Origin: a phage
Length of the DNA: 64,000 bases
Reading direction: 5' to 3' (one strand)
Sequence record: PZ534534.1
Numbering within the stretch: the stretch's first letter is position 1; the number at the start of each line of letters is the position of its first letter. The position numbers were made by a program, and so were the translations under genes. The notes beneath the pieces were generated by a model. That model was not told where the DNA came from. It was given only the letters and a program-made list of their open reading frames with translations, and did no database searches. This document shows positions 1-64,000 of this stretch, piece by piece.

Positions 1-1
1 T

Positions 2-229
2 CTGCCTGTTACAACTAATGGCTTGTTTGACGGCCTTATAACAGATATGGCTATTCAGACAGGCGAGAATAGTGCTTTGTCCATATCCATCTCCTCCATC
101 TTCAACAGCTGGTTAAGAGGTTTTCCTTATCGGTACACGGAGGAAAGCCACAGCTCAAGAAACGATAACGACAGATTTTTTAAATATGTGGATCAGGTGG
201 CGAGCCGCCCGATCATTTGGGAGGTTTAA
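2..229 (+). CDS. tail protein, C-terminal fragment (gene begins upstream of window)
   Basis: Frame open from window edge to TAA at 227-229; stop overlaps next ATG (TAATG); precedes gpK-like and gpJ-like genes. Confidence 0.3.
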   Translation: MPVTTNGLFDGLITDMAIQTGENSALSISISSIFNSWLRGFPYRYTEESHSSRNDNDRFFKYVDQVASRPIIWEV

Positions 230-654
230 TGAGCACACATCCTCGTTTAGTGGATTGGCAAGAAAGATTGTGGAAAGTGTTTGACGAAGAGGCCACCATA
301 CCTTTTGAATGGGGATTCCACGATTGTTGCACCTTTGCGGCTAAGTGTGTTGATGCCCAATACGGAACAGATTTTCTTTCTAACTTTGAAGGAACGTATA
401 AAACAGAGTTGGAAAGCAAAAGATGGTGCATGCTTCGTTTCAAAACCACACACCTGCCTACTATTTTTGATCTCTTTATGACTCGGCTGGATACTCCTAA
501 ACAGGCTCAGCGTGGAGATATTGTCATTTTCGAAGGTCTGAACGGGCTCACCGCTGGTGTGTTCTGGAACAACCAGATTTGGGCTAAAGGTGATAAAGGG
601 GTCTTTATGTTCGACATGAAAGATTCTATCGTTGTTGATGTCTGGAGGTATTAA
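229..654 (+). CDS. tail tip assembly protein (lambda gpK-like, putative Cys/His hydrolase fold)
   Basis: ATG 229 with GGGAGG RBS; motifs FHDCCTF and GDIVIFEG; sits directly upstream of J-like gene with TAATG overlap. Confidence 0.4.
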   Translation: MSTHPRLVDWQERLWKVFDEEATIPFEWGFHDCCTFAAKCVDAQYGTDFLSNFEGTYKTELESKRWCMLRFKTTHLPTIFDLFMTRLDTPKQAQRGDIVIFEGLNGLTAGVFWNNQIWAKGDKGVFMFDMKDSIVVDVWRY

Positions 655-3600
655 TGCCAATTGCAATGATTGATAACATCGTTGCTTCTGCAAGATCTTC
701 AAGTTATGACTGGAACGCATCCAAGGCAGCTCTGGCTGACAGCCTGAACACTGTTACCACCAGAACTCTGGATAAGATTTTCGAGGGAAACAAATCTTAC
801 AGAAGTCAGCAAGATAGACAAAAGCTTCTCAGATCTTCTGCTGCACCTTGCTCTGTAGTGTATGGGAAGACACGTACATCTGGATTGCTTGCGTTTTTGG
901 AGCAGGACAGGGACAGAACCCTTCATTGTGCTATTGTTCTTGCCAATCACCCTCTGGAAGGTATAGAAGATATACTTATCGACGGTAATCCTATTTCTTC
1001 GTATGGGGATTTGGTATCGTGGGAGCTACATAACGATAGAAAAACCTCTGATCCTTTCATGGGCACACACTGCCCATCGTGGTCACCGGACATGATAGGT
1101 AGAGGGATCAGTTGGCTACGGGTCAGCTTTAGGTTTGACCCTAACAAGTTTCCTTTTGGGTTGCCAAACGTCACACTCGTCAAGGTTGGTAAAAAATGCT
1201 ATGATCCTCGCACTAGTAAAGAGGTGTATACCAATAACGCTGCCTTGGTGATTCTGGACTATTTAAGAACGTACCTTAAATGTCCTGACGAAACCATCAA
1301 CTGGGAGTCCTTCAAGGAGGCTGCCAACATATGCGACGAGGCTGTAAGAAACGCAGACGGAACCAGCGAGCGTCGTTACACAATTAATGGCGAGTTCGAT
1401 ATGGATGAGGCCCCAGCAAGTATTATGGCAGAAATGCTGAAAGCTTGTGGCGCAGATCTCAGCTATGTAGCTGGTAAGTATGGTTTGCTGGTTGGTGCAT
1501 ACTATGGCCCGGCAACAATGACACTGAGTGAGGATTGTGTCTGTGGTGAGGTCAAGATCTACCCGGAAGCCTCATTTGACAAAAGATCCAACACAATAAC
1601 CGGCAGATTCACTAGTCCGACCAAAGGGTATTCTGAAACAGATTTTCCATCAGTGTTTGTCCCAGAGTGGATAGAGAAGGATGGAGAAAGAAAGATAATC
1701 GATATAGACTATCGCTTTGTTACCAGCCCTTATCAAGCTCAGCGTGTTTCTGCAATCTTCTTAAGACGCGCGAGAGCTGGCAGGATTATTGAAGTCACCT
1801 GCAATATGCGAGGTTTTAAATTTAAACCTGGTCGTTACGTTACAATGAACCTTCCAAGTATAGGTATAGTGGGCCAAGAAATGAGGGTTCTTGAATGGGA
1901 GTTTACCAAAAAGGGTGGTGTCAAGGTAAAACTTCGTCAAGATGCTAAAGAGTGGAATGATGCCACAGGGCAACTTCCGGATTCTGGCAATGTAGATATT
2001 CCGATATCTCCATCTGGTGTAGCTCAACCGCAAAACTTCAGATACTCCGTTCTCCAAGCTGGGGAAGTAACTCACGGTGTTTTGGCTTGGGACAACGTTG
2101 GGACTTACGCTCAAAATATTGTGCAGGTAAGAAAGAACGGAGAGATTGTTTGGACAGCACAGACAGTTGAGCAGTTTGTCAGAGTAGAAGGTTTGACCAA
2201 AGGGTCATACACAGCAACCGTGGTTGCAACATCTTATAAAGGTGGTGTATCTCCAGAAGCGTATTGTGAGTTTAACATTCAGGCACCTGAAGCTCCGGTT
2301 TCTGTAGAGGTTAAGCAAGGATACTTTGCTATCACCTTGATTCCGCATAGTAGGGATTTAGCAAGTGTTAGCACCCAGTATGACTTTTGGACATCCGGTA
2401 TGACAAGGTTGCCAGACACCAGTGATGCAACCGTTACTTCAAACGCCACCCGTATGGGTGTTGGTTCAACTTGGACATCTGAAGGTCTGCAGAACGATAA
2501 GGTTTATTATTGGTATATTCGAACCACAAACGCTTTTGGTAGTTCTCAGTTTGTAGAATGCGCTGCACGCTGCTACACCTCTATTGAGGATTTGATGCCT
2601 CAGATAGATGCTGAATTCAAAAAGACAGAAACTTATAAAGAGTTGATGAGCACTTTGGATTCCTCTATTGAAGAGGTTGAAAATCGTGTCACAGAACTTA
2701 ACAGGTACATGGATGGTAGGGTAGATGAAGCGTTCCAGCAACTTGGGGACAGAATAGGTGCGGTAGTTACAGAAACAACTCAGAAGTTTGAAGATGTCAA
2801 TGGTAACATTACAGCGCTGGATAGGAAACTTGTTGCTGCACAGAACAAATTCACCAACGATCTGAACACTGAAAGTGGCAGACTGGCATCTCTAATCGAG
2901 ACAACCAATAAAGCAACTACTGATCTTCTGAACAAAAAGACAGAGGCTTTAGATGAGAAATTGGTTGCCGCCAAAGGTGAGCTGGTAGAGCAGATAGGGG
3001 GAGTTGAGAGCGGGTATTTAGCCGGAGATAAAACTCTGGATGGTAAGATCAATACTCAGAGAACAGAACTTGACGCAAGCATCTTGAGCACTAACCAAGC
3101 CACTGTAGATCTTTTGAACAGGACATCTGAAACTCTGGATCAAAAGATTAGTCAGACAAACGCGACGGTATCTAAAAACTATACCACCCTTGACGGCAAG
3201 ATAACTACCGCAAAAACTGACCTCAACACCTTGATTGCCAATACCAACAAGGCCACCACTGACTTGTTGAATCAGAAAACATCTGCACTGTCAGAGCAAA
3301 TAACTTCTGCACGTGGGGAGATCTCTACCAACAAGCAAGCGATTGATGCTTTGGATGGAAAACTGACCTCCACAAAAACAGCGCTGGATGCTACAATTTC
3401 CGATACCAACAAAGCCACTGTGGACCTTATCAACGGCACAGCGTCAGCTATTCGTCAAGAACTTGCTGTCGCTAAGCAGGAGATCATCAATGATGTTGGG
3501 GATGTATCTGAGCTTAGGGCTGCAGTAGCTACAACATCTAAGGCTGTAACCGACTTAGAGGGTAAAGTAAATGCTCAATGGGGCACAAAAATACAGGTAG

Positions 3601-4493
3601 ACTCCGCAGGGAATAAATATGTTGCAGGTATCCAGTTGGGGATGGAAGGGTCTGGGGGCCAAGTTCAATCCTACTTCATGGTTAGTGCAAACAACTTTGC
3701 GGTATACAACCCCGGAAATGGAACAGCAACCCTTGCTTTCGCAATCAAGAACAACCAAGCGTTCTTGAAAGACGCTTTTATAGAGAATGGCACGATCTCT
3801 TCTGCCAAGATCGCACAAGAAATTTCGTCAAACAACTACGATGGCAACGGGTACCATAAATACGGTTGGTATATTAACAAGAACGGGCACGCCCAATTTA
3901 TGGATGTATGGGTGAAAGGCAACATCAACGCCAGTTCTGGTAACTTCACAGGGGCAGTTAACGCCACCAGTGGTACCTTCCGTGGGGATGTTTATGCCAA
4001 TAACGGTAGCTTTAGGGGCACCATAGATGCAACCGGAGGTACCTTCCGTGGGCGTGTAGAGGCTTCTGTTATTCGTGCTAACCAGTTCGAAGGTGCAATA
4101 GTTGCACACAAGACCTACGGTGACTGTCCTCCAGTATACAACTCTCAGCAGCAGGTTTGCCGTTGGAGATGGAGATACGTGGATAACGTTCAAGGACAAG
4201 GTAAGAACGTAACATTCTTCTTTAAGCTTAACGGAACTCTAGGAGGCTCCCAGTTGAATGTGTGGATAGCGGGGCACCAGTTGCTCGCTGGCAAGAAGTA
4301 TGGTAACGACAACGATGGTATGTGTGCAGTCGGGATAACAGGGCTGGGTGAACAGACCATAGACATTATTGTTGAAATTTACACACGCTGGTCCACCTCA
4401 GCTATAACAGGTGTTACAATATCCTGTCCTACTGTGATAGTAAGTCGTTCAAACTCTAGCTTCCAGGGACCTTGGAACGAGTCTCACGACTAA
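654..4493 (+). CDS. central tail fiber / host specificity protein (lambda gpJ-like)
   Basis: 1279 aa; N-terminal region resembles gpJ-type tail tip domain; central coiled-coil repeats; C-terminal GxFxG fiber-like repeats. Confidence 0.6.
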   Translation: MPIAMIDNIVASARSSSYDWNASKAALADSLNTVTTRTLDKIFEGNKSYRSQQDRQKLLRSSAAPCSVVYGKTRTSGLLAFLEQDRDRTLHCAIVLANHPLEGIEDILIDGNPISSYGDLVSWELHNDRKTSDPFMGTHCPSWSPDMIGRGISWLRVSFRFDPNKFPFGLPNVTLVKVGKKCYDPRTSKEVYTNNAALVILDYLRTYLKCPDETINWESFKEAANICDEAVRNADGTSERRYTINGEFDMDEAPASIMAEMLKACGADLSYVAGKYGLLVGAYYGPATMTLSEDCVCGEVKIYPEASFDKRSNTITGRFTSPTKGYSETDFPSVFVPEWIEKDGERKIIDIDYRFVTSPYQAQRVSAIFLRRARAGRIIEVTCNMRGFKFKPGRYVTMNLPSIGIVGQEMRVLEWEFTKKGGVKVKLRQDAKEWNDATGQLPDSGNVDIPISPSGVAQPQNFRYSVLQAGEVTHGVLAWDNVGTYAQNIVQVRKNGEIVWTAQTVEQFVRVEGLTKGSYTATVVATSYKGGVSPEAYCEFNIQAPEAPVSVEVKQGYFAITLIPHSRDLASVSTQYDFWTSGMTRLPDTSDATVTSNATRMGVGSTWTSEGLQNDKVYYWYIRTTNAFGSSQFVECAARCYTSIEDLMPQIDAEFKKTETYKELMSTLDSSIEEVENRVTELNRYMDGRVDEAFQQLGDRIGAVVTETTQKFEDVNGNITALDRKLVAAQNKFTNDLNTESGRLASLIETTNKATTDLLNKKTEALDEKLVAAKGELVEQIGGVESGYLAGDKTLDGKINTQRTELDASILSTNQATVDLLNRTSETLDQKISQTNATVSKNYTTLDGKITTAKTDLNTLIANTNKATTDLLNQKTSALSEQITSARGEISTNKQAIDALDGKLTSTKTALDATISDTNKATVDLINGTASAIRQELAVAKQEIINDVGDVSELRAAVATTSKAVTDLEGKVNAQWGTKIQVDSAGNKYVAGIQLGMEGSGGQVQSYFMVSANNFAVYNPGNGTATLAFAIKNNQAFLKDAFIENGTISSAKIAQEISSNNYDGNGYHKYGWYINKNGHAQFMDVWVKGNINASSGNFTGAVNATSGTFRGDVYANNGSFRGTIDATGGTFRGRVEASVIRANQFEGAIVAHKTYGDCPPVYNSQQQVCRWRWRYVDNVQGQGKNVTFFFKLNGTLGGSQLNVWIAGHQLLAGKKYGNDNDGMCAVGITGLGEQTIDIIVEIYTRWSTSAITGVTISCPTVIVSRSNSSFQGPWNESHD
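2800..3480 (+). repeat. intragenic tandem coiled-coil repeats within J-like gene
   Basis: Peptide unit TNKATTDLLNxKT and (L)DGKI/LTxxKT recurs at least 5 times at roughly 50-aa period. Confidence 0.5.
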
Positions 4494-4501
4494 CCTTTAA
4501 A

Positions 4502-4527
4502 GCCCCGCTTCGGCGGGGTTTATTTTT
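4502..4527 (+). terminator. rho-independent terminator
   Basis: CCCCGC-UUCG-GCGGGG hairpin followed by TTTATTTTTA, immediately after J-like stop. Confidence 0.6.
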
Positions 4528-4536
4528 ATGCTCAGA

Positions 4537-4565
4537 TTGACTATTGTTACAAAATTTGGTAAAAT
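4537..4565 (+). promoter_or_regulatory. sigma70-like promoter
   Basis: TTGACT-N17-TAAAAT directly after terminator and upstream of 4599 gene. Confidence 0.4.
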
Positions 4566-4598
4566 ACCTTGTAGAGATTTTCATACCGGAGGAGTGAC

Positions 4599-6089
4599 GT
4601 GGCTAAGTATGGATTGACAGAGGCTGGTTTCGTTATACCAACCCTAAATGACCTAATCGTTGAAACTAAGCAAAGCCTGATCCGTGCTTTTGGCGAAAAC
4701 TTCAACGTACAGAGTAACTCCGTTGCAGATAAGCTGACCACTATCTTCAACGAGCGAGAGTATCAACTTATTCTTATGGCAGCATCTGTATACGCATCAC
4801 AGACGCTGTATGGGGCAGAAGGTATTTACCTAGATGAGCTTCTTGGAAGACAAGGTATTTACCGAAGAGGCCGTTCTAAATCATCAGGTACCTGCCAGTT
4901 GACAATCAACACAACTGTGCCGTACAATATGATTTATGATTCCAAAACTTATACGCTGGACAGTGGCAACTTTGTTCTTAGCAACGATGTGCAAGTAGCA
5001 GGGAATCTTATTGCTCACAGAATAAATGCCCCAGACCTAAGGATTGGTAAATACAACTTTCAAATTACCAACCAGACAGATGGAAGTATCAAAACAAAAA
5101 GTCTGGTTTTAACAGATAAGTCTCTGGACTCTTCTGATCTGCCAAGCTTTTACGGAGAGATTAAGCAGTTCATTGTCGATAATACAACCCTGTTGAACGA
5201 CGATTTGATTCAGATAGATATGTTGACAGGAACGTTGTGGATAGGGTACAATTCGAATCTTGATCAAGTTGGACTTAATAGTAGAGTAGATTTCAGAGTA
5301 TCCCCGATTGTAGGGGAAAGAACTATCACACTGGATGTTATCGCTAACGAGGCGGGTGAGTTGTCAAGAGAGGCAGAAACCGTGACAACAATGTCACCTA
5401 CTCCCAGTGGATTTATCAAGCTTACCAACCGAGAAAGATTCAATGAGGGCAGGGATGTTGAGAAAGACTCAGAGTATCGCTTAAGAGCTTCCAGCACAAA
5501 ACAGTTAACATCTAAGGCTACCCGTCCTGCAATCCTTAGCGCTGTAAGCGAGGTGAAAGGTGTTGAGAAAGTGAGAGTGTTCTCCAATAACACCGATAAA
5601 ACTGATGCTAAAGGTATACCCCCTTACAAGTTCCAAGTGGTTGTGTTTGGTGGTGCAACGGAAGACATTTGCCAAGCACTTTACCAAACTATAGCCTGTA
5701 CGAACAGGACTTATGGTAATATTTTCTACGATGTCACTACATCTGACGGTCAAACTGAAAGAATTTATTACTCCAAGGCAAACACCTACCGCCTAGATGT
5801 AAGAATTACCTACTCCGGTGCTGCGCTTTCTACAACCGAAAAAGATGCCATTATAGAGGCTCTTTTGCAGGTTGTTAACGGACTGGATGTTGCAGATACG
5901 TTGTATAATATCCAATTGGTAGGTGCTGCATCTGCTGCTGTGTCAATAGGCAGATTTAATAGGCTGGTAATTCAAGTTAAATCCGTAGGAGCTTCTGATG
6001 AAGCTTACACTACAAACGATATTGTTGCGAACATGACCGAGGTGTTTGACCTCGACGAAAGTAATATAACTTTCCAACAAACTATTTAA
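4599..6089 (+). CDS. baseplate J-like tail protein
   Basis: GTG start with GGAGGAG RBS; N-terminal pattern (FNVQ, LDELL) recalls Baseplate_J family; 496 aa. Confidence 0.4.
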   Translation: MAKYGLTEAGFVIPTLNDLIVETKQSLIRAFGENFNVQSNSVADKLTTIFNEREYQLILMAASVYASQTLYGAEGIYLDELLGRQGIYRRGRSKSSGTCQLTINTTVPYNMIYDSKTYTLDSGNFVLSNDVQVAGNLIAHRINAPDLRIGKYNFQITNQTDGSIKTKSLVLTDKSLDSSDLPSFYGEIKQFIVDNTTLLNDDLIQIDMLTGTLWIGYNSNLDQVGLNSRVDFRVSPIVGERTITLDVIANEAGELSREAETVTTMSPTPSGFIKLTNRERFNEGRDVEKDSEYRLRASSTKQLTSKATRPAILSAVSEVKGVEKVRVFSNNTDKTDAKGIPPYKFQVVVFGGATEDICQALYQTIACTNRTYGNIFYDVTTSDGQTERIYYSKANTYRLDVRITYSGAALSTTEKDAIIEALLQVVNGLDVADTLYNIQLVGAASAAVSIGRFNRLVIQVKSVGASDEAYTTNDIVANMTEVFDLDESNITFQQTI

Positions 6090-6100
6090 GGCGGCGAGAT

Positions 6101-6787
6101 ATGGCAGAGATTAAGTCGGATGTTAACCACATCCACACTCTGCCAGATTTTGTTCAGGGAGGTCTTGACTACCTGCCTGGAGATTTTCTGGCTGAGAAGG
6201 TTAATTTAGTCACATTCTTAACCGTATACCTTAAAAGGTTGGAGGATGTTGATAAGATGCTGGTAGGTTTGGCTGAAGGAAGATTGCTTAACAATGCCAG
6301 CGGAAGATACCTTGACGAAGTTGGTAATCAACTTGGTATTCTTAGGAATGGACTTTCAGATGCTGATTTTCGTGCCACACTAATTATTCAGCAGGCCGCA
6401 GCATCAAGGGGCGGGACTCGCGAAGATGTCATCTCCACCTTGCGACAATTGTTCGGAAGAGACAATTTCGATACGTGGAAAGGAGACAACTTCAGGTTTG
6501 ACATAAATATTAGAAAAACTTGCTTTGACATATTGCAGTCTATCGATCAGATCTTAGATATGCTACCATTACCTTGTCATTTGCGTCTTACAGAATCGCA
6601 AGGGCAAGCTTTTGGTTTTGAAGGGGACTCTACAGCTCTTGGCTTCGGATCAGTGTGGGAAGAAAACCAATTCGGAGTTGGTGGGCTGGCTACTTTGCTG
6701 TATGTTCCTGACGTAAGACCTGATTGGGACACCACAACCATTTATTGTGAAAGTATTACAGTAAACGCAACTAGACAGGAGGGTTAA
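6101..6787 (+). CDS. tail protein (possible P2 gpI-like baseplate component)
   Basis: 228 aa ORF directly following baseplate-J-like gene; call by synteny only. Confidence 0.3.
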   Translation: MAEIKSDVNHIHTLPDFVQGGLDYLPGDFLAEKVNLVTFLTVYLKRLEDVDKMLVGLAEGRLLNNASGRYLDEVGNQLGILRNGLSDADFRATLIIQQAAASRGGTREDVISTLRQLFGRDNFDTWKGDNFRFDINIRKTCFDILQSIDQILDMLPLPCHLRLTESQGQAFGFEGDSTALGFGSVWEENQFGVGGLATLLYVPDVRPDWDTTTIYCESITVNATRQEG

Positions 6788-8859
6788 TGGCAACAGCTAT
6801 TTTTAAACCTTACCGTGATTACTCTACAATGGCTGCACGGTTTCATTACCGCACAGTTCAGGATACTGCCGTTCCTGGTAGGGATTATAATCATGTTGAG
6901 GGTGATGTAACTATCCCAATTGGGGCAACCAGTATTGAGATCCCAGTGGAAATTGTTGACAAATTACCCAACAGGTTGCCAAGAAGCTTCTTTATGGAGT
7001 TTTCATCAAAATCTCAAGGGGTGATGATTGGAACACAAAGGGCGAAATGTACAATAGTTTCAGATGAGAATCTTGACAGGATATCTTGGGATACTGTTGA
7101 GGAGAGAATGTTTCACCCAAGGTATTGGGTTACAACTACTCAGCAGACTGAAAGTACCTGTATTGTTGCAGATAACAACTGTTGTATTAACCGTTTAGTG
7201 TCAAGAACATATGGAGGTATGGCTGGGTGCATTTGGGAAACAGTTGACAAGTATGACCATTTCGGTATTGGGTTTGATGATCACTATGAGATGAGAAACA
7301 CCAAGCTTTGGTTCAGAATGTCAATAACCAATGCCAGCAACTTCTCCACCCCTGAAAAGATGATTATGACTGTAGACCTTGTTGATGGCACAATCATCTA
7401 TGTTCCTTTAGCTCAATATGCTGTCAGCATCTCAGAGGATAAGAATGTTGCAGAGATTCATATTGATTTCGAGGACTGCGTCGGGATGGATCAGAACAAC
7501 AACATGATGGGTGTTGATCCTCGACAGGTGAGAAGGATTTTAATACCGCTTATGCCTAAAGACTGGGTAAGTAATAGCACAGACCCGAGAACGGAAAATG
7601 TAGAGTGTGAGTTGCGCCTAGATCTGCTCCAGCCAGACACAGGCTGGAAAATGATGCAACTTAACAATATTCAGGTTAAAGAGCACGACGTTGGGATCTG
7701 CACCGCATATGACGATATGTGGAACGTATCTCCTTTAAGGGTGTTGAACAATATCAAGCGTCTGGGCTATACCGGAACCATAAACCATTATGTTGGTATG
7801 AGTCATTATTATGACTACACATGGTCAGGAACCCAATGGTCTATAAACAGAACAGGGGCGCTAAACGCTGCAGCTTATAAATGGCATGATGATTTTATGT
7901 ACAATGCCAAACGACATAACTTCGACGTTATGCAATCTGTAAGTTTTGAGCTTTTCAGCGATGCCTGCCCGTTGGAATGGACCCAAAGAGACTGGAACGA
8001 TAACTACGCTAAAACAGGGTATACACCCTGTAGCTACCTCCTGTCTCCAACCATTGAAGAGGGTATGAATTTCCTTACTGCAGTATTTAAGAATTTTGCA
8101 TCAGCCGCTATGAGAAACAACCTGCCAGTGATTATGCAGGTTGGTGAACCGTGGTGGTGGTACAATACCGATACTCGTAGACCTTGTATTTATGATTACC
8201 CTACAAAGCAGGCGTTTTATGATGAGACAGGTGAGTATGCATTAGATATTGGGACTATTGACGATCCTAAAACTGGCGGTGTTTACGACAAGTATGTAGC
8301 ATTTTGTCGTGGTAAGCTTGGCGCTCGTATTGCGGCCATTTCAAAGGCAATAAAGGCACACGCTGCATCAGCTCAGATGACAGCTCTGCTGTTTTTCCCA
8401 ACCATTATGGAAACAGAGCTTACGCAAAAGCTGAACCTTGCTGACCAATATAAAAAAGAAGCAGGTGCTCTTGATTTCTTCTGCACCGAGTGCTACGATT
8501 GGGTGATGCAGGGAGGTATTGAAAAGGCAAAAGAGTCTGTAAACATACCTATCGTTAAGTTAGGTTGGCAACCGTCTGAAATACAATACCTTGCAGGGTT
8601 CGTTCCTAGTAAAGAGCTTGCTCCGGTATATGGCTACGACCCAACCAGGAATTACCAAGAATTTTTATGGAGATGTATCTGCGGAAACATGGCAACCATA
8701 GAGTATAGATACCCTGAGGTAAAACAGTATGTGTGGGCATACCCGCAAGTAATGTCTGACAGCATCACTGTTACAGCCAGAGATTCTACCGTGCTTCATA
8801 TGGGGCAGGTTGCTCTGAAAGGGTATGTAGAAGATGTTGTCCCTCCAGACTTCTCATAA
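6787..8859 (+). CDS. tail-associated protein with N-terminal Calx-beta-like domain
   Basis: 690 aa; N-term GRDYNHVEGDVTIPIGATSIEIPVEIVD fits Calx-beta pattern; start overlaps upstream stop. Confidence 0.4.
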   Translation: MATAIFKPYRDYSTMAARFHYRTVQDTAVPGRDYNHVEGDVTIPIGATSIEIPVEIVDKLPNRLPRSFFMEFSSKSQGVMIGTQRAKCTIVSDENLDRISWDTVEERMFHPRYWVTTTQQTESTCIVADNNCCINRLVSRTYGGMAGCIWETVDKYDHFGIGFDDHYEMRNTKLWFRMSITNASNFSTPEKMIMTVDLVDGTIIYVPLAQYAVSISEDKNVAEIHIDFEDCVGMDQNNNMMGVDPRQVRRILIPLMPKDWVSNSTDPRTENVECELRLDLLQPDTGWKMMQLNNIQVKEHDVGICTAYDDMWNVSPLRVLNNIKRLGYTGTINHYVGMSHYYDYTWSGTQWSINRTGALNAAAYKWHDDFMYNAKRHNFDVMQSVSFELFSDACPLEWTQRDWNDNYAKTGYTPCSYLLSPTIEEGMNFLTAVFKNFASAAMRNNLPVIMQVGEPWWWYNTDTRRPCIYDYPTKQAFYDETGEYALDIGTIDDPKTGGVYDKYVAFCRGKLGARIAAISKAIKAHAASAQMTALLFFPTIMETELTQKLNLADQYKKEAGALDFFCTECYDWVMQGGIEKAKESVNIPIVKLGWQPSEIQYLAGFVPSKELAPVYGYDPTRNYQEFLWRCICGNMATIEYRYPEVKQYVWAYPQVMSDSITVTARDSTVLHMGQVALKGYVEDVVPPDFS

Positions 8860-8871
8860 TCAGGAGATAAA

Positions 8872-9912
8872 ATGTCAAAACCTAGTTTTCCATTAGAGAT
8901 TTGGGCAGAGGAGGATCAGGTTCTGCCTAACACCCACAGACAGAACAGGCTACGCCCGATTGATGATTTGTGGAGAAAAGGTTGGGATCTTGGTCAAAAG
9001 CCATCCTGTGAAGAACTTAACTATATTTTCAATATGCTCGGAACTTGGGCAAAATACATTGCTGACGAGCAGATCCCCGCTCAAGAAGGCCGTTATCTGG
9101 TACGTGATAATAACTTGAGCGATCTTTTGAACATCCCTGTTGCCCGTAGAAACCTTGGGATTATCACTAAGGAAGAGGCAGACGCCAGGTATGTAAAAGT
9201 TACAGGTGATACAATGACAGGCCCCTTGGGGTTGCAACGTATCAACTTTAAAGCTGCCGAGACAGATAAGGCTTGGATAGAGACAACTATTGGCCCAGAT
9301 AAGACAACTCTCGACTTTGGGTTAAGTGATAATACCGGGTCGTTTGATGATGGTGGTACATCTACAGTAGATGCGTTTCGTTGGAGATTCCAGCCAACTC
9401 AGCCGGATATTAATCCAGAGTTCACTTTGATGTACCTTAACGCGATCACGGCTAATCGTGCGCTGTTGAAAGTGGTAGGCAATGTTGAAGTTGTCGATAA
9501 CATGAGGTGCAATAACCTTACTATCAGCAATACAGCAACATTCACCAACTGTAATGTGGCTAGTCAGTTGACGGCTGGGTCAGTATATGTTAATGGTGGT
9601 GCAAGTTGTGACAGTATGGTTGTAAGAAGCCAGCACTGTGTTGTCGGTAACAGAAATGTGGTGCGCTCCGTGAATGGAGTGACGGCTAACGGTAACGGTG
9701 ATGTAACGATCACTATCCCGCAGACAGGTGTGCAAGACATCAGAATCGGTGCAAGACTTGTGGACGGCGTTTCTGAATCTCCAATCCGCAACGGCTACGT
9801 TGTCACAGGCTGGCATTTCGGTGACAAAAAAGAGATGCGTGGTTCAACCTACTGGGCAGGACCTTTACAAAAACTTGTAAATGGTCAATGGATCACTGTT
9901 AATTATGCATAG
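8872..9912 (+). CDS. tail fiber protein (paralog A)
   Basis: 346 aa; N-term FPLEIWAEEDQVL and C-term QKLVNGQWITVNYA shared with 10924-11970 paralog. Confidence 0.5.
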   Translation: MSKPSFPLEIWAEEDQVLPNTHRQNRLRPIDDLWRKGWDLGQKPSCEELNYIFNMLGTWAKYIADEQIPAQEGRYLVRDNNLSDLLNIPVARRNLGIITKEEADARYVKVTGDTMTGPLGLQRINFKAAETDKAWIETTIGPDKTTLDFGLSDNTGSFDDGGTSTVDAFRWRFQPTQPDINPEFTLMYLNAITANRALLKVVGNVEVVDNMRCNNLTISNTATFTNCNVASQLTAGSVYVNGGASCDSMVVRSQHCVVGNRNVVRSVNGVTANGNGDVTITIPQTGVQDIRIGARLVDGVSESPIRNGYVVTGWHFGDKKEMRGSTYWAGPLQKLVNGQWITVNYA

Positions 9913-9926
9913 ATCGGAGGACTAGC

Positions 9927-10511
9927 ATGAAAATACTTCAAGAGTTTAAACTTTACCAACCGGGATCTGGCGAATACTACTCCAACAAGGAAACCAAGGA
10001 GCTGACCCCTCAAGAGGTCGAGGATTACACCGCATACACTGGGTATTTTTTACGTAATGATGATGGTGATTGGTATGTGCAGTCACGAACATTACGACAA
10101 GAAAATCCAGGGTGTATCTTCCTACTTGTTGACGAGAAGGGAATTCTTAAGACATCTACAGAAGAACCTGATGCCTTATGGCCTGCTCCAGGTCTTCGTG
10201 TGGTTATCGCCAAAAAAGAAGAGGTACCAGAAAACATTATGCTTCACCACGACGCTTTGCGTTTAGTTGGTGATGAATTTGTCACAGACAATGAATTCTT
10301 TGTTCAACAGGCAGAGGGTGTCATAGAGACAGAACTTGCTTGGGCTACTGCTAGAATTGGTGCCTATCAAGACATGATTGACCTTGAATATGATCTTACT
10401 GATGACCAGAAACGTAACATCAGAGATTTGAAAATGTACAGGGTAAAACTTCTTGAAATAGATACATCTAAAGCCCCTGACATTTTCTTCCCGGAGCGAC
10501 CTACCCTCTAA
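9927..10511 (+). CDS. hypothetical protein (possible tail fiber assembly factor)
   Basis: 194 aa ORF with GGAGGA RBS between the two tail fiber paralogs. Confidence 0.3.
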   Translation: MKILQEFKLYQPGSGEYYSNKETKELTPQEVEDYTAYTGYFLRNDDGDWYVQSRTLRQENPGCIFLLVDEKGILKTSTEEPDALWPAPGLRVVIAKKEEVPENIMLHHDALRLVGDEFVTDNEFFVQQAEGVIETELAWATARIGAYQDMIDLEYDLTDDQKRNIRDLKMYRVKLLEIDTSKAPDIFFPERPTL

Positions 10512-10522
10512 GAGGAGGTGTT

Positions 10523-10837
10523 GTGGAGTTGGATTTGGCGGCATTGTACGGTATCTGCATGGGTACCGTTGTCCCGATCTGTGTATGGGCTTTCAACCAG
10601 TGGCACACCAAATGGAAAGGCATTTCCAAGAGGTTGGATGAGCTGGAGAAAGACCTCATCTTAGTGAAAAACAGTATGGTTACAAAAGATAGACTTGATT
10701 CCGTTATCGAGACTCGGTTAAGCAAGCTAGAGGCCGATATTAACGACCTTAAGCAGGATGTCAGGACAGATGTCTCCGGCATCCGAGCTGATGTACAAAA
10801 GATTTTGCACATGCTCGTAGAGCATAGTAAAAGGTAA
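10523..10837 (+). CDS. small membrane-anchored coiled-coil protein
   Basis: GTG start after AGAGGAGG RBS; N-terminal hydrophobic segment then heptad-rich region. Confidence 0.3.
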   Translation: MELDLAALYGICMGTVVPICVWAFNQWHTKWKGISKRLDELEKDLILVKNSMVTKDRLDSVIETRLSKLEADINDLKQDVRTDVSGIRADVQKILHMLVEHSKR

Positions 10838-10846
10838 ACAAAGGTC

Positions 10847-10880
10847 AGAACGGAAAGGACTCCGTTCTTGCATTTTGTTC
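10847..10880 (+). terminator. putative rho-independent terminator
   Basis: AGAACGGA/TCCGTTCT stem with 6-nt loop followed by TGCATTTTGTT. Confidence 0.4.
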
Positions 10881-10923
10881 TCTAAAGTGTTAAAATAGTC
10901 CTAAGGAATTTTCTCAGGAGAAC

Positions 10924-11970
10924 GTGATGACTAAACCAGTTATCCCTCTTGATATTTGGGCCAATCAGGATGTTGTGCTTGAAAATACGGGAGAGTTGAA
11001 TAAATCTCAACCAAAAAAAGAAGAGAGATTGAAAGGTTGGGATATGACACAAAGAATGGCATGTGAAGTTGTTAACTTTGAACTTCACATGCTTTCTGCG
11101 TGGTTGAAGCATTTAACAGAAGATGTTGTCCCAGGATGGGATAATAGATTCTTAAGGGTCACTAATAATCTAGCAGACGTTCCAGACAAAGCTGCTGCAC
11201 GTCAAGTTCTCAATGTATACTCACCTGAAGAAATGGACGATCTATATGTTGACAAGTCTGGAGACATAATGACTCAGACTCAAACTTTAGGTCTTCAAAG
11301 AATCGAGTTTGCATCTGCGTCAACAGACAGTGCGGCAATATATACCACCATAACTCCAGACAAGACGACGATGGATTTCTGGATTATGGACAACATCGGT
11401 GGTGCTGACGGCACAGACCTTGATGATCCTTCTCACCAAATAGATGGGTTCCGTTGGAGATTTCAACCTTCTGGTGGGCAGCCTGTGTTTTCAGCTATGA
11501 AGCTCAATGCTATAACTGCCAACCGTGCAAGACTGGCTATCCAAGGAAATCTTGAATGCAACGATGCAAAAAGTTCCTCTGCAAATGCCAATGCGGTCAC
11601 GATACCAAGAGCCACTGTTAATGGACAACAATCCTGCGGAAGCGCTCAAATAGGTGGAAGAGTTGATTGTAACGATGAAACCGTCAGGGGCCAATATGCA
11701 ACAGTTGGTGGAAGAAACGTGGTCCGCAGGGTAAATGGTAACGGCGCAGACAGTAGCGGTAACCTTACTATCCCTATGCCTAGCAGAGGGGTTGATGATG
11801 TAAGGATAGCAAACCGTTTTAAAACCACCTACAGAGAGTCAAGAGTCTACCCTGGACATGTGATGTGCTCTGGTAACTACGCTTATAAACACCCTTATCA
11901 AGGTGATTACTGGACAGGTGCTATCCAAAAACTTGTAAATGGTCAATGGATCACTATATCTTATGCTTAA
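10924..11970 (+). CDS. tail fiber protein (paralog B)
   Basis: 348 aa; paralog of 8872-9912; last 30 coding nt before the final codons identical to paralog A. Confidence 0.5.
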   Translation: MMTKPVIPLDIWANQDVVLENTGELNKSQPKKEERLKGWDMTQRMACEVVNFELHMLSAWLKHLTEDVVPGWDNRFLRVTNNLADVPDKAAARQVLNVYSPEEMDDLYVDKSGDIMTQTQTLGLQRIEFASASTDSAAIYTTITPDKTTMDFWIMDNIGGADGTDLDDPSHQIDGFRWRFQPSGGQPVFSAMKLNAITANRARLAIQGNLECNDAKSSSANANAVTIPRATVNGQQSCGSAQIGGRVDCNDETVRGQYATVGGRNVVRRVNGNGADSSGNLTIPMPSRGVDDVRIANRFKTTYRESRVYPGHVMCSGNYAYKHPYQGDYWTGAIQKLVNGQWITISYA

Positions 11971-11981
11971 AAAGAGGGTAA

Positions 11982-12248
11982 ATGAAACTAACTCAGTTTT
12001 TATGGGGACTGGTTGCGGCATCTGATGACCCTACGAAAGTGTCCCAATCTAAGCTATGGTCGAACATAGGCATGGCGGTGATGACTGGGGGGTTTATTCA
12101 TATGGGGGATAATGATACGCTTCCTGAATGGTATGCGTGGATATACGCGCCTTCAGTAGCTTGCCCCCAGCTTATTAGCAAATTCATCTCGCTCCGGTGG
12201 GGTTGCCAGCACCCTGACCACGTTAAAAACGAAGAGCAAAAAGCTTAA
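11982..12248 (+). CDS. hypothetical protein
   Basis: 88 aa ORF with GAGGG RBS between fiber genes. Confidence 0.3.
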   Translation: MKLTQFLWGLVAASDDPTKVSQSKLWSNIGMAVMTGGFIHMGDNDTLPEWYAWIYAPSVACPQLISKFISLRWGCQHPDHVKNEEQKA

Positions 12249-12257
12249 GGAGAAATC

Positions 12258-14003
12258 ATGGCGCAAGACATGACAAGCTTTGAGCAGGCGGTAGATCAAG
12301 TAATTGTTGATTCTGAACGTTTGCACCTGATTGTCAACGGTAACGCTGTGGATGAAGTTGTCGTAGAGGATGGGACCACCATCCCTACGGTACGAAAAGC
12401 CATGCTTGACACCCTTTATTTTAAAACGCCACCGATCCCTTGGGCGTATGGTGCATCCACAACAGTTTTTAACCAGCTGTACGAGTTTAAAGGGGACACA
12501 GGCCCTCAGTGGTGGTACGCTCCCGCAGCATCAAAATCTAACCCGGTTAGAATGCCAGCAGATCCTTCACAATCTCCAAACTGGAGATTATATACCGATT
12601 CTGCAGTAATGGCAAAATACTACGCAAAACTTAACAGTCCGAGGTTCGAAGGTGACCCGCGAGTACCTACGCCTCCAATGGACGACAAATCCGAGTCTAT
12701 AGCAAACACAGAGTTTGTTGTTGACTATGTGGATAGCATATTTGAAGCCATGGAGGGAATGAAAGTTACTGTAGGATCTTTGGTGGTAAAAGGTCTTACA
12801 GAACTTGCTAACACTATAGTTGGTGGCACACTCACCTTACATGGGCCTGTTAATGGAGCAGATTCTACTGCACGCTTCAGGAACCTAATCCTCACGGCAA
12901 ATACTTCTACACTTACTTTTGCGTGGAGTGATCCTAAGCATGCAGACTGGAGAAGCACAGAGCTGCAACCTCATGAAGTGTCCACCCACAGGGTTATAGC
13001 TGACACTATAACTTCTGGGAAACCAGTGGCTAATAATAACGATGTGCATTTTGATGGTCTAGGTAATAACTTTTTTGACTACGTGTACATTCGTGGTAAT
13101 GCCATGAAGGCAGCAACCGAACCGACATTGCAGGTAGATGGAACCACCAGGGTTAAGAACCTTGAGGTGACAGGCACTGTTACAGGGATAACCTACTCTG
13201 TCGATGGCACCATGATTTACCCTAGCTATATTGAAAGCACGGGGGACGCATTAATAAATGGTGATTTAGAAGTTGGCGGATCTGTAGTTATTCGAGGTAC
13301 AGCCTCTATCCAAAACATAGCTCTGAATACCCTAAGAGTCAATGAGCGTGCAACTTTTGAAGGGGAAGGGCTTACAGCCAACAAAGGTGTAATTACCGAG
13401 CTGACAACCACTACTTTAACTGCAACAACTGCAAACTCTGAAAACTGCAACGTTACCAGAAACTTGCAGGTAAATGGAGATGTTAGTTTAAACGCAGCAG
13501 GGACGGGCACCACCTACCTTCACAACCTTGAAATATCCGGCACAGTGACTGGGTGGCTGCCAGACTTCTCTAATGTCAACTTTGTTTGTAATGGCATTAA
13601 CTCCAGTGGCAAGATAACCACCTCTCAAGAAATTGAGGCGGGTAAAACCATTACTGCCCCTACTTTCCACGCAGGAAAGGTAGATTTTGATTTAGAGGAG
13701 GTTGACGCGTCCAGTGGGACATGGACACCTAACGGGCAGGCCAGTATGTATGTTGTCCACGCGAAAGGGGATTTTACAATAGGACAATGGCCTGGTACAT
13801 CAGCGGAAGATAAACCTTATCCATTCACTGCGGTTATCTATGTCATTCAGGATGCTGTAGGTCACAACGTGACTTTGCACGATAAGTATGCTATCCTGTC
13901 GGCAACGCCTGTTATTAATAACAAGGCTAATAGTGTTACCTTGCTGCAATTAACATATTGTGGTGTTGGTGATATCGTAGACGTAGTAATTGCACAACGT
14001 TAA
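12258..14003 (+). CDS. tail fiber / tailspike-like protein
   Basis: 581 aa; short G/T/V-rich repeats (GTVTGI, GTLTLHGPV) typical of fibrous or beta-helical tail proteins. Confidence 0.45.
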   Translation: MAQDMTSFEQAVDQVIVDSERLHLIVNGNAVDEVVVEDGTTIPTVRKAMLDTLYFKTPPIPWAYGASTTVFNQLYEFKGDTGPQWWYAPAASKSNPVRMPADPSQSPNWRLYTDSAVMAKYYAKLNSPRFEGDPRVPTPPMDDKSESIANTEFVVDYVDSIFEAMEGMKVTVGSLVVKGLTELANTIVGGTLTLHGPVNGADSTARFRNLILTANTSTLTFAWSDPKHADWRSTELQPHEVSTHRVIADTITSGKPVANNNDVHFDGLGNNFFDYVYIRGNAMKAATEPTLQVDGTTRVKNLEVTGTVTGITYSVDGTMIYPSYIESTGDALINGDLEVGGSVVIRGTASIQNIALNTLRVNERATFEGEGLTANKGVITELTTTTLTATTANSENCNVTRNLQVNGDVSLNAAGTGTTYLHNLEISGTVTGWLPDFSNVNFVCNGINSSGKITTSQEIEAGKTITAPTFHAGKVDFDLEEVDASSGTWTPNGQASMYVVHAKGDFTIGQWPGTSAEDKPYPFTAVIYVIQDAVGHNVTLHDKYAILSATPVINNKANSVTLLQLTYCGVGDIVDVVIAQR

Positions 14004-14012
14004 TATATATCT

Positions 14013-14040
14013 AACCGCTCCTGACGGGGCGGTTTTCTTA
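14013..14040 (+). terminator. rho-independent terminator
   Basis: AACCGC/GCGGTT stem-loop followed by TTTCTTATC. Confidence 0.45.
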
Positions 14041-14053
14041 TCTGGAGAACACA

Positions 14054-17000
14054 ATGCTTCCAATCCCTTTGCTAAAACTTGGTCGTCATTTCCTCGATAA
14101 GAGGGGTGGAATTAAGGAACTTGCTGTTCTGTCATACCCAATAGACAACAGTGATGGTACAAGCAACACAGTATCCTATGTAAATAGCTTAGCTATACTT
14201 TTTGATGATGGTCAGCTTAATATTACTGGCTATAATAGGTTCGGAGAGTGTCGGACTGGAGATCTTGATACAATAAACTATCCTAATGAGGCAGCTTGGA
14301 ACGTAGACCATGTTTGGAGAGCTGACCGTGCATTTGTAATCCGCACATTCGATAATAAATTTTTCTATATTGGTTGCACAGCTGGTCTTATCGGATCGGA
14401 GGCAGCAGGTGGAAACGATGTTTGTGTCAGAGAGTGGACACCTTTGCCGGAACAGATCGTAACAGGGTTGCATTTGGACACCCATCCTGAGAGACTTGTT
14501 GAAGTAATGGGTGGCGTAAACAATACCGTGTGGGTAATTGCTGCACCAGAGGCTGATGGTATGCTTCACCTGTACGGCTCTGGCAATAATACTTACGGCT
14601 CTCTTCATGTTGACAAAAGTCAACACGCTACTCCAGTTAAGATCGGTGAAACATCTGAAAGTCCAGAGACAGGTCCTTGGAAAAATCCAAGAATTAATTG
14701 TGAAGTTCATGACAACTCGGTTATTTTTGGTGGTCCTAACGGATTCTGGATTGCAGGTTACGACTTTCTGAGAAATAACAGTAGAAACGACCTTGTTTGG
14801 CCTCCTGTGCAGATTACTCGTAACGATTTGAGGGGCATTCCTGCAGATGAGGAGTGGAAAGGGTTTATGTGTGGTCCTAACGGGGCAGTAATTGCTACAC
14901 AGAGGATGCATAGACCCGATGACCAGCAGCTTGTTAACGTATTTTATGGTCAAAACATTTGGGGAGATGATACATGGCGGGAACTGAATATCACCTACAC
15001 CCATGAGGTAATGATGGCTCGTGGGTACGGCACAAGTGGCATTTTCTTCAATAATGGCACTAAGCAGTATCGTGGGTTCTCTCGCAACTTATGTAATGAT
15101 ATTGGTGCACAATCTGCAAACAATAGTCCTAGGGCCGATTTTATCCACTATCAAGCTCTTGCTACAGCTAAATATGTTGAGCAACGCCTGCCAGTCAGCT
15201 GGACAGAGAGTGTTTATTTCCAAGGCATCCACAGAGAAGGTTTCTTAGGTACCTTTACTGTTGTTAATGGTAAACTTTGGTGGTCAGGTATCCCAAGGGG
15301 AAGTTTTACAGGATCTAATAACCTCTTTGGCGGCAGACTTAACAGCCAAGGGTTCACAGAGATTCCGGAGAATTGGTATAAAAATGTCCCGGTAGACAGT
15401 TGGGGTGTTGAGGATATTTTCGACGTTAACGGTGTTAGCAGCGTTAGCAATATTTACATTGGTGACACGGTCAAGATGAAATTGAAGCCTCAGCCAGAGG
15501 GGGCTACGTTCATTATTGACAAGATTGAACTGGTAAATGCTGCAGGCACGGTTGTTACAGATGCAAATTACCAATTCTCCACCAACTGGAACCACGGAGG
15601 GGCCAATGAAGTTGTTGTCACCCAGTATAACAGAAATGTTAACAGACGTGGCCTGTACTCTGTAAAAATAACCTATCATGACAAGCATGGCACAGGCAGA
15701 ACCCATACGACAAGGACTTTGAACTGGAACACCATAGTTCCTGCGTACCCGTCTGATGGTAAATGGCATACTGTCGGTAGAAACAAACAGTTCCATGTTA
15801 ATGATACTGTATACTTTGGGCTGAATGGGACCCAGCCTGCAGTAGAAGGGGATACATCGTATATGGTCAGACTCCACAGAATGGATGCTGGATCAGTCAC
15901 TTATGATGTGACCCAAGAGATCTACGATCAAAGACGCGCCACGTATGACAATATTGTGAAAACACAAGCCTTGTGGGAGTTCAATCCTAATGGCAAGGGT
16001 GGTAAAATGTTGCAGGTTAATGAGCAGAACGGAACGTCGTTGACTGTTCACGAACACCCAGACCCTTGGCCTGATCCTGGAAAACCTCACCCAGGAGCTC
16101 GTACACTGAAAATTGTCAGCCATGATGCAGGGTATTTCGGAATACGCTGGGAAGCTACAGTAAGATATGTCGACGGGACAACAAACAACATAGGGATTAC
16201 ACTTGGCGGCACTAGTGAAGATAACTCGCTGAAAATTGCCTACACGCCCAGAGGTATCTCTATTGATAATATGGATGTTGTTCGCAATGGTTACGGCGAT
16301 GTGAATGTCAAAGTTACTCTTGGCGAACATCTTGGTGGGGAAAGGATCATCATGTATGCCTTTGATCATGATCCACGCACCAATGGAACTTATGCAAATC
16401 AGGCATGGAGTTACCTGATAAATGCACCTGAGCCGAATACTAAAGAGTTCTACTATGGTATGAAGCGAGATGTGTGCAAGAAAACAGGAACACATGACTG
16501 GATTGCTATCTGCGTTAAAGATGAGCGCACAGCTTGGGATGAGCCTGTTAACAGATGGTTCATAGGTATTCCTACCAGAAGTGATAAGTATGTCGCAGAA
16601 TATATTGTATGCATGGGCGGTACCAACCTAAACATGTGTTGGAACGAAGATGTAAACAAATACTCTGATTATGACTATATGAGGGATTACTCTTGTAATT
16701 TGTGGTTTAACCAAACTACAGGTTACCCTCCAAGACAGGCGAGAGTAAACCCTGCAATCTTCACAGACACGCAGGTTTTCTTGACAAAACAGGCCAACGA
16801 GGTCCAGACCTTCAAGAACAAATACGACCCTAATAAGTGGTTCTATAACTGCTATGGGGCATTTTTCTGGGGACCTGGAGAATTACCTGGTGGTGGCTCT
16901 TGTTTTGAGGCTGCAACTTACGCCAGTGACAGATTTATGGGCCAGGTCAAGAAATACAAGATAATTCCAGGGCCTGAAACTTTAGGCAACGCTGTCGACC

Positions 17001-19681
17001 CCTATATCATCATGAGTGATCTAAGATCGAACATGGATGGAACATCCATATCTATGCAAGTTCCGGTAACAAACGGATACAAGCGTGTTGTGATGATCAT
17101 TAAGTGCGATCTGATAGGTAAGCAAGTTCTTGCAGAGAACGGAACTTCCACCCACCTATTTGAGACTGCTCTGCACTATCAGTTTGCTGATTCACCTTTT
17201 GCAGGGGATAAGAGAATATCTGACACAGACGCTGTGCGATGCAAGAAATTTATGCTAGGTGGTGGGTGGTGGTGGTATGAATTTGACTTAACAGACAAAT
17301 TCACCGACACGTCTAAAGTAGTGACGGGGCTTCGTCTAGACCTTGGCGAAAACATGCACAAAAGTGTTTGTGATGGCACCTACGGTGACCCAACAATCTA
17401 CTTAAAGTATGTCTCTTTTGAGCACCCAGAGGATGTTGTTTATGGTCCAAAACTGAGACTGTTTGGCAATTGGATTGCTAAAGACAGGGTAGGTATGGGC
17501 AAGAAGGTAAGAGGCTTCTTAATAGATGCCGGTACAGAGGACATGCTAGTCAATGCAGTGTGGCCTGAATTACCTGGGACTCAGTGGAACAACTCAGCCA
17601 AATCTATAAACTGGTTCAATATCCACAGGGCTATGTGGACAACCAACTGTTACCTGTGGAAAGAGCTGAATGACGGCGCTTTCGGGTTCACAGGCGGCAG
17701 AAGAATGGCAATCATTTGCTGGACAACGTTGCAAAGATGTTATGACCATGACTACGAGATTGGAGGTAGGGCATGGAAAAATATTAGGGATAGAATCATA
17801 ACCAACTTTGCAGATCCTAACGGTGGTGGAGCGTATGGCTTCGACTGCAGCAGGCTCATCCATTTGAACGGATCCTCTGCCTACAAGAAAGAAGGTTACT
17901 CTGGGTCTATGATAGAATGGGGCCTGGTGAAAGATGCTCGCGTGCTGATGGGTCAACAACTTGCTGCTGCAATAGGTCCTAATGCAGTGCAATCTGTTAA
18001 ACCTGCGTGGTTTGATATCCCATTGTGGTCATCCGGTACACCAGGAACTGCTGCAATCAACCCTACCACGGGGGATCTGGAAATCTCTTGGGAGGACTTG
18101 AAGCAGGTTGGAGGCTGGGATAAAACAGGGTATCAGGTCCAGTGGTGGAGGGCTGATGGATCTTTAGCCGCTGATGAGTTTGTTAAGGACAATTTCTACA
18201 CCATGTCCTCTGCAAAAGCACAGGAATTGTTCGGTCAGGCAACTCCGTCAACGATCACCATGTCTATGTGCTGTAAAGACAACAGGACTGGAGCTTTGGG
18301 GCCAAGGGTTGCTAAAGTTTTCTCAGGTATTAAATGGAATCTACCTGTCCAAAGTATTTCATGGAAGCAAATAGGTGATAACAAGCTGCTGGTTACCCCT
18401 GCCTGTCAGTTCAACGCAACTCTTAACGTTGATCCTGCTGTTGCGGCAAACTCAGCTAAAGCTTCTGACTTCTCTGTGTCTAACACTGCTATGGCAGATG
18501 TGAGGAAGATTGACACGCTGAACGCCAGAATTACCTGTAAAAACACTTATGGCACATTCCAAATCATCAACAACTTCACAGATGCTGATTCTAAGGTAGT
18601 GAGGACAGCAAGCCAGACTCTGAGTTTAGGAACTCTGGCCTATGCGGCACTGATCACCGAACAGTCGGCAACACTCCAAGGAGGCGGTGTAGGCAAGTCC
18701 ATTGCAACACCTGTGTGGAAGCCAAATGAGTGGGTTGTGTTTGATTTGACTGTGGACTTCTCCAGCGATAATAACTGGACATGGGTAAGGAATTGTTTGT
18801 CACAGTTGATGGGCGGTCCAAGCTCCGTTAGTGATAGTCACGACTCTACTGACCCGAGTGTGTTCCAGGTAGGTAAAACTCACCCAGAGACTGGAGAAAC
18901 GTTGCCTGACAGGAAGTATGCGTTGGTTTGCATCTCTTACGGGAAGGCAGATGTCACATTCTCAGGGACACACACTTATAACGGAACTTACAACTTCTCA
19001 AGGAAGTATAGTCTCAAAGCAGGGAACATTATAGACGAGGTCGGTGTGCTGTATAATCCGGGCAACGGCATAGGGATTGTGGGCGGTAAACTGCAGATGC
19101 AGGAACCTTCTATCACCCCTTCCAACGTATCCGGGATTAGAAAGACTTGGGAAAGTAGTAATACCAACATTGCAACAGTGGATGCCACCACAGGGCTGGT
19201 AACATTTAAAGCTACTGGGAATGTCACCATAAAGTTTGTAGTTAGAGATGATGCAGGCCGCAAAACGTCTTCAACATCGTTTACTGTCAGACAGATGGCA
19301 CCTCAGTGGTTTATTTGGGAAGGAAATCCTCTTGACGGGGCTTACCCTAGACCTGCAGGAACGTCCAATATGAGGGTCTTTACCGGTCCGGTCATGAACA
19401 ATCCGACCACAACCACCAACCCTACATTTTTTGGTGCTTACATACCTGAAATTATTGGCCTACCAAGGAACCAGATACAACTGCTTTTCGGAGCAGGTGT
19501 TGATGGTCTAGCCACTTTTGGGTACAGTGACAACATTGATGCAGCCAGAAGCTCGGGTTGGATTGGATTTAAGTTTCAGTGGAACCCTGGTGGTAGAACA
19601 TTAGGTGTTGCAAGCATAGGTGTTATGCTACCTGGTAACCAGCAATACCATCTCGAAGCTTATACAAACTTCCCTAGTTAA
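14054..19681 (+). CDS. giant structural/adhesin-like protein with Big_2 domain
   Basis: 1875 aa; RCC1-like repeats near N-term; Big_2-like segment ATVDATTGLVTFKATGNVTI near C-term. Confidence 0.5.
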   Translation: MLPIPLLKLGRHFLDKRGGIKELAVLSYPIDNSDGTSNTVSYVNSLAILFDDGQLNITGYNRFGECRTGDLDTINYPNEAAWNVDHVWRADRAFVIRTFDNKFFYIGCTAGLIGSEAAGGNDVCVREWTPLPEQIVTGLHLDTHPERLVEVMGGVNNTVWVIAAPEADGMLHLYGSGNNTYGSLHVDKSQHATPVKIGETSESPETGPWKNPRINCEVHDNSVIFGGPNGFWIAGYDFLRNNSRNDLVWPPVQITRNDLRGIPADEEWKGFMCGPNGAVIATQRMHRPDDQQLVNVFYGQNIWGDDTWRELNITYTHEVMMARGYGTSGIFFNNGTKQYRGFSRNLCNDIGAQSANNSPRADFIHYQALATAKYVEQRLPVSWTESVYFQGIHREGFLGTFTVVNGKLWWSGIPRGSFTGSNNLFGGRLNSQGFTEIPENWYKNVPVDSWGVEDIFDVNGVSSVSNIYIGDTVKMKLKPQPEGATFIIDKIELVNAAGTVVTDANYQFSTNWNHGGANEVVVTQYNRNVNRRGLYSVKITYHDKHGTGRTHTTRTLNWNTIVPAYPSDGKWHTVGRNKQFHVNDTVYFGLNGTQPAVEGDTSYMVRLHRMDAGSVTYDVTQEIYDQRRATYDNIVKTQALWEFNPNGKGGKMLQVNEQNGTSLTVHEHPDPWPDPGKPHPGARTLKIVSHDAGYFGIRWEATVRYVDGTTNNIGITLGGTSEDNSLKIAYTPRGISIDNMDVVRNGYGDVNVKVTLGEHLGGERIIMYAFDHDPRTNGTYANQAWSYLINAPEPNTKEFYYGMKRDVCKKTGTHDWIAICVKDERTAWDEPVNRWFIGIPTRSDKYVAEYIVCMGGTNLNMCWNEDVNKYSDYDYMRDYSCNLWFNQTTGYPPRQARVNPAIFTDTQVFLTKQANEVQTFKNKYDPNKWFYNCYGAFFWGPGELPGGGSCFEAATYASDRFMGQVKKYKIIPGPETLGNAVDPYIIMSDLRSNMDGTSISMQVPVTNGYKRVVMIIKCDLIGKQVLAENGTSTHLFETALHYQFADSPFAGDKRISDTDAVRCKKFMLGGGWWWYEFDLTDKFTDTSKVVTGLRLDLGENMHKSVCDGTYGDPTIYLKYVSFEHPEDVVYGPKLRLFGNWIAKDRVGMGKKVRGFLIDAGTEDMLVNAVWPELPGTQWNNSAKSINWFNIHRAMWTTNCYLWKELNDGAFGFTGGRRMAIICWTTLQRCYDHDYEIGGRAWKNIRDRIITNFADPNGGGAYGFDCSRLIHLNGSSAYKKEGYSGSMIEWGLVKDARVLMGQQLAAAIGPNAVQSVKPAWFDIPLWSSGTPGTAAINPTTGDLEISWEDLKQVGGWDKTGYQVQWWRADGSLAADEFVKDNFYTMSSAKAQELFGQATPSTITMSMCCKDNRTGALGPRVAKVFSGIKWNLPVQSISWKQIGDNKLLVTPACQFNATLNVDPAVAANSAKASDFSVSNTAMADVRKIDTLNARITCKNTYGTFQIINNFTDADSKVVRTASQTLSLGTLAYAALITEQSATLQGGGVGKSIATPVWKPNEWVVFDLTVDFSSDNNWTWVRNCLSQLMGGPSSVSDSHDSTDPSVFQVGKTHPETGETLPDRKYALVCISYGKADVTFSGTHTYNGTYNFSRKYSLKAGNIIDEVGVLYNPGNGIGIVGGKLQMQEPSITPSNVSGIRKTWESSNTNIATVDATTGLVTFKATGNVTIKFVVRDDAGRKTSSTSFTVRQMAPQWFIWEGNPLDGAYPRPAGTSNMRVFTGPVMNNPTTTTNPTFFGAYIPEIIGLPRNQIQLLFGAGVDGLATFGYSDNIDAARSSGWIGFKFQWNPGGRTLGVASIGVMLPGNQQYHLEAYTNFPS

Positions 19682-19693
19682 CAGGAGGCAAAT

Positions 19694-19723
19694 AAAAAGG
19701 GGCCAGACGGCCCCTTTCTTTTT
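19694..19723. terminator. bidirectional rho-independent terminator between convergent genes
   Basis: AAAAA-GGGGCC-AGAC-GGCCCC-TTTCTTTTT: hairpin flanked by A-run and T-run. Confidence 0.6.
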
Positions 19724-19727
19724 ATAA

Positions 19728-19928
19728 TTAGTAATATTCCCAACACGACCCATCTTCAGACGGCTGGACACGCTTACCTTCATGATCGACATAGGTGTAA
19801 CCACAGCCTTCACAGATAACAGGGGCCGCATAACCTTCCTTCCACTGGTCCTCTGTGATCAGTCCTTTCAGATCTCCGCAGTCACGACCAAACAACTCTT
19901 CAGAACAATCTTTGCAAAAATCAGCCAT
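19728..19928 (-). CDS. small Cys-rich protein (putative zinc-binding)
   Basis: 66 aa; two CxxC pairs (CKDC, CEGCG). Confidence 0.4.
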   Translation of the reverse strand: MADFCKDCSEELFGRDCGDLKGLITEDQWKEGYAAPVICEGCGYTYVDHEGKRVQPSEDGSCWEYY

Positions 19929-19931
19929 TTC

Positions 19932-20339
19932 TCAGTCCTCGCATTTAACAAATTTTTCTACAGATCCACCAAGCACAGCTTGTTGTTTAATGGCACTTTC
20001 TTCATCATAGTGGATAGATTTATGTTCCGTACCTCCAAACTTACCTGTGTGGAAGGTGTGCACCCAAATCTCTTTAGGAAGGGATTTATTCTCTTCCTCC
20101 ACCAACTCCCACATACCCCACAAGTGATCTGCGATATCTCTGATGAAATATCCCTCACCGAGGTTTGTATTCACACTATAAGCTGATTCGTGATCTCCGC
20201 AAATATAACGGAAGGCAGTGTACTCTTTACCTGGTGTGAAGTGAGTGTCCATTAGTATAGCTGTTAAAGAATAAGGGTCTCGAAAGCCTAAGAACTTTAG
20301 TTTAACAATTTCGACATTTACATCCGCAAGATTATCCAT
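19932..20339 (-). CDS. hypothetical protein
   Basis: ORF-track start 20378 lies inside a promoter; internal ATG at 20339 has AGAGGAG RBS, so start refined. Confidence 0.4.
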   Translation of the reverse strand: MDNLADVNVEIVKLKFLGFRDPYSLTAILMDTHFTPGKEYTAFRYICGDHESAYSVNTNLGEGYFIRDIADHLWGMWELVEEENKSLPKEIWVHTFHTGKFGGTEHKSIHYDEESAIKQQAVLGGSVEKFVKCED

Positions 20340-20369
20340 GACGATCTCCTCTGTTCGGTTGGTGAGATA

Positions 20370-20398
20370 ATCATACATAGATCTGGTGTTGGTGTCAA
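20370..20398 (-). promoter_or_regulatory. sigma70-like promoter (minus strand)
   Basis: TTGACA-N17-TATGAT on minus strand upstream of the refined 20339 start. Confidence 0.45.
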
Positions 20399-20503
20399 GT
20401 TTAATTTTAAGCGATTCTGGGGGGGTATTTTGTTCAGGAGGGTAATCACACAGGGTAGGGCAATTTATGAAGGCACAGGCCTCGTTTGAGGCCTTAAAAT
20501 AGG

Positions 20504-20884
20504 TTATGACGCTTTGACGTAGCGCTCTGACAAAGCTGGGAAGCCAAAAGCAGTACCTATACTACCGTATGCTACCCACCATTGAAGTTCATCGTGACAC
20601 CATTTTCCGATCAGGAAGGTGCTGGGGTAGCGGGTCAGTATTTTGGCATAAGCTTTAGGGTCTGCATCCTCTGGGATAATGATACTTGGAACATCTTTGT
20701 TATGACCACAGCAGCAGTTTAGAGTTTTCAATCCTGCCGCCCATAGACTCATGATAGGCTTAGCCATGCACTTATCAAGGCACACACGTTTTTTGCCGTC
20801 ACGGAGCTTTTTAGGCACATCAACGATAACATTTTGATGCTTGGCACCTTTCACTTTCCAATTATAGGATTTACACTTGCACAT
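20504..20884 (-). CDS. hypothetical Cys-rich protein
   Basis: 126 aa ORF; multiple Cys (CKCK, NCCCGH); no family recognised. Confidence 0.4.
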   Translation of the reverse strand: MCKCKSYNWKVKGAKHQNVIVDVPKKLRDGKKRVCLDKCMAKPIMSLWAAGLKTLNCCCGHNKDVPSIIIPEDADPKAYAKILTRYPSTFLIGKWCHDELQWWVAYGSIGTAFGFPALSERYVKAS

Positions 20885-20914
20885 TTAATCAGTCTCCATC
20901 TAGAAAGCAATACT

Positions 20915-21085
20915 TTACTTAAAATCTTTGTCACCTATTACGATTGCACGAATCCACTCATTGTGATGTTCAATGGCGGTAAGGTGTAACATAATGCAGT
21001 GATTGTCATTACCAAACACGGTGCGGTAAGCTTTAGCAGCACCATGATATAACTTCCACATCAGGTAATGATATCTTCGCCTCAT
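20915..21085 (-). CDS. small hypothetical protein
   Basis: 56-aa ORF missed by 60-aa cutoff; ATGA start/stop overlap with upstream gene implies coupling. Confidence 0.3.
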   Translation of the reverse strand: MRRRYHYLMWKLYHGAAKAYRTVFGNDNHCIMLHLTAIEHHNEWIRAIVIGDKDFK

Positions 21086-21561
21086 GGCTCTTTCTCCGGT
21101 TCAGGATCTGGGTAATCTTCAATAATAAAGGGCCATCCGTTCCGCTTAGCCTCAGACTTGTACTCAATCTCCTTCATTGCAAACTCTAACTGATTCTTAG
21201 CCGGAATACATGCCGGAGAATCATCAATCCAGATATCTGGGTAGATATCAAACTGCGCCAAGTAGGCTGCCTTCTGCACACCGCCTGTGTAGAACACACC
21301 AACATCGAGCTCCTTGCGCCAATACTCAATGTCTACATTGTCTTGAGTAATGAATCGGAAAGTCACAAGGTAGACTGTCCACCCCTCCTTCTTCAGATCC
21401 CTGATCAGGCGGGAGAAGATGAAAGGGCTCGCATTAAACGTTCCATCAAAGTCGATGGCAATGATGTGTGTGCCGTGGCGAGTCTCGTATGGATTGCTTG
21501 TGGTAAGATTACTGTAGTTAAAAGGAACTTCTTCCCCGCAGTAGCTGTAGTCCATATTCAC
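21082..21561 (-). CDS. HAD-superfamily phosphatase-like protein
   Basis: IAIDFDGTFN (DxDGT motif I) and IWIDDSP (motif IV acidic pair). Confidence 0.5.
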   Translation of the reverse strand: MNMDYSYCGEEVPFNYSNLTTSNPYETRHGTHIIAIDFDGTFNASPFIFSRLIRDLKKEGWTVYLVTFRFITQDNVDIEYWRKELDVGVFYTGGVQKAAYLAQFDIYPDIWIDDSPACIPAKNQLEFAMKEIEYKSEAKRNGWPFIIEDYPDPEPEKEP

Positions 21562-21833
21562 ACCTTCTCGTTGATAAATTTACGGGCGGTTTGGTGGGTT
21601 GTTTCTGCTGTCTTCAGAATGATATTAATTTTATTGTCAAGATCATTCATCTCTGCAGTTAGTTCAGGAATCTCTCCGGCATGCATAGTGAAATCATACA
21701 TAGACATGCCCAGAATCTCATTGATGCGACGGTTGCATTCTGCAGCACGCTGGTTCATTTTCCAAGCTAACACCAAAGCCTCCTGCGTAGCCTCTAGTGC
21801 AAAATCTAATACGTCGGCCTCTTCTTTCGTCAT
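21558..21833 (-). CDS. hypothetical protein
   Basis: 91 aa ORF, start overlaps neighbour stop. Confidence 0.4.
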   Translation of the reverse strand: MTKEEADVLDFALEATQEALVLAWKMNQRAAECNRRINEILGMSMYDFTMHAGEIPELTAEMNDLDNKINIILKTAETTHQTARKFINEKV

Positions 21834-21892
21834 CTCAGTCTCTCCTGTTGTATTGTTGTTGGTAGGTGCATGAATACCTTATAACTCACCTT

Positions 21893-22423
21893 TTATTCAA
21901 ACTGTAATAGCAAGTCCACTACCGCGCTAGGTCTGTCAACAAATTCCCCAGGTCCACATGCCCACAGAGGGTATCCGTCTACATACCGCCAAATCCAACC
22001 TGCGGTGTGGAGTTCGAGCAGGGCAGTGCCGTCCTTACTGTCAACCACTCTTTCCCACAGTGTCGGGCAGCGAAGCTTGAGGACCGGATCACCTCCCTTA
22101 TACCCGTCCATGTAGATACCCATTGCAAAGTTCAGCATCATCTTTTTGTGCACTGATCTCTTACTGAGGGTGCTCATCACTTCCTCTTTGTGAATGTTTG
22201 TAAGCTTCTCTTTGGCTACCCGCAGATCGTTGCAACCATTGTTCAGCAGATCTTCCAGACACTTGATCCGAAGGTCGTGAATGTCTTTGTCGTGTACCGT
22301 TGGCACAGGGTCGTAGCGGTATAGCACTGTTGATACAAGGTTGCTCGGGTGTGGGTCTGACAGCAACCCATACCCAATGTCTCTGTCAAGCTTTCCTGTG
22401 TTGTAAGCCACATTGACCGCCAT
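21893..22423 (-). CDS. hypothetical protein
   Basis: 176 aa ORF in co-oriented minus-strand block. Confidence 0.4.
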   Translation of the reverse strand: MAVNVAYNTGKLDRDIGYGLLSDPHPSNLVSTVLYRYDPVPTVHDKDIHDLRIKCLEDLLNNGCNDLRVAKEKLTNIHKEEVMSTLSKRSVHKKMMLNFAMGIYMDGYKGGDPVLKLRCPTLWERVVDSKDGTALLELHTAGWIWRYVDGYPLWACGPGEFVDRPSAVVDLLLQFE

Positions 22424-22425
22424 GA

Positions 22426-22671
22426 CTATAGCTCCACTAGCAAAGTGCTTTCAAAGTGCCGTTCATGCAGACCGTTGTAAGGGACCACTTCCACAACACC
22501 ATCACGGACATACGGGGCCATCATAGTGGTATAATCTCCAAACGGGTTGGTATTGTCACTAACCACAACCACCTTCTGCCCTTCCTTGGCAGAGTGCCAA
22601 ATAGATCTGCACTTCATCAGGTGTTCTAGAGCTCCAGGTAAAATTTTGTTACGTTCTTTACGGGTCTTCAT
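22426..22671 (-). CDS. hypothetical protein
   Basis: 81 aa ORF tightly packed with neighbours. Confidence 0.35.
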   Translation of the reverse strand: MKTRKERNKILPGALEHLMKCRSIWHSAKEGQKVVVVSDNTNPFGDYTTMMAPYVRDGVVEVVPYNGLHERHFESTLLVEL

Positions 22672-23117
22672 AACAGGTATAGCTCCTTATGAAAGTGGTC
22701 TTTTAATTTCTCACTGAGAAACTTCTTGATACCTTCCTCTAAAGTGTTTTCGATGTAGTCCAGCTTAACTGCTTCGATGGACATATCATAGATTGCCAGC
22801 TCTAAGCTGTCAAGTCCCATCATAGCATGAACCATAAGATTTTCATCTTCAGATACATTCAGGGGACTTCCTATAACATCTGTAGGTAGGATAGTTTCCC
22901 AATTATTCTGAGCGGTAGTTCTCCCGCCATCTACTTTACGGCGCAGTTCGAATGTGTTCTTAGTGTAGAACACTTCATAAGAAACGATACGACTGTCACT
23001 CTCATAATAGACGAAGTTCAGGTAGGATCCTAGCCGCAGTCGGCAAACTTCCACCCCAAACCATTGTTTCTTATAAGAATTCAGGCTAATGCTGTCGCAT
23101 TCACGTTTGCTCAACAC
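22668..23117 (-). CDS. hypothetical protein
   Basis: 149 aa ORF, overlapping stop/start with neighbours. Confidence 0.4.
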   Translation of the reverse strand: MLSKRECDSISLNSYKKQWFGVEVCRLRLGSYLNFVYYESDSRIVSYEVFYTKNTFELRRKVDGGRTTAQNNWETILPTDVIGSPLNVSEDENLMVHAMMGLDSLELAIYDMSIEAVKLDYIENTLEEGIKKFLSEKLKDHFHKELYLL

Positions 23118-23133
23118 GGTTATCTCCTTTTTG

Positions 23134-23367
23134 TTAATCTTCGTAAATCAGGATTTCTGCTTTAGGTTTTCGTGCTTTCAGGTCCAGCTCTATCCAGTGC
23201 ACCATAGCTGTTTCAAGAAAAACAGCCTGTATGCATCCGTCTTCAGCGTGCCCTACCAGCATAACAAGATCTTCACCTTCATCATCTGCATCACGAACAT
23301 ACAAAATCTCTCCAGATTCAAAGTCTTTCACAACCTGATTGCTGGATAATTTACGAATTTTTGCCAT
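23134..23367 (-). CDS. hypothetical protein
   Basis: 77 aa ORF. Confidence 0.35.
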   Translation of the reverse strand: MAKIRKLSSNQVVKDFESGEILYVRDADDEGEDLVMLVGHAEDGCIQAVFLETAMVHWIELDLKARKPKAEILIYED

Positions 23368-23368
23368 A

Positions 23369-23632
23369 TCAGAAACCCTCTAAAAAGCTCTTGTAGAAAA
23401 TAATCTCAGTATCCACACCAGTCACAATCTTGTCGTTCCTGATTTCATCTGTAAGATAGGTGTCAAAACGCAGCACCTGTGTGGTATTGTCACACATCCA
23501 CTCGGCTGTGACCATGGCAAAAATCTTAGCATCTTCATTATCCGGTGTGAATGTTACCACCTCACCGCATTTAAACTTTTCGATAGGTTGCGTGTTAGCT
23601 TTTGGTTCTGCAATAGTGATTTTTGTAGTCAT
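23369..23632 (-). CDS. hypothetical protein
   Basis: 87 aa ORF. Confidence 0.35.
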   Translation of the reverse strand: MTTKITIAEPKANTQPIEKFKCGEVVTFTPDNEDAKIFAMVTAEWMCDNTTQVLRFDTYLTDEIRNDKIVTGVDTEIIFYKSFLEGF

Positions 23633-23898
23633 TACTCTTCCTTCATAGTTTCACCAAATACTTCGATACGAGCGTCAAGCTCTGTTGCTTTCAGCTCCCC
23701 AACAAAATCTTTCAGTTCTTTCTCGTCAAGATCGTATGCCCACACACAAGATGAGCATGCAGATTTCACGATTAGCAGTGTAGATACACGGCCTGACTCT
23801 GTAATCATGCTCACAATGGTTCCTACAGGGAACGTGTTGATAGCTTTTTTAACTGGGCGTTCAGCTTTAATTACTACCTCTGTTGCCATAAATACCAT
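23632..23898 (-). CDS. hypothetical protein
   Basis: 88 aa ORF. Confidence 0.35.
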   Translation of the reverse strand: MVFMATEVVIKAERPVKKAINTFPVGTIVSMITESGRVSTLLIVKSACSSCVWAYDLDEKELKDFVGELKATELDARIEVFGETMKEE

Positions 23899-23904
23899 CC
23901 TCTC

Positions 23905-25386
23905 TTACTTAGCGTACTCGATTAATTCCACAGTTTTCCCAAAGCTCGGGATATAATTTTTATTATACCCTTCGGTGAGAACCCATAAAGTATCGTACTT
24001 TTTCCACTTGTTGTCAACAGCCTTTTGTTCAAAGTTATGCTCAAAGTAGAGGTCGGTAAGGACGATGACATCTTTTGCATTCGGTATGTTAGCATCCAGA
24101 TACTCGAACACGCAGGCGGCTGTTGTGCCCCATGTTGAGTGGACCTCATAGTTAATCATCTCATCGATGTTACCGCGAGTGTATACTTTAACCTCTCCAA
24201 CCTCCGTTGACCAACAGAACATAGTAACCTTAAACTCTTTATACAAATTGCACAACCCGGTGATCTCATTGAACATTTTCTTTAAAGTTCTTTGTGAGAT
24301 CGACCCAGAAACGTCTAAAGCCACTACAATATCTATAGTGTTTTCCGGATTACGACCAGGAACAATAACGTGTTGATTCTTGTTTATAGCTCCAACTTTT
24401 CGCATTGTGGTGGTCAAAGACCCAGATCGGCGACCAGGTTTTCTGTAGGTTAACTCAGCCTTTCTTTTAGATAACATACGTTGCTTAATAATATCTATAT
24501 AATTGATTACAGGCTTGCCTCTGTTTTTGACAAACTCGCGCACCGCCTCGGGGCAACGACCTCCTGAAGCTTGCATTGCTGCTTCCAACATGTCACCAGA
24601 GTCCTGCATGGCCTGATCTTTGTCAGATTGACTGATTACTGGTTGCGGCTGATCATACCCCATAGCCTTTCCAAGATCATCACTAGTGCCACCGTTCCCG
24701 CTCATGTGATCATCGGTTTGTCGTTTATCTCCTTGGGAGTTCTCACCTTTACCGTTCTTACTTTTACCGCCATTCTGATCTCTTTGTTTATCAAGAACTG
24801 CATAGACGTTCTCAGCAATCCATCCATGAAACCTCATGTCGCAGTAGCAATTAGCTAAGAAGCCAAAAGGCTTACCTTTTACGAACTCAGTGCTTTTCCC
24901 CTTCGGGAAGAAAACACAAGGAGGCTTGCTAAAGTCAACCACAAGACCTGTGTTGATAACGTGATCACAAGCAATATTGAACAGTTCCGGCTCAAAGCTT
25001 TTACCACGGACCAGATGATCACAGATAATATGCCCCACCTCATGTGACAGAAGAAAGGCCACCTCTTTCACAGATTTTGGGGAATAGAAAACCTCAGCCA
25101 TCTCAAACTGCTTGTCAGTCAGAGATGCTTTAAGAATGGTTTTACGCTCATCCGCCAACCCCATAATGAACTCAGGGCTGTAGTAGATGCGTTTATGGTC
25201 GGTTGCCATGGTGGAGCACCATGTGTGGTTTTCTACGAACTGCAACCCTGACAGTAGTGTGCCATAAAACGGCAGCTTTTCAAGGAGATACATACGTGCA
25301 GCCTGCAACATTCTCAGGGCATCATCTTTCTGCGAGGCAATGATTTCTGAACTTCTGCTATCCATTAAAACTCCAGAAGGGGCCAT
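23905..25386 (-). CDS. VWA-domain protein with N-terminal HExxH metallopeptidase-like domain
   Basis: HEVGH zincin motif; MIDAS-like DVSGS in C-terminal region; 493 aa. Confidence 0.55.
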   Translation of the reverse strand: MAPSGVLMDSRSSEIIASQKDDALRMLQAARMYLLEKLPFYGTLLSGLQFVENHTWCSTMATDHKRIYYSPEFIMGLADERKTILKASLTDKQFEMAEVFYSPKSVKEVAFLLSHEVGHIICDHLVRGKSFEPELFNIACDHVINTGLVVDFSKPPCVFFPKGKSTEFVKGKPFGFLANCYCDMRFHGWIAENVYAVLDKQRDQNGGKSKNGKGENSQGDKRQTDDHMSGNGGTSDDLGKAMGYDQPQPVISQSDKDQAMQDSGDMLEAAMQASGGRCPEAVREFVKNRGKPVINYIDIIKQRMLSKRKAELTYRKPGRRSGSLTTTMRKVGAINKNQHVIVPGRNPENTIDIVVALDVSGSISQRTLKKMFNEITGLCNLYKEFKVTMFCWSTEVGEVKVYTRGNIDEMINYEVHSTWGTTAACVFEYLDANIPNAKDVIVLTDLYFEHNFEQKAVDNKWKKYDTLWVLTEGYNKNYIPSFGKTVELIEYAK

Positions 25387-25398
25387 TGGCCCCTGTCA

Positions 25399-26442
25399 TT
25401 ATTTAACGTGTTTGAAAATACCTGCCAACTCGGTCATTGTCATGCGGGTGGTCTTCATAAGATCTGTCATAGCTTTCTCCATAATTGGAGATACTACCAT
25501 AAAGTTTCCTTTAGTGAAACCTTTATTCCAGTCGGTCACCAACAGGGGTTTAAGTCCAGCTCCAAGACGTTCACCAGTTAAAGCACAGCATTTGCGAATA
25601 TACGAACTCTTAAATTGGCTGAATGACAGATCAACTTTCATACCTACATCGTAGAACGTTTGACAATAGAAAGTGTAAGCTTTGGCAATCTCAACATCAT
25701 CAGGTAGTGCAGGAACCTCTTCTGTAAGCTCCTCTTCGACCTCCTGAGTCTCTTTTTCCTCTTCATGCACCTGTTGCGTCATTTCTTCAATCTCTTCTGT
25801 GATAGGCTCGTTTACAATGTCGGAAATGTGCTTCTTGGGTGCACGATAAGTAACTTTAGACATCGGTAGCATATCTTCCTCCTCTTCTTCGTCAAAGAGT
25901 GCTAGTTTATCCTCTTCCGTTCCATATTGCAAGATGAAATCTTCAAAAGTATAATCACCTTTCAATTTCTCCATACGCTCTTCGCTCAGGTGGAGCATCA
26001 TCTGCTGGACAATTTTTCGATCAGTTTCGTCTTTAATCAAGACTGCAGTCTTTTTATCTACCAGACAGTCCTTTAGAGAGTTGCATCTCAATCCCACCAC
26101 ACAACAGTTATCAGCCGCATAAGGACCTTCATCATCTATCCGCTCCAGAGATGGGTAGAAAGGATTCCCCAGCCCGTTTTCATCTGTGTGCATGTCAAAA
26201 GGTATAAGGGTATAGTCGCATACTCCATCTCCTAAAAGTTTTTTACCAAATAGGAGGTATTCTTCCCATGACAGGTCGAACTCTATATCTCGTTTCCGTG
26301 CGTTATTCTGTTTGCGTCTATATTTTTTGAGCAAGCGCTCTAACTCTTCTGGTGTATAATATTTTTCAAGATTCATGAGTCGTCTCTCGTGCTCTGTAAG
26401 TGAAGAAATCGTATCAATTGTCTCAACAGATGTCAACATCAA
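25399..26442 (-). CDS. HNH-like endonuclease domain fused to acidic C-terminal region
   Basis: N-term NARKRDIEF...SLERIDDEGPY..DNCCVV..CNSLK resembles phage HNH nucleases; Glu/Asp-rich linker then MSKVTYRA segment. Confidence 0.4.
   Translation of the reverse strand: MMLTSVETIDTISSLTEHERRLMNLEKYYTPEELERLLKKYRRKQNNARKRDIEFDLSWEEYLLFGKKLLGDGVCDYTLIPFDMHTDENGLGNPFYPSLERIDDEGPYAADNCCVVGLRCNSLKDCLVDKKTAVLIKDETDRKIVQQMMLHLSEERMEKLKGDYTFEDFILQYGTEEDKLALFDEEEEEDMLPMSKVTYRAPKKHISDIVNEPITEEIEEMTQQVHEEEKETQEVEEELTEEVPALPDDVEIAKAYTFYCQTFYDVGMKVDLSFSQFKSSYIRKCCALTGERLGAGLKPLLVTDWNKGFTKGNFMVVSPIMEKAMTDLMKTTRMTMTELAGIFKHVK
25840..25868. repeat. 29-bp perfect inverted repeat, left copy
   Basis: Reverse complement equals TACCGATGTCTAAAGTTACTTATCGTGCA, identical to 27702-27730. 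Confidence 0.8.
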
Positions 26443-26449
26443 AAACGTG

Positions 26450-26478
26450 TTGACTTTACTCTAACTCCACAATATAGT
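26450..26478 (+). promoter_or_regulatory. sigma70-like promoter
   Basis: TTGACT-N17-TATAGT in divergent intergenic region upstream of 26519 gene. Confidence 0.5.
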
Positions 26479-26518
26479 GCACCCATTCGAAAGAAAACTA
26501 ACATAGGAGCACTTACTT

Positions 26519-27418
26519 ATGGCAAATCTTAACAGTTTTAGTACGCGGTGGAAACAGGACATAACAACCAATCTTTCAGCTGGGGACATCCTTTCTGCAA
26601 TTTACGAGGCTTTAGATGATAAAGCTACTTCAAAAGCGGTTTGTACCAACCCATTAATTCCTATAGTGATGAAGGTTATTGAGCGTAGATTGGTATCTGG
26701 GTCTGATAAGTGGACATATTTAGATAATGAAGGACACACCTATTCCAATGGGTATGTCGATATAAAAGTAGAATACGCGGTATCATACCGCCGGAGCGGT
26801 TCTGTAACTTTCAACTTCTCTGGAGGTTTTCGATCTCTGGCTACCTCACCTTTTGTTTCCTCAGAGGAGAAGTATGAGCTGCCATTTCTTTGGATGATGG
26901 CTAACGCGACAGGAAAAACCCCCGTTAGCATCCGAGTAAAATACAACTACAACGGATCTAGTAAGATCTATGCCGAAAGTGTCTCAGCAAGTTTTTATTT
27001 TGTGATGGGGGATGGAATCCTCAAACATATAAAGATGTGCGATATGCATGATGTTATAAATGAAGTGACTGATAAGAATGTTCTAGTGAAAGACCTCAAC
27101 AATTTTTATACACCTGGAGACTATTACGTCAGCCGTCCGCTGTGCATCTTTAATGCCGCACACCCTCTAGGTGAGTATTTGATCGCCAATAGCGATATTG
27201 CCAATAACCGCTTCGAGGTAGCAAGAGTTCAGAATGAGGTATTGACATCTTGCAAGAGCGGTGATAAGTTTACCGAAGAAGAGATGGGTGTTTTAGAAAT
27301 GATGGGATATAAGTGTAGCCTTTGGGTAGATGAGGTGTTTAATGATTGCATCTATGGACAGGATATTTACCCATTAAAGAAGTATACTGATACAAGTTTA
27401 ATTTATGCGAGGGTTTGA
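26519..27418 (+). CDS. hypothetical protein
   Basis: 299 aa ORF with AGGAG RBS; first gene of + strand block. Confidence 0.45.
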   Translation: MANLNSFSTRWKQDITTNLSAGDILSAIYEALDDKATSKAVCTNPLIPIVMKVIERRLVSGSDKWTYLDNEGHTYSNGYVDIKVEYAVSYRRSGSVTFNFSGGFRSLATSPFVSSEEKYELPFLWMMANATGKTPVSIRVKYNYNGSSKIYAESVSASFYFVMGDGILKHIKMCDMHDVINEVTDKNVLVKDLNNFYTPGDYYVSRPLCIFNAAHPLGEYLIANSDIANNRFEVARVQNEVLTSCKSGDKFTEEEMGVLEMMGYKCSLWVDEVFNDCIYGQDIYPLKKYTDTSLIYARV

Positions 27419-27693
27419 CTATGATGAAGGCATGTGGTAATGTATATTACGTCGGTGAACATGTTCAGGCAGACAGTGTGTGGAAATCTATTAAGTCCAC
27501 CACTGACGATGCCTTTCTGAGTGGACTATGTTTCCCCAATCCGGGAGACATCCTCCCTCATCCTGGAGATTTTGTTGTCAACAAGATGGACGGTTATACC
27601 GTGTGCCTGATGGTTGAAAAAATCTTTTTAGACACTAGACACAATCACCGTCTTGTGTTAAAATTTCAAGAATGTAAAATGACAATTGCCTAA
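27415..27693 (+). CDS. hypothetical protein
   Basis: 92 aa ORF, ATGA overlap with upstream gene. Confidence 0.4.
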   Translation: MTMMKACGNVYYVGEHVQADSVWKSIKSTTDDAFLSGLCFPNPGDILPHPGDFVVNKMDGYTVCLMVEKIFLDTRHNHRLVLKFQECKMTIA

Positions 27694-27701
27694 GGAGACC
27701 T

Positions 27702-27730
27702 TACCGATGTCTAAAGTTACTTATCGTGCA
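27702..27730. repeat. 29-bp perfect inverted repeat, right copy
   Basis: TACCGATGTCTAAAGTTACTTATCGTGCA spanning start codon of 27707 gene. Confidence 0.8.
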
Positions 27731-28063
27731 GCTATTTACTGCAATGAACACCCAATCAATAATGATGGTCACTGCCTTTTTAAAGAAAATCAATTGGGCT
27801 GTATTGTCCTCCCTGATGAAGGGGAAGGTTATCTGATTGCATTGACAGGGTTTGAACCTAAGGCTCTGGAAGCCAATCTGGACTACCTGGTAGAAGAGGG
27901 TGCTGCAGACCTGGTTGCCAATGGCCTCTCCATAAGCCTTGACGAAGTAGAGCGCTTCATGGGCAATTACCGTGTAGTGCGTGAGTTTACTATCGAGGTG
28001 GAAACTCCCGAGTGGGGTAGCCATGAAACTAATGCCGAAGAAAAAGAAGAGGAGGTAGAATAA
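27707..28063 (+). CDS. hypothetical protein with acidic C-terminus
   Basis: ATG 27707 preceded by AAGGAG; N-term MSKVTYRA encoded by the 29-bp repeat. Confidence 0.45.
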   Translation: MSKVTYRAAIYCNEHPINNDGHCLFKENQLGCIVLPDEGEGYLIALTGFEPKALEANLDYLVEEGAADLVANGLSISLDEVERFMGNYRVVREFTIEVETPEWGSHETNAEEKEEEVE

Positions 28064-28320
28064 TGAAAGTGCAGATCTTGACTAATGCCGAGAAGATGTT
28101 TATTGAAGATACACCTTTTGAAGCTGGTGAGCTACAGTTCGTTTATTTTGTTGACTTAGATAAGGTGTTTCCTGCACTGAATCTAGGTTTGGATGAAGTT
28201 CCTCATAAGGTTTTGTGCCAAGTTGTTCGTGCCTTAGCGGCAGAGGGGGAGTTCCACACCCTTCAAGATGTCCAGACCTACGGGTATCTTGAACTACAAC
28301 GAGAAGAAGAGGTGGACTGA
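28063..28320 (+). CDS. hypothetical protein
   Basis: 85 aa ORF, start overlaps upstream stop. Confidence 0.4.
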   Translation: MKVQILTNAEKMFIEDTPFEAGELQFVYFVDLDKVFPALNLGLDEVPHKVLCQVVRALAAEGEFHTLQDVQTYGYLELQREEEVD

Positions 28321-28322
28321 TA

Positions 28323-28703
28323 ATGGCTCAGTGGAAGACAACAGTTGACCTTCATGATCAGTGGTTAGGACGCATCACTGAAGACGGGAAGCTAGTGGAG
28401 TGGGACAATAAGCATGTTAGCGAGTTGGCAAGTATTGTGGCTGGCAAGTTACGCTCCAAGTTCCCTGAACAACTGGATCCTGATAGTTCAAAGTTCGATC
28501 CTGAGTTAGAGGATGTTGTATACTACTTCGACACCGTTGATGACTACGACGCGTGGTTTGCAGCACGGGAGCTTTACCCACAAGGCTCTGCTATGCGCCA
28601 GATGGAAGAAGATTATCCTCCGTGTGAGCAATTCAATAGTGCAATGACTTGCCTCTATGATTGGGCAGATAAGAACCTTGTCTGGATTCGGACTGCATTT
28701 TAG
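28323..28703 (+). CDS. hypothetical protein
   Basis: 126 aa ORF. Confidence 0.4.
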   Translation: MAQWKTTVDLHDQWLGRITEDGKLVEWDNKHVSELASIVAGKLRSKFPEQLDPDSSKFDPELEDVVYYFDTVDDYDAWFAARELYPQGSAMRQMEEDYPPCEQFNSAMTCLYDWADKNLVWIRTAF

Positions 28704-28747
28704 TGGGCAGGAATGGCGGCAAGGATGCTGCTTAAGGAGTAGTAGAG

Positions 28748-29017
28748 ATGTTATACCAGCAATATGAACTTCGTGCAGAAAAAGAGTTAAATTTTGACAA
28801 AGATATTCACAGATATTATTATGGGAAAGTTAGAGGGCAAGCAAGAAAGTGTACTCCAACACTCTTTTATGCCAGCAGACGACTAGCGCCAGAAGAGGCA
28901 ACAGCAGAAAGGGTTGCGTACAACTGGAGAGTCACGTATGATATTGACAGATTCGATGTGATATCTGTTTTGGAAAACTTTGAAAACACTTACACACAAG
29001 TAGAGGACTTTTACTAA
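28748..29017 (+). CDS. hypothetical protein
   Basis: 89 aa ORF, stop overlaps next start. Confidence 0.4.
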   Translation: MLYQQYELRAEKELNFDKDIHRYYYGKVRGQARKCTPTLFYASRRLAPEEATAERVAYNWRVTYDIDRFDVISVLENFENTYTQVEDFY

Positions 29018-30201
29018 TGTCAAGAAACGTATTCGAAAGTGGTCAAATCACTGTCCGTGAGTTGCCAGCTATTATTCAGTTTGCCCAACGTCATAGCCGA
29101 TCTGTCCTAATTTTGGGACCAATGGGTGTGGGTAAAAGCCAGGTGATGAAGCAGATCGCTGATAATATGTTCGGTGAGCGAGATGACAACCTTGTTGACG
29201 TGCGACTGTCAGATAAAGATCCTGCCGACTTATCTGGGCTACCTATCCCTGTAGAAGCGGATGGAACTACACGTACAGTGTTTGCAATTCCAGAATTTTG
29301 GCCTGCGGATCCTGACTGGAGCGGAATTATCTTTCTGGATGAGCTCACTCATGCAGATAACTACCTGCAAAAGGTTGCAATGCAAATTATGCTTGACCAC
29401 AAGTGCGGCACCTATGCATTCCCTAAAGGTTCTGTTTTTGTGGCTGCGGGTAACCGTTCTACAGATGGTGCGGTTCTTTCGGCGCTCGAAGCCCCTCTGG
29501 CTAACCGTTTTATCATTGTAGAGGTTACAAGCAATGCAGAGGTGTTTATTGAGGACTACGCATTCCTCAACGGGGTTCACTCCTCTGTAATTGGGTATCT
29601 GAAAAGAGTTCCATCAGCTATTGATAATTATGAGGCTATGGCTGAGATTAATTGTCCATCTTTTGCCACACCACGATCTTGGGTTGCTGCATCTGACATC
29701 TTGCACGATTTTGACAGCGGTATTATTTCTGACGCTATGGCCCGTGTTCTTCTACAAGGTGCTATTGGTCACACTGCAGCGGTAGAGATCTGGACTTACC
29801 ACACCAAGAAACGTAATTTACCGGAAATCGGTCGGATTATGGCAGGTGGCTGCAAAGAATACGTAGGTCCTAAGCAGCCAGACATTTTGTGGATTCTTGG
29901 ATCTGAAGGTTGTATCGCTATTCGCAATATGATGGAAAATGCAAGTATCTCAGACGAAGATCTTGTCAGCTGCGTGGCAAACTTCCTCGATTTCCTTTGG
30001 GAAAACTTCAAGGACGAGAACCGAGATTTTGTATTCTCAGTCTTTATGGCGATGATGAAACCTAATGCCTTAGGAAATGCCTTGCTTATCGGTAAAGGGC
30101 GTGACAAGATTGTTGCTCAGCTGATCAAAGCATACCCAAACCTGATGAAGATTGTAAAAGAGTTTGGTGAAGAGTTTAGCGCCATTTTGGCTAAAGCTTA
30201 A
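29017..30201 (+). CDS. AAA+ ATPase, MoxR/CbbQ-like
   Basis: Walker A GPMGVGKSQ, Walker B IIFLDELTHAD; 394 aa. Confidence 0.6.
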   Translation: MSRNVFESGQITVRELPAIIQFAQRHSRSVLILGPMGVGKSQVMKQIADNMFGERDDNLVDVRLSDKDPADLSGLPIPVEADGTTRTVFAIPEFWPADPDWSGIIFLDELTHADNYLQKVAMQIMLDHKCGTYAFPKGSVFVAAGNRSTDGAVLSALEAPLANRFIIVEVTSNAEVFIEDYAFLNGVHSSVIGYLKRVPSAIDNYEAMAEINCPSFATPRSWVAASDILHDFDSGIISDAMARVLLQGAIGHTAAVEIWTYHTKKRNLPEIGRIMAGGCKEYVGPKQPDILWILGSEGCIAIRNMMENASISDEDLVSCVANFLDFLWENFKDENRDFVFSVFMAMMKPNALGNALLIGKGRDKIVAQLIKAYPNLMKIVKEFGEEFSAILAKA

Positions 30202-30211
30202 GGGGGGTTGT

Positions 30212-30592
30212 ATGGCTAAAGTAGGTAAGCGGGGAAACTACCTGGTGGTATTGACCGAGGAGCCGGAGAAGGAGTACGAATGCAGCTCCACTTGCGTGAT
30301 CGATATCCGAGAAAAAGATGTAGATGAAGTCTGGTTTAAAATATTGGACGCTTGCGATAGCAGTGATTATTTCTTCATTTATGTCAACGATAAGGCTGGA
30401 TTCTTCCATGACGACGGAGAGTTGCCGTATGAAATCTATGAACTTGTAGAGGCTTGCCATCGTGGAGATGCGGAGTTGTTTGGCCTACGGCTGAAAAGCG
30501 GTAAATTCTTCTATCAAGATGAGTGCATGAATCTTCATAACTTTGTAGAGGGAACTTGCAACGATGGAGAGATTTTGGCACACTACGATTAA
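30212..30592 (+). CDS. hypothetical protein
   Basis: ATG 30212 after AAGGGGGG RBS; 126 aa. Confidence 0.4.
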   Translation: MAKVGKRGNYLVVLTEEPEKEYECSSTCVIDIREKDVDEVWFKILDACDSSDYFFIYVNDKAGFFHDDGELPYEIYELVEACHRGDAELFGLRLKSGKFFYQDECMNLHNFVEGTCNDGEILAHYD

Positions 30593-30603
30593 TTTCTAAG
30601 ACC

Positions 30604-30630
30604 TCCCCCGCTTCGGCGGGGATTTTCTAT
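30604..30630 (+). terminator. rho-independent terminator
   Basis: CCCCGC-UUCG-GCGGGG hairpin (same stem-loop as 4503-4518) followed by ATTTTCTATTT. Confidence 0.55.
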
Positions 30631-30641
30631 TTGGAGTCATT

Positions 30642-31142
30642 GTGAAAATTAAGATCTTTGCTATTATTTTGAGCGCACTTTTATCGCTGCCTGTTGTTGC
30701 AGCACCAAAACAAAAAGTATATCATACTTGCAAGCCATCAGATACTAAGGAAAACATTCTGGCATGCAATATCTACAGGGAAGCTAGAGGAGATGGCACG
30801 ATGGGTATGCTGGCATCTGGGTTTGCCACACTAAACAGGAAATCCCACCCTAAATACCCAGACACTATAAGAAAGATTGTCTACCAACCTAACCAGTTTT
30901 CGTGGACAAACCACGGCAAAACTTTTAAGGTGACAGAAAAAGATTCATGGGATCACGCTAAAAGTCTTGCAAAGATGCTTCTAAAGGTCTATAATAACAA
31001 CCATGTTGCATACATGGCTATGGACATAACAGGTGGAGCAACACACTACCATACAACCAAAGTACGACCGAAATGGGCAAAAAAGATGCAGAGGACAGCT
31101 CAATTCGGGAGCCATATCTACTACAAGGAGCGCAATAAATGA
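30642..31142 (+). CDS. secreted cell wall hydrolase (SleB/Hydrolase_2-like)
   Basis: GTG start; N-terminal signal peptide; NIYREARGD and NQFSW motifs typical of SleB-type hydrolases. Confidence 0.5.
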   Translation: MKIKIFAIILSALLSLPVVAAPKQKVYHTCKPSDTKENILACNIYREARGDGTMGMLASGFATLNRKSHPKYPDTIRKIVYQPNQFSWTNHGKTFKVTEKDSWDHAKSLAKMLLKVYNNNHVAYMAMDITGGATHYHTTKVRPKWAKKMQRTAQFGSHIYYKERNK

Positions 31143-33121
31143 TTGTAAACAGTAATGAAACTAAAGCGGTACTAACCGGGAATATGGAGGTCACCAGGGG
31201 CTCAATTTCTCTGAACAAAGAGACTTTTGGGCTAATCATTAAAGGGATTTACGAAGATAAGGTGCTGGCAAGCTGCCGTGAACCAATCTTCAATGCCGTG
31301 GACTCCCATGTTGAGTCTGGACGGGGTGATGTACCGATCATTATTCACTCTCCTACAGACCTTGAACCATACTTCTTTGTGCAGGACGTTGGATTGGGCA
31401 TGTCAGAAGAGATGGTCCGCAACACTTTCATGAATCTCGGGGAGTCAACCAAGCGCAACAGCAACGCTCTGGTAGGTAATAAAGGTGTTGGTTCAAAGGC
31501 TCCGTTCAGTATGGTGGACACTTTCGATGTTATCAGTGTGCACAATGGTGTTGAAAGCACATATCTATTGTTCTTGGATCAGGGTATCCCAAACGTTACC
31601 AAGATCCGTGAGCGGAAGACTGAAGAGCACAACGGGGTAAAAGTTCAGTTCCATGTTAAGAAAGAGCATGTCCTGAAATATCGCACTGCTATTGCGTCAT
31701 GCCTACGCTATGCAAAGTTTCCGTTTACCGTTACCGACCCTATGACCAGTAAGATGCTGGAAGGTGATAAGGTTGAGGCGCAGTATCACTACGAGAAGGA
31801 TGGTTGGAAAATGACCATCCTGAAAGGTTATACCAGCTCTGATGAGAGCCGTGTGGTGATGGGACACCAACCTTACCGCTCTAAGTTTCTGGAAACATTG
31901 ACAGACTACCCTGCAATCTGTGTAGAGATCCCTATCGGGGATTGCAATATTAACCCTGGGCGCGAATGGACCATAGAGGGGCACGACGATGGTGGATTCC
32001 AAGAGCGTCTGGAGGCTTTTGTCAAAGAGGGTATCCGTCTTCGTGGGGCAGAAGTTGTTGCGGAATTGGAGACAGCAAAAACATCCTCAGAAGCACGTGA
32101 GATGATGAAGAACAGTGGAGTGTTCGGGCACATCTTCGGTAAGAATTTTATGTGGGACAGATGGGAAGAAACAGGGCTTGGCGACTTAGGCGATTGTGAA
32201 ATTTTCGCTGGAGGCTTAAATAAAGGCCGCATAGGCTATGCTCGTTACGGAAAGTCGGAGTTCTTACGAGGTGTATACCTTGTATTTAACGACGGAGATG
32301 GCAAATATAACCGAAATAAGTGTAACTATTTAAGCGAAATCACCGGACGCAACGTTTTCTATTGCCGGAATACGGATCTAGTGAAAGAGTTTAAAGAGGC
32401 GGCACACCATCCGTTCTTTGCAGATACTGTCAAATTGTTATCAGAGCTCCCTCGCCGACCTGCGAAGAAAGGTGAAACAAAAACTCATTACGAGCCAGGT
32501 TATTGGGTTAAAAAGCTTGAGAAGGATGGTTACTTCCGTCGTGAACGTATTACTAAGGCAGAGTTCAAGAAGATTAAGCACTGCATTCCTTATGAAGGTG
32601 ATATCCAACGTGGAAGTTGTTGGCTGGGACAGCTGAGTAACATCTACCAGCAAAATTATGACCGTGTGCGTGCGGCACTCCAGATTCCTGAAGGGGAAGA
32701 CCTGTACCTGGTATCAGAATCCCGTCTGCTTTGGACTGATCCTGATTGCCAGTATGTTACAGAGAAAAATGTGGAACATTTGTTGAAAGAGGATGCTTGG
32801 AAATTCTTACTGACTCGCGCAGCAAATGAAACTTCATATGACAGCCTGTATAGACAATTAGGGAAAATTATTCCCATGCAAGATTTTGGAAATTATCGGC
32901 CACATTTCCACAAGTGGGAAGGTAACACCGCGTGGAAGCACAGTGAGCTAAATCATCGTGCCAAAATCTTAATCGCCAACCGAGTTAAATGCGGGAAGGC
33001 CTATATTGCAAGATTGGAAAAGAAATACCCACTTTTGAAGCATGTAGGCTTGAAATATTGGGACACTCCTGCTATGATTGAATACCGTGAACTGATCGAT
33101 ACAAAGAATAACATCAAATAA
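31139..33121 (+). CDS. rIIA: rIIA-like protein with GHKL-type ATPase domain
   Basis: Bergerat-fold boxes: EPIFNAVD, DVGLGMS, GNKGVGSKAPF; motif set recalled from T4 rIIA; 660 aa. Confidence 0.55.
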   Translation: MIVNSNETKAVLTGNMEVTRGSISLNKETFGLIIKGIYEDKVLASCREPIFNAVDSHVESGRGDVPIIIHSPTDLEPYFFVQDVGLGMSEEMVRNTFMNLGESTKRNSNALVGNKGVGSKAPFSMVDTFDVISVHNGVESTYLLFLDQGIPNVTKIRERKTEEHNGVKVQFHVKKEHVLKYRTAIASCLRYAKFPFTVTDPMTSKMLEGDKVEAQYHYEKDGWKMTILKGYTSSDESRVVMGHQPYRSKFLETLTDYPAICVEIPIGDCNINPGREWTIEGHDDGGFQERLEAFVKEGIRLRGAEVVAELETAKTSSEAREMMKNSGVFGHIFGKNFMWDRWEETGLGDLGDCEIFAGGLNKGRIGYARYGKSEFLRGVYLVFNDGDGKYNRNKCNYLSEITGRNVFYCRNTDLVKEFKEAAHHPFFADTVKLLSELPRRPAKKGETKTHYEPGYWVKKLEKDGYFRRERITKAEFKKIKHCIPYEGDIQRGSCWLGQLSNIYQQNYDRVRAALQIPEGEDLYLVSESRLLWTDPDCQYVTEKNVEHLLKEDAWKFLLTRAANETSYDSLYRQLGKIIPMQDFGNYRPHFHKWEGNTAWKHSELNHRAKILIANRVKCGKAYIARLEKKYPLLKHVGLKYWDTPAMIEYRELIDTKNNIK

Positions 33122-33131
33122 GGAGACCAAG

Positions 33132-34337
33132 ATGATTTTCATCTACGAACATTTCAAAACCCGTAAAGAAGCACGAGACCGCCGTGCAGAACTTGAGAAG
33201 AAGGGTTTCACATGTGCCATTGAGAAAGGCGACACAACCTGGACACTGGCAGTTGGTGCCCCAGAGTTGTTCGATCCTGACCGTGACAGCGTCTGCTACA
33301 CCCGTGAGGATTTTGAAACCCGCGAAGAGGCCCGTTTATTTCGATACGGTCTGGAAGATAACGGTAAGTACGCCATGATCTTAGATTTAGGCGAAGGGTC
33401 CGTTAAACGTTGGGGCGTGGTATACCCACTGTGTGTTGTTCATGGTGTGGGGTTCACTGGGGTAGCAATCAAGTCAGAAGAACCTTTAGTAGAAGTCAAA
33501 GATCCGGTGCTGGAGGTGGTGAGCAGCGTATCTCAGCAACAGACTCGAAGTATTGAGCCTTTGGTAGTTATTTGTGGGGAACTCCTCCAGATCACCTGCA
33601 ACGAAGGCATTTTTGAAATTCGCCGCAGCGAAAGTGAGGAAGTTTACCAGAAAGTCTTCGACCATATCTCTGTTCAGGAATATGATGAGGCAATTGGTGA
33701 AATCCTTGTCTGGCTGGAACGCAAGAATGAGTTCACCACACTTGCAGACAACCTGGTCATGAAAGATGGTAAGCTCTACTACTACGGTGTAGAGATGCGA
33801 TCCACCATTGCAAAGAAAATTGAGAAAGATTATGCAGACGGAACACTGGATGACCGCTATGTGAAATTCCTCGTTCGCCTGCTGCGCAATCCTTCTGCAA
33901 AATCTGTAAACATGCTCTACGATTTTATGCAGGCCAACGATATCCAGATTGCAGAAGATGGTCGAATCATTTGCTACAAAGGGGTTCAGTTTAACGGCAG
34001 CAAGTGGGTGGATTGGCACAGTGGTAAAGTTCCACAATACCAGGGGGCTTTTGTATCCATGCCTCGTAACTTTGTAGAGGATGATCCGGAAGCTGCGTGC
34101 TCTTATGGCTTACACTGCGCCAGCAAAGAGTATGCAAAGAGCTACGGCACTGTAATGACTGTTATGGTTGACCCTGCAGATGTGGTTAGTGTGCCATACC
34201 AACACAATAGCGCTAAGTGCCGTGCATGCCGCTATGAGATTGTGGTAGCTCCGGAAGCACGCAAAGATGGAGACCCTATTGAATATGTAGTTGATCGTGA
34301 CGGTAACACTATCGACATTCTTTACGAGGAGGCGTAA
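33132..34337 (+). CDS. rIIB-like protein (by synteny)
   Basis: 401 aa ORF immediately downstream of rIIA-like gene; no motif confirmed. Confidence 0.35.
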   Translation: MIFIYEHFKTRKEARDRRAELEKKGFTCAIEKGDTTWTLAVGAPELFDPDRDSVCYTREDFETREEARLFRYGLEDNGKYAMILDLGEGSVKRWGVVYPLCVVHGVGFTGVAIKSEEPLVEVKDPVLEVVSSVSQQQTRSIEPLVVICGELLQITCNEGIFEIRRSESEEVYQKVFDHISVQEYDEAIGEILVWLERKNEFTTLADNLVMKDGKLYYYGVEMRSTIAKKIEKDYADGTLDDRYVKFLVRLLRNPSAKSVNMLYDFMQANDIQIAEDGRIICYKGVQFNGSKWVDWHSGKVPQYQGAFVSMPRNFVEDDPEAACSYGLHCASKEYAKSYGTVMTVMVDPADVVSVPYQHNSAKCRACRYEIVVAPEARKDGDPIEYVVDRDGNTIDILYEEA

Positions 34338-35707
34338 TGGAAAAAGGGCAGTATGATGTAGGCACAGATGCTGCCCTCGTTGCAATCATGAGTGGTGAGA
34401 ATGTCTTCGTTTCAGGACCTGCAGGTTGTGGGAAGACGTATCTCATCAACATGATCCAGTCAATGTATGGAGACTCTTGCATAACGGTTGCCCCGACAGG
34501 GGTAGCCGCTTTAAACGTTAATGGAGCAACAGCACACCGAACCTTCGATCTTGCAGCAGGTGTGAGCATGGAGTCAGACTGGACCGCAATAAGGGCAAAA
34601 ACAGCAAAGCCTTTGAAAAGCAAGGCATTTACCATCCTGATTATCGATGAAATCTCTATGATCCGTGCTGATAAGTTTATAGAGATGGATAGGAAACTCC
34701 GCTTCCTTCGAAAAAATGACAAACCTTTCGGAGGCATACAGGTCATATTGTTTGGCGATTTTTACCAGGCACCTCCTGTTGTCTCTTCTATGGAGAAGGA
34801 AGCCTACTTCAACTTCTACCATACGGACCTGTGTTGCTATACCGAATCTTGGAAAGAGCTTGACCTCCACAACATAGCCTTAGTAGATCAGTTCCGACAG
34901 GAGTCTATTCGATTTGCCACAATGCTCAACTGTGTTCGTGAGGGTCGTCGCATAAAAGAGGTTGTAGCAGAACTTAATGCTCGCTGTTACAAAGGCGGTG
35001 TACCAACAGACGCTCTCACAATTTGCGCCACCAACAAACAAGCAGAGGAAGTGAACAGAAGGTTCTATGATGCCATCAACGCCCCAGAGAAGGTATACAC
35101 TGGTGAAATGAAGGGTAAGTTTCCCTCCACCCTGCCAGTTGAGCAGGAGATGAAGTTGAAAATTGGCATGAAAGTTATGATAACCGCCAACGATGTTGAC
35201 CCGACGCACAAGGTACCTTATTATGTTAACGGAACACGTGCCACAATTGTTAAATTTAAGAACAAGGCGGTGGTGGTAGAGCTTGAAGATGGAACACAGG
35301 TTGACATAGAGCAGAGGTTGTGGGAGAATAACGAGTATAAGCCCTCTCAGAGATACAACATTGCAGAAAGGAAGATGGAGAAGTTTATAGAGAGGGTAGT
35401 GATTGGGTCATACAAGCAACTTCCTCTGAAATCTGGGTACGCCGTAACATCTCATAAAAGTCAAGGACTTACGCTAGATTGTTACAACCTGGACCTTGGA
35501 AAGAACGGAGCTTTCTCTCCTGGGATGACGTATGTTGCTTTGAGTCGGGTTAAGACAATACAAGGAATAAACTTGTTGCGTCCACTAAGAGAAGTTGACA
35601 TTATTGTTGACCCGCGAGTCGTAGAGTTTTACAATACAACATTCCCTGACTTAGACAAAATTGTCAGGAAAGATTTTGAAACCAGAGCAGAAGAGGGGGA
35701 CGTATGA
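34337..35707 (+). CDS. SF1B DNA helicase (Dda/Pif1/RecD-like)
   Basis: Walker A GPAGCGKTY, Walker B ILIIDEISM, plus GDFYQAPPV-type motif. Confidence 0.6.
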   Translation: MEKGQYDVGTDAALVAIMSGENVFVSGPAGCGKTYLINMIQSMYGDSCITVAPTGVAALNVNGATAHRTFDLAAGVSMESDWTAIRAKTAKPLKSKAFTILIIDEISMIRADKFIEMDRKLRFLRKNDKPFGGIQVILFGDFYQAPPVVSSMEKEAYFNFYHTDLCCYTESWKELDLHNIALVDQFRQESIRFATMLNCVREGRRIKEVVAELNARCYKGGVPTDALTICATNKQAEEVNRRFYDAINAPEKVYTGEMKGKFPSTLPVEQEMKLKIGMKVMITANDVDPTHKVPYYVNGTRATIVKFKNKAVVVELEDGTQVDIEQRLWENNEYKPSQRYNIAERKMEKFIERVVIGSYKQLPLKSGYAVTSHKSQGLTLDCYNLDLGKNGAFSPGMTYVALSRVKTIQGINLLRPLREVDIIVDPRVVEFYNTTFPDLDKIVRKDFETRAEEGDV

Positions 35708-36045
35708 GTTTGTGGAGAAATATCGTTAACTACGTGTGTGGCAATCCGACTCCTGAAGAGAAGAATGTTGTGATTCACGATTTTACTAAAAGATCTCGTG
35801 AAAAAGATCTACTGCTAACAAAGGTGACTGATAAAGATCCTGCAGTAGGAGACTGGGCAGGTTTTGCGTTTACATCGGACAAATACACCTTTAACAAAGG
35901 TGACTACCTTGTTGTAGATTTTAACGAAGACATTGAGGGTGCTGGACCTTACTATCAAACCCTTATTGTTGCAGGGTGTGTTAATCTCTCTGCAGGCATG
36001 CACAGTTTGATTCTTTTTGAGCTTGACTCTGAAGACCTTGAGTAG
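35704..36045 (+). CDS. hypothetical protein
   Basis: 113 aa ORF, start overlaps helicase stop. Confidence 0.4.
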   Translation: MSLWRNIVNYVCGNPTPEEKNVVIHDFTKRSREKDLLLTKVTDKDPAVGDWAGFAFTSDKYTFNKGDYLVVDFNEDIEGAGPYYQTLIVAGCVNLSAGMHSLILFELDSEDLE

Positions 36046-36106
36046 TAAGGTGTGAGTATAAAGGGGAGGCACTCCTCCCCACAAAAACTAAGGAGAGCAC
36101 CAAACG

Positions 36107-37432
36107 ATGAGTAAAACCAAATTAGAACTTACCTGGATAGGTAAAAACGAGCGCAAAAAGTTAGAGCCGCACATTTTGTTAGAAGATTCTAGCAAATCTT
36201 ACCACAGCCAGAAGGTGACCGAAAACGATATTTTTGATAATAAACTGATTTTTGGAGATAACTTATTAGCATTGAAGGCGCTAGAGCAAGAGTATGCATG
36301 CAAAGTGAAGTGTGTTTACATAGACCCACCATTCAATACCGGGAGGGCTTTTGAGCACTACGATGATAGCCTGGAGCATTCCATTTGGCTGGGCTTAATG
36401 AGGGATAGGTTAGAAATAATTCGTAATCTTCTGAGTGATGATGGGGTAATATTCGTTCACTTAGATGGTTGCGAAATGGCGTATTTAAAAGTTTTGATGG
36501 ACGAGATTTTTGGTCGTGCAAATCAGTTAAATACCATCTCGATGACCACAAATTCCCCTTCAGGATTTAAGGCAACAGGAGCCACAGTTTTCTCCACAGC
36601 AAACTTTTTGCTTGTATATGCAAAAGATCGCAACCAGAAACCGCTTAACAAAATCTATATACCTAAAGGGTATGATACAGGATATAACAAATACCTATTA
36701 AACCCGGATGACCATTATAAAAATTGGACGTGGTGTGGTATTGCCGATGCGTTTGCAAAGGCCAATGGCTATAAAGATGCAAAAGAAGCCAAGAAAAAAC
36801 TGCCTGACACATTCGATGATGAATTAGCACAATTCGCAATTGATAATGCAGAACGTGTATTTCAATCTGTTGCAATTGGTGGTGGTGCTAAAATAAAGAG
36901 AAAAGAAACTATCGAGAAGTCAAAGAAAGACAGGGATAAGGTTTATGTACATCCAAATGAGGATGTTGAAGGATTTTATATCGCAAATGGTAGGCAAATG
37001 GTCTTTTACTCCAACAGGCTTTTGGAAATTGACGGTGAGATGCAGCCTGCGGAACTAATAACTGATGTTTGGACAGATATTAGTTGGAATGGAATAGCAA
37101 ATGAAGGTGGCGTTAGTTTCAAAAATGGTAAAAAACCAGAAGCGCTTTTGAAGCGGATTTTCGAGATGTGTACGCGAGAAGGCGATTTGGTATTGGATTC
37201 ATTCGGTGGTTCGGGAACTACTGCTGCTGTAGCTCACAAAATGAAAAGACGTTGGATCTTGATCGAACTGGGTGATCATTGTCATACCCATATTATTCCG
37301 CGCTTGGAAAAAGTGATCGATGGCGAAGATCAAGGTGGTATTTCTAAGTCTGTAAACTGGCAAGGTGGTGGTGGCTTCCGTTATTACAAACTTACCCCGG
37401 CCTTAATTGCGAAAGATATGTCTGATCAATAA
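36107..37432 (+). CDS. DNA methyltransferase, beta-class (N6-adenine or N4-cytosine)
   Basis: Catalytic IDPPFNTG motif near N-term and SAM-binding LDSFGGSGTT near C-term. Confidence 0.6.
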   Translation: MSKTKLELTWIGKNERKKLEPHILLEDSSKSYHSQKVTENDIFDNKLIFGDNLLALKALEQEYACKVKCVYIDPPFNTGRAFEHYDDSLEHSIWLGLMRDRLEIIRNLLSDDGVIFVHLDGCEMAYLKVLMDEIFGRANQLNTISMTTNSPSGFKATGATVFSTANFLLVYAKDRNQKPLNKIYIPKGYDTGYNKYLLNPDDHYKNWTWCGIADAFAKANGYKDAKEAKKKLPDTFDDELAQFAIDNAERVFQSVAIGGGAKIKRKETIEKSKKDRDKVYVHPNEDVEGFYIANGRQMVFYSNRLLEIDGEMQPAELITDVWTDISWNGIANEGGVSFKNGKKPEALLKRIFEMCTREGDLVLDSFGGSGTTAAVAHKMKRRWILIELGDHCHTHIIPRLEKVIDGEDQGGISKSVNWQGGGGFRYYKLTPALIAKDMSDQ

Positions 37433-37445
37433 AGAGTACAATCAA

Positions 37446-37751
37446 ATGATGAAACGTTATAAACCATACACTTTTGAAATCGATTTCGAACTTGACGATA
37501 TGTTTACTGTAGAAGCTCAGGCAGTTGTCCAGTTGCCAGACCCGGAGTGCCGTGATTCTGATGTTGACTATTACGGATTTAGACAAATTACCGATGTGCA
37601 TGTTTACCACAACGGTGAAGAGGTGGACTTCCACCAACTGCCAAACGATTTGCGACACTCAATTTACAAACGTGCAGCCCGTGAACTAGAGTCCTATCTG
37701 GATGCAGCGACGACAGCAGCTGCATTTGCTGAAGAAGTGGGAGGTTTCTGA
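37446..37751 (+). CDS. hypothetical protein
   Basis: ORF-track start 37407 overlaps MTase; internal ATG 37446 taken as likelier start. Confidence 0.35.
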   Translation: MMKRYKPYTFEIDFELDDMFTVEAQAVVQLPDPECRDSDVDYYGFRQITDVHVYHNGEEVDFHQLPNDLRHSIYKRAARELESYLDAATTAAAFAEEVGGF

Positions 37752-38149
37752 TGATTACAGGTGTGAAGATTATCCAATACCACTTAACTAAATTGGAAGA
37801 TGCTGAAAAAGAGCTTGCAGAAGTTCTGAATAGTGGATATACTTTGCTATCATGCGCCTGCTCAGATACCTACGCTGTGTGGACACTTATCCGGAAGGAA
37901 GAGCCTGCGGGGATCTTGGTGCCAAACCCTAAGATCATTAGTGAGGTGGATGACTATGCTCAGGACGGCCTGCCAGAAGGCTGGGAAGTATGGGAAGGTG
38001 GTGAAAACCCTGCACCAGGTAAGTGGGTAAAATACAAACTACGTAGCGGTGCACAGTACGCTGACTACTCTGATGACCTGGATTGGAGTCATTCTTCACC
38101 AGGATCATCTGCAAGTTCATATGATATCATAGCTTTTCAGGAAGAATAA
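37751..38149 (+). CDS. hypothetical protein
   Basis: 132 aa ORF, ATGA overlap with upstream gene. Confidence 0.4.
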   Translation: MITGVKIIQYHLTKLEDAEKELAEVLNSGYTLLSCACSDTYAVWTLIRKEEPAGILVPNPKIISEVDDYAQDGLPEGWEVWEGGENPAPGKWVKYKLRSGAQYADYSDDLDWSHSSPGSSASSYDIIAFQEE

Positions 38150-38161
38150 GGAGATAGTGTT

Positions 38162-38644
38162 ATGTCAGATTTTATGTGGAAAGTAGGTTACGCAGCTCCT
38201 GAAATGTGTGAGGCTTGCTTTGTGAAAATAGGCCGCGAGGATATCGACAAAGTGATCCTTAAGTTTCGTGATGTGGCTGTGATCGGCAACCGAGTGCTTA
38301 AGCACTTAAAGAATCTGAAGCTCACTAAAAAGAAGTTCTTCGGACTTTTCGAAGAGAAAGTTGATGCTTGGACCCATTGCATCCAGGAAGCTAAATCTCA
38401 CTACAGTGCTATCGTTACTCCAGAACGGGTAGCCAAGATGGAAGGATTCATCAACAGCACAGAATTTGAGTGTCTGAAAGCTGCACTCGATAGTTATCCG
38501 AAATGCCTCAAGCACTTGGACAAGTATGTAGAAAAGGATGGGGAAATGTATCTCACCCTGGACGCATACTATGAGATGCAAGAAATTTTAAATTTAGATT
38601 TGACATTGGTATCCACCGAGTATACAATAGGTATCCGGGTTTAA
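38162..38644 (+). CDS. hypothetical protein
   Basis: 160 aa ORF with GGAGA RBS. Confidence 0.4.
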   Translation: MSDFMWKVGYAAPEMCEACFVKIGREDIDKVILKFRDVAVIGNRVLKHLKNLKLTKKKFFGLFEEKVDAWTHCIQEAKSHYSAIVTPERVAKMEGFINSTEFECLKAALDSYPKCLKHLDKYVEKDGEMYLTLDAYYEMQEILNLDLTLVSTEYTIGIRV

Positions 38645-38650
38645 CACTAG

Positions 38651-38677
38651 GCCCTGCCCGAAAGGGTGGGGCTTTTT
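38651..38677 (+). terminator. rho-independent terminator with GAAA tetraloop
   Basis: CCCUGCCC-GAAA-GGGUGGGG stem (two G-U pairs) followed by CTTTTT. Confidence 0.55.
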
Positions 38678-38695
38678 GCATTAGGAGACAGCAAA

Positions 38696-39460
38696 TTGAA
38701 ATTCATCTACAAAGAACACTACCACAAAGGTGTTGTGTGGAGTCTATTTGACGGGTCTGGTGGTGCAGTTATTGACTGGGCAAAAGCTGGGTACCTGTGC
38801 CTGTGCTTTAATGCAGAAGGTGCTGACCACGGCAGTTATGCAGAGGTGATAACCGATCATCCTAACATTCACTATGTGGATTATTGGATTGACCCATGGT
38901 TCCCTCAAGAAACTTTTTGCATGTATCCAGCTCCAGACTTTATTCTTGCATTTCCTCCGTGCACGCATTTAGCGGTATCAGGAGCTGCACACTTTAAGAA
39001 AAAGCTGGCTAAGGACCCACTGATCCAAATTAATGCTGTAAAGGATGCTCGGGTTGCGGAAGAGTTGGGAGAGATTTACGATTGCCCGTGGCATGTAGAG
39101 AATCCTGTAGGTGTTATGTCCACACTGTGGCGCAAACCTGATTACCGTTTTCACCCTTCGGATTATGGCGGGTATTTACCGGAAGATGATGTAAATCCAT
39201 GGTTTCCTGAATTTATAGCTCCACGTGATGCCTATCCAAAAATAACTTGCGGCTGGATAGGTAATGGATTTATAATCCCAGCCACAAAACCTGTCCCGCA
39301 AATAGTTGACGTGGTTAGCGGGTATTCCATGCAACACGCCAAGCTGGGTGGAAAGAGTGCAAGAACGAAGATGATTCGAAGCCTCACACCACGTGGCTGG
39401 GCAAAAGCCGTATTCTTAGCAAACGAGCCTGTAGTAAGGAGCAGAATTAATGGGAAGTAA
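38696..39460 (+). CDS. compact C5-cytosine methyltransferase-like protein
   Basis: LFDGSGGA (motif I-like), FPPCT (motif IV-like, PCT not PCQ), HVENP (motif VI-like); TTG start after AGGAGA. Confidence 0.4.
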   Translation: MKFIYKEHYHKGVVWSLFDGSGGAVIDWAKAGYLCLCFNAEGADHGSYAEVITDHPNIHYVDYWIDPWFPQETFCMYPAPDFILAFPPCTHLAVSGAAHFKKKLAKDPLIQINAVKDARVAEELGEIYDCPWHVENPVGVMSTLWRKPDYRFHPSDYGGYLPEDDVNPWFPEFIAPRDAYPKITCGWIGNGFIIPATKPVPQIVDVVSGYSMQHAKLGGKSARTKMIRSLTPRGWAKAVFLANEPVVRSRINGK

Positions 39461-41528
39461 ATTTATGGCATCTGCATACAACCGTTTCGGTGAGCCAAAC
39501 CCGGTTGCAACAAGATACAAAAGTGGGGGTAGTATGAAACGAGACTATCGTGATGAAAAAGAGGTTGAAACTGTAGAGACTGTTTTAGAAAATACTAAAA
39601 TTGTCCCTGTCCCACAACAAAATATCGGTCTGATGGCTGCACAATATTTTGGTGTGCGATCAGCATTGTCCCAAGAAGATGGTGTGACAGTCACTGCAAC
39701 ATATTTCCCATATTACGACCGCTACGGAAATCTGTCCGGTTTCAAAAAGCGTGACTGGACTAAGCCGAAAGAGCAGAAAGGGCACTGGTCTGTAGTAGGC
39801 ATAGTGAAGGCTAACTCCCAGATGTTTGGTCAAAAGCTGTGTGCATCTTCCAACAACCGTAAGCAGATTAACGTTTGTGAGGGAGAAGGTGATGTTATTG
39901 CAGCATGGCAGGCTGCATATCAGATACAAGTAAAAGGGATTCTCACCAACGCTAAAGCCCCGGCAAAAGTGAAGCAGTGGGCTAAAGAGGTCCAGGACGG
40001 GATCGACGCAGTTATCAACGGTGGTGATCTGGCAGGAAAACCCTGCCTACCTTTTGTTGGAATTAACTGTGGATGTGCAAACGCAGTAGATACTTTTGCA
40101 AACAATGAGAAATTTATCCGTAGCTACGGAACAGTGGTCCTTGCAATGGACAACGATGCAGCTAACGAGATAGAGAAGCAAAAACACGTTATCAAAGGTG
40201 TTGAAGCCACACATAATATCGCAGCATTTTTGATGGCTGATAACGTTTACCACGTGGAATATCCTGGCGAGGTAAACGACCCTGATGGTGTAAAAGATAT
40301 CCGTGACATGCTGAAGGCTAAAAAGCTGGAAGATATTGTAAACATGTTCCGGCATCCTGTTAAGTATGTGCCGGATGCTGTGTCGGATTTAGAAGACTTC
40401 TCTATCGAATCTTTGCGGAAAAAGACTTCCAACGGGGTAGATATCAGCGCAGAGTTCCCAAAACTGCAAAAAATGCTGAAAGGCTTGCACAAAGGGACAC
40501 TTGTAATGCTTACAGGTCCATCAGGAGGCGGTAAAACAACTGTAGCTAAAAAACTGGAACACTGTATTGCAAGATACCTAATGGACCCGACATGTCCAAA
40601 GGCTGATGATTACGAAGAGGATGATCGTCTATGCATGATTCATCTTGAGGAGGACCCAGAGGAAGCAATTAACTCCTTGTATGCAAACCAGTTAGGGTTT
40701 GATGTTAAAGAGTTTGTTGAAGATCCTAGCCAGTTTTTAACTGATCAAGAACACGCAGAGATTCACCAATCATGGGCAAAAGCTGGAAAAATCAAAGTGT
40801 TCAAACATTTCGGATCTATTCCGGTGGACGAGTTGATTACCAAGCTTAAGCAAATGGTTTGCCTGTACCATTGCCGTTATATTGTGCTGGATCACCTGTC
40901 CATGGTAATTTCAGGGCTTAATGTTAAGGATGAGCGAAAAGAGCTGGACATGGCTATGACCCAACTGGCTGCGTTTTGTAAGCAGTTTAACGTGTTTATC
41001 CTAGTGATCGCTCACCTCAAACGTACAGAGATTGTGCCTCCTAAGGACAAGGATGGTAACCCGTTACCTTTCTGGTATCCTGTGCGAAAAGAGAATTTGC
41101 GAGGATCGGCTGGGCTTGAACAGTTGAGTTGGGTAGTCATAGGTGTTGAGGCTGAAGAAATGGTAGATCGTTCTCGTGGTCGTGTCCGTTTAGTAGGTCT
41201 TAAAAACCGTCCAGCAAAAACATTGGGTATTGCGGATACTTTGGTTATGGACCCACATACAGGTAAGTTCCATGATGCCAGTAATTGGTACTGGGACAAA
41301 GAAATGCAGATGTTTACAGACGGAGAAGGTGGGGAGGTTGTTTGGAGACCTCAGGCCATGTTTGAGGACCAAGAGCATGCAGTTGTAGAAACACCTATGG
41401 GCAAGGTTGTAGCTGATAAGGTTGTAACTCCTACTATTAAGCCTGTTGACACGCAGGAAGACCTCCAGTACGATGATCCATCTTCTGATCCGGTCCCCGG
41501 TTTTGAAGATGATGAAACACCTTTTTAA
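39450..41528 (+). CDS. primase-helicase (TOPRIM plus DnaB-family helicase)
   Basis: TOPRIM-like CEGEGDVIAAW; Walker A GPSGGGKTT; Walker B IVLDHL; 692 aa. Confidence 0.6.
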   Translation: MGSKFMASAYNRFGEPNPVATRYKSGGSMKRDYRDEKEVETVETVLENTKIVPVPQQNIGLMAAQYFGVRSALSQEDGVTVTATYFPYYDRYGNLSGFKKRDWTKPKEQKGHWSVVGIVKANSQMFGQKLCASSNNRKQINVCEGEGDVIAAWQAAYQIQVKGILTNAKAPAKVKQWAKEVQDGIDAVINGGDLAGKPCLPFVGINCGCANAVDTFANNEKFIRSYGTVVLAMDNDAANEIEKQKHVIKGVEATHNIAAFLMADNVYHVEYPGEVNDPDGVKDIRDMLKAKKLEDIVNMFRHPVKYVPDAVSDLEDFSIESLRKKTSNGVDISAEFPKLQKMLKGLHKGTLVMLTGPSGGGKTTVAKKLEHCIARYLMDPTCPKADDYEEDDRLCMIHLEEDPEEAINSLYANQLGFDVKEFVEDPSQFLTDQEHAEIHQSWAKAGKIKVFKHFGSIPVDELITKLKQMVCLYHCRYIVLDHLSMVISGLNVKDERKELDMAMTQLAAFCKQFNVFILVIAHLKRTEIVPPKDKDGNPLPFWYPVRKENLRGSAGLEQLSWVVIGVEAEEMVDRSRGRVRLVGLKNRPAKTLGIADTLVMDPHTGKFHDASNWYWDKEMQMFTDGEGGEVVWRPQAMFEDQEHAVVETPMGKVVADKVVTPTIKPVDTQEDLQYDDPSSDPVPGFEDDETPF

Positions 41529-41586
41529 TGTTTAACAAAGAGTGGGAGGGGTAGTACAACCGCCTCCCCTTTAAGGAGAACACTTT

Positions 41587-42321
41587 ATGAACGAGTTCAG
41601 AGACCACTGTGTAGCCAACCACCTGTGGTCAGAGATACTGGAGTATGACGGTCAAAATCTTTTTTGGAAGATAGACATTCTGGCAGGTAGCGGTGTAGGA
41701 TATGTTAAAACTTCAGCAGGCTCCAGAGCTGACAAGGGGCAAGATGCTGATGGCAGGCCTGTAGTTAGTCTAGGAAAGCATTGCACTAAAGGTGCCCACG
41801 TCATAATCTGGGAAATGTTTAACGGCCCTGTACCGGAAGGGTATGAGGTTGACCACATCAAGGAGATAAGGGAAACAGGTGGTGTGGCTGATAACAGTAT
41901 TCAAAATTTGCAACTACTCGAGCCCACAGATAACAAAAAGAAAAGTTGCAAGATACCTCGTAGCAACAACAAATCTGGCAGGGTCGGGGTGCACTATTCT
42001 GAAGAAAGAGATGCATGGATAGCTCAAGGCACAGACTCTGTAGGGGAAAGGGTCTGGCTAGGCCAGTACAGAACTTTTGAAGAGGCAGAGTGGGCAAGAA
42101 AGTTCTTCGAAGATAATGGTTTTTCGCACAAGAGTGGAAGAGCCGTGCAGTATAATAATACCAGCGGTTGCTCAGGGGTGAATTGGGATAAAACCCATGA
42201 AAGATGGGTAGCCAGAATTTATGTAGATGGTAAAAGGAAATGCCTTGGGTATTTCAAGAATAGGGACGATGCAATAGCTGCAAGAAAGAATGCTGAGAAG
42301 AAACAGGAGGGGACAGTATGA
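41587..42321 (+). CDS. free-standing HNH endonuclease with AP2-like DNA-binding repeats
   Basis: HNH core GAHVIIWEMFNG...EVDHI...NSIQNLQLL; C-terminal GVHYSEERDAW-type repeats. Confidence 0.55.
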   Translation: MNEFRDHCVANHLWSEILEYDGQNLFWKIDILAGSGVGYVKTSAGSRADKGQDADGRPVVSLGKHCTKGAHVIIWEMFNGPVPEGYEVDHIKEIRETGGVADNSIQNLQLLEPTDNKKKSCKIPRSNNKSGRVGVHYSEERDAWIAQGTDSVGERVWLGQYRTFEEAEWARKFFEDNGFSHKSGRAVQYNNTSGCSGVNWDKTHERWVARIYVDGKRKCLGYFKNRDDAIAARKNAEKKQEGTV

Positions 42322-44741
42322 GTAATTGGTGCTTCGATCTGGAGGCCTCTGGGCTTTTGGAAGACCCAGATCTTTATTATCACTGCGGTCTGTTTAAAGA
42401 GCTGAATAAGAACCGTTTTATGCTGTTCCTTCCTCTAAATGACCGCACACACTACTCCGAGGAGGATATAGAAAAGGCCAAGAACTTCATTCTGGCAAAG
42501 AAAACTCTTTATAAAGATTTTGAAGTTCGCATAGCAGATTTTTCGGAGTTGGAAGGTTGGCTTACAGGCAATTCCGACTGGTCACCAACAGCTTTGAACT
42601 GCCATAACTGCTACAGTTATGACTTTATGCTGATGGAAAGATTATCCGGTATTCATTTTGATATGTTCCGTGATCCTAAATGCATGGGGACTATCAACGA
42701 CCACCAGGTTAACCTGTTTGATACGTTGGCGATGAGTCGAATTTTGTGGCCTGATCGCCCTTTACCAAAAGGTTGTCCGGACTCTGTATTCAACCCGGTT
42801 ACTAAGAAAATGCAGCCTGTTGGTCCTCACGGCCTTATGGCATGGGGCTACGCCCTTGGTAACCAGAAAGTTCAAATTGATGACTGGCGCGATCTTCCGT
42901 TGTGGAAGTATGTGGATCGTGTATTCGAGGACGTTATCATCCAGGAGCTGCTCTGGAAAGAGCTGGTAGCGGAATCAAAAGGTGTATTCTACGGCAAATC
43001 TGACATGCAGAACTTTATGTACGATCCTGCCAAAGAGAAGCCGAAAGGGTTCAAGAAGATCACCTGGAAGAACGCATTACGCCGAGGCATGCTGCAGCAC
43101 TTCCTGATGGAGCTGCAGGCCCGTCAGGGTGTGTATTTCGACATAGACGGGGCTATTGCTTTACGTGACCGCTGTGATGCGTGGATGAAAGAGATCGCTG
43201 ATCGTGTTGAACCTCAACTTCCTTTAAAAGAGTTATCAATATCTCAGCGGCCTAAATTCCCTGAAAAGCCGTTCAACCAAGATGGGACAATTTCCAATAA
43301 TGGCTGGAAATGGTTAAAAGATAAGCTTGGCTACCCTGTAGACATGAGCGCTTTAGAGTTCAAAGCCCCACCTAAGCGAGCATTTACCTCTACAGGAGAT
43401 GTCAGTAAGATAGGGATAAAATGGTGTGAAGAGATGGGCTGCAAAGACCCCGATAAGATGGCTGATTTCTTGAGAGGCTATATTAAGGGCACCTCCACAC
43501 CACAACCTTTACCTAAAGAGCTAATGGATCAGGCAATAAGTGATCTACAGCAGAAGCGAATGCCGGACTGCAAGATACCTATGAAAATCAGCAACCAGGA
43601 CGACATTAAGCGATACCTGATCAGTGCTGGTTGGCTTCCGACAATGTGGAGAACTAAGGATGTAACTAAAGACAGCAAGAAGAAAGCTCTACCTGATGCA
43701 GATGTTGATGCACGAGTATATGCATATATGGACGAGCTTTTAGAGTCAGAGTATTGTGACCTGATTATCAACTTCTGGAACAAAACTGATGCTAAGTTCC
43801 AGACAACCGTGCACAAGTTCCGAAGCTTTCCTAACTCCGAAAGGATTAAAAAGGAAGTATTCGGGAAAATACGTAGAAAAGCTAGGGCACTTATTACTTC
43901 TCCGCAACTGAAAGATACGTTTGGACACCTATGCCCGAATCTTGAAAAATTGAACGGAGAGATGGCTAAAGATATCGTCTTGTGGTTATCATTGCGAAAC
44001 CGCAGATCGGTCCTTGATCCAATCAAGGAGGATAAGGTTGATACTGGTCTTCTTAATCACCCACGTTTGAAGATTGACCATAAGCTTCCTGCTAAAAGTT
44101 CTGGGTTAACAAACACTTCACGACAGAAACACAGTATTTGTGCAAACATGCCTAAACCATCTCCTAAAGTGGTTATGGGTAAAGAGATGCGTAGTCTGTG
44201 GGGTGTTCCTCCTGGATACTTTCAGATCGGTATTGACGGGTCCAACTTAGAGCAGCTTATCGGGGCTTGGGGTGCCTTTGAGTTCGACAACGGCTTGTAT
44301 TATGATGTTGTAAGTAACGGGGACGCACACCAAAACAATGCTGAGGCATATACAAAAGTAGCAGGCAGAGAGGTGTCTCGTAACGACGGTAAACCTATCA
44401 CGTATGGGGTTATGTACGGGGCACAAAAAGATAAAGTTGCAGATATGCTGGACATCTCTCCAGAGTTGGGACAAAGGGTAATCGATGCACTTTGGGATGC
44501 CAACCCTGGTCTTAAGGGGCGTAAAGAGGATCTGGAGAAATTCTGGGAAGCAACGGGTAAGAAGTTTATCTACTCTTTTGATGGTCATGCTATCTGGACC
44601 CGATCTAAACACTCTTTACTTAATGCATACCAACAGAATGGTGGTGCATCGCTGTGTGACTTAGTTGGGATACTCATGCACCACCAAATGGTGAAGCGTG
44701 GGTGGTACGATGAAGGTGTCCGTCGTATTATCTATTACCAT
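42318..44741 (+). CDS. DNA polymerase, family A, exon 1
   Basis: Exo I motif FDLEASG; motif A IDGSNLEQ; motif B RNDGKPITYGVMYG; frame ends ..IIYYH then in-frame stop inside intron. Confidence 0.65.
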
Positions 44742-45584
44742 AAATAACATTGTGGCTTCATAGAGTGATCTATGTCGAATAACCTCTTTAATTGACGGGA
44801 AAGCTAAGTTGACTTTTACACCTGAGTATGGTAAAAGCTCAATATGCTAATCCGCAGCGAAGACTAAAGGGGTGTAGTTAAAATGGCTAGAACAGCTGAT
44901 TATCACGGGTATACCGTGTTTGATGATGGAACAATACCTTTATCGAAACGTGATCATACAACAATGTTTTGTTTTGATAATGGTAGAGGTTACCTTTGCG
45001 TAACCATGCTAATCGAGGGGAAGCAGTGCACAAAAGGTGTCCACCACCTGGTTGCTGAATGCTTTGTATCAAACCCGGATCCTGAAAGGCTCACATGGGT
45101 GAACCATAAGGATGGGAATAAGTACAACAATGCATACTGGAACCTGGAATGGACCACCCCTGGTGGAAATATCAAGCACGCCTATGATAATGACCTCAGA
45201 GTAAGGCCAGTTGGTGAGTATAATGCCAACGCTGTGCTGACAGAAGATGAGGTAATAGAGATTTGCGAACTGTTGCAGAGTGGTCTACGACAATGCGAGA
45301 TTAGGGATCTTGGATATCCTTATGAGACCGTCAGGGCTATAAAGCAAAGAAGACAGTGGAAACATATCTCTAAAAACTACACCTGGTAGTAACGTTCAGA
45401 GACTATCGAAAGCATAGCTCCAACACAGGTTGGTGTGAAGAAGCGAGTAGAGTAGGCCAGCAAGTGCGGTCGAAATGGGAGGTGCCTTGTTACCAAGGCA
45501 GTGAGGTAGTCCGATCCATACAGGAAACTGTATGGCTATGCACGTAATGGTGCGGGGTAGCTTAACGACCTACCTGAACAGATG
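44742..45584 (+). mobile_element. group I self-splicing intron in DNA polymerase gene
   Basis: Exon ends in U; GTGG guide-like sequence at 44752; GTTCAGAGACTA at 45394 and TAGTCC at 45507 (P7-like); ends in G; splicing restores YHDE. Confidence 0.65.
44883..45389 (+). CDS. intron-encoded HNH homing endonuclease
   Basis: GVHHLVAECF...WVNHKDGNKYNNAYWNLEW pattern typical of phage HNH homing endonucleases. Confidence 0.7.
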   Translation: MARTADYHGYTVFDDGTIPLSKRDHTTMFCFDNGRGYLCVTMLIEGKQCTKGVHHLVAECFVSNPDPERLTWVNHKDGNKYNNAYWNLEWTTPGGNIKHAYDNDLRVRPVGEYNANAVLTEDEVIEICELLQSGLRQCEIRDLGYPYETVRAIKQRRQWKHISKNYTW

Positions 45585-45938
45585 GATGAGTACCAACTTC
45601 AGGTCCCTGACACGCCTAAGTATAAGACTGTGTACACCTTCGACACAATTGAAGAATTGGAAGCATTTAAGGCAGAGCAGGAAGCCAAACTTCATGTGTT
45701 CGACGGTCATAAGTACAAAAAGGCACGCAAGGATGAGGACGGAAACGAAGTGGTTGACAGAGACGGAAACACGGTGTACGATCCTATCCTGAACGATGAC
45801 GGAAAGCTTGAACTTATCTGGAGCCCTGTGGGTGAAATGGTGGTGCATTGCTTCTGGCAAGCTTCTAAAATGATGGGAGTCCCGTTCCAGATCACAGGTG
45901 AATACTTGTGTGGTCGTAATTGGGGTGATTGTCACTAA
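45585..45938 (+). CDS. DNA polymerase, family A, exon 2
   Basis: Begins DEYQLQV, completing motif C HDE; C-terminus GRNWGDCH matches terminal His signature of T7-type polymerases. Confidence 0.6.
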   Translation, partial: DEYQLQVPDTPKYKTVYTFDTIEELEAFKAEQEAKLHVFDGHKYKKARKDEDGNEVVDRDGNTVYDPILNDDGKLELIWSPVGEMVVHCFWQASKMMGVPFQITGEYLCGRNWGDCH

Positions 45939-45987
45939 TGTAAACTATCAACACATGGAAGTGTTGTTGAGCAAAGAGGAGACTTTT

Positions 45988-46272
45988 ATGGTAGTAGAAC
46001 CAACAAAAACATTTACATCCATGACTATTCCTGTTATTATGCAGGTGGAGTGTGTTCAGGTATCTCAAGTGTGGCCTGGCACCAAAATCCCAACAGGGCC
46101 TGATTTCTTTCAGGTTGGGAAAGTGTACAATGTCTGGAAGGCACCAGATTGTTACCCTTTCATTAAAGATGACCGTGGAATGTTGTGGTATCTTGGAAAT
46201 GATTTGACACTGCACCTTGGGAATGCTATTATTGCAGTATTCAGACTTAACAAGAAGGAGACCGATCAATGA
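45988..46272 (+). CDS. small protein, paralog family member
   Basis: ATG 45988 after AGAGGAG; KVYNVW...DDRGMLWY pattern shared with neighbouring small ORFs. Confidence 0.4.
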   Translation: MVVEPTKTFTSMTIPVIMQVECVQVSQVWPGTKIPTGPDFFQVGKVYNVWKAPDCYPFIKDDRGMLWYLGNDLTLHLGNAIIAVFRLNKKETDQ

Positions 46273-46496
46273 CAACTTTGGTTAAAGCTACTTTTGTAGA
46301 AGAAAAGATGACAGACCTGTCCTTCTTTAAAGAAGGAAAGACCTACGAGGTTTATTACGATAAAGATCGTGCAAACAAGATGATTAAAGACGAGGAAGGG
46401 ATTGCCTGGTTTATCTCCCATCTGGCAAACGGTGAGTATCATATCTACGGAACCACCCTGCTTGCCAAGTTTGTAGCTGTTGAAGAGGACCTATGA
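46269..46496 (+). CDS. small protein, paralog family member
   Basis: 75 aa; KTYEVYYD...DEEGIAWF pattern. Confidence 0.4.
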   Translation: MTTLVKATFVEEKMTDLSFFKEGKTYEVYYDKDRANKMIKDEEGIAWFISHLANGEYHIYGTTLLAKFVAVEEDL

Positions 46497-46687
46497 AAGT
46501 AAAGTATCTGGCTGAGGGTATGAGTAGGTATTTCACCCTTGGTGAAGAATATTGGCCCTTTACAAGCAACGGCGATGTCTACGTGAAAGATAATTTCGGC
46601 ACTCCGTGGTTTCTGCACTCTAATGGGCTGGGATACTCCATTTACTGTGGTGCAGTGAACAACACAACCCTTGCAGAGTTCGTTTAG
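46493..46687 (+). CDS. small protein, paralog family member
   Basis: 64 aa; DVYVKDNFGTPWF pattern. Confidence 0.4.
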   Translation: MKVKYLAEGMSRYFTLGEEYWPFTSNGDVYVKDNFGTPWFLHSNGLGYSIYCGAVNNTTLAEFV

Positions 46688-46697
46688 AGGAGGTAGA

Positions 46698-47069
46698 ATG
46701 TTAGTAAAAGGTACCCACACAGTCAAACAACGTATCGAAGTTGAGATCGATGACTGTGAGCTGAAGCATATTTTACGATCATGCTCCAACGTTTTGCTCC
46801 TCAGTATTCTCCAGGAGCGAGTGGAGAACGAGTTCTTAAATGCACTGGCAGGCCGCCCTGGTGACTTCTGTGTGCGTAAGCGTGGTGACAACAAGTCATG
46901 GCTGTGGGAGATAGACGCAGAATGGGATTACCACAAAAATGAGGGTATAGATGAGCCTATTCGTGAATTGACAGACAAAGAGGTTCAGACGTACAATGAA
47001 GTTTGTCATTGGGCAACACGCCAACAAATTTACCTCGACCCTGTGTGGCTGATTGAAAATAGTCATTGA
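46698..47069 (+). CDS. hypothetical protein
   Basis: ATG 46698 after AGAGGAGG RBS; 123 aa. Confidence 0.4.
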   Translation: MLVKGTHTVKQRIEVEIDDCELKHILRSCSNVLLLSILQERVENEFLNALAGRPGDFCVRKRGDNKSWLWEIDAEWDYHKNEGIDEPIRELTDKEVQTYNEVCHWATRQQIYLDPVWLIENSH

Positions 47070-47145
47070 CAAGAAGTAAGATTAGATATAAGATGCTTCA
47101 CACAAACAGAGAGTTGATTTTTAAATAATTGAGGAGACTGCTAAA

Positions 47146-47400
47146 ATGAAAATCATGTTGAAACCAGCATGCGTTGCAAATGACCGAGCTTTTAAAGATT
47201 GCACGCTTGGTGCTATTTATGAAGCAGAGTTTTGTGAGAACCCTTTAGTAAAAGCCCTTTTGGAAGAAGGGGCTCCTTTATCACAAGAAGAGATTGATGA
47301 GCTGGAAAACTCAGCCCAGTGCCTTACCTTTAAAGATGATGAAGGAGATTCTGTCTGGTGCACCGTTAACGAAGTGGTTTTTGTAAAACCTGAACATTAA
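47146..47400 (+). CDS. small protein, paralog family member
   Basis: 84 aa; AFKDCTLGAIY...DDEGDSVWCT; GAGGAG RBS. Confidence 0.45.
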   Translation: MKIMLKPACVANDRAFKDCTLGAIYEAEFCENPLVKALLEEGAPLSQEEIDELENSAQCLTFKDDEGDSVWCTVNEVVFVKPEH

Positions 47401-47403
47401 TAC

Positions 47404-47432
47404 TTGACAAGAAAGATGGGGCCAGATATAAT
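47404..47432 (+). promoter_or_regulatory. sigma70 consensus promoter with palindrome around -10
   Basis: TTGACA-N17-TATAAT; GGGGCC (47418-47423) and GGCCCC (47433-47438) flank the -10. Confidence 0.55.
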
Positions 47433-47463
47433 GGCCCCATCTAAGAAAAAGGAGACCATAGCA

Positions 47464-47724
47464 ATGACCAAACAATATCAACGAATTAAAGCCAAGGTTA
47501 AGCCAGACTATCTGGAGAAGGACTCCGCTTTTCGGGACTGCACAGCTGACAAAGTTTACACAGGGGCCGTCCTGTTGAACGATAAACTTGAAGTAGATGT
47601 GCTGGGTAAAGAGGCCGTTATCGAGGATGACAACGGTGACTGTGTTTTCTGCACCACACGGGAGCTAGAAGTCTTAGAATACTTCGGTGAAATCTTCAAC
47701 TCCTTAGACGACGAGGAAGCGTGA
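47464..47724 (+). CDS. small protein, paralog family member
   Basis: ATG 47464 after AAGGAGA; AFRDCTADKVY...DDNGDCVFCT mirrors the 47146 protein. Confidence 0.45.
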   Translation: MTKQYQRIKAKVKPDYLEKDSAFRDCTADKVYTGAVLLNDKLEVDVLGKEAVIEDDNGDCVFCTTRELEVLEYFGEIFNSLDDEEA

Positions 47725-48113
47725 TGAAAAATATTTGGGATATTGATATCTTTGAAGCCTCTAAGCTTGACGGTGCTGATGGAGTTATTATGGTGTCTGA
47801 TGGCAAGGCAACACTAACTTCCGGAGATATCATCTATGACTTGGACGAGCTGGCGCTTCTGAAATCTACCGGTAACACTTTAGAGGAGCGTCTTCAAGGC
47901 TTCGCCTTCAAAGAAGGCACAAATACCGCCATGATGTGCACCACACGGACAGTTCAGGTTGGTAACGGTGTCTATATGATCATTGCTGTGTGTCCTAAAT
48001 TCAGCAACGTCAATAAAGATGATGCTGACGCTGTCAACGATGTGGTTGTTCTCTTCGTGGGTGACGCTATGGCAGATCTGATGAATGCAGGAGAAGCAGC
48101 AAATGAAGACTGA
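47721..48113 (+). CDS. hypothetical protein
   Basis: 130 aa ORF, ATGA overlap upstream. Confidence 0.4.
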   Translation: MMKNIWDIDIFEASKLDGADGVIMVSDGKATLTSGDIIYDLDELALLKSTGNTLEERLQGFAFKEGTNTAMMCTTRTVQVGNGVYMIIAVCPKFSNVNKDDADAVNDVVVLFVGDAMADLMNAGEAANED

Positions 48114-48405
48114 AAACATCACCCCAGCAGGGTTTTTAAAAGTATACCGTGAACTGCTATATACTACAGAGGACAGTGTTCTAGAGTATCCAGAATATCT
48201 TTTGCTGTATAAGTATCTGCAGGAGGCTGGTGAAAATCTGCCAGTTAGTGCAGAAGGTGGTCCAAACTGGATATACAGCGCATGGAGAAAGGTTGACATT
48301 CTCCCAGACCCAGGTAAAGATATGGTAGTTTGGCAGCTTATCAACAACATCGGGATTCCAATCTTTGATGAAGCTGTTAAAATCTATTTTGAACTTGACG
48401 ATTAA
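48103..48405 (+). CDS. hypothetical protein
   Basis: ATG 48103 after GCAGGAG; 100 aa. Confidence 0.35.
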   Translation: MKTENITPAGFLKVYRELLYTTEDSVLEYPEYLLLYKYLQEAGENLPVSAEGGPNWIYSAWRKVDILPDPGKDMVVWQLINNIGIPIFDEAVKIYFELDD

Positions 48406-48422
48406 TATCAGGAGACCTTAAG

Positions 48423-48668
48423 ATGGCTGAAGCAGTTGCTCGCGCAGGACAGAAAGTACGTTGTGTGGAAGTAGGTTTTGGTGGCAAAGGGTGTCAAAAC
48501 TTGACTCAAGGTAAGGAATACGCTGTTATTTCTGGTGGTGGCGACGAGAGTATTGTGTTCGAGGACCACATCCTGGATGCTGAAAACTTTGAAATCTTTG
48601 ACGACGATGGGGATCCGATCACCTGCCTGCTAGACGGGAATTGGGGAACTTTTGAAGTGATTGGCTAA
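48423..48668 (+). CDS. small protein, paralog family member
   Basis: 81 aa; KEYAVISGG...DDDGDPITC pattern; AGGAGA RBS. Confidence 0.4.
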   Translation: MAEAVARAGQKVRCVEVGFGGKGCQNLTQGKEYAVISGGGDESIVFEDHILDAENFEIFDDDGDPITCLLDGNWGTFEVIG

Positions 48669-48678
48669 CAAATACCTA

Positions 48679-48707
48679 TTGTAATTTGCAGAAGGGGATG
48701 CTAAAAT
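48679..48707 (+). promoter_or_regulatory. sigma70-like promoter
   Basis: TTGTAA-N17-TAAAAT upstream of 48752 gene. Confidence 0.4.
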
Positions 48708-48751
48708 AGTGTCTCCTTCTATGTTGTTCAAATAAAATCGGAGATTCCATA

Positions 48752-49117
48752 ATGGAACAAATGAACGATCAAACGTCGGTTGCAATGAACGAGCAAGAAC
48801 AACCTCAAGAATTTTTCTTAGGGTTAAGTAAAGATCAAGTGTCTCTTTTGCTAGTGCTTTCTTCTTTCATGGGAAGACTTCAGGAGCTCACACAACAACC
48901 GGAGGCTGAACAATTATTTCAGGCTCTGCGTGAAGAAGAAAAATATCGTCGTTTGGACTATGCCTTAGGTTGGGTAGCTCAACAACGAGATATGCTAATG
49001 GCCCTCTCTGGGACTACAAGTTTTGCAATGGGGCTGTTGGCTCAAGTTCAGGACAAATTAATTCAAGCAGGGTTTGCACATACGGCAAACACTAACGAAG
49101 AACAAGGAGACAAATAA
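48752..49117 (+). CDS. hypothetical protein
   Basis: 121 aa ORF with GGAGA RBS. Confidence 0.4.
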   Translation: MEQMNDQTSVAMNEQEQPQEFFLGLSKDQVSLLLVLSSFMGRLQELTQQPEAEQLFQALREEEKYRRLDYALGWVAQQRDMLMALSGTTSFAMGLLAQVQDKLIQAGFAHTANTNEEQGDK

Positions 49118-50343
49118 TGAGCGTTATTCAACAATTCGCTAACCCGATGAATCCGCGTGAAACTGTTTTACTGGCTCACGGCATGATTAAACGTGTCAGC
49201 ATCAAGCCTATCAAAGGTGCTGATCCTACAACAGGTATTAAAACCACTGTGTGGCAAGGTAAGAAAATTGAATCCAGCCACACCATCTCTTTACTGATTT
49301 CTGAACTGGATTCCTCTGATAACCTGCTTCAAGGTGGTGAAGAAGTTTGGATCAGCATGGGTGATAAGCTGCTTAAACCTGGTCATCAAGACTCTGTCTC
49401 TGTTAAAATTGATGACAAGTGGGAAACCGTAACGCCGGGATGGATCGTAAATATCCCTTTGAAGGCAAACGAGCATAACGGTAAGACCTATTACAAAGGC
49501 TCACTGGCTAAGATGGTCAAGCTGGGTGCAGGAGAGGCTCCAGCAGCGACTCAGCAGCAAAAACAGCAACAAGGTGCACAATCACAAGGCCAGAAGCAGA
49601 AACCTCAGCAGAATGCCAATCAGGACGTTTTACGCATCTATGGCGATGTGACTCAGATTGTTGGCAACGTGGTTACTGTTAATGACCACAAGATTGGCGA
49701 AGGTGCTATGGTTGTAACTGATGAGCAGCTTAAAGACCTGGTGGTAGGTGGTCGTGTTGCAGCCATTGTTGACAAAGACACCGGAAACATTATCAGTGGT
49801 TTCAAAGCCTATCCCCCTAAGGCAGAGAACGGCACTCAAGGCTCTGGTGGCAAGCGTAAATCCTCTTACGACCCTATTGGTGTGGAGACGGGACATAGCA
49901 TCAACGCGTTGCAAATCATCCTGGATCGCGGGTTTAAGGTAGACGACCCACTAGGTGTGGCTAAAACACTGCACGTAGTCACCATTGAGCTTAAGAAAGA
50001 GTATGCTCAAGCCACCAACCGAACCGAAGATGAAGTAGGTGCCAGTGTCGGTAATGCGGTGTTGAACGCTTGTCGCCGTATTGACAAGAAAACGAAAGTT
50101 GAGGATTTTGCAGCGGCAATTACTGCAGAAGCAAAAGATGTCTTGACTAATCTGGCTGAGCCGTTGTACGATTGGATCAAGAACGGTGCTGGGTCCACTG
50201 ACCATCAAGAACCTCAAGCTGCCAAGCAGGAAGCTGCTCCACAGCAAAACACTATAGACGCTCCTCCTGTAAATGATGAGGAAGATGACCCGATGGATCA
50301 GAATCCGGCGCAGTATGAGTTCGATGACTCGATCCCTTTCTAA
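49117..50343 (+). CDS. single-stranded DNA-binding protein-like
   Basis: Gln/Gly-rich linker and acidic C-terminal tail ending DDSIPF (compare E. coli SSB DDDIPF); 408 aa. Confidence 0.5.
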   Translation: MSVIQQFANPMNPRETVLLAHGMIKRVSIKPIKGADPTTGIKTTVWQGKKIESSHTISLLISELDSSDNLLQGGEEVWISMGDKLLKPGHQDSVSVKIDDKWETVTPGWIVNIPLKANEHNGKTYYKGSLAKMVKLGAGEAPAATQQQKQQQGAQSQGQKQKPQQNANQDVLRIYGDVTQIVGNVVTVNDHKIGEGAMVVTDEQLKDLVVGGRVAAIVDKDTGNIISGFKAYPPKAENGTQGSGGKRKSSYDPIGVETGHSINALQIILDRGFKVDDPLGVAKTLHVVTIELKKEYAQATNRTEDEVGASVGNAVLNACRRIDKKTKVEDFAAAITAEAKDVLTNLAEPLYDWIKNGAGSTDHQEPQAAKQEAAPQQNTIDAPPVNDEEDDPMDQNPAQYEFDDSIPF

Positions 50344-50351
50344 GGTCAGTT

Positions 50352-50930
50352 ATGAAATGCAAACGTTGTGGGGAGGACAAGGAGGCCTCCGACTTCTATA
50401 CCAGCAACAAATCAACGTGCAAAGAGTGCTGTAAGAAGGCCAGCAGGGAGGCTGACCAATTTGCTAAAGACTCTTCAGAAAAAGGTGTAATACGTGTGTT
50501 GTACAAGACTCAAAAGTGCAACAGCAAGCAAAGAGGTCACCCTCCTCCGACTTACACCAAAAAAGAGTTTAAGGAGTGGCTATACCTGAACGGTTACAAA
50601 GAGTTGTATGATCAGTGGGTAGCCAGCGGATACGACAAAAGGAAAAAGCCTTCTTGTGACAGGATAGATGATTTCAAAGGGTACTCTTTTGATAATATCC
50701 GTTTAACGACCTGGGGAGAAAATAAAGACAAGCAGACAGAGGATATTTTGTTACATAGAAGCACCAGCGGTAGACGGTGCAAAAATGTAAGGAGGTTGGA
50801 CATGAATGGCAACGTTCTTAAAGAGTGGGTATCCCACAACTCTTGCAGCAGAGAAACCGGAATATATGTTGGTTACTACATTCATGAAAAAATTCCAGCT
50901 CCCGATGGATACCTCTATGAATACTTCTAA
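50352..50930 (+). CDS. Cys-rich putative nuclease (HNH-like?)
   Basis: N-terminal CxxC...CxxCC cluster; SFDNIRLTTWGEN segment loosely HNH-like; 192 aa. Confidence 0.3.
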   Translation: MKCKRCGEDKEASDFYTSNKSTCKECCKKASREADQFAKDSSEKGVIRVLYKTQKCNSKQRGHPPPTYTKKEFKEWLYLNGYKELYDQWVASGYDKRKKPSCDRIDDFKGYSFDNIRLTTWGENKDKQTEDILLHRSTSGRRCKNVRRLDMNGNVLKEWVSHNSCSRETGIYVGYYIHEKIPAPDGYLYEYF

Positions 50931-50945
50931 CATCTAGTTAACATA

Positions 50946-50973
50946 GCCCTGCCCGAAATGGTGGGGCATTTTT
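50946..50973 (+). terminator. rho-independent terminator
   Basis: Near-copy of 38651 terminator: CCCTGCCCGAAATGGTGGGG followed by CATTTTT. Confidence 0.5.
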
Positions 50974-50992
50974 GTATAAGGAGATCTGAAAA

Positions 50993-51409
50993 ATGACATT
51001 AGAAGATATCATTGTTAAACCTGAGAACTATGACCAATACAACCTGTCAACTCAATCTGTAGACCTTGGATGCGCCACAGTCAGTGCATGGCTGGTTAAC
51101 GGAAAAGAGCTGGATAAATGCTTAGAAGCTCACATGTCTATTAACAAGTTTCTGGATGAAAATACTCACTGGCTTGAAGGTGCAGGCGTATATGCTTCAT
51201 GGTTGGAGAGTATGGGATTCGACTACCAATCTGAAGAGGGGTGGTGGAGCTATTTAGCTATCTGCCCAGAGACGCTGCAATGCTTCATGAAATATTCTGA
51301 AGATTTGGAGTACCGGGCGGTGGTTGATAGTGCTATTGCCCGTTATAGCCGTAAACCTTTTTCCCACGACATTAAAACTGTGGAAGAATTTGTTGAAGTT
51401 TTCTGTTGA
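50993..51409 (+). CDS. hypothetical protein
   Basis: 138 aa ORF with AGGAGA RBS. Confidence 0.4.
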   Translation: MTLEDIIVKPENYDQYNLSTQSVDLGCATVSAWLVNGKELDKCLEAHMSINKFLDENTHWLEGAGVYASWLESMGFDYQSEEGWWSYLAICPETLQCFMKYSEDLEYRAVVDSAIARYSRKPFSHDIKTVEEFVEVFC

Positions 51410-51505
51410 CACAAGTTGAAAGGTGTGTAATTATAACTTCATAGAACGGGAGGACGTGATGAACGAAGAAAACTGGGATGTATAACTAACAGGAGGCCAC
51501 TGCCC

Positions 51506-51703
51506 ATGATTTATCGAATCCGTGTAAGAGAAGATGCACCAGGCTGTTACTTTGACTGGCGTGGGTGGTGGTTTCTCCACCCGATGGATGGACTCACAGA
51601 TAGAATGCTGGATGCTGCCCTTTATACAGATACCGACATAGAATATAATCTCTATCTGAAGGACGGTATAGATAACGGTCTATTTGAAGCAATTCCTGTG
51701 TAA
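51506..51703 (+). CDS. hypothetical protein
   Basis: 65 aa ORF with AGGAGG RBS. Confidence 0.4.
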   Translation: MIYRIRVREDAPGCYFDWRGWWFLHPMDGLTDRMLDAALYTDTDIEYNLYLKDGIDNGLFEAIPV

Positions 51704-51771
51704 GAGACTGTGATAGCCATGTTTTATGATCTTCCTGTAGCACCACCACCTGTTGAACCCGGAGAACTAAG

Positions 51772-52197
51772 ATGATCTATGAAATGCCAAAACTGATTCG
51801 TGACGATGCCCAAAACGCTCACACCATTATTATGGGCAAACGCATGGATATTATTTGTCATAAAGATTTCTGGGAAGGAAGTTACTTCACAGAGTATTTT
51901 GGTAAACTGGACAATGGTCTGCTGATCCAGTTCTACACCGATGCGGAAAACAACATTCCCTGGGAGTTCGAAACTGAAGATGTCCATAAACTTTTCACCT
52001 TCCTCGGTATTAAGGTTAAGGCCAAGTTTGAAGAAGGTGAGTGCGACGATTGTGGATTTTATGAGGTAACAGATTTCTACCTTCCTAGCGGTAAGAACCT
52101 TTACTATGAAAGCCACTTCGGTAACTCCAATATGCCACAGTGCTGGACTGAGTTTTTTGAAATTGCGGAAGAGGAGCTGGCTTACCGTGATTATTGA
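51772..52197 (+). CDS. hypothetical protein
   Basis: 141 aa ORF. Confidence 0.4.
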   Translation: MIYEMPKLIRDDAQNAHTIIMGKRMDIICHKDFWEGSYFTEYFGKLDNGLLIQFYTDAENNIPWEFETEDVHKLFTFLGIKVKAKFEEGECDDCGFYEVTDFYLPSGKNLYYESHFGNSNMPQCWTEFFEIAEEELAYRDY

Positions 52198-52645
52198 TAC
52201 TGTAGAGGGAGATTTAATCTCCCTTTTTAAGAGTGGTGCTGGTCACCTGATCCACGGTTGTAACTGCTTCCACACAATGGGCAAGGGTATAGCAAAACAG
52301 ATTGCCCGTGAGTTTCCTCAAGCACTGTCAGCCGACAAAGAGACTAGATACGGTTGCCTAAGTAAACTGGGTGCGTTCTCCCGATGGGAGCACTTATCTC
52401 CGATAGGTATTGTCTACGGAATCAATCTATATACCCAGTTCTACCCAGGACCTAATGCTGAGTATTTCTCAATCCTGAAAGGCTTTGAGCTAGTCAATGA
52501 AGTATTCAGCGGATCGACTTTACCATTCTACATCCCTAAGATCGGGTGCGGCATAGGCGGTTTGAAGTTGGAACACGTAGAGGACGTTATTAACCTTGCC
52601 ACTTTCGACATAGATATTGTCGTGGTGGAGTACAAAAAGTGTTGA
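52187..52645 (+). CDS. macro domain protein (ADP-ribose binding/processing)
   Basis: GTG start; IIDTVEGDLISLF...GHLIHGCNCFHTMGKGIAKQI fits macro-domain N-terminal and Gly-rich motifs. Confidence 0.5.
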   Translation: MIIDTVEGDLISLFKSGAGHLIHGCNCFHTMGKGIAKQIAREFPQALSADKETRYGCLSKLGAFSRWEHLSPIGIVYGINLYTQFYPGPNAEYFSILKGFELVNEVFSGSTLPFYIPKIGCGIGGLKLEHVEDVINLATFDIDIVVVEYKKC

Positions 52646-52670
52646 CGACCATCTTCTGAGGTGATATAGT
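52642..52670 (+). promoter_or_regulatory. sigma70-like promoter
   Basis: TTGACG-N17-TATAGT overlapping macro gene stop. Confidence 0.45.
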
Positions 52671-52896
52671 TTCCACGACAACTAAGAGAGGAGAGCACTG
52701 TGGAGACTAAAATCTTAATTCTTGCTGTGGTAGATACAACCGAAGGAGCTATATTCGAATCTGCAGGAGGGTATTTCTACCTACCATACGGAAAAAGAAC
52801 TTCCGAGCCAAGTAAAGATTCAATCCTCAAAGTGTTCCCGTGTGCTTTCTGGCTGGAGATTTTGGTATAAGATTGCAGAGGATTTGGGAGAGAATT

Positions 52897-53091
52897 ATGA
52901 GAAACAAGAAAGAACTTTACTCCGGTGAGTGGATCAACGATCAACAGGTGGGAGAGGTAACCTGCTTCCGATGTTTTACCAGGTACAATCTTAAAACTGC
53001 ACCAAAAAGTGTTCCAAAGACTGACGGTTACTACATAAAAGAACCTCATTGCCCAAAATGTAAATGCCGATTGTACTGGAGCAATCTGTAA
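52897..53091 (+). CDS. zinc-ribbon protein
   Basis: ATG 52897 after GGAGAG; CFRC...CPKCKC (two CxxC pairs); 64 aa. Confidence 0.4.
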   Translation: MRNKKELYSGEWINDQQVGEVTCFRCFTRYNLKTAPKSVPKTDGYYIKEPHCPKCKCRLYWSNL

Positions 53092-53095
53092 GAGG

Positions 53096-53123
53096 TTGAC
53101 ATCTGAAAACTGCAGTGTATAAT
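53096..53123 (+). promoter_or_regulatory. sigma70 consensus promoter
   Basis: TTGACA-N16-TATAAT upstream of 53155 gene. Confidence 0.55.
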
Positions 53124-53154
53124 ATACGCATAAACTAACAGAGGGTGATGTATT

Positions 53155-53346
53155 ATGGTAATTTTTAACCGGGATGGTATCATAGTTAGACAGCACCCGT
53201 TCCTTGAATACTATCAAATTGAGCAATGGTGCTACGGGGATTGCAGTCACTCCTATGGGCAAAGTTGGGGATATCGTGCAGTTTTTGAATCCACAGACCT
53301 TGACAAAGTAAGACAGAAAGTTTTAGAACTTATTAACAACAAGTGA
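53155..53346 (+). CDS. hypothetical protein
   Basis: 63 aa ORF with GAGGGTG RBS. Confidence 0.4.
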   Translation: MVIFNRDGIIVRQHPFLEYYQIEQWCYGDCSHSYGQSWGYRAVFESTDLDKVRQKVLELINNK

Positions 53347-53356
53347 GTATCGTGCC

Positions 53357-53689
53357 ATGGTAACATTGGAAAGACGTAAAGCTATCGCCGCCACACTGGC
53401 AGACATCTTTTGGGATTGCAACTTAAAAGATACCCGAAATTGTGGCGCATCTGTAGATGTATTATTCCCACGGCCTACTATTGTTGCAATGGGCAACCTG
53501 CTCGATGTGGTATATGGAGCATGGGACAAGGAAGGTGGATTCTATATCTGGCAACCTGACTACGGGACTTGGAAAGAGGTTAGTGGTTCTTCGGACTTCA
53601 CTCCTGCAGTGGCTAAAATGGATGGCTGGAAAATCTATGTCGGTAACGACATGGAACTGAAAGGCGAAATTGTTTACTGGTTACCTTAA
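53357..53689 (+). CDS. hypothetical protein
   Basis: 110 aa ORF. Confidence 0.4.
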   Translation: MVTLERRKAIAATLADIFWDCNLKDTRNCGASVDVLFPRPTIVAMGNLLDVVYGAWDKEGGFYIWQPDYGTWKEVSGSSDFTPAVAKMDGWKIYVGNDMELKGEIVYWLP

Positions 53690-53710
53690 GAAAGTCCAGG
53701 AGATAAAGTT

Positions 53711-53956
53711 ATGAACAAAGGGTGGACATTTGTAGACGGCGTTAAAAACATGCCTCTAGGAAAGTATATTGTAGCCATGGCAGATGAGAATGGCAAGGTT
53801 GATTTCGGAGTTTGCGAGGTTGTTCTTGCAGGATCTGGTGACTATGCTCACAAAACTGGGATAATTAACGGTCATTTCTACTTTGATTACAACCCTGTTG
53901 TGGCGTATATGGCTATGCCAGAGTTCGAGCTCCCAAAGGAAGGTGCAGATGTTTAA
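53711..53956 (+). CDS. small protein, possible paralog family member
   Basis: 81 aa; GKYIVAMADENGKVDFGVCEV pattern; AGGAGA RBS. Confidence 0.4.
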   Translation: MNKGWTFVDGVKNMPLGKYIVAMADENGKVDFGVCEVVLAGSGDYAHKTGIINGHFYFDYNPVVAYMAMPEFELPKEGADV

Positions 53957-54146
53957 GCTTAAATCTGCATGGAACATCGCTGTGGGGGACGAGATCCGTA
54001 TCCCAGGTGGAAAGACCATTATGAAAATATCTCGTATCGAGTACGAAGGTGATCGTGTATTTCATATCTTTGCAGAAGATGGTCGAGAAATTTATATACA
54101 GGCAGGCTCTCACATCTATATTCGTAAGAAAGGGGAGGACAAATGA
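53949..54146 (+). CDS. hypothetical protein
   Basis: ATG 53949 after AAGGAAGG; 65 aa. Confidence 0.35.
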   Translation: MFKLKSAWNIAVGDEIRIPGGKTIMKISRIEYEGDRVFHIFAEDGREIYIQAGSHIYIRKKGEDK

Positions 54147-54472
54147 CAGAGATCATCATTTCAACTGCAGGGTATGTATTCCTGACAATCATTGCGCTGG
54201 CTATTCTGGTGGCGGTGTATGGATTTGTTATCCTTCCTATTCTTGAGACATTTAGTTTGTGTCGGTGTTGGAGAAAAGCTTACGGTCCACAACCATGGAA
54301 GGACTGGCCCCACCTGGTGCGCTTAGCGTTCTCTTATGCTTACGATCACTCCAGTAGTGCATGCATAACCGGATACCACGCCCACAACTGGAGCTGGGAA
54401 GGGTTGAGGAAATGGAATGTTACAAAGACCATACCTCTGCGCATGTACAAACCTAAAAACAAAGACAACTGA
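54143..54472 (+). CDS. membrane protein
   Basis: N-terminal hydrophobic segment IISTAGYVFLTIIALAILVAVYGFVILPIL; 109 aa. Confidence 0.4.
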   Translation: MTEIIISTAGYVFLTIIALAILVAVYGFVILPILETFSLCRCWRKAYGPQPWKDWPHLVRLAFSYAYDHSSSACITGYHAHNWSWEGLRKWNVTKTIPLRMYKPKNKDN

Positions 54473-54479
54473 TACTTGA

Positions 54480-55000
54480 AAATTCCTGGCATATCAAGTA
54501 TAAGGGGGATTTCTAAAATGGATTTCCTCCTTTTGATATTTCACCGGGCTGGATATTTTAAAATTCTTAGAAAATCAGAAAATGGATCGAAAACTAAAAT
54601 GGATTTTTCAGAGTAGGCGCGACAAGCTGAATAGCTCATCCTATCGTTTGCACCATATTCCAGACCACCATTATAGATTTCCCACACATGCTAACCTCCC
54701 TCTACTAGAACTTCCTCCACTTACCCTTGACCTTCTATGGTAACAATCTAACCACTATCTTGAAGTTGCGGTGCAGCTTTCCAGGTACTCGATCTACTTT
54801 TCATTCCAGGGCTTGGATTTTCTGAAAATTTTTCTCGATAAATTTCTCAGTACTCGATCTGTTTTTCGTTTTCTGAATCGGATTTTCTGGAAATCGTTCC
54901 GGATCTCGACCTGAAATTTTTGGGGACGAAATCTATTTTTCGTTTTCAGAAATGGATTTTTAAAATTTCTATATGGGAATATTTTATGGGGCACTGTTTT
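54480..55000. repeat. AT-rich non-coding region with iteron-like direct repeats
   Basis: AAAATGGATTT at least 4 times; GGATTTTCTGRAAAT twice; about 45-bp unit TACTCGATCT...GGATTTTCTG at 54786 and 54851. Confidence 0.5.
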
Positions 55001-55108
55001 ATAGGAAATTGTTACGGAGGGTAATTAGCATGCTAATTAAATTTATTAAATGCGAGGGATTCTTATTTAGAATTTTGAATGATAATTATTCTCGTTTGCA
55101 GAATAACG

Positions 55109-55146
55109 GGCAGGCCCGGTGATTGTCTCCCGGCCCCTGCTGCCCC
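55109..55146 (+). repeat. GC-rich motif, copy A
   Basis: Contains CCCGGTGATTGTCTCCC inside AT-rich surroundings. Confidence 0.5.
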
Positions 55147-55247
55147 GGCTTGTTATTATAGTATCACACAGGACAAAGAAGGCAAGGATTTTTTGCATAA
55201 ATTTTTAAATGATAATGATAACCGTTCTCATTTTATGAAGCGCCCAT

Positions 55248-55285
55248 CCCCGGTGGTTGTCTCCCCCGTCACCGGTGCCTGCCGT
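55248..55285 (+). repeat. GC-rich motif, copy B
   Basis: CCCCGGTGGTTGTCTCCCCCGTCACCGGTGCCTGCCGT; direct repeat of copy A. Confidence 0.5.
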
Positions 55286-55437
55286 CCTTTCGATAGGTAT
55301 ATTATGCCGCCTGGCGGGGCCGCTGTCAACACTTTTCAAAAAATTTTTCTAACCTGATGCGCTAACCGTTGCAACCTGGCGGGGCCAGCCTGGCAGGTCC
55401 GCACTATAAAGTAAACAGCTACAGAAGAGGTACAAAA

Positions 55438-55614
55438 ATGAAAGGTAATGCTACTCGCCTGGGAAATGTAGTGATTAATGATACGGAAGCTATCGCCCTG
55501 GTTGAAAAGGTTATGGCGGGAGCGTTGGAACATAAAGAAGAGTACGAAAAAAAATGGTGGTTAACCTGGCGGGGGGCGGCAGGTGGATTCTATCATAAAA
55601 ATAATTTAAAATAG
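55438..55614 (+). CDS. small hypothetical protein
   Basis: ATG 55438 after AGAAGAGG; 58 aa; preceded by TATAAAGTAAAC box. Confidence 0.4.
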   Translation: MKGNATRLGNVVINDTEAIALVEKVMAGALEHKEEYEKKWWLTWRGAAGGFYHKNNLK

Positions 55615-55617
55615 TCG

Positions 55618-55645
55618 TTGACAACAAGGTTAATCATGGTATTAT
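55618..55645 (+). promoter_or_regulatory. sigma70-like promoter
   Basis: TTGACA-N16-TATTAT. Confidence 0.5.
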
Positions 55646-55695
55646 TACCCTACAAGGTGAACAACACCGCACTAACCAGTAAAGAGGATAAATTT

Positions 55696-55893
55696 ATGAA
55701 CGCATACGGGATCAAAGTACGTCGCAACACTCGCCAGGTGGTCACCAATCAAGTGATTTGCCGGGTGGATGTAACCATTAACAACGGGCAAGGCCTTTAT
55801 AAATTTCGTCGCGGTCATAGCTATACCCTGCAACAGCTTGATCGTTGCGCCCTGACAAAAGGACAGATCAACCACTGGTTTAATAAAAAATAA
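55696..55893 (+). CDS. small basic hypothetical protein
   Basis: ATG 55696 after AAAGAGGA; 65 aa. Confidence 0.4.
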   Translation: MNAYGIKVRRNTRQVVTNQVICRVDVTINNGQGLYKFRRGHSYTLQQLDRCALTKGQINHWFNKK

Positions 55894-55896
55894 GTA

Positions 55897-55925
55897 TTGA
55901 CATATAGTCCGACACCAAATACACT
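55897..55925 (+). promoter_or_regulatory. sigma70-like promoter
   Basis: TTGACA-N17-TACACT. Confidence 0.45.
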
Positions 55926-55957
55926 AAAAGCACAAAAGACACTAAGAGGATAAAATC

Positions 55958-56356
55958 ATGAAAACCACTACCTTTAATTTTGATAATGCGGACTTTTCTT
56001 TTTCTGATGTCAAGAACTGCCGCCGTGATCGTGGATTTTACAAGGCTTATAATCTGGTGGGCCTGGACGATGACAATAATTTGCACGAAGTAGCTGAGAT
56101 CCGGTATTATGCCGCCGCCAGCGGGAACACTCACTACTGCGTGTTTTGGATTCACGACAACAAGAACAATAAGTACGGTTATACTGGCGGCAAGGCGAGC
56201 GGTCACGGTTACGATAAAGCTAACGCAGCACTTGAGGGCGCATTAAATGCTATGGGGATCACTGCCGACGGCTGGATCTACGAAGAAGAGTTTTTGTCGG
56301 CACTTGCTGACCACCTGGGCTATAAAAAACACATTGTAACATGTGCCCACGAATAA
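55958..56356 (+). CDS. hypothetical protein
   Basis: 132 aa ORF with AGAGGA RBS. Confidence 0.45.
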   Translation: MKTTTFNFDNADFSFSDVKNCRRDRGFYKAYNLVGLDDDNNLHEVAEIRYYAAASGNTHYCVFWIHDNKNNKYGYTGGKASGHGYDKANAALEGALNAMGITADGWIYEEEFLSALADHLGYKKHIVTCAHE

Positions 56357-56363
56357 AAAATTA

Positions 56364-56391
56364 TTGACACGCTGCAAAATTCAAGTAAACT
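56364..56391 (+). promoter_or_regulatory. sigma70-like promoter
   Basis: TTGACA-N16-TAAACT. Confidence 0.4.
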
Positions 56392-56440
56392 ATACACAAA
56401 AGGCGGGAATGTTTCCCGCCAACACAAAGGAAAAAAGATC

Positions 56441-56836
56441 ATGAATAAGAACGTACGCCGCATCATGAACGAACTGGCAAACGATGAAAAAATTATTGAT
56501 ATGCATTTGGTCAACATTTGCCACCGTTGTGTAACATACAACAACCGCGCCGCGAAAGCGCGTGAGATGAACGCAAAAGGCACCTTAAAGCCCTTTCAGG
56601 TGGTTGTAAAATCTATAACTAGCGCAGCAGGCCAGGCGCATGACCACAACAACGAGAGCGCTAATATTGATCCGTCTTACGTAATGAAACGGATCCGGAC
56701 TTGCAAGAATAAAGAGCAGGTGTATAACGTCATAGATTGGCTGGACTCCCTGGGCGATGTGGTTTACAATAGGTTTTCTGCAGCTATTGAGATTCAGTTA
56801 GACAGGTTGGACGGGAAAGTACTGAAAACTTACTGA
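56441..56836 (+). CDS. hypothetical protein
   Basis: 131 aa ORF with AAAGGAAAA RBS. Confidence 0.45.
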   Translation: MNKNVRRIMNELANDEKIIDMHLVNICHRCVTYNNRAAKAREMNAKGTLKPFQVVVKSITSAAGQAHDHNNESANIDPSYVMKRIRTCKNKEQVYNVIDWLDSLGDVVYNRFSAAIEIQLDRLDGKVLKTY

Positions 56837-56837
56837 G

Positions 56838-56883
56838 TTTATTTTTAGATGGCCTTGACTCCAGGGCCATCAATAAAGTAAAC
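56838..56883 (+). promoter_or_regulatory. conserved hairpin plus TAAAGT element, copy 1
   Basis: GATGGCC(56848-54)/GGCCATC(56865-71) stem, loop TTGACTCCAG, then 13 bp to TAAAGT (56874-79); gene starts at 56917. Confidence 0.5.
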
Positions 56884-56916
56884 TAACCACAGTTGAGCGG
56901 AAAGGGGGGCTTAAAG

Positions 56917-57036
56917 ATGAGTACTACACGCCAGCACACAAAGGTAACTATTATCGTTTGCATCATTGGGTACATCCTGGCGCAAATGTTGATGGGTAGC
57001 GCCAACGGTGTCGCAAAATTTTTCTTAAACTTTTAA
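56917..57036 (+). CDS. small membrane peptide
   Basis: 39-aa ORF below track cutoff; AAAGGGGGG RBS; hydrophobic core VTIIVCIIGYILAQMLMG. Confidence 0.35.
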   Translation: MSTTRQHTKVTIIVCIIGYILAQMLMGSANGVAKFFLNF

Positions 57037-57064
57037 TTGACAAGCTAACTTAAATCGATATAAT
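57037..57064 (+). promoter_or_regulatory. sigma70 consensus promoter
   Basis: TTGACA-N16-TATAAT. Confidence 0.55.
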
Positions 57065-57115
57065 AAGCACATAAACGGGAAAACTTCCCAGAATACACAA
57101 AAGGAGAAAAACACC

Positions 57116-57457
57116 ATGACTACTATGACCGCCGCAGAAAAAGCTATGCAGATCGCTGAACTGAAAAAACAGATCGCAGACCTTGAGAATAAGATCGATA
57201 ACTTTGAAATCGACGAGGACAAGTACGACGAAAACTATGATGAATGGTTAGACGAGATCTACGGCGAAATTATGATCGGAAACATTTCTTTTCTTCCGTC
57301 GCGTATCCTCAAGGAGTTAGATCCTATCGCTTACCGCTGCGGATTTAGCGACTACATCGACAGCCTGGATATTGAGGACGATGAAGAATACCAGGAATTG
57401 CAGACAGAGCTGGAAGAAATGAAAGAAGAGCTTTCAGAGCTGGAAGAAAACGAGTAA
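57116..57457 (+). CDS. highly acidic protein (DNA-mimic candidate)
   Basis: 113 aa, strongly Asp/Glu-rich with coiled-coil ends; AAAGGAGAAA RBS. Confidence 0.45.
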   Translation: MTTMTAAEKAMQIAELKKQIADLENKIDNFEIDEDKYDENYDEWLDEIYGEIMIGNISFLPSRILKELDPIAYRCGFSDYIDSLDIEDDEEYQELQTELEEMKEELSELEENE

Positions 57458-57459
57458 AA

Positions 57460-57505
57460 TTTATTTTTAGATGGCCTTGACTCCAGGGCCATCAATAAAG
57501 TAAAC
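57460..57505 (+). promoter_or_regulatory. conserved hairpin plus TAAAGT element, copy 2
   Basis: Same sequence as copy 1; next gene starts at 57545. Confidence 0.5.
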
Positions 57506-57544
57506 TTTACACTGTTAACACTGAACTAATGAGGAGTTAAAACC

Positions 57545-57790
57545 ATGGCAGCACTAATCACAAAATATTATGCGCCCACCAACACCAAAAGCGCCCGTAT
57601 CATGGTAAAAGGCTTCGGACGTAAAAAGGTTTACACCTGGGATTATGCCTTAGACACGGAAGACAACTACACCAACGCGATGACCGATTTTATTAATGAT
57701 CTGAACACGCGGATCTTGACAAATTATAAAATTACCGATATTGCCTATATAGGGGAAGGCGGGATCTGTTTTGTCGGTATCGTCAAATAA
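57545..57790 (+). CDS. hypothetical protein
   Basis: 81 aa ORF with GAGGAG RBS. Confidence 0.45.
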   Translation: MAALITKYYAPTNTKSARIMVKGFGRKKVYTWDYALDTEDNYTNAMTDFINDLNTRILTNYKITDIAYIGEGGICFVGIVK

Positions 57791-57794
57791 GCTG

Positions 57795-57835
57795 TTTTTT
57801 CGGTGGTCCTGGTAGCAGGGCCATCTATAAAGACA
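57795..57835 (+). promoter_or_regulatory. degenerate copy of hairpin element
   Basis: GGTGGTCCTGGTAGCAGGGCCATCTATAAAG retains right arm and TATAAAG box; upstream of 57866 gene. Confidence 0.3.
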
Positions 57836-57865
57836 GTTTATCAACACAATGAAAGGAGAAAGTAC

Positions 57866-58219
57866 ATGATCAGCGGGGCAAGTTTTATTATTGGCGCTAT
57901 TGCTACGGCTTTAATTGTAAACAAGATCCAATCTAAAAACGAAAAAGAGAGCAACGCGCTCACAGAATACCCATTTTGGGTATTCAACGACAATGAAGAC
58001 TACATTATCAAGTACAAGAATGAGAAGGGCGACCAGGTAACACCGCGACCGATCCCGGCTTACAAAATGCAGGAAACACTATACCGCCTAAAGGCTGGGG
58101 GCGCAAAAATTGTAGACTTTTGGGGATACGATCACACAGATCAGGAAGTTATAAAGCGCCGTATCCGGGCTATTCAGGCCAATATTGAAGTTAGCAAGGG
58201 GGGAATATATGAAAATTAA
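57866..58219 (+). CDS. membrane-anchored protein
   Basis: ATG 57866 after AAAGGAG; N-terminal TM segment ISGASFIIGAIATALIV. Confidence 0.45.
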   Translation: MISGASFIIGAIATALIVNKIQSKNEKESNALTEYPFWVFNDNEDYIIKYKNEKGDQVTPRPIPAYKMQETLYRLKAGGAKIVDFWGYDHTDQEVIKRRIRAIQANIEVSKGGIYEN

Positions 58220-58406
58220 TTTCGAGAAAATTGTAAAGCGCCCTCATGATTCCGAAGAGCTGCCAGAACGCCGCCAGCGTAACAATAAACTGAATAAGCC
58301 AAAAAGGTTTGGGAAGATCTGGCGTAATCATTATGATCGTAAATTGCCCGGCCTACTTTTGGAACGTGAACGACAGGCAGAACGATACCGCCATAAAGAC
58401 AAATAA
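58209..58406 (+). CDS. small basic protein
   Basis: ATG 58209 after AAGGGGGG; Arg/Lys-rich; 65 aa. Confidence 0.4.
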   Translation: MKINFEKIVKRPHDSEELPERRQRNNKLNKPKRFGKIWRNHYDRKLPGLLLERERQAERYRHKDK

Positions 58407-58414
58407 CAACCAAC

Positions 58415-58445
58415 GCCCCGCCATTGTGCGGGGCTTTTTATTTCT
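58415..58445 (+). terminator. rho-independent terminator
   Basis: GCCCCGC/GCGGGGC stem followed by TTTTTATTTC. Confidence 0.6.
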
Positions 58446-58564
58446 ATCCTACGAATAGCGCCCCTGGTTGGCCCTGTAAGCGCCAAAAAGGCCCCCACCT
58501 ATGCAATCGCCCCCTTTAACCTGAAAACATCGCCCAAGGCCGTTTTATGGCGTTAAAAATATCA

Positions 58565-58592
58565 TTGACATCGTCAACAGGTTAGCTATACT
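58565..58592 (+). promoter_or_regulatory. sigma70-like promoter
   Basis: TTGACA-N16-TATACT. Confidence 0.5.
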
Positions 58593-58624
58593 AACCACAT
58601 CAAAGAGAGAAAGGAGTAAACGCC

Positions 58625-58885
58625 ATGCGTAAATTAAAAAATTTTGATAAAGTTGATGTTGTCCTGAATAATTTTTACTACTGCAACAACAAGGCTATTT
58701 GGTGGCGTGATAGTTCCACCGATAAAGTCAAGGCGCGCTTTCTCCAGGGGCACTGGCAAGGCCGCCCAGTGATTAAAATCATGGGGCAATTGGTAGCGTT
58801 TAAAAATTGCCGCCGTGTTGATGACGTTGAGGAGATTTTAAACATTTTGCGCCACAATAATTTAAAAAATAGTGTTGACAAGTAA
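58625..58885 (+). CDS. hypothetical protein
   Basis: 86 aa ORF with AAAGGAG RBS. Confidence 0.45.
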   Translation: MRKLKNFDKVDVVLNNFYYCNNKAIWWRDSSTDKVKARFLQGHWQGRPVIKIMGQLVAFKNCRRVDDVEEILNILRHNNLKNSVDK

Positions 58886-58902
58886 ATCTTGATAAGTATA
58901 CT
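58875..58902 (+). promoter_or_regulatory. sigma70-like promoter
   Basis: TTGACA-N16-TATACT overlapping upstream gene stop. Confidence 0.5.
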
Positions 58903-58959
58903 TAAACACGTAAACGGGAAAACTTCCCGCCACTAACAAAGAAAACAGGAGAAAATATC

Positions 58960-59583
58960 ATGACCACCGTTAACATTACCACAGGTTACAATTTATCTTT
59001 CGACGTGCTGACCGACGAACAAAAAGAAAAAGCCATTGAAATGGTACGCGAAAGAGAAGAACACAGCGGGGATGACTTTTTTGCAGAAAGTGTAATTGAA
59101 CACTACAAAGAATATATCTTTCCAGAGTACGGCCTTGAAGATACCGAAGTACATTGGTCCGGCTTTTGGTGCCAGGGTGACGGCGCTTCAATCAGTGCTG
59201 AAAACGTGGATTTAGAAAAATTTTTGCGTAAAGTAAAGGCCCTGACCAAGTTCCGATCAATTCGTCACTTGTTCGGCACAATGCACGATGGCGAGTTATC
59301 AGCCAGTGTTGAACGCGACAAGTACAGCCATTACAGCCATGAAAACACTGTAAGCGGATACATTGATACCACCTGGCTAGATCTGACCGCCAAACAAGAA
59401 AACAAAGTGGAAGACCTGGAAGAGCTGATCACCGAGACGGTACGGGAGCTATCCCGCAAGGTTTACGTAGACCTGGAGGGGGCCTATCTTGAACAATTCA
59501 CTACCGAAAACCTGATCGGCCTTATCGAGGCCAATGATTGGCGGTTTGATGTGGATGAAGATGGCGAGATGACTTTTTCATAA
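58960..59583 (+). CDS. hypothetical acidic protein
   Basis: 207 aa ORF with ACAGGAGA RBS; no family recognised. Confidence 0.45.
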   Translation: MTTVNITTGYNLSFDVLTDEQKEKAIEMVREREEHSGDDFFAESVIEHYKEYIFPEYGLEDTEVHWSGFWCQGDGASISAENVDLEKFLRKVKALTKFRSIRHLFGTMHDGELSASVERDKYSHYSHENTVSGYIDTTWLDLTAKQENKVEDLEELITETVRELSRKVYVDLEGAYLEQFTTENLIGLIEANDWRFDVDEDGEMTFS

Positions 59584-59591
59584 ATAAAGTG

Positions 59592-59619
59592 TTGCAATAA
59601 CCTAAAAACCTGCTATATT
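59592..59619 (+). promoter_or_regulatory. sigma70-like promoter
   Basis: TTGCAA-N16-TATATT. Confidence 0.45.
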
Positions 59620-59673
59620 AAAACTCAAGGGGGCAAGACGTTTGCCCCCACACAAAACAAAGAGGAAAACATC

Positions 59674-60054
59674 ATGAAAAACACTACTAAAGCTATTGAC
59701 ACCGTTATGTTTAACCTGGTTACCTTTCGCGAGGATATGAAAGATCTTCCGCGTGAAACAGTGTGCGACCATATCGAAAACTATCGCAAACTAATCAAAG
59801 AGTTGCCTTTAAAACGTGATCAGTATGCGGCTAACGCCATGCTTAATGCCATGATCAAAAAGATGATCCAGTGTGATTTAACTCTAGCCTATGATTATGC
59901 GGGTGGTCGTTTTGCAGTATACAATCAGCCCGTGCCCGGTATGAGCACCACCGAAGAATTGCACGCGCTCAATCTAAAACAAGACGTGTGGGATAGTATG
60001 CCTCGCGTGGTGGTATGGGTAGAAAGCGGAAAGATTTACGGCGATAATTTTTAA
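59674..60054 (+). CDS. hypothetical protein
   Basis: 126 aa ORF with AAGAGGAAAA RBS. Confidence 0.45.
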   Translation: MKNTTKAIDTVMFNLVTFREDMKDLPRETVCDHIENYRKLIKELPLKRDQYAANAMLNAMIKKMIQCDLTLAYDYAGGRFAVYNQPVPGMSTTEELHALNLKQDVWDSMPRVVVWVESGKIYGDNF

Positions 60055-60063
60055 TCAGGTAAC

Positions 60064-60090
60064 AGGCGGCATATTTGCCGCCTTATTGTT
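60064..60090 (+). terminator. rho-independent terminator
   Basis: AGGCGGC-ATATTT-GCCGCCT hairpin followed by TATTGTT. Confidence 0.45.
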
Positions 60091-60118
60091 AATCAGAACT
60101 GTAAAAGAGGTACATAGA

Positions 60119-64000: not shown

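Follow-up and report, generated by a model that had tools for sequence, protein, structure and literature searches.

The closest described counterparts of the genes studied here are those for the short tail fibres gp33 and gp30 of phage rV5, which together with the gp32 gene (Kropinski et al. 2013, PMC3606486; Maffei et al. 2021 BASEL, PMC8594841 S5D Fig) are the same genes as those of our locus. The published pair comprises proteins of 346 and 347 aa that share 42-43% identity, with a chaperone gene located between them and with homology to Mu GpS/GpU (PMC3606486, PMC8594841), and in all of these respects it matches the pair described below. Furthermore, gp30, gp33 and gp32 were all detected in the virion proteome of rV5 (PMC3606486). 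Dual receptor specificity of gp30/gp33 was proposed in 2013 (PMC3606486), and the BASEL study described the paralogs as 'very similar' and inferred one shared terminal receptor (PMC8594841). Residues 3-92 of the short tail fibre of phage phiTE form a trimeric joint on the baseplate wedge (PMC11972413), while the tail fibre assembly (TFA) chaperone of phage Mu attaches to the distal part of the tail fibre and remains a component of the virion (PMC9608196).

The window analysed here, which is the entire stretch of 64,000 nucleotides (PZ534534.1), derives from a Vequintavirus that is 99.9% identical to Escherichia phage DrSchubert/Bas50, and the locus displays 98.9-99.9% identity to rV5-type genomes. 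As the initial annotation had proposed, it carries two paralogous fibre genes: both open reading frames are present and are related at the protein level (43% identity, E = 2e-94; 52% at the DNA level). Gene A (8872-9912, plus strand, 346 aa) is the rV5 gp33 ortholog and is 100% identical to DrSchubert bas50_0035 ('short tail fiber protein'), while gene B (10927-11970, plus strand, 347 aa) is the rV5 gp30 ortholog, annotated as bas50_0038 ('short tail fiber protein'). A GTG start at 10924 is possible for gene B; however, the annotated ATG at 10927 is better spaced from the AGGAGA ribosome-binding site. The gene directly downstream of A (9927-10511, plus strand), annotated as 'tail fiber chaperone', matches Pfam Caudo_TAP (PF02413, E = 1e-11) and is the ortholog of rV5 gp32. 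It is followed by a 104-aa ORF (10523-10837, plus strand; rV5 gp31 ortholog), the position of which is kept in the related clades W, X, Y and Z and in single-copy genera. The A unit is separated from gene B by a terminator-like hairpin (10847-10868, plus strand), a pattern match from a consensus scan with an 8-pair stem followed by a T-rich tail, while a candidate motif at 10888-10897 (plus strand), TGTTAAAATA, resembles with one mismatch the late-gene upstream motif TggTAaAAtA described for rV5 (PMC3606486). No TFA chaperone gene was found directly after B, where the next ORF (11982-12248, plus strand, 88 aa; rV5 gp29 ortholog) has no Pfam match and corresponds to rv5_gp029, annotated as a membrane protein rather than a chaperone. 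In a Pfam scan of the nine ORFs of the locus (4599-14003) the gp32 ortholog was the only TFA gene.

Sequence matches of gene A in the PDB comprise the phiTE short tail fibre and Mu GpS. Residues 1-108 of A (8872-9195, plus strand) match residues 1-111 of 9CUY chain c (phiTE; E = 1.4e-19) and thus represent a predicted N-terminal baseplate-attachment domain, while residues 1-83 of B match 9CUY residues 1-83 (E = 1.1e-9). The distal tip domain of A (9739-9867, plus strand) is of the Mu-GpS type, as residues 286-343 align to GpS 440-501 (5YVQ; E = 1.7e-6 with the full-length protein as the query, 3e-4 with the fragment), and this tip type also occurs in Av-05, PaulScherrer and Rosemountvirus BP63. 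Conversely, the last 96 aa of B gave no PDB sequence match: its tip (11797-11925, plus strand) retains only the flanking motifs, shares approximately 37% of nucleotides with that of A and belongs to a type found only in Vequintavirus and clade W. Amino acid identity between A and B, expressed by A residue range, is 43% over residues 1-60, 32% over 61-110, 54% over 111-215, 36% over 216-290, 29% over 291-332 and 86% over 333-346. The two genes had been described as conserved at both termini and diverged centrally, which does not agree with these values, since the N-terminus merely equals the gene average and the best long block is central (111-215); the extreme C-terminus alone stands out, and the tips are the least similar part of the pair. 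The motifs V.D(I/V)R.G and P(I/L)Q.x(V/I)NGxW flank tips of at least four types (A, B, TH18/EC152 and L012), and the latter closes every tip type examined, including those of Mu S and S'.

Within the conserved C-terminal segment, CAAAAACTTGTAAATGGTCAATGGATCACT constitutes an exact 30-nt direct repeat which is in frame in both genes, encodes the peptide QKLVNGQWIT and forms the core of a 62-nt stretch with 84% identity. Copy 1 is located at 9868-9897 and copy 2, 2058 nt away, at 11926-11955 (both on the plus strand); the identity originally reported is therefore real, although copy 2 had been placed one base off, at 11927-11956. All ten codons of the 30-mer are identical between A and B, as compared to 32% of the degenerate codons with a conserved amino acid when the last 14 codons are excluded. 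Independent draws from the codon usage of the window would produce ten matching codons with a probability of 1.0e-4, while a 30-nt run was attained in 0/20,000 codon-column shuffles and in 67 of 20,000 amino-acid-preserving shuffles. The identity of the 30-mer thus exceeds chance (p of about 1e-4 to 3e-3), given that only 32% of conserved codons match elsewhere. A third copy is absent from the window when up to three mismatches are allowed, and the Vequintavirus records among the matches listed in a blastn search with the 30-mer contained it in at most two places each.

The sister clade W is represented by four independent contigs (L048, L049, L050 and L051) and, like clades X, Y and Z, is known from metagenome or Logan assemblies and not from isolates; its nucleotide identity to the window is 75% for A, 70% for B and 76% for the chaperone gene. 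The 30-mers of L048/L050 read CAAAAACTGGTCAATGGTCAGTGGATCAC[G/T], and three synonymous changes relative to the window (G9, C12 and G21) are common to both paralogs, while in L049/L051, where the A copy carries T at position 9, two changes (C12 and G21) are common to both. The A and B copies of one genome differ at 0 sites in the window lineage (V) and at 1-2 sites in W, as compared to 3-4 differences between V and W orthologs. When informative sites of the V/W quartet were sorted by grouping, the 30-mer contained 0 sites by gene and 3 by genome, in contrast to 42 and 0, respectively, in the 135 nt upstream and 4 and 0 in the last four codons; the whole gene displayed 203 sites by gene, 24 by genome and 29 of the third pattern, which represents the noise level. 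Where only codons specifying the same amino acid in all four genes were considered, the paralogs were identical in both genomes at 8/9 codons of the 30-mer versus 13/114 elsewhere (Fisher p = 1.6e-6), and covariation by genome was seen at 3/9 versus 5/114 codons (p = 0.013). The covariation depends on three synonymous sites and one sister clade, and its p-values are as such modest (0.004-0.013). Nevertheless, paralogs of one genome co-vary in the 30-mer, whereas sites in the flanks sort according to gene orthology, which upholds the reading of the repeat as a product of gene conversion.

Clades X, Y and Z possess the same locus layout and peptide as the window and yet display the reverse of the V/W pattern, in that the tip is homogenised between the paralogs and the 30-mer is not, its two copies differing at 7-9 sites. 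In the X1 versus Z quartet, the 135-nt tip upstream of the 30-mer contained 16 sites by genome and 2 by gene, while the 30-mer itself contained 3 by gene and 0 by genome. The B genes of these clades are chimeric, combining a B-type N-terminus and shaft with an A-type tip, and their 3' breakpoint falls at the 30-mer or inside its first 9 nt. Identity between the paralog tips reaches 95% in L014 as compared to 70-80% in L009. Furthermore, a discrete and recent B-to-A patch is present in L017/L014, in which all sites of the A copy over approximately nt 148-206 of the last 285 nt show the B state, the patch being delimited by three differences at 207-209; over the same interval, A-specific states are seen in the A copies of the sister genomes L018, L019 and L021. 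A conversion boundary at the 5' edge of the 30-mer that was used repeatedly is well supported. The suggestion that the repeat serves as a recombination joint for module swapping is thus sustained in part, as the X/Y/Z B genes are chimeric with a breakpoint at the 30-mer; however, the exchange takes place between paralogs and makes tips alike, and no inter-phage exchange was found that had its breakpoint in the 30-mer. Likewise, the chimeric fibres anticipated in related phages were found as paralog chimeras, and the phage records listed in the search with the 30-mer revealed no outside donor of matching nucleotide sequence.

Among 16 Vequintavirus genomes the A and B copies of the 30-mer differ at 0-4 sites, and the variants of the B copy include one non-synonymous change (L to F). 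Uniform divergence in related phages, which had been named as an observation that would speak against conversion, was encountered to a degree: the copies in SYGMH1, HMD-6, NHEP1, BP9 and EI-SP-GF differ at 2-4 of the 30 sites and orthologous 30-mers gather synonymous changes. These differences in part of the genus indicate that conversion is occasional and not continuous. Third-position polymorphism in the 30-mer (3/10 in A and 2/10 in B) compares with gene-wide values of 53% and 52%, respectively, a deficit that is not significant (p = 0.20 and 0.053). When pooled (5/20 versus about 52%), the polymorphism is somewhat low, which could mean weak nucleotide-level constraint instead of or besides homogenisation.

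Based on these results, the 30-bp identity was most probably left by gene conversion that recurs over a very short tract between tandem paralogs 2,058 bp apart. The peptide QKLVNGQWIT is the structural element with which a Mu-GpS-type tip ends, and it is conserved, purifying selection holding it the same in both proteins. Selection on the peptide in the absence of conversion leaves approximately 70-77% nucleotide similarity, as in X/Y/Z, and such similarity would be sufficient for one paralog to be copied onto the other from time to time by non-reciprocal homologous recombination, either within one genome or between sister genomes, by which synonymous sites would be reset to identity. In the window lineage, the tract would be blocked upstream by tips that have diverged to about 37-43% nucleotide identity and downstream by the paralog-specific last four codons (VNYA in A and ISYA in B), while in X/Y/Z the same process would have homogenised the whole tip domain and halted at the 30-mer. 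The boundaries of the tract may thus be set by homology limits and by selection on the tips, and the conserved peptide presumably matters for trimer folding or for docking of the single shared chaperone. The direction of conversion in the Vequintavirus ancestor may tentatively be given as B to A, an assignment that depends on 10 nearly saturated synonymous sites. The tract is very short for classical RecA-type conversion, being 30 nt or at most about 36 nt in length and having poorly similar flanks.

Several other explanations of the repeat were weighed. The 3' end of each gene could have been acquired separately from co-infecting phages at the terminal motif, with a common outside donor; this motif is indeed common to unrelated phages (Rosemountvirus, phi92-like phages, Mu and the 42-kb contig L012, which encodes the identical peptide), and mosaicism of T-even tail fibres via conserved motifs is well documented. 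However, such a history would require the same 30 nt to have been acquired twice in parallel in V and likewise in W, and the near-full-length matches to the 30-mer among those listed in a search of 50,697 phage records are all of the Vequintavirus type. As L012 encodes the peptide with 9/30 nucleotide differences and both flanks of the 30-mer are strictly orthologous in the V/W quartet, separate acquisition appears quite improbable. The repeat could alternatively constitute a functional element at the nucleotide level, i.e. a cis-acting or trans-recognised DNA or RNA signal (regulatory RNA target, antisense site or recombination site) whose copies co-evolve with a common partner. Such co-evolution could mimic the V/W covariation, and the lowish pooled third-position polymorphism would agree with it, as would a minus-strand promoter-like match (11982-11953) that would read antisense through copy 2. 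Promoter-like sites in the region nevertheless occur at the frequency expected from shuffles (7 versus 5.9), the 30-mer is free of such sites on the plus strand, and neither the window nor the Vequintavirus records among the matches listed yielded a third or complementary copy. The 7-9 copy differences of X/Y/Z are, moreover, inherited stably by gene despite the same layout and peptide. An element of this kind is therefore regarded as very unlikely, given that synonymous variants, and in B one amino acid change, are tolerated within the genus. That the identical codons reflect mere coincidence or a relic of the duplication under protein-level purifying selection is scarcely credible: all clades and also distant homologs show strong conservation of the peptide, and several codons of the 30-mer are common ones, yet the probabilities given above are low, synonymous sites elsewhere are saturated, and X/Y/Z have the peptide without homogenisation. 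Neither a relic nor coincidence would predict that clade W displays the same near-identity with a different sequence.

Site-specific inversion or shufflon-type switching of tips, as by the Gin-operated G segment of Mu, was rejected, as the two copies form a direct repeat on one strand. Only weak inverted repeats (14-18 nt, 78-93% complementary) were found in the locus, and no recombinase or invertase domain was detected in the neighbouring ORFs, which encode structural proteins, the chaperone and small unknown proteins. It is also conceivable, though unlikely, that the 30-mer and V.D(I/V)R.G represent a maintained cassette border, whose similarity as a homology arm is preserved through selection or through self-reinforcing conversion, or, with still lower likelihood, that both fibres are co-regulated by one trans-acting or antisense RNA which targets the two 30-mers. 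If a cassette border were present, tips could be copied between the two fibres as well as between co-infecting relatives, and lineages could move between possessing two different tips (V and W) and two identical tips (X, Y and Z) as hosts change.

The conversion between the twin fibres, which we take as the origin of the repeat, is real and yet an ordinary route of phage tail-fibre evolution. Tail-fibre mosaicism and conversion, the paralog pair and a possible dual LPS specificity are already known, and no general concept is altered. However, rV5-like phages are widely used as candidates for therapy and biocontrol, and their two short fibres do not evolve independently: one fibre gene receives short patches from the other, and in the sister lineages, the whole receptor-binding tip was copied from one fibre to the other. 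Since tip identity can be reset by conversion, the phylogeny of the gene is not predictive of tip type, which bears on the reading of host range. Dual receptor specificity of the window phage is plausible given the low identity of the tips and the fact that the A tip matches Mu GpS while no solved structure matches the B tip by sequence. In terms of fibre engineering, the terminal peptide and the VxD(I/V)R motif may represent natural junctions that tolerate replacement of the tip while compatibility with the single chaperone is kept.

As regards the known systems, the paralogs that the BASEL study termed 'very similar' are least alike in their tips in the window (29% aa), and the publications on rV5-type short tail fibres (PMC3606486, PMC8594841) make no mention of the identical 30-mer, of conversion between the paralogs or of the reversed pattern in sister clades. 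The likeness to GpS/GpS' and GpU/GpU' of Mu (PDB 5YVQ, 8JU3) includes the alignment of the A tip to both GpS 440-501 and an S/S' chimera. Additionally, Mu S and S' both end in P(I/V)Q..(I/V)NG.W, as do the tips in the window, a chaperone gene of the Caudo_TAP family lies downstream of the fibre gene, and the chaperone is a virion component in Mu as in rV5 (gp32). In Mu, the invertase Gin flips the G segment, which is flanked by inverted repeats, and the phage thereby alternates between two tips. In contrast, the window contains two complete fibre genes on the same strand, a direct repeat and no invertase gene in the locus, with one chaperone for two fibres and a B tip in which the sequence shows no detectable likeness to Mu.

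For the T-even gp37/gp38 adhesins, Tetart, Desplats and Krisch reportedly described in 1998 that recombination takes place at conserved motifs on either side of hypervariable segments, and Trojet et al. are said to have reported in 2011 on T-even adhesin recombination at conserved motifs and tail-fibre mosaicism. The window resembles this arrangement in possessing V.D(I/V)R.G upstream and P(I/L)QK.(V/I)NG.W downstream of a variable segment, motifs which coincide with the breakpoints of exchange. However, only the 3' motif is identical at the nucleotide level in the window, and while the T-even exchange involves alleles of different phages and yields new specificities, here paralogs of one genome are made alike. 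Bacterial duplicates such as tufA/tufB of Salmonella and the rRNA operons display concerted evolution by gene conversion. The fibre genes share with these a delimited tract in which paralogs are closer than orthologs and the phylogeny is incongruent with that of the flanks, although here the tract is tiny (30 nt) and lies in strongly diverged genes (52% nucleotide identity) instead of extending over whole genes.

The region 8500-12300 of the window displays 99.9% identity to Escherichia phage DrSchubert (Bas50) and at least 90% identity to 117 GenBank phage records, all of which are rV5-like (genus Vequintavirus). In DrSchubert, the ORFs corresponding to gene A (8872-9912) and its paralog, gene B (10927-11970), are both annotated as 'short tail fiber protein', and between them lie a 'tail fiber chaperone' gene (9927-10511 in the window; Pfam Caudo_TAP, E = 1e-11) and a gene for a hypothetical protein (a 104-aa ORF, 10523-10837), while an 88-aa ORF (11982-12248) follows B. 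The rV5 counterparts are gp33 (A), gp32 (the chaperone), gp31 and gp30 (B). B may alternatively start at a GTG codon (10924), although the spacing from AGGAGA is better for the ATG at 10927. A hairpin that resembles a terminator, its stem followed by a T-rich tail (pattern match, 10847-10868), precedes TGTTAAAATA (10888-10897), which lies just before B and departs at one position from the motif TggTAaAAtA described upstream of rV5 late genes (PMC3606486); on account of this arrangement, transcription of B may be independent of the unit formed by A, the chaperone gene and gp31.

The fibre gene directly upstream of A (6787-8859) encodes domains of the N4 gp65 type of non-contractile tail sheath (PF23844 and PF23845; E = 4e-80 for the TIM barrel) together with a Calx-beta domain, in agreement with the ECA/NGR-binding deacetylase fibre published for rV5-like phages. 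Fifteen nucleotides, AGAAGATGTTGTCCC (encoding EDVVP), are repeated exactly and in direct orientation at the extreme end of this N4-gp65-like gene (8829-8843) and in the interior of B (11118-11132); by a rough estimate, approximately 0.006 matches of this length would be expected by chance in 3.6 kb. Single-fibre Vequintavirinae genera (represented by Av-05, TH18 and EC152; L043-L045) exhibit the order fibre, chaperone, 104-aa ORF, 157-aa ORF, ~87-aa ORF and next fibre. B of Vequintavirus occupies the exact place of the 157-aa ORF, and the second fibre would therefore have replaced or displaced the 157-aa gene.

An exact 30-nt repeat, CAAAAACTTGTAAATGGTCAATGGATCACT, is present at 9868-9897 and 11926-11955, in frame in both A and B, and encodes the peptide QKLVNGQWIT. 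The initial annotation had correctly reported the identity of the two copies, with the second placed one nucleotide off. A and B are 43% identical at the amino acid level and 52% at the nucleotide level, and since, apart from the last 14 codons, just 32% of the degenerate codons with a conserved amino acid are the same in both genes, the synonymous sites of the pair are essentially saturated. Based on the codon usage of the window, the probability of ten consecutive matching codons is 1.0e-4, and a run of 30 nt was reached in 67 of 20,000 shuffles that preserved the amino acid alignment and in none of 20,000 codon-column shuffles. The earlier description of the genes as conserved at both termini and diverged in the centre did not hold, as residues 1-60 are 43% identical, i.e. 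the gene average, and among long blocks the highest identity falls in the centre (54% over residues 111-215). The last 14 residues represent the sole region that stands out (86% amino acid identity between A and B).

Within Vequintavirus, the two copies of the 30-mer differ at 0 to 4 positions (16 genomes). No differences were observed in the rV5-type genomes sampled, and two to four, including an L-to-F change in B, in the group comprising SYGMH1, HMD-6, NHEP1, BP9 and EI-SP-GF; phage Aya carries an identical T-to-C change in both copies. Third-position polymorphism among 14 genomes is slightly low (three of ten sites in A and two of ten in B versus 53% and 52% gene-wide; p = 0.20 and 0.053, respectively), yet the element is not frozen. 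A promoter/terminator scan identified no plus-strand promoter-like site over the 30-mer, the window contains no third copy with three or fewer mismatches, and each Vequintavirus record holds the 30-mer in at most two places among the matches listed. Because variants are tolerated and neither an overlapping plus-strand promoter-like site nor a third copy is found, a fixed nucleotide signal is unlikely. A promoter, terminator or RNA signal was thus rejected as the main explanation, the total of promoter-like sites being equal to the shuffle expectation. Deletion variants that would lose the chaperone and B through the 30-bp direct repeat were also considered and rejected, as the listed complete genomes carry both A and B, and protein searches with A and B each returned approximately 116-117 Vequintavirus-level records. 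Individual records exhibit further peculiarities: in Escherichia phage vB_Eco_Alma (OV101294; L030), the annotation breaks each of A, the chaperone gene and the following fibre gene into two CDS, which probably reflects frameshift sequencing errors and not biology; B of Escherichia phage pangalan (L029) spans 1035 nt instead of 1044 nt, having lost three codons in frame in a genome that is otherwise rV5-type; and approximately 16-21 GenBank records (MG0656xx), some flagged UNVERIFIED, bear the name 'Campylobacter phage' and share ~99% identity at this locus with rV5-like phages of E. coli; their host attribution looks doubtful.

A protein search with B retrieved a 78%-identical homolog, which defines clade W, a sister clade of the window's own lineage (V, Vequintavirus). 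Clade W consists of four independent metagenome contigs (L048-L051; 67-126 kb) with the same gene order as the window and nucleotide identities of 75% (A), 70% (B) and 76% (chaperone); at the position of AGAAGATGTTGTCCC, its B encodes EEVVP. The 30-mer of A is CAAAAACTGGTCAATGGTCAGTGGATCACG in L048 and L050, with T at position 9 in A of L049 and L051, and the B version ends in ACT. In L048 and L050, both copies carry the same three synonymous changes relative to the window (G9, C12 and G21), and a single site distinguishes them; in L049 and L051, C12 and G21 are common to both copies, which differ at two sites. Sites of the V-W quartet were classified as grouping orthologs (by gene), A with B of one genome (by genome) or neither (third pattern). 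Gene conversion at the 30-mer, as proposed in the initial annotation, was supported by this comparison: the 30-mer contains three sites by genome and none by gene, while its flanks are inherited by gene (42 versus 0 in the 135 nt upstream and four versus 0 in the last four codons). Across the whole gene, 203 sites group by gene and 24 by genome, and 29 third-pattern sites indicate the level of homoplasy. When the comparison was limited, as a control, to codons with the same amino acid in all four genes, the paralogs were identical in both V and W at eight of nine codons in the 30-mer versus 13 of 114 elsewhere (p = 1.6e-6), and covariation by genome was seen at three of nine versus five of 114 codons (p = 0.013). 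This pattern bears the hallmark of concerted evolution that is limited to the 30-mer. A second small by-genome cluster is present at nt 819-825 of the V-W codon alignment (approximately A residues 270-275, window ~9680-9700), with three sites by genome versus one by gene in a 30-nt bin within a poorly aligned variable region, and could represent another micro-conversion or an alignment artefact.

Scanning IMG/VR and metagenomes with a degenerate pattern, and then looking up proteins, recovered the further sister clades X (L017-L021, L033 and L038), Y (L052) and Z (L053); the contigs of clades W to Z are metagenomic and measure 37-140 kb. Their locus has the layout A-chaperone-104 aa-B, as in the window. 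Several uncultured rV5-like lineages thus carry the same two-fibre locus, and megablast of the A-to-B region of L014 (identical to L017) against 50,697 phage records identified no GenBank counterpart of clade X. In X, Y and Z, 7-9 of the 30 positions distinguish the A copy of the 30-mer from the B copy, and each copy is inherited with its gene, which shows the coding of the conserved peptide without homogenisation. The reverse applies to the tip domain (~135 nt upstream of the 30-mer), where the paralogs are 72-84% identical versus 53-55% in the rest of the genes. Comparison of X1 with Z revealed 16 sites by genome and two by gene in the tip domain, and three by gene and none by genome in the 30-mer. 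As the tips group by genome, B in these clades has an A-type tip on a B-type shaft; such chimeric fibres in relatives were what the initial annotation had suggested looking for. Furthermore, A of L017 carries the B state at all sites over approximately nt 148-206 of the last 285, which are A-specific in three sister genomes, and this patch, bounded by three differences at 207-209, shows a discrete recent event. In the same genome, A/B similarity breaks off at most nine bases into the 30-mer. Since the V/W tract and the tip homogenisation of X, Y and Z meet at the 5' edge of the 30-mer, this edge is a repeated conversion boundary that was reached from opposite sides.

Over their N-terminal ~100 residues, both A and B align with the joint at the N-terminus of the phiTE short tail fibre (9CUY; E = 1.4e-19 for A and 1.1e-9 for B); in the structure of the phiTE baseplate, this joint anchors the trimer on the wedge (PMC11972413). 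At the opposite end of A, the final ~58 residues align with the distal part of Mu GpS (5YVQ, residues 440-501) and with an S/S' chimera (8JU3), and a sequence search with the B tip yielded no detectable match among solved structures. The A-type tip is also found in fibres of Av-05, the phi92-like PaulScherrer and Rosemountvirus, and all tip types examined start after V.D(I/V)R.G and end in P(I/L)Q.x(V/I)NGxW. The B-type tip was confined to Vequintavirus and clade W both in a tblastn search of 50,697 phage records with B as the query and in a search of 5.8 billion proteins, which therefore give no evidence of its import from an outside source. Kropinski et al. (2013) reported 42.3% identity for the paralog pair, detected gp30, gp32 and gp33 in virions and suggested recognition of two LPS chemotypes (PMC3606486), while the BASEL study described two paralogous short tail fibres and a chaperone homologous to Mu GpS/GpU (PMC8594841). 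Judged from the tip sequences, dual receptor specificity is plausible in V and W because the tips differ, and unlikely in X, Y and Z because they are alike.

Chance as the origin of the shared 30-mer is excluded by the improbability of a ten-codon match against codon usage and shuffles, and by the covariation of the two copies between V and W. Covariation could be mimicked by a nucleotide-level element that co-evolves with a partner; however, such an element is contradicted by the tolerated sequence variants and by the pattern in X, Y and Z, and no complementary partner was found within the window and the listed Vequintavirus records. Separate acquisition of the 3' ends from outside donors would need parallel events, and a 30-mer search of phage records revealed no donor among the matches listed; moreover, the unrelated contig L012 encodes the same peptide with nine of 30 nt different.

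Conversion between the paralogs is well supported by their excess identity, by covariation by genome inside the tract and inheritance by gene outside it, and by recurrent homogenisation in relatives. In the mechanism that we propose, selection on the protein would hold the ten codons synonymous in A and B. QKLVNGQWIT is probably the last strand of a Mu-type tip and needed for trimer folding, as sequence homology to Mu GpS suggests, and it may also serve the docking of the single TFA chaperone; the TFA chaperone of Mu binds the distal fibre (PMC9608196). The conserved codons would leave an island of ~70-77% similarity within which copying from one tandem paralog to the other could both begin and end, and each copying event would reset the synonymous sites to identity, thereby favouring the next. 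Spread of the tract would be limited upstream by the divergent tips and downstream by the paralog-specific last four codons (VNYA versus ISYA). The 30-mer of A in V has 2-3 differences from clade X B and 6-7 from clade X A, and this closer resemblance to B weakly suggests that conversion in the Vequintavirus ancestor proceeded from B to A, a lead only, as ten nearly saturated sites are too few to establish direction.

The locus in the window differs from a Mu-like inversion switch in that its repeat is direct and an invertase gene is absent. For tail-fibre genes, both gene conversion and mosaicism bounded by motifs are established, and the T-even gp37/gp38 genes reportedly exhibit the latter. 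Earlier publications already cover the rV5 fibre genes and their chaperone, the homology to Mu and the proposal of dual LPS recognition. What appears to be new is of small extent, namely a record of conversion over 30 nt in the two rV5 paralogs and of the reversed pattern in uncultured relatives.

Follow-up and report, generated by a model that had tools for sequence, protein, structure and literature searches.

What does the largest protein of the tail fiber module contribute to the virion of Vequintavirus phages? These phages have a broad host range that makes them candidates for therapy and biocontrol, and the division of roles among their many fiber genes is unclear. The DNA analyzed here, a stretch of 64,000 nucleotides from sequence record PZ534534.1 (the window below), belongs to a Vequintavirus (rV5-like myovirus) genome and carries the gene for this protein, which we call gp27 after its ortholog in rV5. 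An earlier note, made from the sequence alone, had described the product as a structural protein with RCC1-like and Big_2-like segments and, considering its size and its position after the fiber genes, had suggested a large adhesin or decoration protein that bears modules for binding to surfaces and could be a determinant of host range.

Part of the answer is already on record, since the fiber/Ig-like annotation of the gp27 family, the presence of gp27 in virions and its dispensability on Escherichia coli K-12 have been reported and a 99.6%-identical annotated protein, from phage Mangalyan, is already deposited. The adhesin reading is not new either: BASEL annotates the orthologs bas50_0041 and bas54_0041 as 'lateral tail fiber protein with intimin domain'. 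What is added here is the gradient of conservation from the N- to the C-terminus, the existence of two alleles of the tip, natural amber and frameshift alleles, a conserved hairpin that precedes the gene and the absence of features typical of a trimer, as well as indirect support for the RCC1 assignment and the recognition of an orphan middle domain. These additions sharpen hypotheses; they will not surprise a specialist and leave current concepts unchanged.

The gp27 gene and its genomic setting

On the plus strand of the window, a single ORF without interruption runs from the ATG at 14054 to the stop codon at 19681 and encodes 1875 amino acids. It is preceded by a Shine-Dalgarno sequence (Table 1), and the N-terminus, MLPIPLLKL, is kept in all homologs including the phAPEC8 counterpart. 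In a windowed comparison of nine orthologs pN/pS lies between 0.03 and 0.19 over most of the gene; this purifying selection establishes, at the level of sequence, that the ORF is a real protein-coding gene. The antisense ORFs found within it (14189-15004, 15284-15877, 15893-16495 and 17594-17992) were dismissed as chance because they have no PHROG matches and their position is not kept in a 40%-identical homolog.

The DNA of the 5628-nt gene is 99.4% identical to that of DrSchubert (Bas50) and Mangalyan, and a megablast search matched 122 phage records. The protein falls into phrog_15684 ('unknown function'); the match scores 4431 bits and pairs residues 1-1874 with positions 1-1877 of a profile 1878 positions long. 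Its ortholog in rV5, ORF27/gp27 (ABI79098), has 1878 residues and 208 kDa; together with bas50_0041 and bas54_0041, the orthology of the latter having been confirmed, it forms a group of full-length orthologs with 89-99.6% amino acid identity that share genomic position and domain order with the window gene. The rV5 protein differs from the window protein in nothing substantive apart from the C-terminal allele. All 114 of the matching Vequintavirus records contain the gene. Homologs make up just 15 clusters among 5.8 billion proteins, and both homolog loci that were examined for context are syntenic and Vequintavirinae-like.

In rV5, DrSchubert, L003 (a 40%-identical relative) and phAPEC8, the gene is the final member of the tail fiber module and lies on the same strand as the rest of it. 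Upstream on that strand are genes for a gpJ-like central fiber, baseplate wedge proteins, a deacetylase/glycosidase fiber, two Mu-S-like short fibers with a chaperone and then a glycosidase fiber, and these upstream ORFs match PHROG tail families. The placement of an intact gene after the fiber genes, as the earlier note had it, is thus borne out. No paralogous domains shared between the 1875-aa protein and other ORFs of the window were found.

Both ends of the gene are marked by terminator-like hairpins. The upstream one, with a predicted dG of -16.7 kcal/mol and a z-score of -3.2, is placed between the stop codon of the gp28 ortholog and the ribosome-binding site of the gp27 ortholog. A hairpin of like form with another stem sequence is present at the same site in L003 and in phAPEC8, making three lineages in total, and the phAPEC8 record annotates a terminator at the matching upstream position. 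Judging from its form and conservation, the hairpin probably attenuates read-through into the gene, and the low copy number that would follow agrees with the low spectral count of gp27 in rV5 virions. Downstream, bidirectional terminators are annotated in the rV5 record at the position of the second hairpin, and the GC skew changes sign at the strand switch. There is no assembly chaperone gene downstream of gp27, the terminator being followed by genes on the opposite strand.

Table 1. Positions of the gp27 gene, its segments and nearby signals in the window
Feature	Position	Strand	Basis or remark
Intrinsic-terminator-like hairpin (9-bp GC-rich stem, tetraloop, U-rich tail)	14013..14034	+	Scan
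Shine-Dalgarno GGAG, ATG 6 nt downstream	14044..14047	+	Direct sequence reading
CDS, 1875 aa, ~208 kDa	14054..19681	+	Ortholog of rV5 gp27 / bas54_0041 / phrog_15684
aa 1-445, most conserved module	14054..15388	+	Sequence comparison; ~75% identity even to distant homologs
aa 446-840, several predicted beta-sandwich (Ig/FN3-like) domains	15389..16573	+	AF2; without Pfam match
aa 841-1329, orphan Cys/Trp-rich region	16574..18040	+	Seen only in Vequintavirus records
aa 1330-1740, about four predicted tandem Ig-like beta-sandwich domains, the last being Big_2	18041..19273	+	AF2, Foldseek, Pfam
aa 1741-1875, two-allele C-terminal domain	19274..19678	+	Highest pN/pS in the gene
T6 run (T5 in DrSchubert, Bas50)	19427..19432	+	-1 frameshift hits last ~84 codons
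Terminator hairpin closing the tail fiber module, at the coding-strand switch	19696..19717	+	Scan

Domain organization of the protein

The RCC1-like segment proposed in the earlier note could be supported only in part. Directly, the 1875-aa protein misses the Pfam thresholds for RCC1 families (PF25390, 20.2 bits against a cut-off of 150; RCC1_2, 13.7 against 22), while it matches the RCC1-like phrog_4219 with an E-value of 4e-7. The indirect support comes from gp086 of phAPEC8, to which the first 207 residues are homologous (39% identity, E 3e-27); past this point the two proteins still match colinearly, but more weakly. This protein passes the PF00415 threshold (24.0 bits against 21.7) and matches PF25390 over its residues 40-331 (E 6e-11). 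Because the homologous N-terminus of gp086 carries an RCC1 signature, residues ~25-445 of the window protein likely adopt an RCC1-like propeller. A comparison of the N-terminal thirds with each other by hhalign gave nothing significant at an alignment Neff of only 1.3, no internal repeats were detected in the 1875-aa protein by BLAST self-comparison, and the AF2 model of the N-terminal 445 residues, with pLDDT below 50, is unreliable. RCC1-like propellers in Vequintavirinae virions have a precedent, since phrog_4219 proteins are virion components, confirmed by mass spectrometry, in another genus of the subfamily (W70; PMC11370258). Residues 1-445 are thus a probable RCC1-like beta-propeller and a candidate virion-attachment module.

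The roughly 1200 residues outside the RCC1-like and Big_2 parts are specific to the family and consist of beta-sandwich/Ig-like strings and an orphan region rich in cysteine and tryptophan. The protein was modeled with AF2 as two overlapping segments from alignments of 8-9 sequences, and the models, with mean pLDDT of 47 and 52, are poor as a whole and usable locally. Within residues 446-840, which contain no Pfam family, beta strands are predicted at 450-560 and 740-840 with pLDDT of 60-80. Further on, residues 841-1440 contain 2.3% cysteine and 4.0% tryptophan; residues 969-1124 are predicted with confidence as one beta-sandwich, and a helical stretch at 1126-1329 has a low AF2 confidence that makes it unusable for a claim about the fold.

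For residues 841-1329, no relatives were found in Pfam, NCBIfam, the PDB or, outside the genus, in phage genomes. When 1.84 billion cluster representatives were searched exhaustively with a HMMER profile, out-of-family matches fell at Big_2 positions only, and two word-indexed homology searches likewise found no relatives past the family except Big_2-only matches; a word-indexed search with residues 1-460 gave fragments only. A profile comparison with the PDB matched the Big_2 domain of intimin only, apart from a marginal match to TraT (E 0.03) that we take as chance. Foldseek searches of the PDB and BFVD returned generic bead-string arrays of Ig, cadherin, FN3 and MG domains and fragments of the gp27 family only. 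About two thirds of the protein is without recognizable relatives, so that a solved structure would bring folds, or uses of domains, that are new.

Tandem Ig-like domains are predicted at residues ~1330-1755 with pLDDT of 65-90; a small domain at the C-terminus comes after them, and the string matches cadherin ectodomains, the Sap S-layer protein and phage Ig arrays in Foldseek. The Big_2-like segment is confirmed by Pfam: PF02368 covers residues 1682-1733 (nt 19097-19252) with 34.7 bits against a cut-off of 22.8, reaches 37.7 bits in a scan restricted to the C-terminal segment, and is the sole family above threshold in the whole protein. Matches to intimin in the PDB and NCBIfam are restricted to this domain of ~50 residues. 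The full-length intimin/invasin architecture (NF033627) was not recovered: the score of 21.4 bits is far from the cut-off of 1400, and only residues 1696-1734 match.

Over the C-terminal domain pN/pS takes the values 0.42, 0.18 and 0.29. The last 131 residues exist as exactly two alleles in the genus: identity to the window is at least 95% in 38 records and 60-64% in the other 76; this segment has no matches outside Vequintavirus. The allele of the window ends in '...TNFPS' and that of rV5 in '...ATFSR'. In the variants P0007 and P0014, 1711-1716 residues long, Big_2 and the terminal domain are cleanly absent. Identity to distant homologs falls along the chain, from ~75% at residues 1-460 through ~50% at 460-1440 to ~20% at 1440-1875. 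A proximal end that is conserved and a distal end that varies are what is usually seen in a binding protein anchored to the virion, and residues 1741-1875 are the candidate distal binding tip.

A close parallel outside the orthologous group is gp086 of phAPEC8, a 'tail protein' (phrog_11922, Phapecoctavirus). Its gene, too, is the last of the tail fiber module and has a hairpin upstream, and the protein shares with gp27 the N-terminal ~207 residues, the RCC1-like signature and the presence of Big_2 domains. In contrast to gp27, it has 891 residues, lacks the ~1200-residue middle part and ends in another C-terminus. The part that is missing from gp086 corresponds to the extra beta-sandwich domains and the Cys/Trp-rich region.

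Presence in virions, dispensability and natural disruption

Absence from purified virions would have spoken against the structural role proposed in the earlier note. In a MudPIT analysis of rV5 virions, locus 27 (1878 aa, 208,334 Da) was detected with 3 peptides and 9 spectra at 3.1% coverage (PMC3606486, Additional file 5, Table S5), and the protein is not highlighted in the text of that paper. The gp27 ortholog is thus present in virions, although the evidence is thin. A preprint on HIDEN-SEQ reports that bas54_0041 tolerates disruptive transposon insertions on K-12 (10.1101/2025.11.20.689424), which shows that phages can form virions and infect E. coli K-12 without an intact gene. According to the same preprint, differing fiber genes are conditionally essential on clinical isolates, and its text names none of them (10.1101/2025.11.20.689424).

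Natural alleles in which the gene is broken are found as well. Two phages isolated on MG1655 carry clean point mutations to amber: in magaca codon 617 has changed from TAT to TAG, in nomine codon 82 from TGG to TAG; no suppressor tRNA that could account for these alleles was found within the 64-kb window. In DrSchubert one T is missing from a homopolymer run near the end of the gene (Table 1), the gene of JES2013 is frameshifted near its 5' end, and many split or fragmentary ORFs of gp27 are present on genome-length contigs. Part of the split alleles, for example that at the DrSchubert homopolymer site, may be sequencing errors. The comparison with DrSchubert also reveals a sharp change in identity along the gene: over the first 3470 nt the two genes do not differ at all, whereas 33 substitutions lie in the 2150 nt that follow. 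A break of this kind indicates intragenic recombination, as judged from the alignment.

The gene is present in every matching record of the genus and under strong purifying selection (pN/pS around 0.05-0.1), yet natural knock-outs occur in phages isolated on K-12. Such a pattern befits an accessory function of importance in nature but not on K-12.

Possible readings of gp27

We lean, by no great measure, toward gp27 being an accessory, low-copy, tail-associated adhesin-like appendage of the Vequintavirus virion. The protein would be a long adhesin-like structure that belongs to the tail fiber apparatus. Its N-terminal ~445 residues, the probable RCC1-like beta-propeller, would dock to the virion or to the fiber network, and the predicted chain of beta-sandwich/Ig-like domains together with the orphan Cys/Trp-rich region would form an extended stalk. 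At the far end, Big_2 and the two-allele C-terminal domain would contact a host-surface structure that is either missing from K-12 or unneeded for its infection, and this contact may improve adsorption on natural hosts. The leaky terminator directly upstream probably holds expression low. We infer the tail location, orientation, oligomeric state and binding partner of gp27, as well as the effect of the hairpin.

The suggestion in the earlier note, a large surface-binding adhesin or decoration protein with a possible role in host range, gains from the position in the module, the Ig/Big_2 strings, the conservation gradient and the two-allele tip; the dispensability on K-12 weighs on the other side. 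Several observations speak against the appendage reading. A match to phrog_215 is filed under 'head and packaging', which would also allow a location on the head or neck, the AF2 model of the N-terminus has pLDDT below 50 and direct RCC1 scores are below threshold, and the virion evidence amounts to 3 peptides in one study. The three fibers resolved by cryo-EM near the baseplates of Bas49 and Bas54, none of which is named as this protein in the accessible text (PMC12143355), count against it too.

A more specific version, which we regard as tentative and less likely than not, is that gp27 is a non-trimeric, single-chain, bead-string 'giant adhesin' whose propeller docks it to the tail and whose orphan domain binds glycans or acts as an enzyme, the whole being lost repeatedly upon isolation on K-12. 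Such a protein, with its orphan domain of ~490 residues, would stand as a class of its own among myovirus appendages, and only natural gut hosts that bear O-antigen or are encapsulated would call for it.

It is also conceivable, although unlikely, that gp27 is a conventional homotrimeric lateral tail fiber, one of the three fiber sets on rV5/phi92-type baseplates. [quoted passage not shown] However, neither a trimerization or shaft motif (coiled coil, triple beta-helix or collagen-like) nor a C-terminal Peptidase_S74 or other fiber family was detected with Pfam and PHROGs, AF2 predicts discrete beta-sandwiches and not a coiled coil or beta-helix, and an opposite-strand gene follows the terminator where a chaperone gene might be expected. 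We down-weight the trimeric fiber for these reasons. Structural work points in the same direction. By cryo-EM of Bas49 and Bas54 only three fibers near the baseplate were resolved, of nine annotated fiber proteins (PMC12143355); in the accessible portion of that report, a gp27-type protein is not named among the fitted fibers, which belong to the structural classes TC1, TC8 and TC12 and whose descriptions are unlike gp27 (PMC12143355). The cryo-EM papers on phiTE and phi92 assign no counterpart of gp27, and although phi92 has three fiber sets, none of its listed tail fiber candidates is reported as such a counterpart in the 2026 structure paper.

Less probable still is a Hoc-like decoration of the capsid or neck, with Ig-like domains that bind mucus or environmental glycans and not a host receptor. 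Decoration proteins that phages can do without typically carry Big_2 or Ig-like domains, and the dispensability of gp27 in the laboratory, the head-and-packaging filing of phrog_215 ('structural protein with Ig domain') and a PDB profile match to 9kmh, a phage decoration protein with Big_2 (E 0.03), would be accounted for. The gene, however, ends the tail fiber module at a distance from the head genes, and the N-terminus of its product is common to an annotated tail protein of phAPEC8-like phages. In addition, the head of rV5 is already decorated by an abundant protein, gp61 (PMC3606486), and the low spectral count of gp27 argues against stoichiometric decoration of the capsid. A mainly enzymatic role, in which residues 841-1329 would be a tail-carried glycan depolymerase or modifying domain of the 'Swiss-army-knife' style, is the least probable of all: neighboring fiber proteins do carry glycosidase or deacetylase domains and many acidic, aromatic, His and Cys residues of this region are invariant across 40-58%-identical homologs, but it matches no Pfam, NCBIfam, PHROG-annotated or PDB family and is predicted by AF2 with low confidence.

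The accessory appendage that we favor has partial likenesses among known systems. The side tail fibers of lambda (Stf) and the L-shaped fibers of T5 (pb1) are appendages that speed adsorption via surface glycans or porins. They are trimeric, with known receptors and chaperones, and are unneeded on laboratory K-12; loss by frameshift has occurred in laboratory stocks such as lambda PaPa. By analogy, gp27, which is also dispensable and naturally disrupted, may be compared with them, unlike them in showing no trimer hallmarks. With the Big_2 adhesins of the intimin/invasin type and the Ig proteins of the T4 Hoc type gp27 shares Big_2 and a predicted Ig-like bead-string; in contrast to intimin, it has no beta-barrel, LysM or C-type lectin part.

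For applied work, gp27 is an obvious candidate for conditional effects on host range or adsorption on clinical strains. Because the gene is dispensable and often broken in stocks grown on K-12, production stocks may lose it silently.

Hairpin upstream of the gp27 ortholog and its disrupted alleles

The gene at 14054-19681, the rV5 gp27 ortholog, is the last one in the tail-fibre module, and a terminator-like hairpin lies directly 5' of its ribosome-binding site (Table). The form and position of this hairpin are kept in three divergent lineages, i.e., in the window, at L003 (the locus of a 40%-identical homolog) and at L005 (the phAPEC8 locus with the positional counterpart gp086), while the stem sequence is different in each. 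Because position and form are kept and the stem sequence is not, the hairpin suggests that expression of this last gene is regulated and attenuated.

Copies of the gp27 ortholog are broken in several deposited Vequintavirus genomes (loci L012, L013, L014 and L001), and many fragment ORFs of the gp27 family are found in genome-length contigs. The point nonsense mutations, those of magaca and nomine, are both amber, and both of these phages were isolated on MG1655.

Features of the tail-fibre module, upstream hairpins and disrupted alleles of the gp27 ortholog
Feature	Location	Strand	Remark
rV5 gp34 ortholog	window 6787-8859	+	
Short tail fibre gene, phrog_4465	window 8872-9912	+	
Tail-fibre assembly chaperone gene, phrog_136	window 9927-10511		between the two short tail fibre genes
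Short tail fibre gene, phrog_4465	window 10924-11970	+	
gp28 ortholog	window 12258-14003	+	adjoins gene 14054-19681 on its upstream side
Terminator-like hairpin	window 14013-14034		directly 5' of the RBS of gene 14054-19681
Matching hairpin	L003 9972-9993		
Matching hairpin	L005 8962-8981		
magaca, gp27 ortholog	codon 617		TAT to TAG (amber)
nomine, gp27 ortholog	codon 82		TGG to TAG (amber)
DrSchubert, gp27 ortholog	T6 run, window 19427-19432		-1 frameshift
JES2013, gp27 ortholog	5' part		frameshift

Neighbouring genes of the tail-fibre module

The primary receptor binder on K-12 is probably the gp34 ortholog and not the product of gene 14054-19681. The gp34 protein was described in the BASEL paper as an N4-like deacetylase fibre with ECA or the "N4 glycan receptor" as its presumed target (PMC8594841), and its homologs in related loci contain PF23844 (NCTSP_N) and PF23845 (TIM-barrel_NCTSP). 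The two phrog_4465 genes that flank the chaperone gene are paralogs; their rV5 orthologs, gp30 and gp33, are paralogs with 42% identity (PMC3606486). Homologs of gp28 belong to the Pfam families Phage_phiTE_241_N and Phage_phiTE_241_C, whose names come from phage phiTE. The cryo-EM structure of phiTE has been published and a structural template for the gp28 ortholog may therefore exist, but for gene 14054-19681 no template was found.

RCC1-like virion proteins and Pfam families

In the Vequintavirinae phage W70, three RCC1-like proteins of ~40 kDa (phrog_4219) are abundant in the virion according to mass spectrometry, and the authors suggest a link with the encapsidation of DNA on the basis of comparable proteins in virions of other phages (PMC11370258). 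The location of these proteins in the virion would bear on what the N-terminal module of gp27, probably an RCC1-like beta-propeller, might resemble or dock to. PF26918.1 is present in the precomputed Pfam list of P0001, the cluster representative 93% identical to the protein under study, and was not among the matches in scans against the local Pfam copy; possibly, this family was curated only recently and covers part of the gp27-type protein.

Oddities in deposited records

About 15 unannotated "Campylobacter phage" records (MG0656xx; host Campylobacter jejuni) hold an E. coli Vequintavirus gp27-type gene with 93-98% identity and look like contaminant or mislabelled assemblies. In the record of phage Mangalyan (OR449013.1), the gp27 ortholog (99.4% identity) is located at the identical numbers 14054-19681 on the opposite strand; the agreement in numbers may be due to chance in how the records are laid out.

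Follow-up and report, generated by a model that had tools for sequence, protein, structure and literature searches.

The window analysed here (the whole stretch of DNA, 64,000 nt) derives from an rV5-like E. coli phage (Vequintavirus) and contains a gene for a VWA/zincin protein and a gene for a MoxR-class AAA+ ATPase, which are located on opposite strands and are separated by 3,630 nt according to the list of ORFs (Table 1). An earlier note, made from the sequence alone, had placed the two ORFs on these strands and at these positions, some 3.6 kb apart around a divergent promoter. Both ORFs are present at exactly these coordinates and the strand switch was indeed found between them, at 26443-26518, but neither gene abuts the promoter region: the VWA gene is the second gene on the left arm, after an Srd-like gene, and the ATPase gene is the seventh on the right arm. 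Both are surrounded by early and DNA-metabolism genes (Srd-like, rIIA/B, helicase), and the structural module is located elsewhere.

Table 1. Features of the locus, in positions of the window
Feature	Position	Strand	Basis or remark
VWA/zincin gene (DUF2201_N + DUF2201)	23905-25386	-	Longest ORF, 493 aa; Pfam; GenBank annotation
C-terminal VWA domain with complete MIDAS motif	23908-24363	-	DxSxS...T...D in Rossmann-like alpha/beta fold
MIDAS D445	within 24046-24060	-	Translation
MIDAS T421	within 24121-24132	-	Translation
MIDAS DVSGS, residues 358-362	24301-24315	-	Translation
Acidic Gly/Ser-rich interdomain linker (~aa 206-320)	24427-24771	-	Sequence; AF2 model
N-terminal zincin-like domain (~aa 1-205)	24772-25386	-	Conserved motifs; PDB profile matches
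AxDxxxN motif, conserved	24952-24972	-	Within N-terminal zincin-like domain
HEVGHIICDH	25015-25044	-	Within N-terminal zincin-like domain
HEVGH, residues 115-119 of 493-aa ORF	25030-25044	-	Translation
Divergent control region	26408-26478	.	Sigma-70-like consensus matches
Leftward promoter-like site	26436-26408	-	TTGACA-17-TACGAT, extended -10
Rightward promoter-like site	26450-26478	+	TTGACT-17-TATAGT
89-aa ORF	28748-29017	+	Stop codon overlaps ATPase start codon (TAATG)
MoxR-class AAA+ ATPase gene	29017-30201	+	ORF, 394 aa; invariant motifs; AAA_3/AAA_5 relatives; NorQ/CbbQ-like fold
Walker A GPMGVGKS	29116-29139	+	Translation
Walker B IIFLDE	29326-29343	+	Translation
Sensor-1 N146-R147	within 29443-29457	+	Invariant
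Conserved arginine R164	within 29497-29511	+	Invariant
C-terminal helical extension of ATPase (~aa 271-394)	29827-30198	+	AF2 model; beyond ~255-residue NorQ/CbbQ core

The strand switch carries back-to-back sigma-70-like promoters, and a single inverted repeat (26432-26454) contains the -35 boxes of both promoter-like sites. The sites are consensus matches only, and the total of promoter-like sites in the region (20, versus 15.1 +/- 4.0 after shuffling) is not above expectation. Bidirectional promoters have been reported at the equivalent place in rV5, between genes 10 and 11 (PMC3606486).

The VWA/zincin protein matched two Pfam models in N-to-C order, DUF2201_N (putative metallopeptidase; E = 2.3e-28, 100 bits versus a cut-off of 23.2) and DUF2201 (VWA-like; E = 3.6e-11, 43.7 bits versus a cut-off of 26.4), which is the order of the COG3864-type 'predicted metal-dependent peptidase with VWA-like domain'. 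Since both models exceed their gathering cut-offs, the assignment is far beyond chance. Translation probably begins at the ATG at 25365, which would give a protein of 486 aa; a GGAG Shine-Dalgarno sequence lies 5 nt upstream of this codon, and the same start is found in GenBank and in the 536-member cluster P0121. Among 38 sequences of the family the residues H115, E116, H119, H124, A139 and D141 are invariant, as is N145 in a subset of 21 sequences (at least 90% conserved across all 38). Indeed, the HExxHxxxxH motif and the full MIDAS motif are without variation across the family, and the invariant H124 and D141 are both candidates for the third zinc ligand. Below E = 1, the profile of the N-terminal domain matched only M48-like or minimal zincins in the PDB, with HExxH and the preceding strand aligned to the corresponding elements in selecase MJ1213, an M48 peptidase, HtpX and BepA, although the E-values are marginal (0.0016-0.08). 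This domain is a predicted peptidase and is probably able to cut a target. Both fold searches with the protein returned VWA-domain matches only, that of NorD among them, so that the comparison of folds is confined to the VWA domain. Partial flexibility is predicted for the linker between the domains, as the AF2 model has pLDDT values below 50 for residues 212-235 and 291-294.

The evidence for the class of the ATPase is indirect. Against Pfam the window protein gave nothing above the gathering score (16.7 bits for AAA_5 versus a cut-off of 22, and no match to AAA_3). However, its relatives (E ~1e-44, 31-36% identity) carry both AAA_3 and AAA_5, the family profile matches midasin at 1.2e-9, and the 19 best PDB fold matches of the model are all NorQ or CbbQ chains (E = 8e-8 to 5e-6). 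By transitive homology, midasin profile and fold, the product is MoxR-class. In the AF2 model (pLDDT 85.8) the predicted beta-hairpins at 75-90 and ~129-135 correspond in position to the helix-2 insert and pre-sensor-1 hairpin, and helices are found at 288-393, with pLDDT falling toward the end; the NorQ targets comprise 241-257 residues. Across 39 ATPase sequences G37, G39, K40, S41, D108, E109, N146, R147 and R164 are invariant. The 'MoxR ATPase' of rV5 is identical to the window protein (100% at the amino-acid level), and all nucleotide differences from close relatives are synonymous. Thus, the profile searches gave no sign that the proteins come from families without a connection, and their description in the earlier note, as a VWA protein with an N-terminal HEVGH zincin motif and a MoxR-type ATPase, stands.

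The same note had regarded the proteins as functional partners, and the genomic context in other phages is in line with that view. Outside the Vequintavirinae the VWA gene is found just downstream of the ATPase gene and on the same strand at all 75 informative loci, at less than 400 nt in 72 of them and within 2.5 kb in the other three, and none of the surveyed viral loci with enough room was without a VWA gene. The 80 viral loci of the survey are dominated by one environmental clade and are therefore not independent observations. The genes are also adjacent in an N4-like roseophage and in the chromosome of Sulfurivermis and, by coordinates, in Rak2-like jumbo phages and Pseudomonas N4-like phages. 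The neighbours in other lineages include genes for thymidylate synthase, dUTPase and exonuclease; in Sulfurivermis, a ferrochelatase gene lies two genes from the pair. The split arrangement is limited to six Vequintavirinae-like loci in the survey and is explained by a single inversion of the ATPase segment, which is supported by the flanking synteny with the loci L005, L006 and L012. Both genes are intact in about 118-119 Vequintavirus genomes; moreover, all examined Vequintavirinae-like genomes retain them intact, including L012 (53% and 43% identity). We have high confidence in the identity of the two proteins and in their partnership, and they presumably interact physically in this phage. 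The components had already been annotated and the type of pair is known from jumbo phages; the split-operon history is new, modestly so.

Functional information is provided by phage Bas54 (MaxBurger), which has the same gene order and 97.6% nucleotide identity over the region. Its gene bas54_0063 is the direct orthologue of the ATPase gene (the amino-acid sequences being 100% identical), and bas54_0055 is the orthologue of the VWA/zincin gene. In a transposon study of 2025 both were classified as 'Non-essential' on E. coli K-12, where insertions were tolerated at 94% of the TA sites and the fitness class was unchanged (bioRxiv 10.1101/2025.11.20.689424). On the clinical strain CFE311 bas54_0063 was strongly depleted (log2FC -7.23, q = 0), and bas54_0055 was incompletely depleted (log2FC -2.20, q = 0.009, ~4.6-fold; a value that derives from one data set and refers to the whole clinical strain rather than to DS-28 alone), and the immediate neighbours were unchanged (bioRxiv 10.1101/2025.11.20.689424). 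Since its flanking genes did not change, the VWA gene was depleted in a gene-specific manner and not through polar effects. A clean knockout of bas54_0063 was specifically sensitive to the defence system DS-28, and K-12 into which DS-28 had been cloned gave the same phenotype, with receptor usage unaltered; this HIDEN-SEQ preprint lists bas54_0063 and bas54_0140 (99 aa) as the anti-DS-28 genes, the VWA gene bas54_0055 being unmentioned (bioRxiv 10.1101/2025.11.20.689424). The co-depletion of both orthologues on CFE311, on which the authors did not comment, is of modest novelty; the phenotypes overlap and are unequal in size, and like the strictly adjacent genes of other phage lineages and of a bacterial chromosome they support the partnership. 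The transposon data suggest that the phage needs the pair against a host defence system and not for growth in the laboratory. A counter-defence role of the pair, in which the VWA protein would take part in the anti-DS-28 activity, we hold at a little under even odds. The earlier note called the role in phages poorly defined, which is partly outdated, considering the description of the jumbo-phage pair in 2021 (PMC7824862) and the report of the orthologous ATPase gene as an anti-DS-28 gene in 2025 (bioRxiv 10.1101/2025.11.20.689424).

The 89-aa ORF upstream of the ATPase gene had no match in a Pfam search and is missing from that position in L012; its Bas54 orthologue, bas54_0062, was not depleted on CFE311 (log2FC +0.24; bioRxiv 10.1101/2025.11.20.689424). 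Its membership of the ATPase-VWA system is uncertain.

On basis of the above we propose that a single ATP-driven protein-remodelling machine is encoded here, with each gene supplying one half. The MoxR-class AAA+ ATPase is presumably hexameric, and the VWA protein would be its cognate adaptor, the MIDAS site of which would grip the target or the ATPase and the N-terminal HExxH domain of which probably cuts the target. A mechanistic precedent exists in NorQ, whose hexamer takes a finger of the VWA domain of NorD into its pore and remodels a linker of NorD (PMC13036017). The ATPase-then-VWA operon would represent the usual arrangement in most phages and in bacteria, and an inversion of the ATPase segment across the divergent promoter region would have taken place in the ancestor of the rV5-like phages, so that the genes now share a bidirectional control region, one to each arm. 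Such a machine would be accessory and not core: the phage can do without it on E. coli K-12, whereas it becomes important on hosts with DS-28, where it most likely remodels, and possibly cleaves, a putative defence or host protein. We assign a probability of roughly 0.6 to this reading as a whole, i.e. one remodelling machine, split by inversion, accessory, and acting in counter-defence.

A different function was advocated by Iyer et al. for the group 2.2 jumbo phages, namely virion assembly, by analogy with the tail-development proteins p618/p892 of the archaeal virus ATV (PMC7824862). The pair would then fold or assemble structural proteins, for instance the many tail fibres, which would be processed by the peptidase domain. 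The same domain architecture is concerned in the published proposal (PMC7824862), the tail-fibre set of the rV5-like phages is unusually complex, and the fitness of several tail-fibre genes also shifts on CFE311 in the same experiment. Nevertheless, the pair is dispensable on K-12, as seen from the tolerated insertions in both genes without a change of fitness class, and therefore the role proposed for the jumbo phages does not fit. In addition, both genes reside among early and DNA-metabolism genes outside the structural module, the neighbours in other lineages are the thymidylate synthase, dUTPase and exonuclease genes, and DS-28 in K-12 reproduces the phenotype of the ATPase knockout with unchanged receptor usage; we consider virion assembly very improbable. 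The pair could also act as a chaperone for metal-cofactor insertion or enzyme activation that matures or reactivates a phage or host metalloenzyme, like NorQD (FeB into cNOR), CobST (cobalt chelatase) and CbbQO (Rubisco activase). That the nearest solved structures are NorQ and CbbQ, with the NorD VWA domain among the VWA matches, would agree with such a function, but the nearest fold gives the AAA+ clade and not the client that is served. Similarly, nucleotide-metabolism enzymes often adjoin the pair in other phages and the ferrochelatase gene is close by in Sulfurivermis, yet no one client gene is conserved beside the pair across the lineages examined. Considering moreover that NorD, CbbO and CobT are without a counterpart of the invariant HExxHxxxxH domain and that the sole known phenotype is defence-specific, this function seems improbable.

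The two proteins might also have become uncoupled in the rV5-like phages, the ATPase acting since the inversion alone or with, e.g., the 99-aa bas54_0140, the VWA/zincin protein having a separate role, and the co-depletion on CFE311 reflecting different host factors. The genes indeed form separate transcription units, the effect sizes are unequal (-7.2 versus -2.2), the pair validated by the authors consists of 0063 and 0140, and CFE311 has several defence systems and differs from K-12 in many ways. Moreover, the nucleotide identities found for phage magaca (94.1% for the VWA gene, 99.5% for the ATPase) point to recombination histories of the two genes that can differ. However, both genes have remained intact in every Vequintavirinae-like genome examined, even in the diverged L012, the motifs for MoxR-VWA coupling and for catalysis are invariant, the pair is never found apart outside the rV5-like lineage in the surveyed loci, and the depletion of the VWA gene is gene-specific and non-polar. 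Uncoupling is thus unlikely.

The proposed remodelling machine has relatives in several known systems. The same combination of a MoxR-class ATPase and a VWA protein with an N-terminal HExxH domain (DUF2201_N + DUF2201) is present in the group 2.2 jumbo phages (Iyer, Anantharaman, Krishnan, Burroughs, Aravind 2021, Viruses 13:63; PMC7824862), where the genes are adjacent and co-directional, whereas in the window 3.6 kb and a change of strand separate them. Rak2-like jumbo phages, e.g. fHe-Yen9-04 (g208/g209), have detectable homologues of both window proteins. The Bas54/MaxBurger protein bas54_0063, reported as anti-DS-28, is the direct orthologue of the window ATPase, but its partner in the preprint is bas54_0140. 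NorQ-NorD (Paracoccus, Jhaorihella) and CbbQ-CbbO, to which the ATPase model comes closest in structure, have a VWA partner with MIDAS, and for NorQ-NorD there is a working mechanism in which the ATPase acts on the flexible linker of the VWA protein (PMC13036017). The phage ATPase shares 16-20% identity with NorQ/CbbQ and has ~120 extra C-terminal helical residues; moreover, NorD and CbbO are without a zincin domain and have metabolic enzymes as clients (cNOR, Rubisco). RavA of E. coli carries an LdcI-binding LARA domain, and both RavA-ViaA and the ATV pair represent different MoxR subfamilies, have no peptidase domain and were not among the top matches. They likewise combine a MoxR AAA+ ATPase with a VWA cofactor, and ATV p618/p892 shows that viruses use MoxR-VWA pairs (PMC7824862, PMC7159879).

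The MoxR and VWA-zincin pair is widespread among rV5-like phages, N4-like phages and jumbo phages of the Rak2 type, and one may speculate that it serves generally as a counter-defence machine driven by ATP, in which the VWA/MIDAS adaptor would capture a host immune protein (e.g. a component of DS-28), the ring would unfold it or pry it apart, and the zincin would cut it. This generalization is tentative and rather unlikely to hold; if true, it would be the first phage anti-defence system of the chaperone-protease type. As a result of the split, the ATPase of the rV5-like phages may have been free to acquire bas54_0140 as a second, small adaptor.

On the side of the host, the MoxR-vWA couple operates in the ternary conflict systems of multicellular bacteria, in which a peptidase is sometimes fused to the vWA (Kaur, Burroughs, Iyer, Aravind 2020, eLife 9:e52696). 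These are defence systems with variable effectors and an obligatory third component (VMAP, iSTAND, FtsH or beta-propeller), whereas among the called neighbours of the phage pair no Pfam domain of such a third component was found. The window ATPase scored below threshold for the Pfam model bpMoxR (15.1 bits versus a cut-off of 27), and five of its distant relatives matched this model.

The adjacent operon of an ATPase gene and a gene for a VWA/zincin protein, the latter combining an N-terminal HExxH domain with a VWA domain, is shown by at least five unrelated lineages. The survey covered 80 fetched viral contigs with relatives of the ATPase, together with the contigs reached via individual homologues, and relied on HMMs of both families. 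The VWA/zincin gene lies less than 400 nt 3' of the ATPase gene and on the same strand in 72 loci, and within 2.5 kb in the same arrangement in 3. The contig end was reached before the gene could appear in 10 loci, and loci with room enough in which it was missing numbered 0. In a further 6 loci it is found 5' of the ATPase gene, on the opposite strand and 3.55-3.85 kb off. The window and four close relatives make up five of these split loci, and the sixth is L012, a contig of 147 kb with 53% (ATPase) and 43% (VWA/zincin) identity to the window. The number of loci overstates their independence, as one environmental clade dominates them, and the count of at least five lineages stands despite this bias. 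The adjacent pair is also present in the chromosome of Sulfurivermis fontis and in an N4-like roseophage, and the genes are adjacent by coordinates in the Rak2-like jumbo phage fHe-Yen9-04 (g208/g209) and in a Pseudomonas N4-like phage. Among 50,697 phage records, 786 hold relatives of the ATPase and 530 hold relatives of the VWA/zincin protein (tblastn, E <= 1e-8). The correlation between the identities of the two proteins over 61 loci was rejected as evidence for co-evolution: a few tiers account for the Pearson r of 0.99, and the Spearman coefficient is low (0.22, p = 0.09) because one clade supplies most loci.

Both open reading frames proposed in the earlier note were recovered at their positions in the ORF list, and the gene order around them is given in the table. 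Identity over the 7-kb region is 95-98.5% with upwards of 100 Escherichia phages from the genus Vequintavirus (rV5-like myophages), JeffSchatz, magaca, FFH2 and MaxBurger being examples. About 118-119 Vequintavirus genomes have intact copies of both genes. Every nucleotide difference in the ATPase gene that separates the window from three relatives is synonymous, and the protein is identical (100% of amino acids) to the 'MoxR ATPase' of phage V5 (DQ832317). The sign of the GC skew flips at ~19-26 kb of the window, which fits the switch of transcription direction.

Features of the region around the VWA/zincin and ATPase genes in the window
Feature	Coordinates	Strand	Remarks
VWA/zincin gene	23905-25386	-	Left arm; 493 aa as longest ORF
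Likely start of VWA/zincin gene	25365	-	ATG; 486 aa; GGAG 5 nt upstream
GC-rich palindrome	25378-25394		AGGGGCCAATGGCCCCT; between Srd-like and VWA/zincin genes
Srd-like gene	25399-26442	-	Left arm; 'anti-sigma factor'
Candidate back-to-back promoters	26408-26478		Sigma-70-like; -35 hexamers make an inverted repeat
Strand switch	26443-26518		Between left and right arms
299-aa ORF	26519-27418	+	Right arm; PHROG 12338
Four small ORFs		+	Right arm
89-aa ORF	28748-29017	+	Right arm; stop overlaps ATPase start (TAATG)
Promoter-like site	28794-28822	+	TTGACA-17-TATTAT, 11/12; within 89-aa ORF
ATPase gene	29017-30201	+	Right arm; 394 aa
126-aa ORF			Right arm, after ATPase
Terminator-like hairpin	30606-30621	+	CCCCGCTTCGGCGGGG and T-rich tail; 3' of the ORF after ATPase
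SleB-like hydrolase, rIIA, rIIB		+	Right arm, in this order
DNA helicase	~34307-35704	+	3' of rIIB; orthologue of bas54_0068

Pfam recognises two domains in the VWA/zincin protein, each above its gathering score: DUF2201_N (E = 2.3e-28), named 'putative metallopeptidase domain', and DUF2201 (E = 3.6e-11), named 'VWA-like domain'. In an alignment of 38 phage and bacterial homologues, with identities down to 20%, the residues H115, E116, H119 and H124 (HExxHxxxxH), A139 and D141 are invariant, as is the complete MIDAS set D358, S360, S362, T421 and D445. The AF2 model (mean pLDDT 83.8) consists of a helical N-terminal domain and a C-terminal alpha/beta domain, connected by a poorly ordered, acidic Gly/Ser-rich linker. 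A single-sequence PDB search returned zero matches. Because the VWA domain dominated the fold searches, the N-terminal 205 residues were profiled alone against the PDB. All matches at E < 1 were M48-like or minimal zincins, namely selecase MJ1213 (0.0016), an M48 peptidase (0.005), HtpX (0.03) and BepA (0.08), in each of which the catalytic motif aligned with the HExxH and its preceding strand. These marginal statistics, together with the invariance of the motif, are consistent with a zincin identity of the domain as judged from its sequence. The likely start codon of the gene is also the one chosen in GenBank and in the largest protein cluster. The GC-rich palindrome lies just 5' of this start and covers the most 5' ATG of the longest ORF; it may act as an attenuator, as a site of processing or in the control of translation.

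No curated threshold was reached by the ATPase itself, so that the 'MoxR' label needed a check by transitive homology, profile and fold. The Pfam matches of the ATPase alone were all below threshold, the best being AAA_14, AAA_5 (16.7 bits, cut-off 22) and bpMoxR (15.1 bits, cut-off 27). The NCBIfam and PADLOC scans gave only sub-threshold matches that extended little past the P-loop region, and a single-sequence PDB search gave Walker-A matches to ClpB/ClpC only. These results neither favour nor contradict the assignment, which is supported by the three independent lines. More specifically, the homology search yielded a large set of ~360-aa proteins (E ~1e-44, 31-36% identity over ~85% of the query) that bear Pfam AAA_3, the MoxR domain, and AAA_5; within the ATPase alignment both domains were matched in 15 of the 39 members. 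At 1.2e-9 the family profile matches midasin, an ATPase of the AAA_5 type that also has a MIDAS domain. Finally, the AF2 model (pLDDT 85.8, pTM 0.78) has beta-hairpins at the positions expected for the helix-2 insert and the pre-sensor-1 hairpin, and its best 19 PDB fold matches are all NorQ or CbbQ chains. Both are MoxR-class ATPases, with NorD and CbbO as their VWA partners. Walker A, Walker B, N146-R147 and R164 show no variation in the alignment. The C-terminal helical extension of the phage protein (~120 residues) has no counterpart in NorQ.

The comparison of gene orders suggests how the partners came to be separated. In the contigs L005 and L006 (35-42% identity) the helicase and hydrolase genes point leftwards, and the ATPase gene points rightwards and is directly followed by the VWA gene. 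In the window and L012 the VWA and Srd-like genes point leftwards, and the ATPase, hydrolase, rIIA, rIIB and helicase genes follow one another rightwards. A single inversion of the ATPase-bearing segment could turn the former order into the latter, with one breakpoint expected in the divergent intergenic region and the other at the ATPase/VWA junction. After such an inversion one shared divergent control region would still serve both genes, one on each arm. The total of a promoter and terminator scan of the region was not above the shuffled expectation, and the individual promoter sites are therefore cited as candidates only. For rV5, Kropinski et al. (PMC3606486) described bidirectional promoters at the same position, which there separates gene 10 from gene 11, the product of the latter (gp11) being the Srd homologue. 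Within the right arm, the best promoter-like site of the region and the strong terminator-like hairpin suggest a short, ATPase-centred transcription unit.

A transposon sequencing study of phage Bas54, which is MaxBurger, provides phenotypes for both orthologues (HIDEN-SEQ; bioRxiv 10.1101/2025.11.20.689424). On K-12, bas54_0063 (ATPase) and bas54_0055 (VWA/zincin) were classed 'Non-essential', with 60/64 and 81/86 TA sites struck. In the comparison of K-12 with the clinical strain CFE311, log2FC was -7.23 for bas54_0063 (q = 0), -5.48 for bas54_0140, a 99-aa protein (q = 0), and -2.20 for bas54_0055 (p = 0.0009, q = 0.009). The immediate neighbours bas54_0054, 0056, 0062 and 0064 were unchanged (not significant), so that the effects are gene-specific and not polar. 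The earlier note held that independent phenotypes would speak against a partnership; in fact a conditional phenotype on CFE311 is common to both genes, at unequal strength. The same preprint reports for clean knockouts of bas54_0063 and bas54_0140 a specific sensitivity to DS-28, an uncharacterised defence system of two genes that was cloned from CFE311; bas54_0055 goes unmentioned. The DS-28-specific sensitivity thus concerns bas54_0063 and bas54_0140, and the phenotype of the VWA/zincin gene is a depletion on the whole strain. In the literature consulted, DS-28 is described only as a small, uncharacterised, plasmid-associated family. The orthologue of bas54_0140 lies outside the window, which stops at ~91.4 kb of MaxBurger. 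The helicase bas54_0068 (log2FC -6.32, q = 0; non-essential on K-12) is depleted as strongly as the ATPase and is another conditionally required gene of the same rightward block. In Extended Data Table 8 of the study, Data S6 and S7 share one command line and the same numbers (CFE311) despite the title 'resampling_K-12_vs_CFE303', and the CFE303 results seem to be absent from the supplement.

Few of the two-gene modules of large phages that lack an explanation are as common as MoxR-VWA pairs, and we know of no demonstrated mechanism for any of the phage pairs. A role in virion assembly was proposed by Iyer et al. (PMC7824862), and in Bacillus phage 0305phi8-36 a deletable island holds a MoxR-like and a vWA-like gene (PMC3357382). 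In NorQD the VWA domain inserts a finger into the pore of the hexameric ATPase, and a linker of the VWA protein is remodelled through the hydrolysis of ATP (PMC13036017). By analogy, the phage ATPase hexamer may hold the VWA/zincin protein as an adaptor, and the MIDAS site and/or the acidic linker would couple the complex to a target protein. The ATP-driven remodelling would then activate the HExxH domain or expose the target to it. Three observations favour a target among host defence or defence-related proteins over one in the virion: the genes are dispensable on K-12, they lie among early genes, and there is a phenotype with DS-28. That the VWA/zincin gene has a partial phenotype might reflect some adaptor-independent activity of the ATPase, the use of bas54_0140 as an alternative adaptor, or insertions tolerated in one of the two domains.

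The families DUF2201 and MoxR-class AAA+ and the phage pair type are already known, and the genes are annotated in more than 100 genomes. What is new is modest: in the Vequintavirinae an inversion across a bidirectional promoter appears to have split the conserved operon, and existing transposon data hold the co-depletion of the unremarked VWA partner. The rV5-like phages are a tractable case, as both genes are dispensable in the laboratory and DS-28 yields a plaque phenotype for the ATPase. Moreover, the natural split allows either partner to be deleted or mutated without polar effects, so that with the DS-28 phenotype a long-unexplained phage module becomes directly testable.

The GenBank names of the two genes vary, with 'putative metallopeptidase', 'VWA-like domain containing protein' and 'HNH endonuclease' for the one and 'ATPase' or 'MoxR ATPase' for the other. 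PHROG 1314 and PHROG 3118, for the VWA/zincin and Srd-like genes, are both labelled 'HNH endonuclease', and this was copied into many GenBank records. For the VWA/zincin protein, in which Pfam finds DUF2201_N and DUF2201, the label is wrong. The Srd-like protein lacks a Pfam family at E <= 0.1 and its PHROG relatives are Srd or sigma-70-decoy families. The labels look like an annotation error that has spread between records and obscures the MoxR-VWA pairing. The 299-aa ORF carries the genus-wide label 'putative alpha 1-3 fucosyltransferase', has no Pfam match at E <= 0.1, and its PHROG is listed with unknown function. Several records label the 89-aa ORF 'ATPase' or 'MoxR ATPase'; it has no Pfam match, L012 lacks it 5' of the ATPase gene, and no depletion of the Bas54 orthologue is seen on CFE311. 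Over the 7-kb region, sixteen unannotated 'Campylobacter phage' records within MG065654-MG065690 share 95-97% identity with E. coli Vequintavirus; the host given for them, Campylobacter jejuni, looks doubtful. Between magaca and the window the nucleotide identity is 94.1% in the VWA gene and 99.5% in the ATPase gene 3.6 kb away, which indicates a recombination mosaic boundary between them. In Sulfurivermis fontis (AP018724, 3839-8445) an AAA_5 ATPase gene, a DUF2201 gene and an unannotated 370-aa gene are followed by a ferrochelatase gene, and this lone case might be a hint that the family has a cellular role connected with metals.

Follow-up and report, generated by a model that had tools for sequence, protein, structure and literature searches.

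Phage rII proteins carry the label 'lysis inhibitor' for historical reasons, as it goes back to a rapid-lysis plaque phenotype. As for function, knock-down of RIIA or RIIB by CRISPRi-ART in the phages T4, MM02, EdH4, SUSP1, and N4 had no effect when Rex was absent, but lowered the efficiency of plating on Escherichia coli expressing lambda RexAB (Adler et al., 2025; PMC11879866). Likewise, transposon insertions in T4 rIIA and rIIB were depleted only when RexAB was present. The presence of rII genes in rV5-like phages has been noted before (PMC4591320; PMC7344957), and the conditional RexAB role was shown experimentally in a phage 95% identical to the one described here (PMC11879866). Among the genes that adjoin rII in these phages, hydrolase homologues from the Vequintavirinae are reported to have a signal peptide, to be toxic on expression, and to have a proposed role in lysis; the signal peptide was described in Certrevirus, and the CR3 homologue was implicated in lysis (PMC7344957). 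In rV5, the protein that its authors took as the obvious lysin is another one, lysozyme gp89, and the helicase orthologue, gp237, was described as a PIF1/RecD helicase.

Here, we compared these systems with a block of four genes within a 64,000-nt stretch of phage DNA (the window). The window is part of the genome of a Vequintavirus, an rV5-like E. coli myovirus, and is standard for this genus. Whole-genome comparison, which the earlier note had proposed for placing the phage, showed collinearity of all three stretches tested (most of the 64 kb) with over 100 Vequintavirus genomes, at about 95-97% identity, and the 25-kb stretches that flank the block are likewise 95-97% identical to and collinear with genomes of this genus. 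The block itself is matched in 121 phage records at 95-99% DNA identity, with matches spanning at least 80% of the query in 84 cases, and is 98.7% identical to phage MaxTheCat, though the latter lacks the N6-adenine methyltransferase that the window carries just downstream. In many of the related GenBank records, the genes are already labelled rIIA, rIIB, cell wall hydrolase, and helicase.

The four open reading frames, all on the + strand, were confirmed with the boundaries that the earlier note had given (Table 1). The hydrolase begins with GTG at 30642, and 35707 is the final base of the helicase stop codon. The profile and pairwise matches that identify the four genes are strong and lie well outside what chance would give. 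They are tightly packed and mostly overlapping, and lie in a rightward-transcribed cluster that also holds DNA replication genes. ATGA overlaps are found at the hydrolase/rIIA junction and between the helicase and a 113-aa ORF, and a TAATG overlap at the rIIB/helicase junction, while rIIB follows immediately downstream of rIIA after a 10-nt spacer with a GGAG ribosome-binding site (RBS). The 113-aa ORF is the last gene before a hairpin at 36063-36080. At the other end, the EdH4 annotation lists the site equivalent to the upstream hairpin as a putative transcriptional terminator, and no convincing promoter was found between this hairpin and the hydrolase start.

Table 1. Features of the rII block and its immediate borders (positions in the window).
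Feature	Position	Strand	Basis and remarks
Terminator-like GC-rich hairpin, CCCCGCTTCGGCGGGG then ATTTTCTATT (predicted)	30606..30631	+	Consensus scan; just upstream of hydrolase RBS and GTG start
SleB/CwlJ-family hydrolase, 166 aa	30642..31142	+	PF07486, phrog_938
rIIA, 660 aa	31139..33121	+	phrog_612, PF13589
rIIB, 401 aa	33132..34337	+	phrog_609, T4 rIIB similarity
SF1B Pif1/RecD2-type DNA helicase, 456 aa	34337..35707	+	PF05970, phrog_325
Conserved ORF, 113 aa	35704..36045	+	phrog_11869 (E 5e-77), a function-unknown family; hypothetical protein in relatives

In a PHROG profile search, rIIA matched phrog_612 at essentially full length (E 1.3e-124, residues 1-658 on profile positions 1-724 of 725), and its sole Pfam match above cut-off was PF13589 (HATPase_c_3, E 1.8e-8). 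The protein is laid out in two parts: an N-terminal GHKL (Bergerat-fold) ATPase-like domain takes up about residues 1-200, and the C-terminal region after it is specific to rIIA. Pairwise comparison with T4 rIIA by BLASTP gave 28% identity over 198 residues (1-198, E 3e-21), and beyond these N-terminal 200 residues no similarity to T4 rIIA was returned. Within the shared part, all three Bergerat motifs align between the window and T4 proteins, namely ExxxNxxD (REPIFNAVD and RELITNMID), DxGxG (DVGLG and DFGPG), and GxxGxG (GNKGVGSK and GGFGLGSK), which bears out the earlier description of a GHKL ATPase with rIIA-like boxes. In the window rIIA, the first motif includes E47 and N51, and the second begins at D83.

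The downstream gene, which had been noted as rIIB-sized, proved to be rIIB, with matches to phrog_609 (E 9e-62 over residues 132-375) and, pairwise, to T4 rIIB (37% identity over 204 residues, E 4e-39). Moreover, its homologues carry the precomputed family PF26926. In the AlphaFold2 (AF2) model of rIIB, two lineage-specific beta-alpha-beta-beta units (residues 3-42 and 56-99) are predicted at the N-terminus, followed by a linker (100-141) that is putatively disordered and then by the conserved rIIB domain (about 144-397). Comparison with predicted viral rIIB structures gave 31 matches to this model at E <= 1e-3, although we found no solved structures that resemble rIIA or rIIB. The N-terminal 140 residues are not shared with T4 rIIB in the pairwise comparison.

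For the hydrolase, family searches identified PF07486 (Hydrolase_2, 70.4 bits with the cut-off at 27, E 2e-19) and phrog_938 (E 1.6e-27), and a structural relative was the catalytic domain of SleB (PDB ID: 4f55, E 2.4e-6), in which YGESRGE aligns with the YREARGD motif of the phage protein. The Glu of this motif is presumably the catalytic residue, as in the SleB literature. The N-terminus (MKIKIFAIILSALLSLPVVAA, then PK) has a basic n-region, a 15-residue hydrophobic core, and then V-A-A, and we read it from the hydrophobicity profile and the sequence as a signal peptide of residues 1 to about 21 (MKIK-IFAIILSALLSLPV-VAA, followed by P) with n, h, and c regions present; the Kyte-Doolittle 19-mer maximum is 2.34, at residue 3. 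Both the SleB likeness and the export signal had been anticipated from the DNA. Judged by its sequence, the protein is a member of the SleB/CwlJ family and not a SleB orthologue, because it scores 48.3 bits against the equivalog cut-off of 236.5 (TIGR02869), with only the C-terminal catalytic part aligning. In a Gram-negative host, the substrate cannot be spore cortex. Being Sec-exported, the enzyme would most likely serve as an accessory murein hydrolase working from the periplasm.

The helicase matched PF05970 (PIF1, 114.1 bits against a cut-off of 25.9, E 9e-33) and phrog_325 (E 1.7e-111), and among solved structures it is closest to Pif1 helicases of bacteria, which align near full-length at E 1e-64 to 1e-52; PDB ID: 8bns (E 1e-64) and the Bacteroides Pif1 (PDB ID: 5fhd, E 2e-59) cover residues 19-433. 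T4 Dda, on the other hand, matched only weakly (27% over 172 residues, E 8e-6), so that specific orthology with Dda was rejected, and there were no Dda chains among the PDB matches at E <= 1e-5. Of the 'Dda/Pif1-like' assignment made earlier, the Pif1 part thus stands, and the likeness to Dda is confined to the superfamily level. As a Pif1-type 5'-3' SF1B enzyme, the helicase would most likely take part in phage DNA replication or recombination.

A similarly divided outcome applies to the tail tip genes, which had been taken as gpK/gpJ-like. The ORF at 654-4493 is indeed J-like (PF09327 Phage_Tail_Tip, 1.2e-38; PF24489 Ig_J, 1.2e-30; phrog_31, 6e-165), with partial BLASTP alignments to lambda J of 25-30% identity (E 4e-18 and 8e-17). 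The ORF at 217-654, in contrast, is DUF6950 and showed no similarity by BLASTP (E 0.69) to lambda K (MPN/NlpC-P60). Elsewhere, PF02413 (9927-10511) includes 'lambda gpK' in its description, and we take it to be a tail fibre assembly chaperone family.

This J-like gene is one of two points, together with rII having first been defined in T4, that could be cited for regarding the block as recently acquired by horizontal transfer, with a T4-like phage as donor and a lambda-like tail background as recipient, that is, for a novel hybrid genome. We assign next to no probability to such an origin. The T4 proteins are only 27-37% identical over partial alignments, the GC content of the block (0.447-0.454) is that of its surroundings with no compositional break, block and flanks are collinear with the same Vequintavirus genomes, and neither a close T4-like donor sequence nor a recombination junction is present. 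Moreover, the J-like protein sits in a myovirus baseplate cluster, its gene being followed by one for a Baseplate_J wedge protein and by baseplate and lateral tail fibre genes (as annotated in relatives), as expected for a contractile tail. Since the 64 kb runs collinear with Vequintavirus throughout the stretches tested, there is no local mosaic junction, and the gene combination reflects a layout fixed in a well-known genus rather than a new hybrid; calling the genome mosaic was an over-reading. So was the term 'T4-type', as 2,498 phage records contain an rIIA homologue and span many unrelated lineages (Felixounavirus-like, N4-like, Streptomyces, Caulobacter, and Vibrio phages among them), which makes rII no marker of T4 ancestry, and the helicase is Pif1-like. 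Virtually as implausible is that the GHKL protein belongs to another family (MutL, the ATPase subunit of a type II topoisomerase, Hsp90, or histidine kinase) and that its downstream neighbour is unrelated to rIIB. The generic nature of HATPase_c_3 and weak sub-threshold matches to HSP90-family and sacsin models would agree with this, but these matches score just 18-21 bits, where the cut-offs are 455 and 50. The outcome that the earlier note had named as refuting its reading, assignment to a family such as MutL or topoisomerase, did not occur: profile searches placed the protein in neither of these, nor in Hsp90, above cut-off, and no MutL, GyrB, or Hsp90 chains were found in the PDB at E 0.1, whereas the protein matches the rIIA profile at full length and T4 rIIA directly, and the adjoining gene matches T4 rIIB.

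More deserving of attention, though still improbable, is that the four genes form one lysis-timing module, in which rIIA and rIIB would hold back or time the attack of the exported hydrolase on the wall, with the helicase co-regulated. The ATGA overlap of the hydrolase stop and the rIIA start suggests translational coupling, the PHROG category 'lysis' is given to hydrolase, rIIA, and rIIB alike, and the toxicity and lysis involvement of hydrolase homologues fit as well. In addition, Mydovirus and Seunavirus share the arrangement hydrolase-(small ORF)-rIIA-rIIB-Pif1 helicase, which is hence conserved in three Vequintavirinae genera. Certrevirus, however, has hydrolase-small ORF-helicase without rIIA/rIIB, Justusliebigvirus has the hydrolase alone, and a hydrolase with 40% identity is found in T5-like phages, while most of the roughly 2,500 rIIA-bearing records are T4-like, Felix O1-like, or N4-like, and the T4 annotation has no hydrolase next to rII. 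Because hydrolase and helicase are adjacent without rII in Certrevirus, the rII pair behaves as a cassette of its own inside a syntenic block; the word 'module' in the earlier note therefore claimed too much, and the hydrolase and helicase are conserved syntenic neighbours of rII, not proven functional partners. Furthermore, in the phages tested, a Vequintavirus included, rII knock-down is without phenotype unless RexAB is present (PMC11879866), which agrees with counter-defence and not with control of the phage's own lysis. Also quite unlikely, in our estimate, is that the Vequintavirinae-specific rIIB extension, whose two tandem units are faintly SPOR-like, together with the coupled exported hydrolase marks a lineage-specific envelope function of rII or a retargeting beyond RexAB. 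In one form, rII would hide from abortive-infection sensors the perturbation of membrane or wall that the early murein hydrolase of the phage itself causes, and so keep them from being triggered; in the other, the extension would point rII at defence systems other than RexAB.

We therefore favour, as highly probable, that the rIIA-rIIB pair is a counter-defence cassette, required only under certain conditions, by which the phage can grow on hosts with the abortive-infection system RexAB of lambda, and probably on hosts with related membrane-depolarising systems. This reading is carried over from EdH4 (Vequintavirus murica), whose rIIA and rIIB are 99% (655/660, five differences) and 97% (390/401, 11 differences) identical to those of the window and whose knock-down matters only on RexAB hosts. 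Here, rIIA would use its N-terminal GHKL nucleotide-binding domain, presumably with ATP, and would work jointly with rIIB on the inner side of the cytoplasmic membrane. For this location, we draw on the T4 literature, in which both rII proteins are membrane-associated, since neither window protein has a predicted transmembrane segment (maximum Kyte-Doolittle values of 0.83 for rIIA and 1.69 for rIIB are not transmembrane-grade). The two proteins may either block activation of the RexB-type ion channel or block its consequences. As the C-terminal part of rIIA and the N-terminal 140 residues of rIIB are unlike T4, the specificity could differ.

The locus is already known, being annotated in dozens of public Vequintavirus genomes, and it carries little weight as a discovery; for the old question of rIIA/rIIB biochemistry, the window is no better than existing model phages. 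What is useful is the clean classification as a standard Vequintavirus, with rII as a widespread accessory counter-defence pair, and the adjoining hydrolase and helicase should not be presumed part of an rII functional module.

When set against known systems, the hydrolase shares its catalytic domain and E-[AS]-R-G motif with the Bacillus SleB/CwlJ spore-cortex lytic enzymes (PDB IDs: 4f55 and 4fet), though unlike Bacillus SleB it lacks the N-terminal peptidoglycan-binding domain and has a plain Sec signal peptide instead. In T4, rIIA (725 aa) and rIIB (312 aa) likewise form an adjacent rIIA-then-rIIB pair, and the GHKL motifs of rIIA and the C-terminal rIIB domain are common to both phages. 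In contrast, pairwise comparison with T4 rIIA leaves the C-terminal two thirds of the window rIIA unmatched, the window rIIB has about 140 extra N-terminal residues with the two predicted beta-alpha-beta-beta units outside the T4 alignment, and the T4 rII genes have no hydrolase as neighbour, with dda about 7 kb away. EdH4, rV5, Murica, isim, and MaxTheCat (all Vequintavirus), for their part, have the same genes, order, and neighbours as the window, and in the literature the pair of EdH4 and that of T4 are alike in that rIIA/rIIB counter RexAB.

The hydrolase, rIIA, rIIB, and helicase genes are consecutive on the plus strand, and their boundaries in the ORF listing are identical to those of the earlier note. 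Here, the packing is operon-like, in that the hydrolase stop and rIIA start overlap as ATGA, rIIA is separated by 10 nt from rIIB, which is preceded by a GGAG ribosome-binding site, and the rIIB stop and helicase start overlap as TAATG. The GC content of this block (0.447-0.454) is the same as that of the remainder of the window. Our promoter search of the block gave no excess of sigma-70-like sites (26 versus 25.5 in shuffled sequence) and none in the stretch from the upstream hairpin to the start of the hydrolase gene. The window likewise returned no tRNA or Rfam matches.

Features of the four-gene block and its surroundings
Feature	Position	Strand	Remarks
690-aa protein	6787-8859	+	baseplate and tail-fibre cluster
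DUF2201_N metallopeptidase plus VWA-like DUF2201 (one protein)	23905-25386	-	about 3.6 kb upstream of MoxR gene
MoxR-type AAA+ ATPase	29017-30201	+	phrog_1297, E 2e-110; two genes upstream of block
GC-rich hairpin, then T-rich tract	30606-30631		just upstream of block
Hydrolase	30642-31142	+	166 aa, GTG start (ORF listing)
rIIA	31139-33121	+	660 aa (ORF listing)
rIIB	33132-34337	+	401 aa (ORF listing)
rIIB repeat region	33132-33430	+	aa 1-100
Helicase	34337-35707	+	456 aa (ORF listing)
Conserved 113-aa ORF	35704-36045	+	start overlapped by helicase stop
Second hairpin	36063-36080		just past 113-aa ORF
N6/N4 DNA methyltransferase	36107-37432	+	PF01555, E 8e-42; directly downstream of block
HNH endonuclease with AP2 domain	41587-42321	+	PF13392, E 5e-12
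Family-A DNA polymerase ORF	42318-44747		start overlapped by HNH endonuclease stop

While Pfam assigns a generic GHKL domain to the rIIA protein, its match to the rIIA family phrog_612 runs from end to end (E 1.3e-124), and its first 198 residues align with T4 rIIA at 28% identity (E 3e-21) and retain all three Bergerat motifs. MutL, topoisomerase, and Hsp90 were rejected as alternative GHKL families, as none scored above the cut-off in Pfam, NCBIfam, or PDB sequence searches, and the GHKL protein is thus rIIA, as had been proposed. The gene downstream, previously described as rIIB-sized, is indeed rIIB, given its matches to the 'RIIB' family phrog_609 (E 9e-62) and to T4 rIIB (37% identity over 204 C-terminal residues, E 4e-39). 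Phage RB43 encodes a natural RIIA-RIIB fusion of 1049 aa (BFVD Q56C47), which accounts for the length of phrog_609 (1055 positions) and for its additional match to the N-terminus of the window's rIIA. Neither rIIA nor rIIB found relatives in the PDB sequence search.

Lying outside the alignment to T4 rIIB, the N-terminal region of rIIB carries two repeats with the pattern F-x-[ST]-R-x-x-A-R ... W-x-[LV] in a 20-sequence alignment, and these are conserved in Vequintavirus-, Mydovirus-, and Seunavirus-like homologues, with R11, A14, R15, W37, F61, R64, E66-A67-R68, R93, and W94 being invariant. An AlphaFold2 model built on this same alignment (mean pLDDT of 72) depicts the repeats as two tandem beta-alpha-beta-beta units (residues 3-42 and 56-99), followed by a disordered linker (residues 100-141) and a confident C-terminal domain. 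Against the PDB, the model gave no match at E <= 1e-3. The only suggestive hit was local, covering 42 columns of the CwlC SPOR domain (PDB ID: 1x60) at an E of 1.1, and its ranking beside de novo EHEE miniproteins indicates a generic small fold. The Pfam SPOR match was likewise sub-threshold (19.3 bits versus 21), and so the evidence for a SPOR domain is too weak; moreover, a cytoplasmic rIIB would not meet peptidoglycan. The model does resemble 31 predicted structures of viral rIIB, the RB43 fusion among them, and in this way the predicted fold confirms family membership and offers no functional lead. Separately, in a 498-aa metagenomic protein (P0005) encoded on a 3.3-kb contig, TPR repeats are joined to a fragment with 98% identity to the window's rIIB; this protein is probably a chimera created by assembly, not a true fusion.

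As for the two outer genes, the first indeed encodes a SleB-like hydrolase with a signal peptide, based on a Pfam Hydrolase_2 (SleB/CwlJ) score of 70.4 bits (cut-off of 27) and a Sec-type N-terminus (MKIKIFAIILSALLSLPVVAA/PK), whose features are predicted to be those of a cleavable signal peptide. It matches phrog_938, an 'endolysin' family, as well as the SleB catalytic domain from Bacillus (PDB ID: 4f55, E 2.4e-6), with YREARGD aligned to YGESRGE. An orthologue of SleB is ruled out by a score of 48 bits against the equivalog cut-off of 236.5, and in the rV5 paper the obvious lysin is another protein, the lysozyme gp89. The helicase, which had been termed Dda/Pif1-like, belongs to SF1B, with a PIF1 domain at 114 bits (cut-off of 25.9), but it resembles T4 Dda only weakly (E 8e-6). 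Among solved structures, it is closest to the Pif1 helicases of bacteria (E 1e-64 to 1e-52), and the rV5 paper describes helicase gp237 as PIF1/RecD-like. PADLOC defence-system models gave generic RecD-like matches only for the helicase, and no matches for the hydrolase, rIIA, rIIB, or MoxR.

The locus is not new: in phages nearly identical to this one, it has already been annotated and studied by experiment. Identity of the block to that of Escherichia phage MaxTheCat reaches 98.7%, and 121 phage records contain the block, all at an identity of at least 90%, with those whose taxonomy was looked at being Vequintavirus. GenBank names in relatives are rIIA, rIIB, cell wall hydrolase (SleB), and helicase, with rIIA also labelled 'membrane integrity protector' or 'protector from prophage-induced early lysis', and according to the Murica genome announcement, rV5-like genomes are opened at rIIA by convention. 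Over the block and flanks, more than 12 unannotated 'Campylobacter phage' records (MG065644-MG065690; host C. jejuni) share 96-97% identity with E. coli Vequintavirus genomes, which likely reflects host mislabelling or contamination.

Considering the block to be a T4-type module within a mosaic genome, as the earlier note did, finds little backing from its distribution. In Mydovirus and Seunavirus, the genes run hydrolase-(small ORF)-rIIA-rIIB-Pif1 helicase, but in Certrevirus the hydrolase is accompanied by a small ORF and a helicase, and rII is missing (an absence also found in the literature; PMC7344957). A phi92-like phage carries only the hydrolase, and the hydrolase of T5-like phages is 40% identical. 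Moreover, 2,498 phage records of very different lineages contain an rIIA homologue. Therefore, the rIIA and rIIB pair behaves as a separable cassette in a syntenic early/middle region, with no obligate four-gene unit, and is no signature of T4 ancestry. Mosaicism holds only in the deep evolutionary sense common to all tailed phages, as both 25-kb flanks are collinear with Vequintavirus (about 95-97% identity). A lambda J-like protein is indeed encoded (PF09327 and PF24489; lambda J at E 4e-18), but its gene adjoins a Baseplate_J wedge gene in a myovirus baseplate cluster, as in every Vequintavirus, and the gpK-like gene found no confirmation in the window. In the baseplate and tail-fibre cluster of this same myovirus, the 690-aa protein has 'non-contractile tail sheath protein' domains (PF23845, E 4e-80; PF23844) and a Calx-beta domain.

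MoxR and VWA proteins often function in pairs. Upstream of the MoxR gene, the DUF2201 protein is annotated as a putative metallopeptidase in relatives. According to a 2025 preprint, Vequintavirus Bas54 needs its MoxR ATPase gene (bas54_0063) to overcome DS-28, a predicted defence system of a clinical E. coli isolate. With MoxR, rIIA and rIIB, and two DNA methyltransferases, the region looks rich in counter-defence genes. The methyltransferase gene directly downstream of the block is present in isim and EdH4 and absent at that position in MaxTheCat; its site is a variable accessory island. Further downstream, the HNH endonuclease is probably a homing endonuclease insertion, and in MaxTheCat the DNA polymerase is annotated as a joined CDS of two pieces.

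In five phages spanning four subfamilies, EdH4 among them, knock-down of RIIA or RIIB left plating normal on Rex-free E. coli and lowered it when lambda RexAB was expressed (Adler et al., 2025; PMC11879866). EdH4 is itself Vequintavirus murica, and the window's rIIA and rIIB are identical to its proteins at 655 of 660 and 390 of 401 residues, respectively. T6 RIIB is itself sensed by a bacterial gasdermin system (PMC10312443). In T4, transposon sequencing found rII to be likewise conditionally essential. Because the near-identical EdH4 rII and the T4 data show a RexAB-conditional need, the best-supported reading, by analogy, is that rIIA and rIIB would serve as a counter-defence pair against RexAB-type abortive infection.
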